NCBI GenBank assembly: GCA_002633005.1
Contig: NMRA01000144.1
Coordinates: forward strand, 479,545-543,544
DNA from: Phoronis australis
Lineage: Eukaryota; Animalia; Phoronida
Direction of reading: 5' to 3'
Length of the DNA: 64,000 nucleotides
The notes beneath the pieces were generated by a model, which made no database searches, was not told the origin of the DNA, and saw only the letters and a program-made list of their open reading frames with translations. How positions within the stretch are numbered: the stretch's first letter is position 1; each line of letters begins with the position of its first letter. Shown here piece by piece: positions 1 to 64,000 of this stretch. The position numbers and the translations under genes are program-made.

Positions 1-1
1 G

Positions 2-199
2 CGCATCACCGACTGCCTTTTGGCCGTGGCCTGTTTCCTCATATTCTACGAGTTTCTGGCGCTTATCTACTCAATTGACTGGAATCATATCTTCACACTC
101 TCCTTTGTACTTTTCATGACTTACTATATTTTGTTTAAACTGTTACGCGATCGCCTAGTGCTGGGAAAATCATATAAAGATATCCTGAATGATTCCTAA
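2..199 (+). CDS. TMEM39: 3' end (last coding exon, partial) of transmembrane protein 39 (TMEM39A/B-like)
   Basis: Frame 2 reads RITDCLLAVACFLIFYEFLALIYSIDWNHIFTLSFVLFMTYYILFKLLRDRLVLGKSYKDILNDS* (TAA 197-199). Two hydrophobic helices plus YY..FKLLRDRLVLGK.Y match the TMEM39 family C-terminus as I recall it. It is absent from the ORF track because it has no start codon in the window. Confidence 0.88.
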   Translation, partial: RITDCLLAVACFLIFYEFLALIYSIDWNHIFTLSFVLFMTYYILFKLLRDRLVLGKSYKDILNDS

Positions 200-2460
200 G
201 GCAACTGGGCATGTCATTTTTTCAGTTAAGAGACCACTTGTTGTTTTTTTGTTTTTCTCTAAAGATATGTTGTCATTATCTCACTGCCGCTATTGTCAAA
301 TTTTCTTTGTCTGTTGTCTAAGTTTATCTTAGAACTCTTCGAGTAGTTTACAATACTTTGTAAAGTGTGAAAATTGTATACTGGGGATTTCCGAAAGAAA
401 GTATCCTACCAAGAAAAAGCCCCTACGTGACTCTGTCAGAGACATGGTTGGAAAAAGTCATCATGAAGGTTTCTTTTGGGTTCATTTTGTATGTCTGGCA
501 CCAGATAAATATACGGGCAAGGTGTCGGCAATGTTTCAAGCACCTTTCTAATATTCGAGTTGATCATTTTTAGTGGCCAATGAGCAGGTGAAGTGAAATG
601 TAAGTTTTATTCCTAAACCGATTTGGGTGATGCGGTTGGCAGTGCAAATTTTAAAAAAGCCCCAACTTTTTATGCAAAATCGTTAAAACGAAAAAATGGA
701 ACCCTTTTCCCATGCCCTGGAATTAAGCTTTCAAATTAGTTTTCATTACTGTACCACTTAAGTGTATAGACTAGACTAGATTAGACTTCACTAAAGAATG
801 AATCAACCACATTGCGTTAATTGGAAAGTTTACTCCAAGGCTAAATCTTTAACAAATTTAGTGGTTTCAGACCCAATTCTTGCCACTTTGCTTATAAAGG
901 AGGTCTAGAGGTTTGCTCTTGTTGGTAAAGTCATCCACTCATGAGAAGGGCCCTGAAATGATTACCTGTTGGTTGATTTTGGTAGGCCATTTACTTAAGT
1001 ATTGGAAACCAGTTCCTGTCTTGCTGTTGTTCAAAGTTCACCATCAAAATCTGTGATCAATTCTGGCTCTGTTTACTAGACTGTAATCCTGTGGAAAACA
1101 CTGAAAACACAATGGAGATTTTGTAATTTTGATGTTAGAAGTTACTGCTATGTAGTGGACCATCAACATGTTTAGCCACCATTCTCAAGTTAGTGCCGAA
1201 TAGATTTGTCTAGACGTGATTCATGTGTTAGCTAACTACACAGATTGTACTCTTCAATGGGTGTGTTGTCTTTTGTAAATGTTGTTATAGGAACTGTTGA
1301 AAGTCTATTTTTGTTTGTTATTTATAGTTTTATTGTTTATCTGTTGATCTGTAGTTTACAATAGATTGTGAGTTGCTTTAGATAACTATCAAACTTAAAA
1401 TCTATGTAGCATTAGCCAATGAGATCAATATTCGATCACTATCACAAAGCACATAGTCTCCTAGTTGAAATGTCATACTTAGAACTACTGAAAAAGTAGA
1501 TAATTCCCGCATTCGAACAGTGAAGATTTGTGTATTTTTGCTAAGATCAGTAGTTGTTCCAAATTTAGAAATTCCTAAAATGTAGCTTGCCCTAATGACC
1601 CCCTCTATATTCTAACTGGTAGTCATGAGATGAGTTGAGAGATGGTAAAAACATCTAAAACTTCAAGATTACACACTTTTACCCATCGTTCCCATTCGAG
1701 TTCTGAAATTTATTTCACAAGGAGCGTCAACGATCACTTTTTCACTATTAGTATTTTGAGGAATTCTCCTGAGCAGTTTTGTTGAGCCCTAGATCAGGGT
1801 GTCAGAATGTCCCATTTTATGGTAAATGAAGGTACAATACGGCTCATGAAGGGGATTATCAAGCCAAAATAACACCCAAATAAGAGATTTATCCACTGTT
1901 GTTTTCATTTTTGTCAACATTGCAAAGCGCAGTCGAAACATTCTACACTCCCATTGTGTGAAAGGAAGTGTCCTAAGGTATTGTTTTATTTACTTGTTAA
2001 ACAATATAACTTTATGCTAAGTTAACACTGCTGCTGGTGGAACCATAGAACATAAGTGTTTTGAGGAAATACAATGTGGCTAAATAGGCTACATTTGTCC
2101 AATTCATTTGTGTATCTTTGTAACATTACCTGATCTAGTGGATTAGTTTATTTTTTTGTTTTACAGGGTATTCGAAATTGTGTCTGTGAAATAATTTGGC
2201 TTTTCCTATCATTTGTGATCAATGGTTTAATTGTTTAAATAAAAGACCATTTATTTTAATTTGGGACATTTTTTGGTTGCCACAGTGGGATTTGATAGGT
2301 TACTTACGTGGCAGATGCAGAAGATATGGGAGTGTTCAGGGCTGTGGATCAATTATGTTGTGTTTAAAGAGGTTGGAGTGACGTGGGCCAAAGTTTCAAG
2401 TCACCTTAGGCGTTGCCTTGGAATGGAGAGGCGTCATTATGTTAATCAAAACATTACACT

Positions 2461-2619
2461 GGGGGCAAATCCAGGATATTTTAAAGGGGGGGTTGGATCA
2501 AGGATTTTGTTAAAAATGGAGGTCTAAGTCAACAATTTGAAAATTCCGGATTTGACATCACTAACTTATATCAAGGGAAAAAGGAGGGACCCCCTTGACC
2601 CCTCCCCTAGATCCACCTA
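2461..2619. mobile_element. Short decayed non-autonomous DNA element
   Basis: GGGGGCAAATCCAGG...AGGGGGGG at the left and CCCCCTTGACCCCTCCCCTAGATCCACCTA at the right resemble degenerate inverted termini of a common invertebrate MITE type. Confidence 0.4.
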
Positions 2620-4649
2620 TTTGAGCGGTTATAAATGACACCTCACATGCGCGAACGAACGATACGCCGTTGCATATGTTTCGAGAAAACTTGAAGATCA
2701 GTCATGGTGATGTTTGCGATGTGATACGCGCGTCTTGTAGGTCGTCGTCACCCAACGTTTTGAATGTACCGTGTATGGAATAGAATGTTGTCATTATTCA
2801 GGAACTTAAGATAAGATCACAGAGGGCTGATAAAGTGTGGTAATTACGTCGGGGCACATTGCAACCTTGTGTAAAAAAACGTTGCAAAAAGACGCATACC
2901 GGGCAAATTAGTCATTTTTTGAAAATGAGATGAAATCGTAAAGTTCTTACATAACCTCGCATAAAGGTCCTGCGCGAGGAACACCAGCCTGAGGTCTTGC
3001 AATAAATAGCTGGTGAATTCCCACTGTGCGGAGCTGTCAGTTGCGTAGACGCAAGGATATCACGAAATCGTGACATTACGCAAGTTTTCGCGAGATCTCC
3101 CTACGCACTACAATCGAAGCACGTGGACCCACTAACTTTGAACAGAACACGTATCACGCCAAAGGAAGGGCAATAAAAATCCACCTTGAGTCAGCTGCTT
3201 GTTGGACGGCTCATCGTCATGATCTCAAATAAAATAGATTTTTGCGAGTAATGTTCCCGGCTTATGGGCTGCGCACTAGTTTCAGCGAGTTTCTTTGTGG
3301 TTTCACTTTAAGTAGTTGGCCTGAAGACATCTGTCTCCTCTTTTGGCCTCAACTTAGTTACTTACTCTCATGAAAAGTGATTTCTGTGCTTGCAAAGAGC
3401 TGGCACTTCGTTATTCCTAATTCTGAAACTGTATGTTAGGTGCATATTTATGAAACCGAGTGGCGTTGAGCAGCCTCGGGATCAACTGAGGCACTGTGCT
3501 CTTCCGCCTTTGCAACCCACGCTATTGGCAGAAGAAAATTTACTCACTTCTTGCTGATTAAAGTTCAGTAAATACATTGTTCTTACGACACTTTTTGAGG
3601 CCCAAAACTGGGAAGTACTTTCGATCTCTGGACGGTGACGCTGGCTACGAACTTAATTAGAGCCGGAGTAAACAGGATTCTGATGTCATAACTTGTTAAA
3701 ACAGGGTAGCAAATTTAGCGGCTCAACTAAAGCAAAAAATTTCCTGCGGGCTCACTTTGGCTTGTCGCTGTGAGTGACCTGCCCAAGCAGACCCGTAGGA
3801 AGGCAAAAATTATGTTATCACAAACCAGCCTTCTTCCTATATGATCCCCCCGCCGCCGTTCAGGGGTAATACATGAGTTGCAGCCATCAGGACTTGAGTA
3901 ACCGTGAACCCGTAGTTTCACGCAGGGTAAGAATGAGTTTAGGGCCAGCGCACTGATGGCCGGGTAGCTGCATGGGATCCAGCAGTGCCGGGATTCGATG
4001 AACTTGAGCTAGTCGCTGGTCAGCTCAGCTATGATTCAATTGAGACAGGCAGCTTAGCTCGTACCTATTCCTCTGCGCTGGCTGTAAGGTCAAGATTCGT
4101 TCAGTTTTATTATGATCACGTTTCAGGATTCAACACGGCCATTCTTTGCGGAAGGAATTTTTGGAAACGTGAGGTCCCGTGGTCCGTGGTATGAGTGTCT
4201 TTATGGCCGTTTCAAAATGTCTTGATGAAACACAGCCGGTAATCCAGTTTCTTGTGGCTGGGGGAAATGATAAAGAGTGTGCCCCAAAAATGTACACACT
4301 TCAACGCCTGGAGTTCAAATTCAGCTCCCGGGCCCGTGGATCCCCGAGATTCTGCGCACGGCCCACTGGATGGTTACACCGGCCTTATTTTTATCGTCAC
4401 TGGTGGTTGCGTCAGTCATGACGTGCTCCGTGTGTGCAGTATGCACAGGAAGGGAAAGTAGATGATTCAGTTTTGAAGAAAATGATTGCGCAGTACTATT
4501 GGAAACTAACAATATCAAGGAAGTGCAAAGAGAACCTAGACCAAGTTGATGAGCAATAAGTTTAATTTTATTTATTTAAGTACTTAAACTTCTTTTTCGA
4601 CCGACGGTTTGTAAAATTAACACACTAATCTATTATCCTAAGTCAATAA

Positions 4650-5335
4650 ACAATTTATTGTCATTTGAATTGTGAGAAAATTTTATGATACTTTGTAGAG
4701 CTGTCCGACATTCATCAACATCTTTGAGACTTATTTCAAACAGACAAAACAAATCGTTTGGTGTACATGTACTTTTATATTTGGGGATCTGGTGATACAT
4801 GTAGATCGAATTTTCCCAATGTCTGCCTGCAATTCACTGAAGCATTGTCATTTCTTACAAGATTAGCTTCTAACTGTAAAAAAATCATCTGTCAATCAAC
4901 CCATTTTCATAGATACATAAACATGTAATTCAGAAACCACTGAATAGTCGATTCCATGAGCAATACGCTTACCTTGATTTAATGACTAAATTCCTTTTTG
5001 ATCCCCTGCAAGTTAGTGAGTTTAAACGACAATTCTTGTACCAAAGTAAAAAAGCAATGCATTTATTGTCATTTGAATTGTGAGTTGATTTTTGGGAACA
5101 GTCCAAATTTCATCAATTTCTTTTGAGAGTTATTTTAGATAGGCAAGAAGCGTCCAAGTGCACTTTACTGTTTAGGGATCCGATGATTATAGAGTTTTTC
5201 CATATTCAGGTTTCAACTAAATTCACTGAAACATCATAATTTCTTGAAACATTAGCTTCTAATTGCCAAAAATCACCTATTAAGCTATCGGTTTTTGTAG
5301 ATACATTAGCACTTAAATCAGAAACCAACGAATTT
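4650..5335 (+). repeat. Diverged direct duplication (~4650-4945 vs ~5060-5335)
   Basis: ATTTATTGTCATTTGAATTGTGAG, ATTCACTGAA, ATTAGCTTCTAA and TCAGAAACCA recur in the same order about 400 bp apart. Confidence 0.7.
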
Positions 5336-7419
5336 GTTTATCAAAACGGAGTGTTATAAACATTTTCCGCAGGCATGATCTCAGATTTTTGACGGGTAAG
5401 CCTAACCCGGGGAACATGGGAGATGGGACATTCATTTTAAGGTGTATTTTTGCTCATTTCTGAGGTACCTTTAACTGTTCACGAGTTTAACTTGAACTCC
5501 AAAAAAAGAAAACGCTGAAATATTTGTTTATTGTTGCGAGTATTTTGAGTACCCCTGTTCGACATGTACACAGTCATCACAATTAAATCGTAGCCCGCAG
5601 TTTTTTCGACATTTGTGAATTCATTACAAACAGTTCCTAGTAACGACCTTCAAAAGAAATACTATTCTTGTGATACTATTGGGAAAATATAACATTATTT
5701 ATAACTAACCATCGGAAGTAGCCTTTTTGTGTAATTCACAAATAGTGATCTTCACGTTCTTCAAAATTCCAACTTTTTCAGTGATGTTGGTCAATCCTAT
5801 TGTATTTTTCACATTTTGGTTGTTTGGGTCGAATGTTTTGATAGTGCTGGGCTGTGCACGGTTGTTTTGTGTTTTTGATGAATTTGGAAGCTCAACTTCC
5901 CTTCGCGAATACTAAGCAGTGTCGGATTTACATATATAGGGACACCCAAACAGCCCACCGAGAGGGGGTCCCGGTTTTCGATTTTTAAAAATCGATGAAC
6001 TAATACTCTAAGAACTACAACCGTTGGGTACGATTGAAGATAAACTACCGTGCGTATTGATACACTCGGTGGATATACAAACGCTAATAAGAGTTAACAA
6101 TATCACATGGATTCATTTTTTAATATTCTTTCAATCTCGTTTAACCAGATTTTTGACCAGGAAACAGTTGTTGTGCCCACTTTTCATTTTTATTACTGAC
6201 AAAGAGCTAAAAATAGTTATATAGTCAGTGCCACCGAAACTGTCTAGAGATTCCAAATCTTCAATTTCAGTTGGTTATCACCAAATTTGCACTTTTGTAT
6301 ATATTTTATGATTTGAGTTCTAATAAAGATTAAACTTTAATGACATGTGAAATGTTTAATCTACCTGTAATGTGGTAAGTTTAGGGATAGGCTCACAATG
6401 AACTTAACTAATTAAGTTTAGCTGGCGATAAAAATCTATCATTGTTTTGGTACTTCAAGTTCAAAATTTAGAGAAAAAAAGTTATCAACCCGTTCCCGGT
6501 AAGAGAAAAAAAACAATTGGGCAGAAGCATTAAAAATTAAATAAAGAAAACCAATATGAAACTTATCGTTCCTTTGGGAAGTGGCCCTTTGAGAAGATAA
6601 ACACAAGTTAACCTTTTTAGTCATTCTGTAATATTTATAATGTACCAAGTTAAAACTACTTTCCAGAGTTGCAGGCTATATCTCTGCAAATGTCAGAGAA
6701 AACCAAACTGGGGGTACTAACAACAACCATTGTTGAGTGTTAGCAATTACCTTTCCACTTCATTAGCTCAGATCTACTTCAAAACAAAGGCGTGCTGAAT
6801 TGGCATCGTAAAAGTTGTCTGGGGCTTAGGGAATTAGAGCGGTCACCAGTTTAAGCGAGAATGTGAAGGTTCACTGCCGCGCGCTTTAATTCAAGATATT
6901 GCATGTCTCTAACTATGCCAATGTATGACAGGAACTAAACGGCTATATTTGAATATCATCTACGCTGAACAAAGTCCAGTTGTATTCATTGACAACAATT
7001 GTGAAAACAAAAAAATCTGTAATGAGCTAGGCGACCTTCGATCACTGAGTTTGCCACTCATTAATGTACATCAAGTTAATTACAGTTCCCAACATCAGGT
7101 CACGATATCTATTGGACTCGGTTGAATGATTTACGGCGGATCATTTTCGACACAAAACTCCTTCTTAAAAACATTTGGCATTTTAGTTTCAACCGACTAC
7201 TTCATATCACATCGTCGCTATAGGCACTAGAGTTGTATGTTACATAAGTGTAGGGCCTGAGTTTTCAGTTAAGTCTAAGACATATGACCCGCATTCACAA
7301 GATTGGAATTAGCGTGCAAGTTCCACTTTAACCTTTTCTTTCTATTTTACTTTGGTTCACCAAGACGGTAGTTTACTCATCTTTAGTTTGACAACACGAG
7401 GTTTGTTCTCGCTTTTTGA

Positions 7420-7908
7420 CTCAGTGAGGCACGCCGCCTGTGAGCCCGGGCGAAGTCCCTCAGTCAACGTGCGATATATGGATCCAGACTAATTTTTCAT
7501 GCTAACGGGTTTCTTTTTTAAATCGCTGGGTGGGTATGCTAATTTTGCAGCTCAGTGCACCTGCGGTACCTCCCCCCACCCCCAACGTTGAGTAGCCCTG
7601 CCCCTGCCGTACGCGCCAGCCGCGTCCCCGGGATCATGCTCAGCTTCGTTCTTCAAGAATGTCGAAAATAACTACGGATTGACTAGGAAAACGTTTTGCG
7701 TTGCATTGCGTTGTGCCGTCAACCTCAACGCTGGATCTCCTATAGCCTATCGCCAGCGGACCACCAACCTGTAGTGCAGCTGGCAACCAGGACAACAGTG
7801 ACCATCACTAATGACATCTTTTGGCGGCACACTGAACATTTCTTCGGAAGTTTTCGTGCGCATGCCCAAGTGACCTTTAAGGTGAACTTTTTTGTTTGGT
7901 CTTTCAAC
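7420..7908 (+). promoter_or_regulatory. GC/CpG-rich promoter and 5' UTR region of the RREB1-like gene
   Basis: Local CpG enrichment and a GC-box-like CCCCCCACCCC immediately upstream of the first coding exon. The TSS cannot be determined. Confidence 0.4.
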
Positions 7909-10900
7909 ATGTCCAGAAGAAAACAGTCGAATCCTCGGCCTGTTAAAGGTAGGTTTGGCAATTGTTGGTAAATGTTTACCATTGCTTGTTTATCTGCCTC
8001 GTATTTTCATATATTAACACAATTTGAGAGTTTATAATTTGGAAACTATGCCGTACAGTTGTAAGTTATTCACACCAAGAACGAAACCGGATTACCGACT
8101 CCGCGGATCTGACGATGTCATAGTTCCTTTAAAATTTGGGCGTTTTCGATTGCTTTTGCTCAATTTTGACATGTTCAACTTTTAGGTATTTTCTTTAACG
8201 AACCTTTGATTTGTTTAGTTTAGATTTTTGCTCAGTTTCATGTGCTCGACATCATCATTTAGGATGAGGATACCTAAAGTAATTTGCATACAAGAGCGTG
8301 CAATGGGTCACGTGCATTTCATCTTTCATTTTTGAAGTTTATGAGTGCACTTTTAACTGAACTTTAGTGATTGATTAATGTTATTCTGTTGTAATAAAAT
8401 GATATTATAATGTATTAAAAATGGTTTTCAGACAATTATGGACTTGGTGGAAGAATCACATGTTAATAGTTTTGTTGTTCAAAAGCCGTGGGCTAAGTTT
8501 ATAATTTGTTGAAGGCTGCACTTAAATGAACAAATTCACTAATCGGATGTTTAGGTTTGATTTGTTAGGAATTTAATTGGTTATCTGAATATGAACAATT
8601 AATGTTCTGTTATTATAATGGGCCATTAAAACCTTAATTGTTATTTTAATTGAAGTAAAGTAAAAACCATTCTTTTACTAGCATTCATTTTAATCATTGA
8701 ACTTCTGTAGGAAGGCAGACGTGTGACATTTTTCATAAAATTTCATATGTGTGGCCATTATCTGGCATACATTTTGGTAAGAGATAGTTGTACGTGTTTA
8801 AGTCATTTTTATTTCATGTATCGCAGTAATTGAAGATGAAGATGAGGATTCTGACATGGAAATTTACTCCAACTTACCAACCAGTTCAGTTGAGGTACGT
8901 AATTAAGAGCTGTACATTTAGTTTTCGAACATGGAATATGTTACAATTGATCCTTTGAGCCATACAAAACTGTCAAATTTACTTAAAATTCTGACATTAG
9001 CACACAACCCATGGCTGTTATGTACTTGCCTACAGTGGATGTAATTTTCTTCTATTTGTAATTGGTGGAGGTTTCAATGCTGTTGCACATTCAAAATTAA
9101 TTAGCCCAATGCAGTACCTGGACAACTTCGGATTTCCTTTGCAATTTCGAACATTAGTTATTGTAAAACTCCACATTTTTGTGAAATTCTAAAACCACTT
9201 TATGCCTTATGTAGGTGCAAATTATGTCATTTCTGTCTGTGCGTCCGGCATTCACTTCTGTATAGATCCTAAACTCCTTGCATGATAATTGGCAGATGTG
9301 TGCTTATGAAGCTGACAATAGATGACAACAAGTTTCTGTTGTGCCCACTAGTTATTTTGTTACGTTTGCTTCTATATTCAGTTTTTTGATGGTTTTTCAT
9401 GAAATATGGCACATAGATTTCTGTTAAGGTGACAATGATGCTTTTTCATTTTCAAATGGGGATTTGTTATATTCTTTATATTCTGTGCTACCTGGTGGCC
9501 ACTTTGTATTGTTTTTGATTTCGGTTGTTGGAGTCCTCTTCTTTATCCTCCAAACTGCTCAGACAGATGTATTCCTGATGAAAAAAGACCATGGATGACT
9601 TTGATTTTTAGATGGATGCAACTACTGTGGCACCCCCTAGAATACTTTGCTAGATGTTTATAAAATTTGGCATGTATTTTCCTCTGAATGTGATAACAGT
9701 TGACCGTGACTTTTGAATAGACTTGATAACTATGCTATGCCCCATAGTGGCAATTTTACTTTGTGTATTCAGAGTTCCTTGATGGTTTTTCAAGAACTTT
9801 TGCATATTATATAGGTTTCTGTTTAGGAGACTGTGGCACCGTTCCATTTTAAGAAAGATTTGATGTATTTTGCACCACCTGGTGGCCACTTAAATTGTCT
9901 TTAGCTTGTTATTGTTTGTCTCTTTATCCATTAATCTACCTAGAGGGTCATTATGAAAACTGACAGATCATGTGTTCCTTCTGACATGAGCACCACTGAC
10001 ATTAGTTTTCAGATGGAACTGACTACTATGGCGCCTTCTAGTGGCATTTTTGCATCTGTAGCAGCATCTCCTAAAACCCTTGTACTGTGGTAGGATCTGT
10101 AGGAAATTTGGCAAGTATGTTATATTGACAACAGATGGGAATATCCGACTACCACTGTGCATCCTAGTGGCAATTTCATTATTTTATGTTTGTTTCTGTA
10201 TCTTTGTAGTTCCTTGACGAATTTTCATAAAATTTAGCAATATGTGTATGGATTTCTGTTTGGGAGATGACGTATTCTGTGCTATTTGTAGCTGTTTTTA
10301 TGATTCTAATATAAGCTTTCCTACCATGAGCGGTGCAATCATGGGCTCATTTCAATGCTCTGCTTTGCTCAATATTGCCGGTATCTCTCATTTACTCAAC
10401 AATATTGATACACAATATTTTCCAGGCATTGGTTGATGAGTCCAGTAACGATACATCAGGCAAGTCACGACTTGCATCAAAGAGTTTCGGCATGTGCAAG
10501 GCATCTGATGTGTCCAACACTGCACAGGTGACATAATTAAAATTTTGAATCTTGAATTCAGTATAATTTTGATATTAATTGTGATTTAAATCTAACATTG
10601 TGACAAGCCACTTCATGATTGCGTTCTGTTGGGGGACACCTGTAAACAACTTCAATGAGATAAATGTTTGTATAACTTAAAGCTAGATGTAGTCACGTGT
10701 CCAGGATGCAAGTGTCATCTGCTGACCATTCCATCTGAGACGAAACGCTGCACATGTTACTTTGCCCTCGAGGTGCTTGTACGAGTTCGTTTACCAGTTC
10801 AGGTCTACGGTAGGCATCCCTAGAGGGGTTAAACAAACAAGCTAGGTATTGCAGATGATTGAGTTTGTTAATTACTGTACTCGGAGCCAGTGTTGAGTAA

Positions 10901-13900
10901 TGACGAGAGAAAATTAACACTGGTATTGTCCTCAGTTGTGAGAAGGACATTGGCTTTAAATAAAAAGATCACTTGCTTTCTGAAAGGTAAACAGCTGCTG
11001 AGAAAATGGTCATGGTCCTTGCATCCAGGATAGGATATGTTACATGTGTTAGTCAAGGATTAGTTTGCTGTGTGGTTCTCTCATGTGCACAATCAAATTT
11101 ACAACACTGCAACACGTAGTGCACTTGCAAAGTGAACTATGGAAGAGCAGCCTATTCTCAAGGGACTAGCAGTGTGGCTTGGTGGTATTTGAATCCACAA
11201 TGTTTAGATTGAGAGGCTGAAACTCTGTGACTGGGCCATATTGCCTCCACTCCAATTGTACTTTTCACGCCAAAGTATTTAGAGAAAATTATTCAGAATT
11301 CCTCATCAAAATGGCTGGAAGGAAGCCAAATTTCATCAGAAAAGCCTTACCTCATGACCCAGAATGAAAGGGTACTTGTACTGGCAGGTATGTCGGTAAT
11401 GTGGTTAAGCCATTCTGTCGTTAAAATTTGCTGTTATAGTTGTAGTTTGTCATTTTCGCTGTAAAGAGAATTAGCTGTCAAGACAGAGGGGGAGGGCTGT
11501 ATTTTGTCTATCACTTTTGTCATTTACTGTATTACCAAGATTTGGTCTTGCTGCTTGTCAAACTAACTTCACTTTTGCCTGTCTGTTTTTTACAGAATGA
11601 TTCATTGAAACGCCCCTTTCCAAACACTGATGATGCTGTAAGTTCTGAACAAGATACCTCCAAAAAAACGCGCAAGGGACCTGAACAGGTGTGTTTTTAA
11701 ACAAATAAATGAATACCTAACCACAACTAAATACTATATTTTACTTGATGCCTTCATTCATTTGTGACTTATAATGTGAAACCTTCAGAGAAACAGACTT
11801 TGAAAATTCATATTATTGAAAACTCAATGTGTTCTGTAGAATCTTGAAGACTTGGGAAACTGGTGATGTCCTGCACTTTGTTTTAAGAAGCTTAGAGTTT
11901 GAGGATTATGTGGAGGATTTTCAATGTAAAATATCAAAATTAGTTGGAGGTTATTTTTCACTTATTTCACCCAAAAACAATTTCCAAAATTGTTATTTTC
12001 CATGTATCCTAATTTCTTGACAGTTTAAACATTGATGTTTATGTATAGCCTGTATTGACAATGCAGTACGTGCCTTCTTCATCTCACTGATCATGTGACC
12101 ATGTGAACAATGGCGGAACACGAATGGATTTGATGTAAACAGTCATGTAAAAAATTACTAATTAAGACTGATATTTTGTAAATGCTGGATAGACTTATTG
12201 AAGACAAGTAATCTTACTCACAAAAGAAACCAAAGGCTTCTTTATGCTTAGAGCCAGTCAAAATAAGATTTGAATTTGATCTTTTTTTTTGGAAACTACA
12301 TCATATTTTACAATTTCAGGGATTTTAAGGGGCTATTATAAATAAAAGTCGTGATCTGATGTTGCCAATTCAGACACTAATGTGCTTCTTGAGAGATTAC
12401 AATACTTCTTCTCATTTCAGGTTATACCAGAGATAAAAAATGGCATTGAGGTGTATACCTGCCCCGTCTGTTCAACCAAGGTGAAGACTTCTCAGGAGCT
12501 GACTAGTCACATTCGCCTGCATAATTCACCTACAGCTAGTGGTTACAAACCTCTTGCTTATGATTTTAAGTGTCAAGTCTGTGGACGCCTAATGAGTTCT
12601 CAAAGTAGCCTTGACCGCCATTCCCTGGTGCATTCTGGTAAATAAGATTTTGAATGTGAAATTGGCTTTTAAAAGTGTCCGAAACGAGTTGAATTCTTGG
12701 AAATAGGCTTCAGAGTGTCATTGTTAAAATTTAGTGTTACTTGAACCTGGACTGATGTGTGTAAAGTGTAACAATTTCTTAAACTGCAACAACTGTTATA
12801 TTACAGTTGGTACATTTTACGAAATTGTTACATTTTACAGCATTGTTATATTTTACATAACTAGGCCTCTCCTAAAACAAGTTGTTGGTGTACTTCATAA
12901 GAAACTTGGCCCATACAGCAGTGAGATGGACTTCGTCAATAGCTTTTTGCAATTAAGGTGGTAGACAGAACCTGTCAGTATCCAAAACTTTGATCTTTCT
13001 CCTTTTGTGTGGAGTAGGGAAATTATGGCATTAGCGATGACTTCAAAGCAATAAAACAATGGCTGAAATAAATCAAACTATCATGGACTAAAATGGGTGA
13101 TTTTTCTATGAAATTGATTTCCGATTTGAATTCCCTGTGAAAAAATTTGTTATGGTTGTATTTTCCCGAAGAGATGCGATAAATATTAGCCAAAGTATGA
13201 TGTCATTGTTTTTGTTGACACTTACCTAGGGAAGTGTGTTTACTGTAATGCCAGATACGCTATTAGTTTAATGACCAGTGAGCACAAGATTGCGTAACTG
13301 TTACGTTTTACCTCATCAGCGCACACGTGTGCTCACGCACTTAAATCGCTGGAGTTGGTCTGCACTTTACATTGGCAACAGTATGTGACTGACGACTTAT
13401 ATGTCACGCATGTAGCCCCAGAAACAAGTAAAGTGTTTGAGAATTTCTTGGTCACTCAAAAACGACTTTGCTGAAAGTAAAGACGTGGCTGTCATTTGGC
13501 GATAGATAGGGTTGTCATTTTCACGTTTGCTGTCTTTCGCGATAAAAAATGGAGACACACATTTCCAAGTCACGATCGTCTTCCGGGGCGGCTTGCGCAC
13601 TAGCAACGGGACTGACCAGTGCGTTATCAGGAATATTGTCGTGCATATTTGATAATAAGAACATCTTACTTGAAAAAATGTGTTTTTCCACCACAAAATT
13701 TGGTAGGTTGATCGTTTCATAATTAGTAGAAACACCGCTGTTTTTTGACATTTTATAACATGTCATGCCATGGTCCGGCAAAAGTAGCCGAAAATGTTAG
13801 CCAATGAAATGCATCAAAGATTGATTCTGCATTACCCCATATTCACTTGACATGCTAACTTACAATACATCGGGAGGGTTGTTCTCGGTTAGTGTTCTTT

Positions 13901-16900
13901 TAAACTTGATTTGGCAAATAACAAATAACAGTCGGATTCACACGAGTTGTTTTATATTTGCCAGGTATATGCCGAGAAGTGTAAAAATCCATCTCGCATA
14001 CGTTGGAAATTCCAGGTCACATTTTGTGACTTGATACGAGCTGGCAAAAATGTGAGCTTGTATTTCCAAATTTCAGGTCACAAACGTGACCTGTAGCTCG
14101 TTATGTCGAGCCCTGCTCAGAGACTTCTTGTCTCCTTAGATGGGATGTTGATTACTACAACTAGTGGCGGAAACTCTGGTCACTTGGGATCTCGTTTGTC
14201 TAGCAACTTTGTCATCTCTCTCATCCCTTGTTGATGATAATTTGATAGTAACGACAATATAAACAGAAAAATGAGTTCCCATGTGATCGGAGTTCCAGTC
14301 ACTAGTAGTATTCAACATAATCCCATCGAAGACAACCTAGGAATTGGGTTAACAGACCAGATTCAAATAACAATAGTATGCATTTATTGGATGGCTCAGT
14401 AACTACATTATACTACTGTGGTTCGTAGTTTTATGCGTCCAGATATTCATATGTACATCGGGAGCAAGTTTTCGGATATACAGAATTGATTGAACACACG
14501 ACACTTTTCATTGTTCACAGTCTTATTCTGTTACGTTCATATCTTCAAAATAAAACTCTACTCTCAACGGAACATAAAGTAACTGACCCAGCGACATAAT
14601 TAAAAGGCACACGATATTTCGAAACATACTTGTTTCATTCTCAAGTGAAGATAAAATGACGCAGTAATGCCACCACAAAGCATAAGCTGGTGACACACAC
14701 ACTGGGACATATGTTCCGTTGAGAGTAGAGTTTTATTCCAAAGATATGAACATAACAGAATAAAGACTGTGAGCAATGAAAAGTGTCATGTGTTCAATCA
14801 ATTCTGTATATGCATATTGCCATCATCTCTGTCTGGGTGTTTGGTGTCCACTGCTGTATTATTCTCCTAAATCCCCTGTAAGATCTTCGTGAAATTTTGG
14901 AAAATGTTTTTCTGTGAATGGGTCAACACATGATGACATCTTTCGGACAGATTTAACTACTGTTGTTCCCCCTAGTGACGATTTTATTTCTTAAGTTCAC
15001 CTCTGTGCCTTCTGAATTCCTTCACAGATTTTTATGAAGCTTGAAAATTAGGGTCATGTTACTGGTTTGTTACAGGTGAGAGACCTTTCTCCTGTGATGT
15101 ATGCCCTGCTTCATTCACAACCAATGGCAACTTGTCACGACATCTGAGAATGCACTCCTTCAAACAACGGACAGCATCTCCAAACAAGCTCAAAAAACAG
15201 GCCAGTCCACATGTTAAGTCTGCCTCAGTGATCAGCCAGAGCATGGCATCTGTTGCAAAAGTGCAGTCGACAGTATCCACTAAAGCCAGCTCAAAACGGT
15301 CTCCAGTATCGCTGCTCCCGAAGCAGGTTCCATCATCAGCAGCAGTGCAGCAGAAATCCATTATCCTTACTGCTCAGAGGCTACCAGTTCCAACATCTGT
15401 AACACCTGTGACAATGAGACAAAGACAAGCAACATCTTTGTTAACTGGGATTACCGCTACTCAACGTGTTCAGAGTGGACCTGCAAGACCAAGGATGGCG
15501 CTAGTGCGGGCGTCAGCACCAGCCAATGCGACACAGGTCAAGGGGTTCATTCGTGTGCCTGGCTCTCTTCCCATCATGATTGTCAATCAGGTCACGCCTC
15601 AGAAGTCAAGTCCAGCAAAGGAAGAAGCCACATCAGGTTGGGTGGCACACTTGTTTACGTACTACAGTTTATAAAAAACTGCATTTTGCTTTAAGGCAAA
15701 ATTTTGCATTCTTTTTGTTTGATTATCAACTTTTTAAGAGACCATAATAAGGCAGAAGTCAAAACTTTCCAACCCTGTAAAATAGTCTCCGTACAATCCA
15801 TATAGTTGCTAATGTCAACTCTAGGGGTAATTGTATACAACTTTTTTCTTCTTTTGTTGAGCAGCTAAGGCGAGTACGAAAAACAGACGAGCCAGTGGTG
15901 ACAATGATGATGACTGGGATCCAAGTATGTCTGAGGAAAGTCTTAGTCGCAGGCAGCGACTACGGCGCTACTGGCGTGTAAAACAACGAGAGAACAAGAA
16001 AGCTGGTGATGTCCCACTTAAATCATGCGATGTGAAGAAACCTACCTCCAGTGGCCACTCTGCAGTTACTCCACTCGGAAGAACTCGATCAAGCCCCAGG
16101 CCAAAGTCCCGAGAGTTTGTCAACAGGGAAACTGTGTCTGCCAAAGAACGACGTCTTCGAAAGCGCCACACATCCAGCAGCAGTGTGCGAGGGATCAAGC
16201 GAGAACTCGGCGCCGACTCAGACAGTAGAGATTCGGCGTCACCAATCATTAACAAGCAGTTGGCGACGGTCAATGAGTATCACCTGGGCAAGGTGTCACC
16301 ATCCAAGAGACAGCTGCAGAGACAGGCTGCGGCCAAGTTAGACTTCATTAAGAAGGCTGAGTTGCAGGTAGCGATAGCCACCTTTGTTGCATGATGACTC
16401 TGGGATTTTTCGCGTGATGAGAATGTCTTTGAATTGTCCACAGACCAAGACTGAATAATTTTTTGAGTTTCTAGTTGCAAAAATTGTTTTGTGTGCTGTC
16501 AGTAGGTGATGTTGCGTGAGAAGGTTAGTGCTCTTATATGTGTTTATCCCATGACAAGTTTTTGTTGACTACACAAACTGAAGAGCTATAATTCAAACTG
16601 TTCATAAAGACAGCAATCAATACCTATAACCTCAAAATTGGATTAAACTTGTTTTTGTCAATAAGGTCTTCAGTATTGGTCATTCTAGAAAGCTTGTTCA
16701 AATTTCAGTACCATGCTGGAGAAAATAGAATCTCAATCCCTTAGTAATGAAATATTGGTCCAAAGGGCTCTATGCAGGCATGGCAAAGACATTGACTGTT
16801 GTGCCGTGATCAGAGTATAGTATTATACCGTGTCTAAGGTAACTCATTAGTTATAATACCCCGAGGCAGTTCAATTTATATTTGTCAAGGAATTAAAAAA

Positions 16901-19900
16901 GATCTATTTGAATGTGATGCATGTCTAATTAAAACATAGTTTTGACATTTTGTGGGAAAGCAATAGAATGCTTGCTATGACTTCATTGCAGATGGAGGAG
17001 ACACCACTGCCTTACCATGACCCCCTGCTGCCATTCCAGTGCCCCGTGTGTAACAAGACATTCCTGAGTCAATTCGGTCTCGACTCGCACCTGGTGTCGC
17101 ACCCTAACACAGCCATCCGGTGTCTTGAGTGTCGTCTGACCTTCCGTACACCACGTGGACTCAACATGCACAAATACATGGTGCACAACACTCAGAAGCC
17201 AGACACACCGACAACAGAGGGCGCCGATCAGGCAAACGGACTGCTCTCACCTCAGGGCTTCAGCGATTTGAACTTCATGGACTTCTCATCCCGCAAGTTC
17301 CCTTTTGTGGCCAAGACATGGTGTGAGAAGAACTCACGCAAGTCCAGCAGTGTCTACCACCAGTTCCACTGTGTCAGGTGTCAGAAGTCCTTCCCTTGTG
17401 TCAGTGCTTATGAGCTGCACAGTCACAAGACAAAGACCAGCTGTAGTGTGTGTGGACTTGATTTCATGACTAATGCTGCCATGAAATGTCACCAGTTGAG
17501 TCATCCGCCTTCAAGCGTGGTAAACACAGCTGGAGATAATATTGAGAAAGACCAGTTTTTGAGTGTACTCAGTCTTCAGTCTTCTGAGCTCAAGTTGGAC
17601 AAGGAGAATGCCGAAGAACATTCACGTAAACGTATGAAGCAAGACAATAACTATTTCACAAAGCTTGATGAGAACAATCCAGAAAGAAATAACGTAACTG
17701 TAAACCTGTTTCAAGGCCAGAACACTGTTGCTCTCATTCCAGTGTCTGTGAATTCGGGAGGTGTACTCGGTCCCAGGGTGGAGAAGAGTGTCTTATTACT
17801 AGCGACCCCTGTCCCTGGATACAAAAATCCATGTTTGGTCTACACTAAGCCATCTGCTGTGGCTACTGCTGTCCCTGCACATGGAGACACTCTGCCTAAG
17901 CCAGTTGCACCTGCTGAGAAGGCAAACATTCCAACAATAAGAGAGACATGTACTCCGCTGAAAACTGCTGTGAAGCCCAGTGACTTCCAATATACCACTG
18001 ACTTATCCGACATCAACACAATCTTGCAGGTGGCCAGCACTAGTGGTGGTATCCCTCCATTTTCTACCGATGGGCCAGTGTCGAGGGGTCCTGCAACAAG
18101 CCTCACTGCGTCCCATGCCACTTGTCCCCCTGAGACATGGAAGCCTGGCATGGTTCTTCAGAAAAGCAGTGCTATGAACAAGTGTCCCATTTGTCATCAG
18201 ATGTTTGAGAAAATAAAAGGTAAACAACATTCATTATTTGTTTTGAACATTTATTGAAGCTATAACCAGTGGTTTTGAAACGAAAATTGATGAGTATATT
18301 CTCGTTGAAAAATCAACAAAATCTCATTGTTAACATTTTTAGCCAATTCTCTTATCACTTTCTTTTTTGTGGATTTCCTTCACAATTTGCTCCACATATC
18401 CTCAACAAAGTATTTTCCTATATATTCAAAACAGGTGCACTTGAAAGTTTACTGAAACGATTGACGCATTTTAGAAAAACCAAGGGACATGGCTATACCC
18501 TGGTTATAAAAATATTCTCCCTGTTGCATAATATTGTTTTACTAGTAATGTCGAATTTGTGCTCAAAAGTGGTACTGCTTAGTACTAGTATTTAAATGCA
18601 GTGAAACAATATGTACATATTACTTTGTTTTCCAGAGCACATGGAATCGCATGTAGTGTCCTACCAGTGTTGCTACTGTGATTTCACCACACAGAAAAGC
18701 ATTATGATGACTAATCATCTCAAAATGAGGCATGCTTACAAGCCATACGAGTGCACGAAGTGTGGAGAGGCCTTTCACACCAGGCAGAAGTGCGACCGCC
18801 ACTTTAGGTAACTGAAAATGATTGTTTAATTTCGATCAAGAAATAATTCTTCAGTTCATGGGGTGCTTGGTCTGTGGCTGTCATGTAGTGCAACATGATA
18901 ATGGACAGGTCCCTCAGTGCCTTGATTTTTAACTAATGATGGCCTCATTCCCCTCTGAAAAACATTTGCATTCAAAAGTGATACAAAATTCCTTTTTATG
19001 CCCAAAAATTTGCCTCAAATAGTAGAAACCCCGTTAATGTTAGAATCACTTTCGACTCGCGTAGAGTGATTGGCATCAGAAGACATCATTAATGGAAAAG
19101 TCCCCACTTCACTTCATGGTGATGCTTTACTGTGCAAAACAGGATCTGGACTGGTTTATTGCAACTACTTAACACCCCTACTTTTTGGGCTTGTCCAATT
19201 ACTGGAAAAAATACGAGGCCTGATGGGTGATCTACTCTAAGGAGTGTATATTAGGAAACACTTTGAAACCAGTGAAGGGTATTAGTTCTGGTTTCTTTAG
19301 GCATTGACCGACTCAGGGCAGTCAGGGGGATGACCTGAAGCGGCAGAATTGGTGATGATGGGTGGAGTTGGTGGTGACGGGTGAAGTTGGCGGTGGGCGT
19401 ATTTTCTTCATTAATAAATAGTCTCCCCATATCAGAATGACCATTCTTACTCAAGACCAAACCAAATTTTCGAACAGTTATCATTTTCATTTGAGCAAGC
19501 TTTCTTTTCTTAAATGATAATATTATTTGTTAGTATTGAGTGAATGCTTTTGAGAGTATAGACTTTTGAATGTGATTGCTTGTAAAGTAATTGGATTCAT
19601 TTGTACACATGCACCTTTTGTTGTGACACTTCAAATTTCACCTCAGGTTCCATCATGCCGACCACTTCAAGAACACTTTAATTACATTCACGTTCAGACC
19701 CAAGATGCATTCACCTGGTGGTGATGCGACTCCCACCGTCTGCCGTACATGTGGCCTTGCATCCAAGACTGTGCTCTCGCACAAACAGCATCTCAGCGAG
19801 TGCGGCAGGCTTTACTTTGCTTGTTCCTCATGCGATGCAATATTTCGCATGGCGGAGATCTGCCGAAAGCACTACATGACCCAACATACTTCTTGTGTTG

Positions 19901-22900
19901 CCATTGATTCATATAGTGCCATGAGGGTGATGCGAGGACCACCGTCTGGTCCCCAGCTTGTGTCGTCCATCTTAAAAAACTTGGAAGTTAAGCCGGTCTA
20001 TGCAGCAGGTGTGTCAACTGAGAAGAGTACATTGTCAAAATGTAATGATAGTTCAAAGGATAAAAAGCTTGACATGTGCCCACCTGATGCTCCATCTGTT
20101 GGTTTGGACAGTGGAACTGCTTCACTTGGCAAGAAGAAAACCTTGACAAGGTTGTCACCGAAAAAGCGTAAAAAAGTCTTGAGCAGAAAAAGAAGAAGAA
20201 AGGTATAATTGTGGGAAATCATTAGGTTTCCTGGCAACCAAGTTGCTATGACATTCACTATATGTACTCTATTTCAGTATTACTGTTGACATTTCTGTAA
20301 TGCAGGTGGTAGAGCAGGTAATCTAACCCTAAGGTTTTTATAGGGCCTAGAAAAATATCGAAATTTGGCTAACTTCGGAACATCTTATCTCAGAAATGGC
20401 TAATCGAATTCATGAGACATTCAGATGTTGTTATTTGAACACTGGTCTCCTTTGTTCTTAAAATGTTCCACTTTCGCATGAGGAGCTATCAAAGTAGGAC
20501 TTGTGTGATTTTTGTGAAAAAAAAATCAAAAGTTATATAAAACGGGAATGAAATTATAATTCAGAAAACTTTAACAGCATTTTTGAGATTTCGTCTTAAA
20601 CATTTATATCAAACAAAGTTTGGTCATGTAATTGATACCATTATTTTGCTATGATTGTATCTTTCTTTTTGCTAAATTTAACTTAAAAGATACCCAATTA
20701 AAGGCAGATTGGCTTTAAGTCAAAAATCGAATGATACAGATTTTCCACTTTCAGAAAATGTGTACTTTTACTGTGTTAAAATCTTTGGAAATATAGATAT
20801 TTGGCTAAATGCGCATAACTTGTAAAGGTTCAAAGTTGTAATTATTGCCCTTAGTAAAGCAATGATTTGCAGGTGTTTCTCACTGCTTGTTTCTACTTAT
20901 CGAGCATAATATTTCAGTTTGTTACCTTGTTTTTTTAGCAAGAGTTGCCGCACTGCAACAAGAGAGGAATCTCTTGTTCACCTGCAGATTATGACAACTT
21001 CAAGGACCCAAACACGGGTCATTACAAGTGTCCAGAGTGCAGCAAGCAGTTCAAACTGGCTGCAGTGGTAAGAATTATCTGTAACAGTGATAGTTGTGAA
21101 TGTGTGTAGTGTTGTCTATTTTGTTAAATTATTATTTGGTACAGTTTTGGTTGGTGTGATTTCTTGCCACTCTGATGCTATCATGAGCATAAACCTCAGA
21201 ACTGAACTTTTTGGTTAAAAAGCTTTAAAAGAAAATCTGACAAATGCTTTGGCAGCTAACTGAATAAAGAAACAGAATTAAAAGCTTTGTGTGATAATTT
21301 TTTTGTTTGGAAATTTGACAAGCTCTGCAAAAACATGTTTTTTTTTCAGAAAAATGCACTAAATTAATTTAATAATGAATATATCAACATTTTTGCATTA
21401 CATAATACTATTTTGTGATCATCAATTATTTTAAAATTGTGTTATTGGTTTACCATTAACACTTCAAAGTTATTTAAGAAATTTAATACTTGGCAACGAA
21501 GGCTTCCCATAACCTCAAAGTACTCTTCTAGGTTAATGAGGAATTCATCATTTCAGCTACGCTTTCACCGGAAGTTTCACTCGCCTTCCAAGAAGAGGGA
21601 GTGTGCAAAGTCACCAGGCAATAGTTTTGGTGAGATTTTACTGAACTTTATAGTACTTGTGTGGTATGAACAGTAGTTTTGGTGAGATTTTACTGAACTT
21701 TATAGTACCTTGTAATATGAACAGTAGTCACAATGAGATCTTACTGGACTTTACAGTACTTGTGTAATATGAAGAGTAGTCTTTGTGGGATTTTATTGGA
21801 CTTTACAGTACTTTGGTTTTGTCATAAAGCACATTGTGATGTTGATAGAGATGTAATTCTGTGGTGAAATGAGTGCTAGCACAGAATGCATTTGCCTGAG
21901 TCAATTTCCAGCATCAGATAACATTTGAATCAAAATACCTTATAAATGGTTACTTGTGAGTCATAGGAGAACTGGTCGTTTGTTAGTCCTCAAAGTAAAG
22001 TCAGTAAGTTGCAAGTCCTGATGAATGCAAATAACTTCACTAAAACCAGCTTCAGCTAACAAATTTACAACGTGCACAAAGAATCAGTCTTTGGTTCAAA
22101 ATTTAATTTCTGGACTAATCAGACCCAGGGTTGAATCTTTCTCCTCGAAATCAAACGCAAATTTACTTTTGCCCTTTTCCGTCCGGCTTTAACACAATTT
22201 AAAGACAAGTCCATTATTCTAAGGTCAAGTACATTATAGCTTTCTCAGATAAGTTTGTGGTCCAAGTTTGCACTTGAAGAAAGTCAAGTGAAAGCTGGAA
22301 ATTTTGAGTTCTTCCACGTAAACCACCAACCACAACATATTCATAATTGTAAAGTACCGAGACTAGACCCAGGCGCTGTTTGTTACATGATGTCAAACGT
22401 AACTCAGTTTAACATTGGCAATGTTAGCAAGTTTGTATAAAACTATTTGATGTCCTTTCTTGAAATTTTTGTTTGTTGGTATTGCAGTATGCAGATCTAT
22501 GAACAACAACGTCTTCAACTGCTAACAAACATTTTAGATGCTTTTCATGATTGGCAGTCATTGTGGAAAACCTGGAAATAATGTACATGCTTGGAAATTT
22601 TGGAAATTTTGGCAATGCAACTAAAAGAAACTTCGTTCAGTAGCAATTCAGATCCTGTGTTTGCACAATTCAGTTGTCACAGTCATTAGGATTTGGGGAG
22701 AATATTACTTGACGTAAAAAAGAAGAAAATTTTGTCTTGTGAAACTTAGGAAAGTGAAAACACAATTCTAGTGAGAACCATGAGAACTGAAAAAAACAAG
22801 TGGACTATTGCCAGAAAAAATCACGGGTGAAACAAGAAATTTGTCTTTGTATGCCTATGAGAAAGTCTAGAATACTGTAGCATAATTATATCTCCTGTGC

Positions 22901-25900
22901 AGGGTCTGACTCTAGTGGCGACCTGGCCTCTGTCAGTCGACTGCTGAGCACAGTGAATAGTCTGACATCCAGTCTAACACCCTTCCTGGACGATAGCAAT
23001 GATAGTGTTCTACAGAAGGTGGAGGTGCCAACCCCGCAGAATATTGGTTAGTATCCCTTGTGATGTTTACGCATGATACTTTATCAGGGCTTCCTTTTGC
23101 TGTGTGCCTCATATCATTGACACATTAATTTCTTTTTGGTGTGTTGGTGACTAGTCATTGTATCAGTTACTGATTCACAATTTCAGGCTCGATACTCAAT
23201 GGACAAATTGACCAGTAGCAGTTCTTTCCTTAACTGATTGTGGTGCATTATGTATCATATCTTTACCAGTAAAGTTTGAAATTCAGTAAATTTTAGATCA
23301 GCAGTGGTCTTGAAGCTTAGAGTAACGTTGTATTTGCCAAGCGTGACTTGGCAAAATTTCCCGTTCACAAAATGGGAAATGAGCTCGCCAAAATAAGGGA
23401 ATCTTGTCCTGTCTTCCGCAAACAACACATAGTTGGCAACTGGTGAAAGTGAAGAACATGGAGCGTATGAATTGATTAATTAGGCAACTGACTGAGTGTC
23501 TGGCGAAACACCCAAGTTCANAAATTAAGAAAAGCTGTAATTAAGTGGAAAATATGTCTAGGATAACCAACCAACATTATTTTAGCTCAAAATGACATGA
23601 AAAAAGGTTGCCTTCGCCTTTAACTGATTGTGGTGCATTATGTATCATATCTTTACCAGTAAAGTTTGAAATTCAGTAAATTTTAGATCAGCAGTGGTCT
23701 TGAAGCTTAGCGTAACGTTGTATTTGCCAAGCGTGACTTGGCAAAATTTCCCGTTCACAAAATGGGAAATGAGCTCGCCAAAATAAGGGAATCTTGTCCT
23801 GTCTTCCGCAAACAACACATAGTTGGCAACTGGTGAAAGTGAAGAACATGGAGCGTATGAATTGATTAATTAGGCAACTGACTGAGTGTCTGGCGAAACA
23901 CCCAAGTTCACCCAGGCAGTATTTTAATTTGTTTCTTTTTTCTTACGGAAAATCAGTATATCGTCTAGCCGGTGATGACAAATTGCTCCCTCGGACCCAA
24001 TATCGTGGGCATGGATGCAATATCTTGCACACGCTCGGCTCCTACTTAAGGAAGTAGTAATTGATCAGGACATGCTTTCTGTATGTAACAGGGCACATTT
24101 TCAAGTAATCAAGTGTTGATCATTTGGAGGTTTATTGCACCAATTGTGACAGCCAATCAATTGGACTAGGTGCGACACACCGACTAGTTCTGTCCAGGTG
24201 AACACTTATCTGGCATTGGTTAACCTCTCACAAAACGTCTTGCACATTCAATGATCAAAACTAGAATATACAATGTTACACAATAAACATATTTAAATTT
24301 TGACAAAATGTTCATTTGTTTTCCGAAGTAACTGATGACTTGTTGCTGCTACTAATAGTAATTTTAAACAACTTAAACATAAAAATCTGCAATATTTCAA
24401 AGTGCTAAGAATGTATGCCTAATTTTCAAATGGTTTATTGTTATTTTTCATCTGTTTCCGTTCTTGATTATTATGGTAAAGTTAATTATTGTAGTGCCCT
24501 CTAGTGCCAATTTATTTTTTTGTGTCTGCTGCTCTTTTCTTGTGAATCCACAATTTTCGTTTCTTATTTATTCTGTGCCATGTAGAAGCTTTCCATTTGT
24601 AGCGCAGTCATGAGAGCATTTCAATGCTTCTCACTGCTGATTTTAATTTTAGGTTTTGGTATAACAAAATAGGATTAGCAACAGCAAATTGAATCTTGGT
24701 CATTCAAACATTGCGTTAACATGTCAAGCCGAAAACAGTTCAATTTGGTGTTGATAATCCTCCTGATCCAGCCTTGATGCACAAGCCTTATGTGTATCAT
24801 TCTATAACCAGCTTTACTTTTATGTAATCTTGTACTTAAATTTTCTTTGATGTTCCATTATTTATTCTTCCCCAAATGACTATGTGTAAAATAAGTAATT
24901 CTAGATATTTTTTTGTTACAAATTTGTTAATTGTATTCGTATTGCAGACGCCAAAAACAGCGAGTGTCCGGAATGTAAGCAGAAGTTTGACAATAGCGCG
25001 GCCATGATTAATCATGCACTCAACAGGCACATGCTCATTGTTGGCACCAGCAACAAAGTGAAATCATCAGTTTACAAGTGCGAATACTGCACCACGGAAA
25101 CTACATACTCTCTCCCAGGTACACACAGCATTTGAGTTGATCATAATTTATCATAAAAGGTATATCGACCAGTTCTATGAATGTGAACGGTGTGATATGT
25201 ATGATTCAAATGGCTGATAAGAATTCGTATTGCCGGTCGATATTATTTTTCATTTATAATCATGCATGATCATTTATCTGCATTCTTATCACTGAGTTGT
25301 GTGATATATGATCAAAAGAGGTCTTTTCTGAATGGAGATTGGACTAATATCTGACTGATTATCATTTATTATTATCCTGATATGAATTGATATTGGCTAG
25401 AGTGGGGGTGTATTAGTCTAGTAGATGTTTTGAAGGCACCTTAAAATATGTAGTCAGATTATGCATATACTACTTGAATATTGTTTTTGAAGGTTCCTCA
25501 TTTTTTTACCATGCTGTGTGAAGTGTGGGACATACTGTGCTCTCCAAAAGTAGTGCTCTCCAAAAGTAGTCTGGACAAAGTACTGTTTTTCCCATAACAG
25601 CGGTTCATTGTAGCTGCTCTGATGATGAATCATGTTTGCACTCAACCGTCATGATTGGGGAATTCCACTTGCATTCAACTATCTTGATGGGGAATTCCAC
25701 TTGCACTCAACTGTCTTGATGGGGAATTCCACTGTCTCGCACTCAACTGTCATGTCAAACTAATGATTGAAGTTTGAGGTTTCTGTTACAGATGACAGCC
25801 TAATTTTTGGTCAGATGTGTTTGTTGTTGTGCCGTGTAGTGGCAATTACATTTTTGATGTCCACATTGCCTTCTACAAAAATGCTTGATCAAAATGTTCA

Positions 25901-27536
25901 TGGAATTAAATTCTTGGATGACTTGCTTTTTGGTCCTGAGAGGCTGTTTGAAGTTTACTGTTTTTGCTCCCTCTAGTGAAAATATTGAAAACAATGATCA
26001 TTGCTTGTATCTGAGCTGTATGTGATGCACTTCATTCAATGGCCTGCGTTGCCCTTGTCTCAAATTAATTGTGAACTTGTCTTATGTTATAGCCAACTTA
26101 TTTGCTCACCTCCAGAAAGAACACTCAGACACCATAAAGAACCTTGCCAATACTACCTCAGCTGATGGAGAGGTATATATTTAAGCGCTCTTCAAATTAG
26201 AGGTACATTCATATTCGTAGTCACTTAACGTTGCCGTTACGTTGGCACATTCTCTTCTGCTCACTTTGTTTTCTTCCTGTGGTCTGCTTCTTGTTCGGAA
26301 CTGTCTGTTGCACTTCTGTGGATGACGCTTTCATTTTAAAGAATTCTCAACTAAAGGAGTTTGTTTTACATCGTACACACTATTATAGTACCATTTGACC
26401 TTGAAATGTGTAAAATCATGATGTTCAAGTGTTGTAAAACCAGTTTTGTTTCAAGTTGGAAACCCCCGGCCCCCAATTATACGCTTTACTCACAGTTACA
26501 GTTTATTGTCAGCTTTGTCGGATGTTTTAGATGCCTGTTTTAATCATCAGGTCATTTTGAAACAAGGCAAACACCCATCACGACCTACTTTGTGATGCCT
26601 TTTCCATTTAAAGTATGCCAGGACTTACTTTTAAGGTGATAGAAACAATATAAATACGCTATTTTTCGGAATTTACATTCTTGGGCTTACTATCAGAAAT
26701 TTCCCGATACTTTGTAAATTGTTGTATCTGGAGGAGTACTGTGTTTAATGTAAAAATGCCACAGTTAAAAAGGCACTTGTCATGATTGTTACATAGTAAA
26801 GTCACTGGATGGCTCGCTGTCAACCTGTCAACTATGTCAGTGATACAATGATACTGATAAAACAAGTATGTGTGTTTTATGTATAAAATGGAAATTATCA
26901 CATATCTGTAAACATTTACGTGACCAGTCCTATTATCTCTGTATGTCGAACAAGCACAAGTTAGATTTTAGCTTAATTCTGGCAAACTTCCACGATGTGG
27001 TTGTTCTAGTTTGTGCACGTGGCCCAACAGATAAGTCAGATTTCACCTCACTCATGTGACATCTCTTGGTTCAGTTGGATACTATACTTTCTGCAAGCTC
27101 TACTGTGGCATCAGTTGGTTTGCTTTCAAATGTCATGCTGCTTGTTTAAACTTCAAGGTCATTGCATAGTAATGGAAACTAACCCAGTTGAAGAATCTAA
27201 CCCTTATGAAATCTATGTATCAAGTTATAAATAATTATGTGATGTTCTTTGCATAAATTACTAATCGCCATTTTTCTTGGGATTTCCAATTTTTGTACAT
27301 TGAAAATGTGTATTAAAGTGAATGTGCTGTACTGTCTTTTTTATTTTCCACCCTAGCCTACGTTGATGGAAGGTCTGGGACTGAGACTTGTGGAACATGC
27401 TGTTAAAAACAGATTTTTGTGCACGGGTTATGAATGTAATGAGGAGCGGGTACAAGTGGATACCAAAGATATCAAGACTGAGGCATTTGATGATTCAACA
27501 GTACCTGATACTGATGAGGATACAAAAGGGGAATAG
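7909..27536 (+). CDS. RREB1: Divergent RREB1/hindsight-like C2H2 zinc-finger transcription factor, 16 coding exons, ~1438 aa
   Basis: Phase-consistent exons: 7909-7948, 8827-8894, 10426-10527, 11596-11688, 12421-12637, 15076-15636, 15865-16367, 16992-18219, 18636-18807, 19647-20202, 20939-21067, 21557-21629 (or GC donor at 21617), 22903-23046, 24948-25118, 26093-26172, 27357-27536 (TAG). Total 4317 nt, divisible by 3. RREB1 signatures: [58 protein letters not shown], and repeated DLSDINTIL / DLASVSRLL helices. Several fingers are completed only across the predicted junctions. Confidence 0.88.
9199..10366 (+). repeat. Old interspersed repeat with degenerate internal repeats (possibly a Helentron/HINE-type non-autonomous element)
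   Basis: Recurring CC(A/T)(C/G)TGGTGGC(C/A)A and AAATTTGGCA motifs, a TCTGTCTGT microsatellite near the 5' end, and a 3' GAGC...CATTTCAATGCT motif also seen at ~24600-24630. Confidence 0.4.
11095..11248 (-). mobile_element. Degenerate tRNA-derived SINE 5' portion
   Basis: Minus strand reads GGAGGCAATATGGCCCAGT (A-box-like)...GGATTCAAATACC (B-box-like)...GTCCCTTGAG. It does not fold into an intact cloverleaf. Confidence 0.45.
14481..14806. mobile_element. MITE with ~95-bp imperfect TIRs, TA-flanked, in RREB1-like intron 5
   Basis: ta|CAGAATTGATTGAACAC...CTCTACTCTCAACGGAACATA pairs with TATGTTCCGTTGAGAGTAGAG...GTGTTCAATCAATTCTG|ta. Confidence 0.85.
16992..18219 (+). CDS. RREB1: Largest exon of the RREB1-like gene (zinc fingers plus RREB1-specific DFS..KFP..A..WCE block)
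   Basis: Lies within the 435-aa ORF 16950-18257, bounded by acceptor ttgcag and donor G|gtaaac. Confidence 0.92.
20335..20700 (+). repeat. Interspersed repeat; homologous copy at ~60015-60375
   Basis: Shared blocks TATCTCAGAAATGGCT, GCATGAGGAGCTA...TAGGACTT, TTGGTCA.GT and TTTTTGCTAAA occur in the same order in both copies. Confidence 0.7.
21623..21813 (+). repeat. Minisatellite, ~4 x 51-52 bp, starting at the 3' end of RREB1-like exon 12
   Basis: AGTTTTGGTGAGATTTTACTGAACTTTATAGTACTTGTGTGGTATGAACAGT, decaying rightwards. Confidence 0.85.
23230..23910. other. Duplication around a single N (23230-23520 = 23620-23910), probable scaffolding artefact
   Basis: The 291-bp copies differ at one site I found (23321 a / 23711 c). 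N at 23521. Confidence 0.8.
25636..25753 (+). repeat. Short tandem repeat, ~3.5 x 32 bp (TTGCACTCAACTGTCTTGATGGGGAATTCCAC)
   Basis: Directly visible. Confidence 0.8.
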
Positions 27537-30500
27537 CTCAATAAGTGAGTGTAATTGTGAATGTCAAGACGTGAAGCCAGTGTCACACAGTGTGTCTGCG
27601 TCTCCTGCCGCTGATTATGAATTGTTTGGTGATGTCAGTGGAGCTTCAGGTGTGGACATAGTCGCTTCTTCTGATCATCTCATGTTGAAGTCATTTGTTT
27701 AATTAGCAGACTCAACTGGTGTAAGGTTACAAAGGGATTCCGGCATGTGTAGTCAAGCAGTTACTGACACCATAGGTTAAATTCTTCTGTCTTTATTATG
27801 CTGGTCTGTGCACATTTTGAAACAATCACTTCACTGTTTAATGAACAAAAGCACCCGCCCTCATCACCTACTGTGAAGTTTTTTCAAAAGCTACCCACTT
27901 ACCTGTTAGAGGTTTTTCTTGGGTCTTTTAGCAGGTTTACATTTTGGTGATAAAAGTCTGCTTTACTACCTTTCTCTTTTTTGTGTGGATCAACCAGGAA
28001 AGTTGTCAATGCCACTTTTTTACTTTCTTCATTTATGTCTTCAATCGTTAAATTTTTGAGCTTCTATAATGAATCATTGATTTCTCATTCTTTTGGTTGT
28101 CATACCAACCTGTTCACATTTGTTCATTTTATAGCAAATCGGTTTCTCTGCTAACTGTGGTTTAAGCCTAGTTTCAACTCTTAAGCCAAATATAAGGCAT
28201 CTGGTTCTCTGATAATAGGAACTTTGTGGGATATTGGTTTGTTCAGAATGTTCACCCATATTAACAAGTTGTTCTCAAACACCATTTAATGTTGCGCTGT
28301 ATTGCCACCAATGCAGGGCTTGGAATGACCAATGACGAAAAAAGACAAAAATTTTCCAGATGATGTATCGCTCCACAAATAAATAGGCTTGTGGAATAGA
28401 ATTTTTTGTGTAGTAAAATTTAAGTGAAATAAACGTTTTTGCATGAATAAAGTCAAACTAATGTTAAAAACAGGAAAAAAGGAAACTGGAAATCAAATAT
28501 AAGAGGTAATCGAAACCAGAAAAAGAGGAAATCCTCTTAAAAGAGGAAAATTCCAAGCCATGCCTGTGTCACAACTGCACACAATGCAGCATGTAGTGAA
28601 GTACGTCATACTTCTGAACACTGCCTTTGGTCTCTTTTTGACCCGAAAGATTTGCAGTACAAGACAAAAGCTTTCAGACAAAATGACCTGGATTTACCCG
28701 TTGTGACAGCTGGGCGGATGTGGAATTCAGTGTCACAGTAGTATTCCGTCATGGCTGAGAATGAAGAGTAATGAACAGGAAAGTTGGTAATGTTGCTAAG
28801 TCATTCCTTAATTAGAATTTTGCTGCTCTAATAGTTCTTACCAGTAAGTTTTGCTATTAACAGAATTGGCAGTGAAATCGGAAAGCAGCATTTTTTCCTA
28901 TCACTTTTGTCTTGTACTGTATCAAGTATCTTTCGTTTTCAATTTTAATGGCTTCACATCTTGAAAATGTGTCTTACTCACTCTCGTTTTCAGAGTAGTG
29001 TTTTAATATTGTGAATTTCCACAGTCTCCCCAAATATATGCCCGTGCTTTTAGAATCAAAATCGAAATTTTCTATGGTGTAGGGTTCCTCAAATGAACAG
29101 TGTCAACGTGTGTTAAGCAAGAACAAGTTTTTATGAGAAACAAGGCATTGTTTAGTTCAACATTTTTGCTTATGCAAAATAATTGGTAGAAGTAGATGTG
29201 TACAATAAACTCTTAACTAGACATCATTGGTCCTCACTCCATGTTGATATCTCTCATGCATTTTCCATTTACACGCTGCACTGCCCAAAGTATGCCCAGC
29301 CTTATATTTGATGTGCTAATAAGGTATAAATTTGTCATTTTTTTAATAAATACCCTGGGCTTATCTGAAATTCCTAGGAAACATTTGATTAACATTTGAT
29401 GTGCGTATTGCAGTATGCACGTTTGAAAACACCCCTTTCTAGCAAAAATGACTGATTGGAAATAAGTAATGTCTTTTTCGTAATTAGCCCACCAGTTTAA
29501 AAAATTACTTGACTGTATGTTTGATAAACCACTTGTTTTGTTAGGTGAGATAGTCCTTTGGCTTTAGTGTCTTTTTGACAGATTTCACTGCCCATACTAT
29601 GCTGTCACTGAAATTAATACAGTATACACTTGTATACCAGGAAGACAACATCTTTATAATCCTACTGTATGTTTTCATGTGTTGTCCATAAAGCGCCCTA
29701 TTTTATCTTGAACTGTTTCACTGTCACCATTTTCCTTATCTTGAGCTTGTGATGACGACTGATCTGGAAGATTCTTTTACCTCCAAACTTGACAGTACAT
29801 TAAGCTGCAATGAATAAAAATTATTGAAGTCTTCTTTTTCTCATAATTGGTGCTTGCAAAGACAATTCAGGTGAGATTTTTCTCAGAAACTATGTACCTG
29901 ATGGAAGAATAGTAGATTGTTTCGTGTCTAAATTCCAGGAGACTGGAAATGTAACAAATACCAACAAATGTCACCAAAGACAACCTCTTGGCTAGAACTT
30001 TTCAACTCCAGACTACAGTGCTTTCCAAATTAAAAGAGTACAGCATTTCCAAGTTAAGACCAATGATTGCAGATATCAATCTATTCTGTTGTTAAGGATT
30101 ACTGCAGCATGACTGGCAGGCCAATTATCTACCATGGTTCAGAGTTACTAAAATTAAAGGGAACTACTTTCATTGACAGGCACTAGAGAACTGAAACCAA
30201 TCCATCTGTTTTGGCTGATTTTATTGCATTTCCTCTGGTACAAACCATTCTAATGTAACTTCACAAGGAATTCATTTTCAAAAGCCAAACATTTGCTGGT
30301 TTGTATCCACAATGTATTCATTTATTGTAGCCAATAGTTTATTGCCATTAATTCGTGGCAAATGTAGTAATTGCTCTACTGTACACAAAAGGAACTTTCG
30401 TCACTGTCCTGGTTAACAGTCATCTTGAGGACTGTGGTTCTTGTGCAAATCTATTGAACAAGTACAAAGTGCTGTGAAATGGCACAAGTGTCTAATGTAT

Positions 30501-31105
30501 ACAGTAGGGTCTTCTTGTGGAAGGAGGCCTACTCTGGTGTCACGTTTATTGGAATCTGCTACACTTCCAGTGTCCTGAAATTTGTTGTCAAATGTCCTTC
30601 TCTCAGGTTTATTGTTCTAGCCTAAATATGGATTGTATTGTCTTTGTATTAGAAGCAGCAATTTTGTGGAAGAGTTCGCCTCAACGATTTTTATCAGCTG
30701 CATCTTTTAAGATGTGTACTGCCAGATTTGATCCTTATTCAGTCACTGGCCTCAAATTACCCAGACCTGCCCTCTACAGCTCATGAAACTATAAACAGGT
30801 TTATATGAAGTAAAATATTGTGCTTTATGACCACCCTGTATGTACTGGAAGATGTATGCCAAAGGCACCAAATCATCAAATTGCAGTTTCTATTAATGTT
30901 GGCTGATATTTGCTGCATATTGATTTTATAATTTCTTATTGTGTGTATTATTTACATTATTCAATTAATTTGGTTCATTTGTTATTAAGTGTCACAAGTT
31001 TGAAATGGCAAGAAATAAATTATGTTCAATGTGACATTTGAAAGGAGTTTGTGGTCTATTTTGATGAATAGAACAGTTTATAACTTATGATGGCAGACAT
31101 ATTTC

Positions 31106-34100
31106 TCACAGTTGTGTTGGACAGGTTTTCTGACGTGATTCAAAGCTCATTTTCGTTCCTGTTTGGTTTTGACACCCTTGAGACTTGAGAACGTCCCACA
31201 AAAGTCTAAAGCACTCTTCTGGCAAGTAATGTAATGTTAATAGGCAAGAACAGTAAAATTCCTGTTTTTGATCCTCTGCAACGTCGTCCAGGATCATTCG
31301 GTGGCCATAGAAACCACGCACGCTCGTATGTCCGTAACCATCGTGGTTTCCAAGTGCTCGAATGCACAAACCAATGTACACGTCTTCCAACGGAAGCAGG
31401 GGGATGTTGTTTGAAATTTGCAATATTGCCTTGGTCAGTGCATTGTCCATTACGTATCCCGTTCCGGAACAGAAGAACAAATCCGGTGAATTCGCAGCGT
31501 CTGGAAATATTTCTTTAGATACGTAGTACCGATCATAGCTATTACGACTTGGAATGAAATTGTAGCAGTCACCGAGAATCGTGCGATACGTCTGTGTGCT
31601 GTTTAATGCTGCGAGAAGGTTAGGAATATGAACGAAAACGTCGGCATCTGTTTTCAGCAAATACTGAGTGTTAGGACAATACTGTGACGCCCATCTCAAG
31701 CCCGCCAACGTTTTTAATACTAAATTGTTATATCGGTCAGGGAAGTCCAGTTGTAGAATGTCGTGGTGGTATCTTGATTCAATGGTGGCATGTCTAGCGT
31801 ATTCTTTGCTGCTGTTTGCCGTGATAAATACTGCGCGAACGTCTGGAGACCTATTTCTGTCAGTCAGTCTCAACCAGCTTTTTCGTTGCGAGATTCTGAG
31901 GTCAGTCCTCAGGACGTCACTCAAAATGAGGACAAGGAGTTTTATCCGATCCTCACCTTGTTTTCCACAGATTTCCTTTTCATTGATAATGTAGGTGAAG
32001 TTTATGTCGTTGCATCCGTCACACCACCACGCCTGTGTCTTTTCCTGACGTCTCTTACCTTTGGCTCGAGTAATTGGCTCTTTGAATCCTCTGTCGGTTT
32101 GAGAGACACTTTGGTTAACGTCGCTTTCATGGTGATTGCCGATGTCTGCTTTGTCGTTACGTATTGTTTCGGCCGTTGGATCACCTGAAACATTAAACCC
32201 CATCTTGAACAGTAACACAAGTGAATTCGCTTACTGCCACTGCTCGACCTTAGCAAGTAAATGTGCTGGCCCGCCGAGCCAGTTACTTGAATATGAGACC
32301 ACATCCACATAGGGCCTATATGTGAAAGTTTACTGGCCCGGCCGCAAATCCACTAGCCCCGGGCGGCCAGCGTGTATTTCAACCGCTGCTTACTGCAACA
32401 TAAGCATTACTAGGAGCTTAACAGTGTTTATAATGTCCTATTGTAATGAACGATTAGGCTTTTTGACTTAATAGTTGTGTGTCACCACGATAATCCTTGG
32501 GTCTGTTTTATTCAGACTTTCTTGGGTAGCCTGCATTATTTTGCTTAGATCCGGTCCGATTATCTACCCTTGTAACCATATACGGTATTGGCAGACGAAA
32601 AACTAGTAGGCCTATAACATCGTGTAATATAAAAAGCAATGCCAACTTCTTATTCCCTTTCTCGTAAATTGTTTCTTTGTCGAACTTTTTTGAGCTGACT
32701 CACGAGATCTCGGCGATTTCCACGACATATTTGGCAGTTCTGAGCCGACTCTACGAATGGCCGGAACCACAACATGGCGTGAGTGCCCTGGACATATGGC
32801 GCGACTGCAGTCGAAGCCTAATTGGGGTAATTGTTTTGGGATTATTTTTGAAAACGTGGATATTGGTGAATTGACCTACACGGCCTCAAGTCTTTGCGCC
32901 AATATGAACGACCTATGGGCCGTGTTAGTTTTTTGTCCTTTTTCGCTTTCAATTCCAATGGGCCCGTTGGCCCGAGTAAAGCTATCACAACGCGCCAATG
33001 AAATTTTTCATCGCCAATAACGGCGAAGGGCGCGCTCCTAAAATTATCCCTGATTGTTCACTTTGTTTCTGTATACTCGGGCGAAAGCTTTTGTTTGTAT
33101 GGCGAAATGTCTGAATTTCACCCGAGTACTGGGTGTGTGGAAGCTATTTGTATCGTGCGCTTGCGTACAATCTAGGAAGGTGGGTACTTATTACGCTCGT
33201 TCAAACCAGAGCATATATTCCGCGCTGAGCTACAGCATCGGCATATTTGCCAACTGAATCTCGGCCACCGCATGGGGCAAATTCCCGTCGCAGTATTTAA
33301 AAACATCTCGACGGCGTTTTCTTTTTTCTATCGATAACAAAAAATTATTTCGCATCAGAGTAACGTACAAGTTGAGACCGATTTCATGGCAATAGCAGGA
33401 AGAATTTCATTGGTTTACTATAATTGCTTAATTCGGGCCAACGAGCGCACGAAAACTCACAATTCCACCTAGTTTTTTCTTGACTTGTACGCATTCAGAA
33501 ACATGCAGAGCAGCTGATCAAACCAACAGTTTTAGCGATATGTTTTAGCATATTGCGAAAATGCCGATCCCAAGTGTGGATTTATCAGTTTGGTTATAGT
33601 AATTAAATTGAAGTGCAGATAGCCGTTCAGACCAATCACTAATCGCGTAACGTACTGAAGTAGCAGTCGAAATCAAGCATATTTAAATGCTATTGCCTAA
33701 AAATCGGATCGAAAAATGATAGCCATTCGACTAACGTAACCCAGAGATGTAGATGCTAAAAATTGGCCCATAGATGTGCCCTGTTGGTCAATTGATGCAT
33801 AGCTACTCTTCTCTAAAATGGTCAGTAGCTAAGAGGTCGATGAAAAATTTTTTTTCGACGGCGATTAGGCGACCAATGACGGTTTACACTGAATCACGCT
33901 AACGTTTTTAGTTGATTTCGTTGAATGCACCAAAAGAACAATTACACTATTAGAAATACTCTTAAAAGTAGCGTCAAACTTGTCTTTGCATGACGTTCAA
34001 TCTTTTGGCCTTTTGTCCAAGGTCAGGCGAAGCATCATCTCCAAAAGGCCCTACAAATGAAAGTTTTGTTTTTTTTAGTCCCTGTGGACTCCTGTCCCAT

Positions 34101-34832
34101 AACCATCACGGTAAGAAAAGGAAGCGTCGGTTTCTCTCTCACTTGTTACGACTCTGGGAGGGCAGTCACTAGAAACTTCAGAACGCATGTTTCAACAAGG
34201 GATTTTGAAAATGTCTCTCAAACATCTTATTCTTCCTTGGATCCCAACACCTCTTCTTTTAAACCCGGAATACCCTTTCAAGAAATTCACCCTAATGAAG
34301 TCAAACATTTCCCAAACTGGTCAGTGAGTGGGTCCTAATAAAGTGAATCTTGTGTTGGAGCCTCATTTTCGCTTATGGAAGTTGACGAGACTTACCTTCT
34401 TCGCCGTCGGAGATCTTTACGTTAATTTTATACCCCTACCGGCCTAAGACTAAGAGAGCTTTTGGCAGTAATTTTGCACCCCAACTGATAAGTACACTGG
34501 TAAAGTGAACTTCATAAAAATACACCCTTATGGTCAAAATTGTTCTCTTACGCGCGTAACGAACCCGGCACAAAAATGACTCGTGAAATTTTGTTTATAC
34601 AGTCATAGCTAGTCTACTCAGTCAAAGCCTAAGTCATAGTCTGCGTACACAAGCTATGTCATGATTCCTTACCCCGGGTGTTGACCTCACGCAGAATTGC
34701 TCGTAATCTCGACTGTTCCATTGGGCGTCCGACGTAAAAATCGGAATGGTTTCCCAGGTACCAAAGTTCGAATGAGAAGAAAAGAATCCATAGAAACAAC
34801 AGGAGTATGAAGGTTCTGTGAAAACGACTCAT
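31106..34832 (-). CDS. Beta-1,3-galactosyltransferase (GT31 / Galactosyl_T, B3GALT1/5-like), type II Golgi membrane protein, 2 exons, ~412 aa
   Basis: Exon 1, 34832-34673: MSRFHRTFILLLFLWILFFSFELWYLG...VNTR, a signal anchor, with phase-1 donor gtaag. Exon 2, 32184-31106: acceptor tttcag, phase 1. Motifs ES..HHDILQLDFPD.YNNL.LKT, W..QYCP, LKTDADVFV (DxD), FCSGTGYVM and LEDVYIG. Confidence 0.92.
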
Positions 34833-37689
34833 AATGAAGACAACCGAGGTTTAGAAAGATGGTTGGCATGCACGTGCTTTGCTCGTGAAAATCGCTTATA
34901 TCCTTTCGCGCGACCGACCGTAAGGGAGATCAGGACTAGTTCGGCCCCAGTTTCGAAAAATATAAATTTCTCACAAAATCCTTCAAATTTATTGAGAAAT
35001 TAGGAAATTTCAAGGAGTCTTTCTGGGATATGCAATTGATGATTTCGTCACAATTATAACAGTGCAATTTGCATTCGAAGTGATCAGGCTGTACTGCTCC
35101 ATGGCTGGGTAAGTCCAGGGTAACTAAGGCCCGCAGACATAGACATCGCTGATATCCGTACTTTGACTCGTAGTTTCACTCGCTACTCTTTAAATAACTT
35201 GTAACTACTGGTATTTTCACAACTATGGTGAATCCGAACAAAACGATAGGATTGGCGTGCTTGCGCGTGCGCATGTTGGCCTATATGCACGTGCGTGTGA
35301 CTCCCGGTGAACTTTAGACATTATTAGAATATTTACGAATTTCACTTTTACCCGGTAGTATAACTTAGCCTTTGAAAGTCCAAAAATGACAATGTTCGAC
35401 TATAGGCCCAACGTGTCCCTGCCAAAAATGCTGAAAGATATCCTAAAGGAATATAAATGATTATTGTATCCTATAGAAGCATGTACTAAGATACATGTAT
35501 AAACAATTCTATTGAAATCTACGAACCTTTATGAGGAATAAAAACTGAAATAGAAGCGTGAATTTTGCTACCAAGAGAAGAAATTGAATTTTTGCGTCTT
35601 GATTTTGAGTACTTTCAGAAGTCCATTATTTTAAACTCACGGTGACTGTAACTATTTCGTGCTTTTGGCAAGTAGCACCTATGGCTGTATCTTGTTTTTT
35701 GCGCTAGACATGCCCACTTTCCGAACATGCCCCTAAGTCGAAGTAGCCCCGGTCTGCGCGACTCCAAATTGTTTACTTGATACGCAAGTCGGTGAGCATA
35801 TAACCTTTGAAAACACAGCCTTTGTCAGTACCCGATTAAGGGTTTGCGACGCTCTAAGCTATCAGAAGTCCGGGGGCCCCACTTACTACTCTGAGGTAGC
35901 TTATGTAGACCTATATAGTCCAGTTTTTGTTACTTGAATACCAAACGGAATAAACTAATCAATTTGAAAACCGGAATAATCAACGTATTCCTACCGGAAA
36001 AGCTGTCACTATAATCTAGTGAGCCTTTATACGAATGCGTTGAACGTGATACTGCAGTTTATTTGCTCCTCTTATGATTTTTGCGAAGTTATTTTTTATT
36101 TTAACACGGAAAACTTCAATTCTATCTTCAACTCTTCGTTTGGGAACGTTAACTTCATTCGAACTTTGAAGTCCTTATAATCTTTCTGCTTCACGTACGT
36201 ATGGGGATGCAGCAGTGCAACGCTTGTGACAATTGAAAGTTGAAAAAGCTTGCAAACAAAACAATAGATACAGCTAGTTGTTGGGAATTATGCTAATCAC
36301 TATCCATCAACTTTCCTAGATTGAAAGATTCCTTTTCAGGAATGCCGGTCCTATTTTGTTAATGATCGCTTTAATTCTTCAAATGGACCATACCAATTGT
36401 AGCAATCTGAAGGACATTTGTGTATCTAGTAGCACGTTTCGTCTTCTGCCAACGAACCCCATTGTTCAAAATCGTTCGTGAATTCATGTCTCAGTATTAA
36501 CTGTGTTTGTGTTTGTGAGTGATAAATTTTCTAGTTTTTGATTTGCCTTCAGAATTAGGCTTACATAATGTGAAGCACTCGGACAACTCATTGACAGAAT
36601 ATTCATGTTTTAATGGCTGATCAGAAGAATATCGAGACTTGTGATTTGTTCTCGAGGCAGGCCTACTCTTTTGTTTTCCGGAACTAAGGTGAAATGAAAG
36701 TATTTAGTTTGGGGATTTTTTTCAAGTCCCCTTCAAACTGTCGCATTTGTTTTCTTTTCTGATAAAAGCTGCTGCATGTTGTTTTCATTTCAATCTAAAG
36801 ACAACGGAAAGCACAGTTAAATGTCCGACTTCATTGTTGAGACATTAGCGAACGTTTTGCATGATTATGATTGAGTAATAAATGTAGGTAAAGAAATGCA
36901 TTACAAGTTATTCAACGGTTTTTCTATTATGCTATCATTAGACTACGAATCCTGGTAATCGTGAGATAGCTTACGTGAACGTTTTTTGAAATAAAAATAA
37001 CAAGACTACAAATGTATGACTACACTATGGCAAATATTCCACCCTGGGTGTGACCACGCATATAAACACACACCTTTACGTCACCGTTGACAATTTACAG
37101 CAATACAAAGCTCCCGCAAAAACAAAAGTAAACTAACAGTATAGAAAGTCAAGATATGTTGTTTATCGCTCTCTTGACGCAACTACTCACTTAAAAATTC
37201 CAAACAAAAATGTGTTTTGTGGGCCCCGTTTCTGCAAGGTGGGGTCCCTGTTTTGCGCGACATCTGTAGCTTAATGGATAATCCGGCACTGCCTTTTCTA
37301 CAATAACGTGATGATGGGAACTGCGAAGCATTGATACAGGTGTACATTCATCTGGTGCTTTATATTGTGTGGTTATTAAAAACAATGTGAAGCCAGAATC
37401 GGGATGATCTAAAGAGGCTTGGAATACTTTGTTGACACGTTGGTGGCCGCAGTGGTAAAATAGTGGCTTCCGAGCCCCAAGAAGACCTCTAAATCGAACC
37501 ACGACGAGACCAACATTACTTTATAATAGAGTCCTAACAATAGAATTCAAGTCGGCTACCACAGCAACGGTCAGTATGAGCGGCCGAGTGGAGATTTCAA
37601 AGACTCCGAAATACGAGTTTACCAATTCATAGTCCAATCCGAGCAGGAAACTAGGTCTTCCCGGATGTGTTATAAATAGATTTCAACAA

Positions 37690-38388
37690 ACAACGATGGT
37701 CACTGGACCAATACTCCAACCAACAGCGATGGTTATAAGACCAATACTCCAACCAACAGATGGTTACTGGACCAATACTCCAACCAACAGCGATGGTTAT
37801 AAGACCAATACTCCAACCAACAGATGGTTACTGGACCAATACTCCAACCAACAGATGGTTACTGGACCAATACTCCAACCAACAACGATGGTTACTAGAC
37901 CAGTACTCCAACCAACAAATGGTCACTGGACCAATACTCCAACAAACAAATGGTTACTGGACCAATACTTCAACCACCTGCGATAGTTACTGGACCTATA
38001 TTCCAACCAACAGCGATGGTTACTGGACCAATACTACAACCAACAAATGGTTACTGGACTAATACTCCAACCAACAGCGATGGCTACTGGACCAATACAC
38101 CAACCAACAACGATGGTTACTGGACCAATACTCCAACCAACAAATGGTTCCTGGACCAATACTCCAACCAACAGCAATGGTTACTGGACCAATACTCCAA
38201 CCAACAAATGGTTACTGGATCAATACTCCAACCAACAAATGGTTACTGGACCAATACTCCAACCAACAAATGGTTACTGGACCGATACTCCAACCAACAA
38301 ATGGTTACTGGACAGATACTCCAACCAACAAATGGTTACTGGACCGATACTCCAACCAACAAATGGTTACTGGACCAATACTCCAACC
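37690..38388 (+). repeat. Minisatellite, ~22 units of 31 bp (33-bp variants), consensus CAACAAATGGTTACTGGACCAATACTCCAAC
   Basis: Directly visible head-to-tail repeats with no unique spacers. Confidence 0.95.
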
Positions 38389-38695
38389 TGTCGGTATATG
38401 TTAGGTGCATTCGGATGTGATGCTTTATTTTATTAACAGTGACTATTTTGTAATATAAACACAGTAAAAGTTATAATATCAACACGGTCCTAAATTAACT
38501 GAAAGAAATATAACATAGTAAACATAGTATTACAAGTATAGGCAGGGCATAAAAAGGAGTTAAAACCAAGTGTACAAAGCTCATATGAGGAAAAAGGCTA
38601 CATTTATAATGAATTATGTTAATTATTAGTTGATAACACCAAAATTACTTGCTCATCCAGTTTTATTAGATTTAAGAAGTATAAATCAGATATAT

Positions 38696-39119
38696 GGGGT
38701 CTGTTTCATGAAAAGTGACTACAACTGAAAATTGGTCTAATGCTCCAAACAGCTATTTTTAAAAAATAATTAAATCCCACTTGAGCACTAATGCAAAATC
38801 TCTAAGAATATACACATAGTTACTGAGATAATTTCTACAAATCACTTCTAGACTGTGATGCACTCATAATTACTTGGCTAAACCTATTTTCACCAATTGA
38901 CATATCGCCAGGATTTTGACTGACAGCTTAACTGACCATTTAGAGCTCATCATTCTTGACACACCTTCGTTTCCAAGGCACCATTTTACCCCACAAATTG
39001 TTTGTTAGTCTACATTAAACAAGGGGGCGGAGCTTGCGATAGGTCAATTGTGAAGTGGAAGCGTATGACCAAGTTTCTGCCTAAAGTCTTTTTAAAAGTC
39101 ACATTCATGAAACAGAGCC
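38696..39119. mobile_element. Decayed MITE (TIR GG.TCTGTTTCATGAA..GTGACT); a related copy lies at ~39694-39948
   Basis: GGGTCTGTTTCATGAAAAGTGACT ... AGTCACATTCATGAAACAGAGCC inverted pair. The second copy begins GGCACCCGTTTCATGAATTGTGACT. Confidence 0.6.
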
Positions 39120-41098
39120 AGATATAAGTAATAAGCCAGACAATCAGCACCTAATATCACATTGTACACACAAGGGAATTAATAAAAATGTAACCAAACT
39201 TTTACAAATAAGTCCACTGGAAACAGTAAAATTGATACAAAACAGTTCATTAAATAGCATTGCACTGGGTATAAAACTACATAGTTTAATAGATAACACG
39301 ACCATTTCCAAATCTACTTTTCATTTTTTAAATGAATAGTAAACACACACAATCATATACATGTATTATGTAAAAGGCAGATGAGAACTGGACAATCTTT
39401 TCATGTATGGCAATCATCAGCTAGTAGACACACACAGTAAATAACTTAACATACTAGTAACACTTAAATTGGTTACAAGCCCACATTGTGTCCAAGAAGT
39501 CAACTTTTGATCTAGGCCACTTACCATCATAAATTTAGTCTCAATTTGTTCTTTAGGCTCAGATGAGAAATGATTTCTGGGTTTTCAAAGAAATGTGAGT
39601 TTTTTATTCACAGAGACCATACTCAACGCTATGACAAGCCAACTTGTAAAGCCTGGTCTCAAGGAATGATGTACTGTAAGTTCTTTCAAAGCACTGGCAC
39701 CCGTTTCATGAATTGTGACTGAAAACTTAAGGCAGTAATTTGGTTTTCACAATTGCTGAGTGAAGGTTTGGCCAAGTACTTACGCCAGTCTGAAATTTTC
39801 TCAGTAACTAGCACTATGCGTTTATTCTCCAAGACAATTATTTTTTCTTTCCTGAGATTTAATTAGTACTTTTCAAAAAGATTTTTGTGAAGCTCAACAT
39901 CAAATATCAGACTCCAGTTTTAAGCCCCTTTCAATAAAACAGACCCTGATATCATCTCCAGTTGTACTAAAGAACAATATGAGACCAATGTCACAATGCT
40001 AAGTGATCTAAATCAAAAGTTGTTTTTGAGGTGGAGACAGGTTTCTAGATGTTTCAAGTTGAATGTTTGAGACTTCAGATCATCAAACAGATTATTGACA
40101 GACATCTGCACACAGTGTCTGCCTCATCTTTGATAATATCACAACATAAATGTACATGTATGGAATGTAAACTGATTTTGTATATTTGAGAAACACAAAA
40201 AATATCAACTACTGCAATCTTGATCACAATAATATTCTTTTCAATAAATCACTATCAGATATATAGTGAAAAGAAAGCATTAATAATGACGGATAATGTC
40301 CTTTTATTGATCAGGAGCGTTATTTTAATCCCCATCTAGATCACCTCTTGCTAACTTGTACGCTGATGTACTTCATCGCTTGAGCAGGTCTATCATACAC
40401 GCACGTACTTAGATCCATGCGTCTGTGCCAACGATAATGAGTTTATTTCAAAGACACAGTTTTGCTTATAAGCGTTTCACATATAGGCGCATGTGCCTAA
40501 GCTTTACGTATGGGTGCATAGGACTATTCCTTGTACTCATGTCTTAAACAAGAGCATTTGTACGTCTTCCCAACATATAAGGACTTCTGATTTAAATAAT
40601 TTTAAATTGAATGCACCTCAACCATTTTGTAAAGATTTTACTCAGTTCCCCACATGCTATTTAAAAAAATAAATTGCTTTAATTCAACTGAAGTGTTTGG
40701 CATAAATGCGCAAATGCATAATTCTGGATATGGCCATAACTTTGCACATTTTTGCATGGGCCTAAATATGTGCATATATGGTAAACAACTGATTCTCAAC
40801 TATCATACTGAGTAATTATTCAAAGCATCCGACAGTCAATATTTCACAAAATGGCTCCAGTTAGACTGACTCTTCAGACTAATCAATAAAATAATGTACT
40901 AGCTCAGAACATTGTGGCGTGATCTCATGTTCAAACATAATGACAATTCAACATATCCTCTGAAATAAAAAACAAACAAACAATTTTGAGTGGTTATTTT
41001 TACAAAAATGCAAGTTCTGTAGTTCTACACTGCTATAGTTTGATCAAAATTTCTTTTTGTTACCCTGTCACACTTGAGACTTGAGGGGAGTGTACTGG

Positions 41099-44000
41099 TC
41101 ACTGCACAGGAACATATCCCATTTGTAACTTGAGTAGTAAGAAAACCTGAAACAAACAATCCAATTTTTAGACTAACATCAATTAGCATAGTGTTAAATC
41201 AGCTTTATCCTAAACAAACCAATGCCCAGATAGTTATCCATGAGATGTGCAGTAAAATTCTAATACTGGAGGCATCTTTTTTAGAAACATTGAATGCTAC
41301 AAACCAGAGTAGTGAATGGGGGTCATTACTTTCACTAAAACTTGTAGCCTACTGCACATAGCAAGAGTTTAATACTTTGCTCAATAAACTCACAAACATC
41401 CTTGCTATTGTTGTCTTCTTCAATGTTCTATAACACCAGCTGACATTCTTACTTTGACACAATGTACGATGAACTGAATGGAGTTCATTTGGATGAACAT
41501 TACCCATACCTGTTTACACCTACCTTGATTTCGTGATCAGCTGAGCCAGTGATGAGCATGTCCCCGTGTAAAGCCAGACTGTTGACTGCACCCTGGTGAC
41601 GTCTCAAGGTCTGTATGGGCAGCATGTTCTCAAGATTCCAGATCTAGAAGCAACAGAACAATGACAAAGTCTAATGTGTACTTGCAGGTGTCACTTCAAC
41701 ATTATCAAATATGAACTAACGACAGTGTGAAGTATTGCAAATGCACTGGTACGTGACAACGATGGATTTCAACTTGATCAGTAGTTACTTGATATGTTAC
41801 GAATTGCACATGACGGTCCAAATTATAGCAATGGTTTGTTGATTTTAAAGCTTCTGTGCTCTTAAGAACTAAGCGTCCTCTAAATAACAGATGGCTGTTA
41901 TTTAGCGACCAAAGGTGTCATCATTTTCAGGGTCCAGAAACCTTACTTAAAAAGGATTGGGTACTATTAACTCGTTTTAGAAGAATTGGCTAACATCTAA
42001 TTTATATCTTTACAAAGAGGAAAGACCACCGACCTGTCAACATTCAAGGTGTATGACAAAACTATTCTCAATATCTTGTGCCTGGATCCTGTTCTTCCAC
42101 AAAACAAAACAAAAAATGAAAAAAAATAACTTAAATGAATGTGAAATATTTCATGTTTGGTTGCATAGAGTACCATTTCTGTAGCTTGTACTTCAAAATT
42201 TCTTACACAGAAAACCCCAAACCCTCTATGAGAAGACCACACGCACGCTCACTCTATTGACAGTGTCATAAAAATAAAAGTAATTTGTGAAATCTCACTC
42301 CTTTTTACTTTTCTGTTTATTGTGGTCTGTAGCTATTGTAGTCTTAATTGACTTCACACTGTAACACCGACATTGTGATCTACTCAAGCTGATATTATTA
42401 ACGTGCCCAGAGGGGTACAAACCTGAACACTTTGATCTACTGATGCGGATATTACAAACATGCCCGGGGGGTTAGCCAGCAAACAGCTAATTGCACCAAC
42501 ATGAGCTTGCAATTTCCTCACTGGCTTCTGCGATATGGCATCAAATATATGAAGGTTGTTCTCAGTGCCTGAAAATTTGACACATTGGTTTGATGTTCAG
42601 AGCAGATGTTAGACACAGGAAATAATTGGGTGCCGCAAAAATAAACCAGCTTGCTTGACAGCGACTGTTATGAGCTAAGGGTGGTGCAACCAGGTTGTGT
42701 GTTACTTGAAATGGACTATCTTTTCAAAACAACAATAACAGACAAATACCAGAAGCACAACAGGTCTCAACCATTGAGGGCTCTGAAATAAATTTGACAC
42801 TGCATATTGCATTAATTTCTAAGTTCTAGGGGCTTCCTTAGTTTCTGTGTGGCCCAAAAGCAGCCATTTATATTGCTTAGCAAGCAGGTCAGCCTTGGAT
42901 ACCGGATTTCTAAACTCTCATTTGCTAGAGCAAAAATCAAGAGCAACTACTACGTTTTTGTGGTTCCATGCCCATTGTGGTGAACAATGCAACGTAGAAT
43001 TGACATACCTTCAAATTTTTAGAGACTTTTCAATAACTGCTAGCAGTGGTGTTAACTGCTGTACTACCTTTAGCCGTCTCCATGATGATTTGAAGCAACA
43101 GCCCAATACACAAGCAACACTACCAACTGCAAGCTTATGGAAAGTGCCATTTATGTCTTTCCAAAAACTTTTACTGATACACCACACCATCTTTGCTCTA
43201 CACAATTTAAGTACAACAGTCAAACCTGCACACTGCCGTCATTAACAGAAGAAATGAGGAAGTTCCCGCATGGGCTGGTTCTCAGACAAGTGACAGTACT
43301 GGTCATACCCTTTAAAGAGTGTATCACTTGTCTACTCTGTATCGAAAACACTTGGATACAGCGATTATATGTTCCTACAAAATAAATTCTTCAGTACAGA
43401 ACATCGCAATTTGTTTAGCACTTATATGTAACTTTATTGCCACAAAATATCCTTGTACGTAAGTAGTTTGATTAGATGTTTTGGATCAGAAATGTTTAAT
43501 TTACACTGTCCAGCAAAGATATGATTACGAAAAAGTGACCACATGAAAATATGCACGTTATAATCATGAAGATAGGAACCAAAAGTAACAACGGTATTTA
43601 AGTGTTTCTTTCAATTGATAATCAAAATTGCAGATGTGCACAACAGAATGACACCATGGAATACCTGCAATAATGTATTGAGAAGTAACCAGTAGAGAGT
43701 AGACAGAGCCAAATTCATGGTTTAGTTTGCCCCTCATGGAAAACTTCCCTGTGCAGTCCCAGATTTCTATTGTGTTGTGAGAGCCACTGTAGACTTTATC
43801 CTGAAAGAGAGCACTTCATGAAAACCGAATCATTATGTTAATAAAAAAAAATTCATATCACTAGACTGCTGCTTGAGGTGACGGTAAAGAAATTGTTTGC
43901 TTAGGAACAACAAAGAAAGTTTTTAAAAATGCCCATTACGCAAACATAAAACAGAATTAAGTTGTACAAAATGAAGGTGGTGTATCATGGTGACTTGAAG

Positions 44001-47000
44001 CTAATTCTAGTTTACGAGGGAGTCTGGCTGGTCCAGGTTAGAACTCAGAATGTAAGTCTTTTGAAGGAGTGAACTCACTTTTGCTGGGCTTACAGCCAGT
44101 GCCCTAACCCAGTGATGCAGGCCATCAATTGTATGTAACAACTTCAAAGTTCGCAGCTCCCACACCTAAAAGAGAACTGAACAGCTCATTAAAAGCTCAC
44201 AGCATGTCATATTAGCCACTTAGCATTCTTTGCACAGAGAAAAAAGCAACTTTTCACTGTTCTTAAAAAGAGAAATTTTGGATATCCAACACCAAGAATT
44301 TCACCTCTTTCTAGAAATTTACAAGTTACACAGTAATTTGAGCTGACAGTTTTCTTCGAAGTTTTGTGATATTAAAATGGCATGGCACCAACCGATACTC
44401 AATAGCATGAACTGTTCTTTACACAATTGTTTTTGATGGAATAAGATGCAATAAAATTTATTTTAAAATTCACGTAATTAAAAAACAAAACTATCAAGAG
44501 AGAAACAGATATTTTTCACGCACTAACCTTGATCACCTTTAGTGATGACGTGAACAAGTAATCACCAGTATAAACCATAGCACAAATAACATTCGAGTGG
44601 GCATTCTGTAAACAACATATATGGATTTAACCATTAATACCACCCTGCAAGTCTCTATGACGACTAAATAATACTCACATTCTGTGAACAGCATGTATGG
44701 ATATGATAGTACTGACATTTTAGCCATTAATAAAGGCCTGCAATCTCCTAGTACACAATGACGGAATAACACCAACTCTAGAAATTAGCATCTCTATTGA
44801 AAAAATAAAATCAAAATACTACTGCATCACAAATGCATCTTGCGGACAGTACTACAAAATACAATGCAACCATAAAAGACAAAAATGACCACCCAGGGCC
44901 AGTATAACAAGCAGTTGTAACAATAAATGAGAGCACTGTTTACTATTCAGGAGAACAAAAATGTAATTAACGCTCACTAGACTAGAGTGTCTGCACCGTT
45001 AGCAGAAAGTCACGAGTTTGAGTCCCAGTCAGGACAGAGATCTTTTCAGACATAACTACAGGTCACGTGATGTGACCAACATATGGTATGTATAAAGACT
45101 TAATAAGTCTTGTATTATGGCTAGTAACATTTGGAGAAATAATCAACATAAATATTGTTTTACAAAAAATGCAAAACTCACGAAACCTGAAAAAGTATCA
45201 GGTACAGCTAAAAAATCAAGTTATATGAAATATTTGCCCTGTAGACACATTAATTTTTAAAATTAGATAGATTATTCAAACACATTTACCTGAATACAGT
45301 TGACCTCTTCATAACCCTCCAAATTCCAACACCTGAGGGTAAAGTCAGCGCCAGCGCTGTACAAAAACGAGCCTCCCACTGTCAAGACATGGACCTGAAC
45401 ACAGAAGAACCAACATTTTTAACAGACACACAGCCAACAGTTGAATCACAATGGTGCACAACATGACACTAAAAATTCCATTGTTTGGGACAGGGACAAA
45501 TTTTAACTTCTTTTGGTCAAGGTCGAATGAAGGTTGCATCAAATTTTAGAAATAGGCAATACTGCCCATCCTGAATTCAAGAATAACAAATAACAACTAC
45601 GGATTATTAACTGGAATGTTACGCACTATGGGGGTGCATCGTCAGCCACTTTCAACAGTTTTGTGAATCATCAAGTCTATTTCCAGACACTCTCGATACA
45701 AAACAATGTATCTGAAAAATATGATAAATGCTAGAATCACTCATGTTCCAATCTTAAAAACGCACCACGCAACACATGGAGATGTCCCACATCAATGTAA
45801 CATTTGTGCAATGAAAGGCTTCGGATGGAACTTGAAGATTATAATAACTACAGAAGAAGTTAATGATTTTGCTGATGGCCTTTTATGCTGGGATAGAATA
45901 TCGTGGCCAAGTGGAATTTATTTTTGTCAACTTTCTCGACAAGAATGATTATTAAGGAAATTTTGCTTTATAAATAGCAACGTTTTTACAATAAAGCTGA
46001 CATTAAAGAACAAGCCAGGAATACTTATTTGTAGCAGTGTACTGTCTTTGAAAACAGACTATGGAAAATTTGGCAATGATTTTTGAGGAAACACATTTTA
46101 CACTGCATGAAGTATTCAAGGTCACAGGCTTTGAATATGAGTACAAAACTCATCCTCTTTTTATAATATCATTCTAAAGAGAACATTCAATAATTCAATA
46201 TGTTCCATGTCACTTACCGTGTCAATATGGCCCTTCATTGTATAAATACATCCCTTGCCAAGAACGTCTAAATCCCACACTTTGATCGTTTTATCTCCAC
46301 CCCCACTGAACAGCCTTGAACCTTGACTAGCCAGTGCCACAACCTCCCCTTCATGCGACCTGTGACAGTGATGACATAAAATGGGCATTAAATAAGTATT
46401 AATCAGAGTTTTTTGCTCCTTTTACCATCTCTGCTATCCTGTTGTAAGGTCAAACAAATTGCGCAGCATATATAACAGCACCAAATTCTCTCACTGACAC
46501 AACAGGCACAAACACATTAAAACAGAATCCATCAAACATTCTTTTGGTGAATTTACCTATTTCACCCTAAGGGCTTTATTTGTAGTTCATGGTATAAAGT
46601 GGACGAAAGCATTTATTCATGACAGGTGTGTTCCAAAAACGTAATATGTTTTTCTCAAGCACTGCTCGTACTCAGTGAAATTTTGCCGATATTTCAAAAG
46701 TACTATATGAAAACTAGCCATGTCATTAATGTGACAATCATCACACAGTACTTCATCTCATCCACTACTCATCATCTCTCCTTCAACCTACTTTAGTGAA
46801 CCTATACACTTGAAGTTGAATGGCATCACCCAGTGACTGCGACGGGCAACACTTGATGTGCGTCTCAAAGGTGATTCAGTTTCTCGACGAGTTTCAAGTC
46901 GTTCCAGCTTCTCTTGCACAGTTGTTAGGGCACTGAAAAGAAAAGTATGTCACCCATTCACAGTTTCTATGACAACTAGAGGCTGTTAAACTCTGATTGG

Positions 47001-50000
47001 CTATTACAACTCCTCTTACATCAGCGCCTCCTCATTGCACAGAATACACAGTACAACCCAAAATGCCGTTTCTGCCTCATGACATTCAATTCCACCTGCA
47101 GAATCTTTACTGTTTAACTCCAGCTGAAAATGACACCTCGAGATACCACAATGGTCTATTATATAGAGTAACTGACCTGGTTGACTTAATTTCCAATGTA
47201 TACATCATGTACAGTACAGTAAGTGGCATGGTGTCCACAACTTGATTACCGTAGTTCATAAAAGTGTATACAGTACTAAGATTTTTGATGCCATTGTGAC
47301 AGCCATGAAAGTTTCACTAATACCTTTCAACCACTGTTTTGATAGTACTTACCAGACTTTGTTTAACCCCAGCATTAAAGATCGACGCATGCATGCCTAG
47401 GATCAATGTTTCCCCGAAGAGAGGAAGATTCTTCTTGTAAGCATTTTAATGTGTTCGTGGGTTTGGAAGCAAGACCACCCCCAACGATTAACTCACACTG
47501 CTTTAAAGGAGCATGCCACCCAAAAAACAACCTAATTTGTATCAATTTAGATCGAGTAGTTCTACTCCATAACGACACGTATGGTTGCGTTACCTGACAC
47601 CTGACGGCAGACGGAGGTGTTGATTGAAATTATCCAATGACGTCATCGGTTTCACACACAGTCTGTTCAGCAGTTCACAACACAGGTTACTGGTGTCAGC
47701 TTATAGCTTGAAGTCATTGTTTAACACCAATTAATCATCAAACTTCGATGTAAAACCCTTAAAAATACACCGAGTTCTTATAAAAATGTGTTGTTCTATT
47801 TCGCTCTTACGGATTTATTGGTATTTGGACACACCGTAGCCTACAAAGTTCGGCAGGCCAATAAGGTCCGTAGCAGGAGCTTGGGGTCTGTTCGGAGATA
47901 ATTTCGAAGTATTTACGGTGAGATACAGACAGGAGAACCTAGATCTGTGTTGTTTTGACTTGTGATTTTTTGAGTTCTAAACACAAAACGCTTGTTATCC
48001 TGGCCAGTGGCTCGGAGCCCGATCAGGCCCGTCGCGGCTGGCTGGATTGACTCGTAAGTTATCCCGGCCAGTGGCTCGGAAACTGATCAGACATCACGAA
48101 CATAAACCAGCCAAAGTTCAGTGGAAACTAAACTTCTTCCAGCCAAGAAAATACTACACTAGTGAGCCAAGGTAATGTGCACATGCTTATGTTGGTGAAT
48201 TAGCCACGAAACTGCAAATCTACTTACTCGTCGGGGGCCGTGAATTCACGTTCCGCTTTGGCCACAGCACCGTCAGGGCAGAAATTGTACATTGACAATC
48301 ATTATTTGAGTAATGTAAATGTAAATAAAAATTCCCCTAACACCTGGCAGTAGGATGGAAATCGAGTTGTTTCACAACAGTTTCTGCCAGCAAACACTAA
48401 ATTAGCATGAGCTCACACGGCCTAGGTCATCCTGTCAATTACTCATATTGCACTTAAAGCTGATTAACACAGTGATTTATTCATTGCCGGCTTCTCAAAT
48501 CATTTGCACTCATGAACAATCCAAAGGCATGAAAAATTGCATTTAATGAGTCAGACTTTGTTTCAGTTTTATATAAGTATTGGTTAGGGTGAGAATAATT
48601 CATTTTGAAACAGAACGCTCAGTAATAAACGCATCCTGACTTAGGACGAGCTAAGTCCCGATTTCGCAGGTGGATCATTAAGTTTTACAGGCAATTAATA
48701 CGAACAGGAATACAGTGATGAAGAAATACTACAGAGGCACCACGAACAAGCTCAGACAACGGAACATATGGAGTTATTTGGTAAGCCGGCATTCGTCAGG
48801 CACTGTCGACGTCTGCAGGCCACAGACACGGAGATGTTTCACGGCCTCATACTTGCTATATACAGCGTACATTTCATTCTTCACTACCATGAGTTACTTC
48901 CTAAGCATTTCGGACTCTCCAGGAAGTAAAAAAAAACGATATACCCGCTTTCCTCGCAGCTGCTTAGTTCAGACAAGCGGGAACAATGCACCGCAACATA
49001 GCGGCATTCACTCTGCATATGAACCACTGACGTCGCTAGCGTCGTTTCTCACCTTCCCCACAGGTTAACGCGACACCTCTTGGCACGGTAAGGTCGACTG
49101 TATGCGAGGCGATGTGGATATAAACCGATTAAGATGGCAAAAAAGACTAATTAAATCGGGTGGCATTCTCCTTTAATGCCTGTACACAGGCCTTTGGAAC
49201 ATGTTTGATTGCGTATATCAAATAGGGATAACAAAATTACAAGGCACAGCCACATCGAAACGAATTCAAGAAACAGAACACTGAACATTGATACAATTTT
49301 CATACGCTCAAAATTACCGACGAATACTGTCATGGAAGGATGGGTGGAAAGACACCATATAATAAACCTCAACTTATTTTAGTGAACGTAAAAATTTTCC
49401 CACATGCTAGCATTTTTATATTATTGGTTATAAAATTTTCGACATCTAGTCTTTGGAAATGATATTATACACATCTGTATTAAAGTACACAATCTCATTA
49501 TGCGTTCATGCAAAATTGAGACCAGTAACTGAGGAAAGTGGATCTTTGAATTTGCTGTGACTGTTCATTACATCAATGTGTAGGCCTAGGTCAGCGTGCT
49601 GATGTCTTGAACATTCCAACAGGTATCAACACCATCAAAGAGTGAAATTTTTTCCCATTAAGGTAATCAATGACTAGAAATTTCCGTCACAATGTATGTG
49701 AAATAAGATTATAATTTCAAAATTTACAAAAGCCAACCATAACCCGATCACTTTTTCACTTTATGATAATAGTTGAAAACACAAGATCGTCTTATGCGAT
49801 ACTTTAAAGATGGTCGCCTGTTTATAACTACCTTATGCATTGCTCTAGCTGTCGGGATGCTGTAGCTTTAAACTTTTCTAACGTGTCTACCTTCTCATTA
49901 AGAACATGCACCGTTGTTCTCAAAGCAGCATTTTCCAACTGTAAGGCTTTTATCTGCAAAGAATTGTTATTAAAAAAGCAGCTCTTTAAAATAATGAAAA

Positions 50001-53000
50001 TGAATACTTAATCCTTATGAACTACTGATCACATTTAACTAAACTAAGAGTGATTTGGCATTCAGCCAGATTAATAAACTTGAGACTCAGCTCCTGAAAA
50101 CATTCTTAAGGGCAAAGTTGGGCAAGCCACTGGTAACTTAGTCACAATCACAGCAGGACATTGTGTAATTTCAAACAAGATACCACAGTAACATGTCAAT
50201 CAAACCAGAGTAGCTAATGGCAACTCACCTTATCTCCATAGCCACCCTCAACAGTGATCAGCCCTCTGTAACCACAGACATTGTGGTGTTCATCTAATGT
50301 AGTGCGATCACCAATAAATGGACAACCTGCAGCGTAACATATATATTTATCGGCTACTGTTTCCAAGCAACAATTACTCCTCAGTAACAATAAAACAAGA
50401 TTCTGAATAGTGTCCTGTTAACAATGTTACAGAAATTCTTCACTTATTTAGCACACAATATAGCCGACAGGTGAAATAATAGTCAAATTTCTCCACAAAA
50501 ACAAAGGTTAAGAAAAATTTAGTCCACTGCTAAGCACTTCTTGCAGTGTGTAGAGGTCATAAAACAAAATTAAGAAAAGCTTCCATTATCTGCAATAAGA
50601 TAATCAGCCATTGAAACTTGTAAAAATGAGAATTTTAGAAATTATTTTAATGCAAAATAAGTGGAGAATTACAGTAACGTATTTATTCTCAACATAAAAC
50701 ACACCACGACACACTTATTAAAGAGAGTGGTAAGATTTACATTTTTGTGGTTTATTTTAATTTTAAAGAAGTGTCAAATATCACGATAACTAAGATAACA
50801 TTATTCAAAACAGGACCACAACATGGCTTCAACAACAAGCAAGAAAACATTCAAAATTTGCAAAAACTCCACAACAAGGCAAACAAACCCCAAGGAAATA
50901 AAATATTTCTAAAGCCTTAGATCCTATGAAGTACTTGTTATTCCTTGTTTAAGTTCGAATCTGAAGTTTAAAGAATGCTGTTCTGGACAACACAGATGTC
51001 TGAACCCTCAGGAGATTGGCCACATTGTGGGTTCACATTGGTTTCAGGGGGCCCATTTGGACATTTGCCCCTGTGGCATGTATGTAAGCAGCTGCAGCAG
51101 TCAAACTGTGTCCTAAACATGTATTGTTCCAGTTGACTCACTATCATAGATCAGCATCATGTACAGGGGGAATTCAAGGCAGTCTGCAACCGGCAAAGCT
51201 CAACTGCTTACGAATGATTAATTTCAAAATATGAATCTTTAGGAGGTACAAGTTTAATAATTGATTTTATCTCTCAGGGTCTTTTGATTCTTTGACTCTG
51301 GGGCTGAAGCTAGACCTGATTACCAATGTGGGTATTTTCCCTCATTGGAAATATCCCCCTATCATTCTTCAGAGACAAACCCATAAGGTGAGCGAGGGCC
51401 TTCGTTGTCTTCACAACATGAAAATATTCAATAACTTTCATTAATCTATTATCTGACAATGACCTGTCAAAAACTTGAACAGTTGGACACCTGTTCTCAC
51501 TCCTCGACAACACCTTGTCGCACAAACCTTTTTCATGGTGCACACACTTGTGTTTCTTGCACAAAGACAGGTGACCATCCAATTCATTGCGCTTAAAGTG
51601 ACCACAGTCGGTGTTGTTTGGACAGGGAATCCTAGAGTGGGGACAGCTGGTCTCGTGGGATTTACGAGTACCTGGAGAGGAGAGTTGATGCAATGAAACC
51701 TTAACAAAGAATATTTTGGAGTCATTATAAACGTTTAAATTATGTACAACTCTAGATTTGTTTAAAATTATAGAAATACAGCAATTTAGCTCTTGTGTAA
51801 GGTATAAAATGCATGGCAGAGTTCAATGAAATTTCATTTCTTAAAAACTTTGAAACTAATTTGTACTGTGATTTCAACATGGGTTACACTATACACCTGT
51901 CATCAAAGAACACGATTTTATGGCAGCTATTATAGAATCAGTCTTGAAAATTGAAATGACAATTCTTGCAGTAGTTTTTGTGCAAAATATAAATAGAACT
52001 GAACAATTTTACCCAATGTTATTTTTTCTTGACAACCATTTGGATCGATAACATAATCGTTTCCTTCTGCCGACCAGCTAAGACCATAACGGCAATAAAC
52101 TTCTAGGTCATCAATTTGTCCCTCAAGAGCTCTGTAACAGTAAGAATACCATCATAGTACTTAACCTGAAATAAATAAAAAAACATTTTTCAATACCAAA
52201 AATTTCCACAACAGGCACAATTAAAAAATTCTGCCATGTGTAAAGTTTCCGAAAGTGAACAAATTGTCAATGAGTGCAAATGGACGCCCTGGCACTAATC
52301 TGGACACCTGGCAAGGACGCCTAATGTATCATTTGGACGCCCACTGTCAATCAGAATTTCACCAGTTTGGACTCCCATTAAGCGAAAGATGGGTGATAGT
52401 TCAAGGGTGAAATGTTGGCTTTTTCAACTCATAAAGAAATATACAATGTGTTGCAATTAAACTAAGTTCTAAGTATTGAGAAGACCTGTCAATTATTAGC
52501 ACCTGTTTGGTTGCCAAAGTGTATACAACTGCAGTCTCTGGTTTCAAAGGTCTCGGTGTAATTGTAATTCAGTGCTTTATAGAGGGACACCAACTTAAGT
52601 TAACTCCAAACTGGTGTTTCAGAGCTGTAGTATAATGTTTTTCATCTTTTTTTAAAACATCAAAAGTGAAATGTCATTATTTTAATAATATATTGTGCCA
52701 CTAGAATATTCCCATTTAAAATTTTGAGTTTGCGCCCGTTTCATACTTTTCTATGAGTGCATTTTAATATGGAGCAGCAGTGACACCTGTTGCCAAAATA
52801 TAAACCACACACATCATCTGTGCATTTTTCTTGTGTTGGTAACTGCAGCTTTGATAATTCAATGTACGAAATATAAAGCAAGTTAAGGTGATGTGATCAA
52901 CTTAATAATAGCAATTTGAGATCACCAAAAACAGCGCAATCATCGTTCAACCAATATCTGTAATATCTGTAATATATGTTTGGTAAGGTATTTGCCTGTT

Positions 53001-56000
53001 TTCTTAAATTTAGACATAAAATCTTGATCCAGTTTTTTTAGTAAAAAAGCTCACTACAAGGGAGCTGCTTTTGTAAACTTAGATGTAAAAGCCTTGTTCT
53101 ACGCATTTTTCTAAAAAAACCTTACTGTNNNNNNNNNNNNNNNNNNNNNNNNNNNNNNNNNNNNNNNNNNNNNNNNNNNNNNNNNNNNNNNNNNNNNNNN
53201 NNNNNNNNNNNNNNNNNNNNNNNNNNNNNNNNNNNNNNNNNNNGGAATCATGGACGCCCTGTAATATTGGGAACTCCATTTCGGACACCCTATTTTCGAA
53301 ATTCTGGATAAAGTCCTGAATGAGTGTCAAACAAAATCAAGGTTTATGAAAAACAGGACTTACCAGCCTATTTCAGTAAGTCTTTTGTCTTATCCACCGA
53401 TGTAAACTTAACTTATCGAAACTGTTGGTATCACTAACTCTCATAATTACAGATATTTGTCATCATTCCCATTCACAAACATTGCCATAAGCATTCAGTG
53501 TCAGGACAGTACGCCCAGGCTTGTATCCAGGATCTCTGTGTCTTATAAGCCCAGGGAGTAGCGCACATCTCAAACGCAGAATAACACCCCATACATGGAT
53601 AAACAGTGAAGAAAAAGACAATAATTCGGCGTGTTCCAAATTCAGGAAACATGCCATCTAATTGATCAACTATAAAAACACAGATCAATAGGTCAATGGA
53701 ATTAAACAAGCATCCTAGTAGAAAGGTTTTATTGTAAAGTATGCACAATATGTCAATCAGCAGCAGATGTTGGGGGCAATGGGGGTGAAACTAATGTATT
53801 TATTCAAACACTATATGTACACAAGAGCTTATAGTAGATCATAAGATGCACTCAGACCATAGAAGAAATTCACACAAAACTATATTGAAAAAACATGTAG
53901 GAGTTCCTCTACTATGACTATAAGGGACACAAAATGCAGTTTCCAAAGTGTTATAAAATTTTCCAAGATAAAACAGGTTTCGATGACAAGCTGACATGGC
54001 CCCAATTCTCAAAAGGGGCAGAAGTGAGTGAACTTTCCATTAACTAAAAACAACCCTTGTAGTTGATTATTTGTCAGTAACAGTTTATTCAGCTTTGAAA
54101 ATGCATTTTTATGGCCAAATTTTGTCGTGTTCGTAGTTTAAAACTTAAATTAAAGAACTGTTGTCAAGTTTACGAACAGGAATATTAATCGATGCTCCTG
54201 ACAAAGTGATAGTTGCAGTTGTCAAACTGAAGTTGCATTTCAGTCTGTTTATCTGGCTAAAAACATGAATTTAGCCTTTTAATCTCATAAATTGGGCCTT
54301 TTACTCTCATAAATTCGGCCTTTTTCTCTCATAAATTTGGCCTTTTGCTTTAAAAAAATCAGACTCATAACATTCTTTACCACAATAGGTTCCTATTTGG
54401 ATCGTCAACTCAAGTTGGTAACAGAAACATAATCATCTGGTAAAGATTGTTATGAGATCAATTTCATGACTTTCAGGCTTGTAAAGTAATTCAATTTTTG
54501 GTTTTAGTTAGCTTAACAGGGCAAAAGTCTGCTCACACTAATTGAACAAAGACATGTCATGTATCCTATTATACATAGATCCTGACATCATGGCTCATTC
54601 CACAAATTTTTCAATGAAATACTATTGCAATCTCATTCATTATGTGAATTACTTGCTGAATACATGGAATTCCTTCGTTTCACCATCTCAGCTCCTCTCA
54701 CATTCCGATTGCGTCATTGCAATCCTATTGACCGATATTTTCAACATCCAGGTTCTTCATTTAGATTTCCCATACTGAATGTTGATTGTTTGGATTTAAC
54801 TCATACAAAATGAGACGTAAAACACAGAGAGATTAATATTTGTTTTGTATGGTTATCCTGTGGTCCCAATTGATCATAGGAATTTTTTTTAAGTAAACCA
54901 CTTCATTCCAAGTTGGCCATTTTTGACCTGCCAAACTAACACTCAATGTAGATTACCGGTACCGGTATCTAACTTTTGAGATTTTCAGTACTCAGGTTTA
55001 CAACCTTATCTTTTTCTCAAAAAGCAGTTTTGAATTAGGACACATACCATTATGACATTGGTCTCAAAGAGTTCCTCAATCAAAATAGGCGTGAAGTCAT
55101 GACCTGGAGTATTATGAGCTAGGTCTGAAATAATGACCTGGAGTATTATGAGCTAGGTCTGAAATAATGACATGGAGTATTATGAGCCAGGTTTGAAGTA
55201 ATGACCTGGAGTATTATGAGCCAGGTTTGAAGTAATGACATGGAGTATTATGAGCCAGGTTTGAAGAAATAAAAGATTTTCAATTCCTCCTGAGCCCAGG
55301 GATCACTGCTAAACTGAGACAAAAATAAATCATTTGGTGCACCATTTAATCTCAAAAGGTACCCATTCCTAGGGTAGCTCATTGGCGGTGCACCATTGAG
55401 GGCTGGGAGGGGCTATAGCCCCCACTTTTTTCAGTGCTGGCAGGCACCCATAGTCTGTGGGCGGTGCACCACAGGGGGACTAGCGGGTTATAGCTCCCCA
55501 CTTTTTTCAGTGCTGCGCCGCCAATGTAGCTGGTCATGAACAGTCAACCATTTCATTGGCACGTCCAGCTACACAAGAATGGGAGTAGGCTACGCAACCC
55601 TGGCCTGGGGGAGCGCTACACAGTACTACGGCTTTCGGCCGTCGTGGACGTGATATCACTTTAACAACGCACAAGAAAATATAAGAAAAATAGAACAAAT
55701 GTAAACAGTCAGATATAAATTAATGGACCCTGATTTAGAGAACCAGGCAATCACTGAATAAAGGCCGTTATTTAGTGGATGAAACTGGTTCTCTAAATCA
55801 GGGTCCATTACATCCGACTAGTGCACTGTAAACTCACTCACTTGTTCAAAACCAAGTCGGCGCTTCGGCAGGGGCCGGAGTCAATCGGGCACGTGAAGTT
55901 GCTGTTCTTGAGCCTAGTTTCAATACATTTTCTACAGAACGTGTGTCCGCATCTCACGATGATCATAGGACAATCAAAGACATTATTACATTCCGTACAT

Positions 56001-56536
56001 AATAAATACGAAGACGGCTTTGATAGCGCAGTAAACTTGATGNCACAAGAATGGGAGTAGGCTACGCAACCCTGGCCTGGGGGAGCGCTACACTTTACAG
56101 TACTACGGCTTTCGGCCGTCGTGGACGTGATATCACTTTAACAACGCACAAGAAAATATAAGAAAAATAGAACAAATGTAAACAGTCAGATATAAATTAA
56201 TGGTCCCTGATTTAGAGAACCAGGCAATCACTGAATAAAGGCCGTTATTTAGTGGATGAAACTGGTTCTCTAAATCAGGGTCCATTACATCCGACTAGTG
56301 CACTGTAAACTCACTCACTTGTTCAAAACCAAGTCGGCGCTTCGGCAGGGGCCGGAGTCAATCGGGCACGTGAAGTTGCTGTTCTTGAGCCTAGTTTCAA
56401 TACATTTTCTACAGAACGTGTGTCCGCATCTCACGATGATCATAGGACAATCAAAGACATTATTACATTCCGTACATAATAAATACGAAGACGGCTTTGA
56501 TAGCGCAGTAAACTTGATGGGCAACCCGTTCGCCAT
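41099..56536 (-). CDS. TRAF7: TRAF7-like E3 ubiquitin ligase (RING, TRAF-type Zn fingers, coiled coil, WD40 repeats), 14 coding exons, ~567-568 aa
   Basis: Phase-consistent exons: 56536-56319 (RING, CGHTFCRKC), 52131-52013, 51671-51528 (CPNN), 50326-50229, 49953-49832, 46932-46792, 46359-46218 (LFSGGGDKTIKVWD), 45394-45290, 44605-44528, 44165-44079 (LHHWVRAL), 43800-43665, [43374-43226 OR 42568-42423], 41643-41524 (QTLRRHQG), 41146-41099 (TGA). The order is collinear with vertebrate TRAF7. It lacks the long N-terminal extension and is divergent, so it may be a paralog. Confidence 0.9.
42423..42568 (-). CDS. TRAF7: TRAF7-like alternative WD40 exon B (candidate mutually exclusive exon)
   Basis: tttcag|GC ACT GAG...GTT CAG|gtttgt, 146 nt, phase 1 to 0, open. 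Encodes GTENNLHIFDAISQKPVRKLQAHVGAISCLLANPPGMFVISASVDQSVQ. Confidence 0.85.
43226..43374 (-). CDS. TRAF7: TRAF7-like alternative WD40 exon A (candidate mutually exclusive exon)
   Basis: ttttgtag|GA ACA TAT...GTG CAG|gtttga, 149 nt, phase 1 to 0, open. Encodes GTYNRCIQVFSIQSRQVIHSLKGMTSTVTCLRTSPCGNFLISSVNDGSVQ. Confidence 0.82.
44971..45047 (+). mobile_element. Degenerate tRNA-like SINE head in a TRAF7-like intron
   Basis: GCTCACTAGACTAGAGTGTCTGC (A-box-like) ... GAGTTTGAGTCCC (B-box-like). Confidence 0.4.
53129..53243. other. Assembly gap (115 N) in TRAF7-like intron 1
   Basis: Run of n. Confidence 0.99.
55092..55266 (+). repeat. Minisatellite, 5 x 34 bp (ATGACCTGGAGTATTATGAGCYAGGTYTGAARTA)
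   Basis: Directly visible. Confidence 0.9.
55380..55526. mobile_element. Short non-autonomous DNA element with TIRs CATTGGCGG...CCGCCAATG and an internal direct repeat
   Basis: 13-bp imperfect TIRs. Flanked by TAGCT on both sides. Two internal copies of GGCGGTGCACCA...TATAGC.CCCCACTTTTTTCAGTGCTG. Confidence 0.65.
55572..56519. other. Duplication around a single N (55572-56042 = 56044-56519), probable haplotype-overlap artefact that duplicates most of the RING exon
   Basis: N at 56043. The copies differ by a 5-bp indel and one substitution. Confidence 0.85.
55721..55810. mobile_element. 90-bp palindromic mini-MITE in TRAF7-like intron 1 (second copy 56198-56287 inside the duplicated segment)
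   Basis: 26-bp arms TAATGGACCCTGATTTAGAGAACCAG / CTGGTTCTCTAAATCAGGGTCCATTA. Confidence 0.7.
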
Positions 56537-56720
56537 TTTGGAACTCCCCGCTTTGTGTCGACCAATGAGAAGCGTATCTGAGATCATCAATTTACTTCCT
56601 GGTTGGTTTCTGATTCGTGGTTTCTATCAGGAAGTGGAACCGGGCCGACCGGGACCGAGTTGTTCAACAGATGCTGACCGCAATAAGATCTAACTCAAGA
56701 TAATGATGAAGGTTGGTATG
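56528..56720. promoter_or_regulatory. Candidate bidirectional promoter between the TRAF7-like and ML-domain genes
   Basis: CpG-rich. A YY1-type CGCCATTTT overlaps the TRAF7 ATG. There is a CCAAT, two oppositely oriented ETS sites (ACTTCCTG ~56594, CAGGAAGT ~56628), and plus-strand donor-like sites at ~56711-56716. Confidence 0.45.
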
Positions 56721-57162
56721 TTTTTAATACTCATTAATTAAACGAAAATGTGTGCCTTGCTGAATGTCACTCGAGTAAGGCCAGCGGGGTTATCGAGATT
56801 CAACTGAGTAGTGATCTCATCAGCTAGTCTGTGCTCAGTACGAGTTCTTAATTTCCTGGACCCCGATCGTAACACTGGCTCCTGGATTTATATTTACAGT
56901 ACGACTTAATTTGTTTTGGCACAGCATCTGGCTCTGTTGTGCAAGTAATGATCGATTAAGGTTTCTCCGAACCCGAAGCTGACTAAGGGACCCCCTTTAA
57001 GCGAAATATTAACTCTCTTCATTGTGATCCAGCTAGTGCTCTCACTTAGTTCCGTGTAGGCCTGGCTAAATATTGCTATTACAATTAAGCTGAGAGGGCA
57101 ACTCAATATGTACCGTGTGAAACTGAGGGCAACTCAGTGTGCTCGAAAAATGAGTGGCACCA

Positions 57163-57863
57163 CATGCGCACATCCAGCCTTTTATATGGGGGTCTTGAAG
57201 ATGATGTGGACCTTTCACTACCAAAAATTATAGCGGAAGGATCAAAAAAAAAAGAAAAAAACGGGGTACCACGTTCAGAGCCGTGAATTGTGTGTTGCGC
57301 CTTTTTAGTAGACTTTTGTCTCGTTTTCAAGGACTTTTTGTTTGCTTGAAGCGGACCTTTCTGCCTACTTCTGCAAATGCTGGGGAGGACTCGTTCGAGC
57401 CCCCCCGGAGGCCGTGGGGGGGGATACCCACATGTACCACTTAGACAGAGTAAGGTTGTTAGTTCAATGATTCCCCTCAGACCATATCAATTACAGAAAG
57501 ATTTAACCTTTTTGAATCGTATTTGAAACTATGTGCTAGCTAGTACTGAGCTGTCAACAAAGGCCATAACAGTTGCCCTTCCCGACTGAGCTGATAACGT
57601 TTTCCTGATAACGATGTTATCAGTTGTTATTTGAATTCATGCTCGCACCCAGCGTAGTAAAAAATGGGGCCTCGAATTTTTGAGAGTGTGGACCTTTTAC
57701 TAAGATTCACGGAAACGGTCAGAGGTATGAAATGTGCATTCGCCGAATTTTCCTGCCTTTTCAGTGGACTTTTATCTCGTCTACTTTTTTCGGAGTTTTT
57801 GTTGCCTAAGTGGGTGGCTCGTTCGAGCTCCCGAGCCAAAACCCCCTACTGGGTGCGCGCATG
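57163..57863. mobile_element. Two related non-autonomous DNA-element copies (57163-~57425 partial; 57638-57863 with both TIRs)
   Basis: Termini CATGCGCACATCCAG / CATGCTCGCACCCAG and CTGGGTGCGCGCATG. Shared internal GTGGACCTTT and CTCGTTCGAGC motifs. Confidence 0.5.
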
Positions 57864-58623
57864 TTATTGTTTGTGAGTCGTGTTTGCTGGAGGACTCTGA
57901 TTTATAAGCTAACAGACAAGTTGTAACTTTATTAATTCTGGACCATATTAGGCCTACTCCCAGTTCTGGACGAATTTTGATGCGTCAAAACACTGAGATG
58001 TTTTTACAAAGGAGACAAAAAATACATTACATTGTTCTACGTCAAGTCACTGAGGCAAGGCTGGTTTGTCCACTTTCCCTACAACAATCTGGGTGAAAGT
58101 CCCATTGAGATGTGGCCGAGATCAAAGTAACTTGCGCGACTAAATGCATGGGTTTGGTTTTCAAATTCGCCAAATTCGCAACGGATTAGGTCACCTAAGC
58201 CGTGGTTTGTTTATTAGGATGCGTTACAGTACCTTGTAAACAGGCTAAAAGCGAAAAGGCCTCATATGTACTCTGATCTCAGTGATCGATCATTCAAATC
58301 AGTCTTGATATTCCGTACCGTGATACTAGGAATTTCATTATTATCTGTTTCCAACACAACTCACAGGGAATGCAACATTTTCGTATTCGCATATAGTTCT
58401 GGTCAATCTCAATTAAGTGACCCTGAAGCGTGTTCTTGGGTCGCTGTTCGATGTTTTTGTTGGTAACGGGAAACAGAATCTTGTCGGCGTATGGAATACT
58501 ACGAGACTGATTTGGTGAGAGTAAAAGGCCAACTTAGCCAGCTAAACAGACCGAAGAGAAGCTTTCCCAATCCTTTGGGAAATCGCGCTCCATGCCCACC
58601 GGGACAAATGCGCTGAGAACTTA

Positions 58624-58784
58624 CCGTAATCGTTCGGGTTAACGCCCATGCTCCGTTAACCGCCCATCCCCGACTTTAAGTAGATTTTCGATTTAACCGC
58701 CCACTGCTCAGTTAACCGCCCTCCCCCGATTTTTTTTTGATTCGCCAATTTAACCGCCCAGGGCGTTAACCCGAACGATTACGG
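58624..58784. mobile_element. 161-bp MITE with 24-bp perfect TIRs and TA target-site duplication
   Basis: ta|CCGTAATCGTTCGGGTTAACGCCC ... GGGCGTTAACCCGAACGATTACGG|ta, with internal TTAACCGCCC repeats. Confidence 0.9.
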
Positions 58785-58906
58785 TAATCCTCCAATTATC
58801 GTCACTTAGCAACGAGGCTCATTTCAACGTCTACGTCGCGTCTAGAAAATGGCTAATGGTCTGTTTATTCTGAACCCTGAGTTGCATGAAAAAAATTACA
58901 TTTCAG

Positions 58907-61900
58907 ATGACGTTCTCTCGCGTTTCAGTGACACTTGTTTTGGGATTCTTTGTACAAGGCTGCAGCGCTGTTTGCAAGATTGAATCGTGCAAAGGTATGC
59001 CTTACTGTACAACTGTTGAACTATTTAGGTATTAATTGTTGGGCAGTATTAACTTATTCAGAGTTCACCACGTGGTGAAAGGTCATGTTCAGTGCCCGCT
59101 GAAGGGCTGTTAGTCATTCTGCTCACTAGCACTGAGAGCAGCCTCCCGTTCAGTAACACTAGGACCTGGTTAAAAAGCAAGACTTCGCGAGATTACGTGA
59201 AATATTGTCGTGTATTTTAAGTGAGAACACTTGACTTAAGCTAGAGTTTAGCTAGGTCCTAGCGAAGTTCCTCTCGTTACTGAATGCACGCCTTGTTTAC
59301 TTGTTATAGCCTCTACCACTCAGGAATTAATGAGTTGTTCTCCGGACCCGCGTGGTGATATTTCATTTCATTGGTATCAAAAGCGGATTATGTAAACAAG
59401 TTAACACCTTTAGAGGAATCTGTTGGTTGCAAATGATACTCTTAATTCACGTAGTTGTTTGAATGCTCTCTTTTTCAGAATCTTCAACAAAGTTCACGGC
59501 AAGTTTCAGTCCCTGTCCCGTGCATTTTGGAGGTCTTGTGAATGTCTCTGCGAGTGGGATTTCTCGTAAGACTGTGTAATCAATCTTATTGAACGTATAG
59601 TACTTTGTCGGATGTGACTGCAACTCATCAAGTGCAGATTAGGGCATAGTCTAAAATTATTATGAGCCACCAGGTGGTCTGATCTTTTCACAACATCCCT
59701 TTGTGATCTGACCTATTTCCTCCTGACCTATCGTGGCAAGACCAAGGAGTGAACTGTGCATTTTGATTACTGAATGTTTCACTTTTCTGTTATTTGCTAC
59801 TAGTAAATTTCAGTAACTCAAATTCTTTAATTTTGAGGAGCCAACCACTGAACTATAATTAAGGTCCATGATAAGGTACCATTTTGAACTTCTCAGTACT
59901 TAAATTTTACAATCTGTGATTCTTAATTTTGAGTTTGTTAGAACAAGACAAACTCTGCAAATTTGCTTTGTCTGGTTGTTTTTTCTAGTTGGTTTTTCTT
60001 TCTTACTAAGGTTGTGTAGGCCTAAGACCCTACAAAAATGTGCAATTTCGCAAACTTCTGAAGATCGTATCTCAGAAATGGCTGATGGGATTCAAATGAA
60101 ACTTGCAAATACTATGTTTGTGCACAGTTCTTCACCGTTCTTAAGGATTGCTTTTAAAATGTTTCGCTTTTGCATGAGGAGCTAAGAAAAATTAGGACTT
60201 CCATGATTTTTAGGAAAAATATTAAAAGTTACTTAAAACAAAAAACAAAATGATAATTAAGAAAATTTCACCTTGTAGAAAATTTTTATTGAACAAAATT
60301 GGTCACGTCATTCATGTTTTGCTTTCAACGTTCCTTTCTTTTTTGCTAAAAAGGAATAGTCATGTGATCCAATTAGTGGCATATTGGTATAAAGTCTGCA
60401 TAAATACAGTTCACCTGCACATTCCAGGTAAAACCACACTTGGAGCTTAATAAAAACGTTGTTGGTTGTTTTTCGGGCCTAGTGCGTTGACACTAAAAAT
60501 GACAAGTTCTTTCATAAGTTGGACTTTAATCATGTCCTACAGACTTCATTCCTTTGACTTTTTTAGCTACGAAAGTGACTAAGATTAGTTACGATCTGAT
60601 TTTGTACTTTGCGGATGACCCAGACACTCCGTTGCTTCAACTGACCGGTGGCGCAGACTGTGCTCTTGTTAAGAAATATCACATCCCTATAAAGTGCCCT
60701 GTGGAAAAAGGAGGTACGTGATCTATTATTGAGTAACATAAACTTGTTTTTAACCTTTTTTAAAATGCGTAAAAGAGAGCGAAGTGGAATTGTTGCTGAG
60801 GCCGTCCTGCTAGTAAAGTTCAGTGTACTGGACAATGCTATATCGTTAATAAATATGGTGGACATTTTTAAGGATGTCGTAATCAAGGGTAATGTTAACC
60901 CTGTGATTTTTAACACTGCTTACGAAATCGAACCAAACAGAGAGTTCGAGAAAGGAAACATAAACCCATTTGATGGGGTAACTTTTTCAAAAGTGTCCTC
61001 GACTCCAGTCAACGAGATCGTGAGCAAGTGGAACACCTCAACAGCCAGTGAAGAAATAATTTAAAATTGTGGACAGCCTTAAAGTCTGATGTATGCTTCC
61101 AAAATTTTTATCATCAGTCAAGATGTATGCGAGGCTTGAATTTTAAATTATTCGCCGTTTTACATCTCCTTAATGACAGGAGTTGTAACCACCAGGAATT
61201 ACTGAAATTCAGCACCTTAGCAGCAGCACCTATAATTCACCAGTGATTTTGTTTATTTAAAGCAGCTCTTGTACTCAGATAGTGTTTCAATATTGTAGTA
61301 TAGGCCTTGGGTACACTATCCGCACTCGAACTAGTTACATGGCACTGGTAAGCCTTCAACTATCTATCCGAATCATGCGGTGCGATTGGTTATGAGTTCA
61401 GTCTTAGATCGGAGAATAGACACTGGACCTAGGCCTAGATAGATAAGGTAAATAACTATAGACCTATGGAGAGTCTCTATGGCAATGACACTAACTGAAC
61501 TGTATCATCCGTCCAGACCACACATATGAAAAAGAGTTTGATGTTAAGCTGTTCAAAAAAGTGAGAATACAATATGTGAAACTGTAATATTGAAATTGAT
61601 CTGCATTTTTGTGTTTCACCATCGTGTTGTTTGTGCTGCTAAATCTGGTCACTGAAAGATTTTGTTTTGTTTGTAAACAAGTTATTCACATCGTCATCGT
61701 TTTAATGAGATATAGTCGCTTTAAACGAGTTTGTTAAATGCCTGGTGTTTTTCACCCCGTTAGAACAAGGTTTGAATATGAAAAAGAGTTTGATGTTAAG
61801 CTGTTCAAAAAAGTGAGAATACAATATGTGAAACTGTAATATTGAAACTGATCTGCATTTTTGTGTTTCACCATCGTGTTGTTTGTGCTGCTAAATCTGG

Positions 61901-62180
61901 TCACTGAAAGATTTTGTTTTGTTTGTAAACAAGTTATTCACATCCTCATCGTTTTAATGAGACATAGTCGCTTTAAACGAGTTTGTTAAATGCCTGGTGT
62001 TTTTCATCTAGAAAAACAATCAAAACTATAAATGAAGACTGGTTGTGTTATCTCATTTTATTAATAGAAATAGCGTGGACAGTGGGCAACGTTAACAGAA
62101 TATACACTGCCTTTATTGCAGAGCAACTTGGCGTGAAGAATAAAATTCTTAAAGTACCGTCAGACGAATCACTAGACCCA
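58907..62180 (+). CDS. Secreted ML-domain (MD-2-related lipid recognition, NPC2-like) protein, first 4 coding exons; 3' end outside the window
   Basis: Exons 58907-58994 (signal peptide MTFSRVSVTLVLGFFVQGCSA-VCKIESCK), 59479-59565 (SFSPCPVHFGGLVNVSASG), 60567-60713 (...ADCALVKKYHIPIKCPVEKG) and 62122-62180 (EQLGVKNKILKVPSDESLDP). All are GT-AG and phase-consistent. The PC..(x)n..C..(x)..CP..KG cysteine pattern is typical of ML domains. Confidence 0.75.
61524..62006 (+). repeat. Near-identical tandem duplication of ~231 bp (61524-61754 and 61776-62006; period 252)
   Basis: ATATGAAAAAGAGTTTG...CCTGGTGTTTTTCA occurs twice with only a few substitutions. Confidence 0.9.
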
Positions 62181-62279
62181 GTAAGTATACTGTGATAACA
62201 TATAAACCATGGGCAGAGGAAGGGGAAAATACTCAATATTTTAGAAACCTCGAAGTGAGGAATTGTGTCGTTCATTAAA

Positions 62280-63491
62280 AGATGGTCACCAAAGTGTTAC
62301 TACTCCTACTGGAGTAAGAGAGTTACAAACCCGGTATTATAAAACTCTGTATTCCAAAGAAGAAAAATCATTGTGGATCCCTCCCAACAATATTTACACT
62401 CCCAAAAAATAAACAACTTTCTGAAGAAGAGTCTCTGGAACTTGATCAAGATTTCACTGAACAAGAAATTTTCGAGGCTCTCCAAGGAACAAAATCTAAC
62501 AAAACACCGGGTAACAACGGAATTTCATATGAGTTTTACAAAAAGTTTTGGGGGTAATTCATAAATATGAATTAATAGAGAGTTCTAATTTTAGCTTCCA
62601 GCGGGGCGAAATGTCTACGTCACATAGACAAAGTGTTATAACTCTTATACCCAAAAGCAAAAACAGTGAGGAACTTTTGTTGTTAGATAACTGGAGGCCA
62701 ATCTCCCTCTTAAATTGTGACTACAAATTGATCACAAGAACCATTACCAATAGAATTTATAAGTGCATAGACATATTGATTCACCCTGATCAGACGTCAT
62801 TACCTAAAAGGTATATTGGCCAAAATATTCGATTAGTTAAAGATTTGATGGAATATTACAAACAAAATAAACTACATGGCCAGATTATATTCCTGGATTT
62901 CAAGAAGGCATACGACACCTTAAACTTAGATTACATATTCAAAACTTTAAAAGCCTTCAATTTTGGACTAGGGGTAATAAGTAAAATAAAATTTTTTATA
63001 ATAAAATCTCATCCTGTGTGTTAAATAACGGATTCACCATTCGGAATTTTGACATTGAAAGAGGCTTACGACAAGGGTGATCCGCTGTCAAGTCCCCTTT
63101 TTGTGTTATGTGCAGAACTTATGTCACATTTTATCAGAAAGAGTAATTACTTTCATGGTTTGAAAATTTATAATAATGAAATCAAAATAACCCAGTACAC
63201 GGACGACACCATTTTGTTCATTCAAGACGAGAATTCCGGAAAAAAATGTTTTAAATTTTTAAAATTATTTGGAGACATTTCTGGCTTGCATTTAAATCCT
63301 GAAAAATGCAAAGGTTTATATATTTTTGCCCGAGGTGGTGCCCATTGTCCTAAAAAAATGTACAATATCAGCCACGAAAACCTATAAAAAGTCTTGGAAT
63401 ATATTTTCGGACAAAATGACAAAGAAGTTGAGCAGCTAAATTATGGCAATAAAACTCAGAAATTAAAAGATCTATTAAATATTTGGAAAAC
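62280..63491 (+). mobile_element. Decayed 5'-truncated non-LTR retrotransposon ORF2 (reverse transcriptase), L1/Tx1 clade
   Basis: Motifs across frameshifts: KTPGNNGISYEFYKKFW, NWRPISLLNCDYKL, RYIGQNIRL, FLDFKKAYD, GDPLSSPLF, TQYTDDT, ISGLHLNPEK, LLNIWK. It ends abruptly at a DNA transposon insertion. Confidence 0.92.
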
Positions 63492-63493
63492 TA

Positions 63494-64000
63494 CCGTAAT
63501 CGTTCGGGTTAACGCCCTGGGCGGTTAAATTGGCGAATCCAAAAAATCGGGGGAGAGCGCTTAACCGAGCAGTGGGCGGTTAAATCGAAAATCCACCTAA
63601 AGTAGAGGATGGGCGGTTAACCGAACATGGGCGCTTATTACGACAGACAACCGCCCTGGGCGGTTAATCTTACCTGGGGATCTAAATCCCGACACGCCAA
63701 TCATACTCGGAACGCGTAGCCCTTTTCAAAGAGCTTTATCGTCACGTCGCCAACTGATTGTGAAAACATCATAACAGCGGATGATCCCAACAAAGGTTCT
63801 CTTGCCCTCAGATTAGTCATTCACTATTAAATTTACAAAATTGCTGAGTGCCGTCCTGCGGTGCGCAGACGACCAGTGACCTCGCAGCCTCCACTAGAAT
63901 TAAAACTGTTTCAAGGTGTGACCCTGCTTAAGTGCGCGCGTGCAAGCTTCACGTGTTGCAGAGGTCAGACATCAAATTTATGGTTACAGTCTCGTACTAT
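63494..64000. mobile_element. End of a TA-flanked DNA transposon (CCGTA terminus, Tc1/mariner-pogo type) inserted into the LINE; continues out of the window
   Basis: TA|CCGTAATCGTTCGGGTTAACGCCC is identical to the TIR of the 58624-58784 MITE. Repeated GGGCGGTTAA subterminal motifs follow. Confidence 0.8.

Follow-up and report, generated by a model that had tools for sequence, protein, structure and literature searches.

A candidate pair of mutually exclusive WD40 exons in a sister paralogue of TRAF7 from Phoronis australis

The locus described here raises the question of whether a RING E3-like protein of Phoronis australis is made in two forms by a choice between two tandem exons that encode the same part of its WD40 propeller, and of what each choice yields in RNA. 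Within the window (the whole 64,000-nucleotide stretch of contig NMRA01000144.1 that was analyzed), the full gene model comes to 567 or 568 amino acids in the order RING, zinc finger, coiled coil, and seven WD40 repeats, with GT-AG at every joint. From 46932 downward, all joints in use were seen in RNA except that from exon A to exon D (A>D), and the exons upstream of 46932 were placed from homology. In the order of transcription, the gene comprises the following features:

56319..56536, minus strand: coding exon 1, RING finger (Pfam zf-RING_UBOX, E=5e-9; GT donor; outside the RNA-mapped region)
52013..52131, minus strand: coding exon 2, post-RING segment (tblastn of homologues; AG/GT ends)
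51528..51671, minus strand: coding exon 3, TRAF-type zinc finger (tblastn; Pfam zf-TRAF, E=8e-4, under the curated cut-off)
50229..50326, minus strand: coding exon 4 (frame open, AG/GT ends; weak tblastn)
49832..49953, minus strand: coding exon 5, predicted coiled coil (frame open; RNA loose ends at 46934 read into this exon)
46792..46932, minus strand: coding exon 6, linker and propeller-closing strand (RNA joint to the next exon, 15 reads)
46218..46359, minus strand: WD40 exon, repeat 1 (RNA joints; Pfam WD40)
45290..45394, minus strand: WD40 exon, repeat 2 (RNA joints)
44528..44605, minus strand: WD40 exon, repeat 3 (RNA joints)
44079..44165, minus strand: WD40 exon, repeat 3/4 (RNA joints)
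43665..43800, minus strand: upstream constitutive exon U, ends in phase 1 (RNA, 14 reads in; out, 15 to A and 5 to B)
43226..43374, minus strand: alternative exon A, 149 nt, His of the GH motif replaced by Met (acceptor used in RNA, donor use not seen; stop two codons beyond the donor)
42569..43225, minus strand: A-B intron, 657 nt (sense reads in 3/3 RNA runs, unlike the constitutive introns)
42423..42568, minus strand: alternative exon B, 146 nt, GH His kept (RNA, 5 reads from U and 31 to D)
42370..42417, minus strand: decayed 48-nt partial duplicate of the 3' third of B, with a stop (77% identical in a repeat scan; in frame with read-through from B)
41524..41643, minus strand: downstream constitutive exon D, starts in phase 0, end of repeat 6 and repeat 7 (RNA, 31 reads in from B, 33 out)
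41099..41146, minus strand: last coding exon, to the stop codon (RNA joint, 33 reads; UTR depth; the 3' UTR extends beyond 40600)

A sequence-only reading of the window had proposed two intact exons of equal phase between U and D, and both proved to lie where it placed them, on the minus strand with AG/GT ends, with the lengths (149 and 146 nt) and phases (1 to 0) that it gave and with CAG/gtttg at both donors. As it also foresaw, U-A-D and U-B-D are open, whereas U-A-B-D and U-D are frameshifted. RNAs with a broken frame are sent to decay, and products that contain both exons or neither would therefore be expected to be removed by NMD. The two exons are adjacent, homologous, similar in length, and equal in phase, as tandem exon duplicates are. 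Their homology is above chance (0/2000 shuffles reached the protein score) at an identity of 16/49 amino acids and 68/149 nucleotides (46%), and each matches the Pfam WD40 family (A, E=4e-6; B, E=4e-5). The GH His is retained in B and replaced by Met in A, in agreement with the earlier description. The argument that both copies are under selection also stood up: neither carries a stop at 46% nucleotide identity, and the adjoining 77%-identical fragment of B already does. The proposal of a swappable blade held in one respect, since the segment is one repeat long, but not in the other: it is out of register and straddles two blades, starting at the b-c turn in repeat 5 and ending at strand c in repeat 6. 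Between A and B, we found no convincing hidden exon of phase 0 to 1 through which both could be included; the intron holds 16 formal open candidates of 10 to 76 nt, none of them WD-like by eye and none with a listed RNA joint.

The gene had been taken for a TRAF7-like E3 ligase aligned to vertebrate TRAF7, and this part of the reading has to be revised, as a family tree and an approximately unbiased (AU) test make it a separate sister paralogue and not TRAF7 itself. By Pfam and the gene model, it has the domains of TRAF7 (RING, TRAF zinc finger, coiled coil, and seven WD40 repeats), an architecture described for human TRAF7, also known as RFWD1, in the sources consulted (PMC12801879, PMC11218536). 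Homologues were sought with the RING exon and then with a family alignment, which brought full-length relatives from sponges, cnidarians, lophotrochozoans, echinoderms, and one hemichordate, most of the named ones labeled TRAF7 or TRAF7-like. The family tree was built from 40 of 61 rows, with the A/B exon columns removed and second isoforms, near-duplicates, and partial models dropped. In this tree, 31 rows including the window gene form one clade (SH-aLRT 100), within which the window gene groups with Lingula and Tubulanus (SH-aLRT 93), and Phallusia TRAF7 and an Ephydatia protein fall outside. The Phallusia protein matches the human TRAF7 structure 8IMS (E=2e-29), and 18/19 wild-type residues in published human TRAF7 mutation labels map to it with one offset. 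Constraining the bilaterian rows of the clade with Phallusia, the sole chordate row, was rejected (p-AU 4e-7). Unlike human TRAF7, the window gene thus belongs to the sister clade, and it does not group with chordate TRAF7 to the exclusion of paralogues. As judged from these alignments, the paralogue clade spans sponges to bilaterians, and since sponge proteins lie on both sides of the split, the split would predate sponges and bilaterians. This would make it a second ancient TRAF7-like gene, which databases label TRAF7. No vertebrate sequences were among the homologue hits, which is no measure of absence from vertebrates. Word-based protein searches with A or B alone gave no matches, and the ESM Atlas queried with the RING exon returned generic RING clusters only. 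Because the window gene is a separate paralogue, the partners of human TRAF7 cannot be transferred to it.

Use of the two exons was read from three stranded RNA runs with the same species label (X1, X2, and X3), of each of which 18 to 19% was read and mapped on 40600-47000, a joint being listed from 3 reads with 2 starts. Reads into U numbered 5, 2, and 7 in X1, X2, and X3, respectively (total, 14), and in the same order there were 6, 1, and 8 reads for U>A (15), 0, 1, and 4 for U>B (5), 5, 12, and 14 for B>D (31), and 9, 11, and 13 from D to the last exon (33). In RNA, U chooses between the acceptors of A and B, as the claim of either-or use required, and A is the commoner choice among joints leaving U (15/20). 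The route of the B isoform, U-B-D, is complete. No A>D joint was listed in the three runs at the threshold of at least 3 reads in 18 to 19% of each, which makes this joint rare or absent in the samples. Joints from A to B and from U to D were likewise absent from the lists of the three runs; the A-B intron is covered, and unspliced molecules with both A and B may exist. A further run, X4, gave no contig over A or B. If all U>A molecules continued to D, two or fewer A>D reads in both X1 and X3 would have a Poisson probability of about 0.0009, on the assumption that the 3-read listing threshold applies per run. Moreover, as the 31 B>D reads nearly equal the 33 that leave D, there is little room for A>D.

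Read depth follows the A route beyond its first joint. In X1, it is 6 inside A and then 8, 7, 4, and 1 along the A-B intron, with no drop at the A donor; in X3, it is 17 in A and then 9 and 6 past the donor. Mid-intron depth is 1 to 4, rising just before B in X2 (10) and X3 (7 to 8), and six other intronic bins are at zero. Two codons beyond the A donor, read-through runs into a stop, and the product would be a protein of 514 amino acids with six repeats, lacking the last one. X2 is 3'-heavy, with 10 reads on five upstream joints versus 23 on two downstream, compared with 82 versus 41 in X1 and X3 together (Fisher p=3e-4), pointing to an internal start ahead of B or to a biased library. RNA variants comprised one synonymous change in A and three synonymous changes and one replacement in B, too few for a test.

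We give a probability of roughly 0.6 to the reading that A and B are truly a mutually exclusive pair of long standing, with an A route that is seldom completed in the sampled material. Under this reading, a single WD40 exon would have been duplicated in tandem long ago, and U would now be spliced to A or to B. In the sampled material, the A route would mostly stall after its first joint, leaving read-through RNA with an immediate stop, and full A>D splicing would occur in other tissues or states. The A protein of this species is an unproven candidate, spliced-through RNA having been seen for B only.

The strongest competitor starts from the same RNA. Poison and alternative terminal exons are coupled to NMD: splicing to the alternative acceptor retains intron sequence and runs into a premature stop. 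If A is now such an exon in P. australis, choosing its acceptor would lead to read-through, a stop, and either decay or the 514-residue, six-repeat protein; the choice would then act as an on/off switch of the ligase, with the docking pairing described below masking the A donor. Much of the pattern fits: 15/20 U joints go to A and none listed leaves it, reads pass the A donor and meet a premature stop two codons on, the A-B intron is covered when six other intronic bins are empty, and depth in X1 fades along the intron as if transcripts end. The A donor also pairs with U1 more weakly than that of B (-6.4 versus -8.9 kcal/mol) and can be covered by a predicted helix, and models truncated right after the exon occur in Holothuria, Nematostella, and Tubulanus. 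However, the energy of the A donor is inside the range of 12 constitutive donors of the gene (-5.3 to -12.2 kcal/mol), no pile-up of molecule ends is listed in the A-B intron, where depth fades to 1 to 4 in the middle, and the RNA base is only 18 to 19% of three runs. After deep divergence, A keeps 8/13 conserved WD positions (B, 9/13) and an intact consensus donor, neither of which a pure poison exon needs. Thus, A resembles poison exons in that use of its acceptor brings a premature stop and retained intron sequence, but differs from them in being a complete, homologous coding exon in which WD features are conserved and whose counterparts elsewhere are annotated as productive. We take this alternative seriously and consider it unlikely; the mutually exclusive pair remains the reading that we prefer.

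What could hold a mutually exclusive pair apart is suggested by RNA pairing. Steric exclusion of the two exons is ruled out by the 657-nt length of the A-B intron. The sequence-only reading had raised docking and selector complementarity in the introns, and one docking-type site is predicted: a repeat scan identified a site with complements both in a 12-mer lying 60 nt beyond B and in the last bases of A. The predicted elements are as follows:

43229..43241, minus strand: predicted A-side arm (pairs with the docking site over 13 bp and stops 3 nt short of the A donor; duplex, -26.1 kcal/mol)
42351..42362, minus strand: predicted B-side selector (12-bp perfect complement of the docking site)
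41717..41737, minus strand: predicted docking site (75 to 95 nt upstream of the D acceptor)

The predicted helix with the B side has 12 bp (-18.5 kcal/mol), and that with the A side adds to its 13 bp an extension over the A donor; the two have a short core in common and extend in opposite directions, and the 3' end of B itself reaches only -12.5 kcal/mol against the docking site. A two-partner pairing statistic, which searched all positions and was chosen after the site had been noticed, gave -22.6 kcal/mol, where shuffles averaged -15.9 +/- 1.3 and 0/400 were as good. Among 122 overlapping stretches of the same size in the window, none was as good by this statistic (best, -21.1). Taken alone, the B helix was not significant (22/400 shuffles as good), nor was a third partner in the U-A intron (36/400), and in a sliding-window duplex screen, which favors long bulged duplexes, 8 to 24 of 25 shuffles were as good in six comparisons. 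In a whole-region equilibrium fold of 1.8 kb, the docking site is taken up by a local hairpin (p 0.7 to 0.9), and the probability of the A helix is only 0.04.

A docking site downstream of the exon cluster is a known layout in 14-3-3zeta, Mhc, and MRP1, and in the account cited, these Drosophila genes and Dscam exons 4 and 9 share with the present site an intronic position after the cluster, one partner for each exon, and one helix at a time (PMC6071210). In contrast to those clusters, the predicted A arm is exonic and abuts the donor, and may mask rather than activate. The prediction is that competing pairing steers the choice: pairing with the 3' end of A would loop out B and bring the weak A donor near D, and pairing with the selector after B would favor B>D. 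Because the A arm abuts the donor, pairing may either activate the donor or mask it, and, if the predicted arm is real, masking agrees with the RNA data no less well than activation does. The site would represent a candidate docking-site mechanism outside arthropods and vertebrates.

Binding by the top face of WD40 domains relies on residues named R1-2, R1, and D-1, according to the portion of the source consulted (PMC3419727). Here, D-1 was read directly from the sequence. R1 was placed after the Val of GH-x-x-x-V, which we take to follow the FBW7 pattern. Four predicted top-face positions then fall within the exon, D-1 of repeat 5 together with R1-2, R1, and D-1 of repeat 6, and none of them is the same in A as in B (Y/E, T/A, T/S, and N/V); three or four of them differ in the pairs of other species. 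The two isoforms therewith likely present different partner-binding faces, as far as sequence can tell. By altering these four positions, the swap could let the ligase bind other proteins, and by analogy from the paralogue, it would switch the partner choice of the ligase. The substrate-specificity switch claimed earlier gains from the differences at predicted binding positions; the switching as such we infer.

The exon corresponds to G575-R626 of human TRAF7, including Y577, T601, and Y621, which coincide with three of the four predicted top-face positions. Of these, Y577C and Y621D are reported from mesothelioma and T601A from the germline (PMC12801879, in the part consulted). Overall, human disease positions are not concentrated in the segment, which holds 6/19 of those listed in 38% of their span. 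As described in the parts of the sources consulted, human TRAF7 is an active E3 ligase (PMC12801879, PMC11218536), and its WD40 domain binds MEKK2/3 (PMC11218536); the domain binds c-Myb and Ras GTPases as well and carries most disease mutations (PMC12801879, PMC11218536). Mutations of human tumors and of a developmental syndrome cluster on the TRAF7 propeller surface, whose ligands are only partly mapped. The exon pairs offer natural matched proteins, identical except for 21 to 32 residues in one 49-residue segment, in tractable urchins and a sea cucumber; they differ at positions homologous to human disease residues and so give a handle on whether those positions set partner choice. AlphaFold models of the A-like isoform of Lingula and the His-less isoform of an urchin have pLDDT values of 90 to 95 over the segment, from input alignments that are mostly His-bearing and uninformative on stability. 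The predicted Lingula model matches seven-bladed propellers (TM of about 0.9 of the target).

Among database protein models, the same segment swap is annotated in other phyla, and as far as such models show, the either-or pattern recurs in relatives. Cluster members were read for 29 proteins and include 17 named species with at least two annotated isoforms; in 6/17, isoforms differ only in the A/B segment (the urchins Strongylocentrotus purpuratus, Lytechinus pictus, and L. variegatus, the sea cucumber Apostichopus japonicus, Lingula anatina, and the chiton Liolophura sinensis), with 21 to 32 differences within about 48 residues. These isoforms are RefSeq machine annotation, in which an absent isoform does not mean an absent exon. 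Apart from the scallop Pecten maximus, taken up below, ten species remain: three gastropods have a 3-residue insert at this acceptor, two starfish have an insert of 20 to 29 residues, the Nematostella and Tubulanus models are truncated after the exon, and Oscarella, Antedon, and Hydra show changes unrelated to the segment. Models ending right after the exon also exist for Holothuria, and among the coral cluster members read, every one that covers the segment has a single form. A holothurian Logan contig (P0207; transcript, 2267 nt) joins the His-less copy to D; the other copy stands in a Holothuria model (P0214), whose upstream flank matches that contig. A His-less or A-like copy is likewise joined to D in urchin and Lingula models.

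Genomic context comes from a metagenome locus of this clade (L008), whose single copy is flanked by introns of about 120 and 65 nt that agree with those of the window gene in place and phase; the exon borders are therefore ancestral. A metagenome scan with B found no match, and in a scan with the family alignment (80 loci), L008 alone spans the segment genomically in this clade, with no two-copy locus. In a tree of the segment (47 rows, 50 columns, without canonical-clade and protist rows, Mytilus, which has no segment, P0201, and P0205), the copies group by type across urchin genera and likewise within sea cucumbers, which makes each pair older than those splits. Seven AU tests on the 50-column alignment (p 0.11 to 0.47) rejected neither species-wise nor type-wise grouping. 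A and the X1 isoform of Lingula alone among the 47 segments share a Cys in a column that is Asn in 29/29 single-form orthologues, a hint that these two copies may be orthologous.

In paired copies, conserved sites of the segment have drifted. Across 11 of them, 77% of conserved positions are kept in the segment versus 92% in the flanks, compared with 92% and 93%, respectively, in 28 single-form rows (Mann-Whitney p=0.01, the rows not being independent). In the window gene, the conserved WD positions number 8/13 in A, 9/13 in B, and 40/40 in the flanks, and a profile of single-form orthologues scores A at 58.5 and B at 52.8 bits. The GH His is present in 29/29 single-form rows; it is lost in one copy in P. 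australis, three urchins, and two sea cucumber records, and kept in both copies in Lingula, the chiton, and the scallop.

These figures also bear on whether A might be a decaying relic, its acceptor recognized by accident, with B alone of importance. A has lost the His, one Asn, and one Ser that are invariant in 29/29 single-form orthologues, and no productive A joint was seen, as a relic would lead one to expect. Yet B is no closer than A to the family consensus, an unconstrained frame of 49 codons at this base composition would be open with a probability of about 0.03 with indels uncounted, the adjoining 77%-identical partial copy of B already has its stop, and urchin and sea cucumber records show His-less copies joined to D. 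We therefore consider a relic improbable. Least probable of all is that a shifted or hidden splice site links both copies in tandem and adds a repeat without any swap, as in the X1 model of Pecten maximus, where both stand in frame as a 50-residue insert, but which is one unverified model; in P. australis, A>B is out of frame, no joint from A to B or to an intervening exon is listed, and the 0-to-1 micro-exons of the A-B intron are not WD-like by eye.

For the mutually exclusive pair, a bolder history can be sketched. The pair would derive from the last bilaterian common ancestor, and a two-state partner face would have been kept for more than 500 My in a sister gene of TRAF7, at positions homologous to the human TRAF7 disease residues Y577, T601, and Y621, with the tetrad His repeatedly lost; in P. 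australis, one docking site would serve both as isoform selector and as an off-switch that strands A. We put this forward tentatively, as a combination rather unlikely to hold in full.

The kind of design is already known, a duplicated exon that swaps a WD repeat having its precedent in coronin-1D, and this pair is a further case. In tetrapods, exons 5a and 5b of Coronin-1D (CORO6) are described as a duplicated, mutually exclusive pair that swaps about one WD repeat, out of blade register (PMC3203266, in the part consulted). The differences are that coronin-1D is a vertebrate actin regulator and the present gene encodes a RING E3-like protein of invertebrates, and that here the pair recurs in two superphyla, one copy often lacks the tetrad His, and the RNA runs show the A route only in part. 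In the main text of a review of human TRAF7, the word "isoform" is absent. A search of the open-access literature found nothing on this exon pair or paralogue. RefSeq already holds the swapped isoforms, as machine annotation.

The spot immediately after exon B (42423..42568), one of the two homologous alternative WD40 exons of this minus-strand TRAF7-like gene, carries a decayed partial copy of the 3' third of B, which adjoins the B donor at 42370-42417 and contains a stop. This partial copy shows that the spot is one that duplicates repeatedly. In the intron between A (43226..43374) and B, sense reads of two of the three stranded RNA runs (X2 and X3) cover 42569-42790, immediately upstream of B, and in X2 there are almost no reads on exon A. 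Possible sources of the coverage upstream of B are an internal start and an acceptor that is not listed; the context of the AG at 42782 is similar to that of the B acceptor. The same intron also contains a consensus-like donor at 43009, which is unused, with no joint from it among those listed for the three RNA runs.

Starfish and gastropods have no annotated pair of either-or segments of this type, yet their protein models are variable at the acceptor of the swapped WD40 segment. In starfish (proteins P0263, P0194, and P0306) the variation is an insert of 16-29 amino acids at this acceptor, and in gastropods (P0308, P0311, P0316, P0200, and P0203) it is an insert of 3 amino acids. The insert in Patiria contains a GH-like motif and is possibly a remnant of one exon copy. 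In Lingula (P0264 and P0265), a second, almost identical gene model, on a scaffold of the same length, is annotated with the A-like segment only and may represent a haplotype or a recent copy.

Repeated sequence in the window also includes the following:

55572-56519: RING exon region in two copies of 476 nt, 98.7% identical, flanking a single N at 56043
23230-23910: another tandem copy that is almost perfect (291 nt, 99.7%), again with a single N between, at 23521
37677-38388: tandem repeat array, unit of ~31-33 nt
21619-21815, 25636-25751, and 55086-55270: smaller tandem arrays
61524-62006: 231-nt direct repeat

For the RING exon region, the doubling probably reflects an overlap left unmerged in the assembly and not an exon duplication, and the tandem copy at 23230-23910 is likely an artefact of the same sort. 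Part of a dispersed repeat seems to lie at intronic positions 44970-45100, where reads match on both strands and loose ends are numerous.
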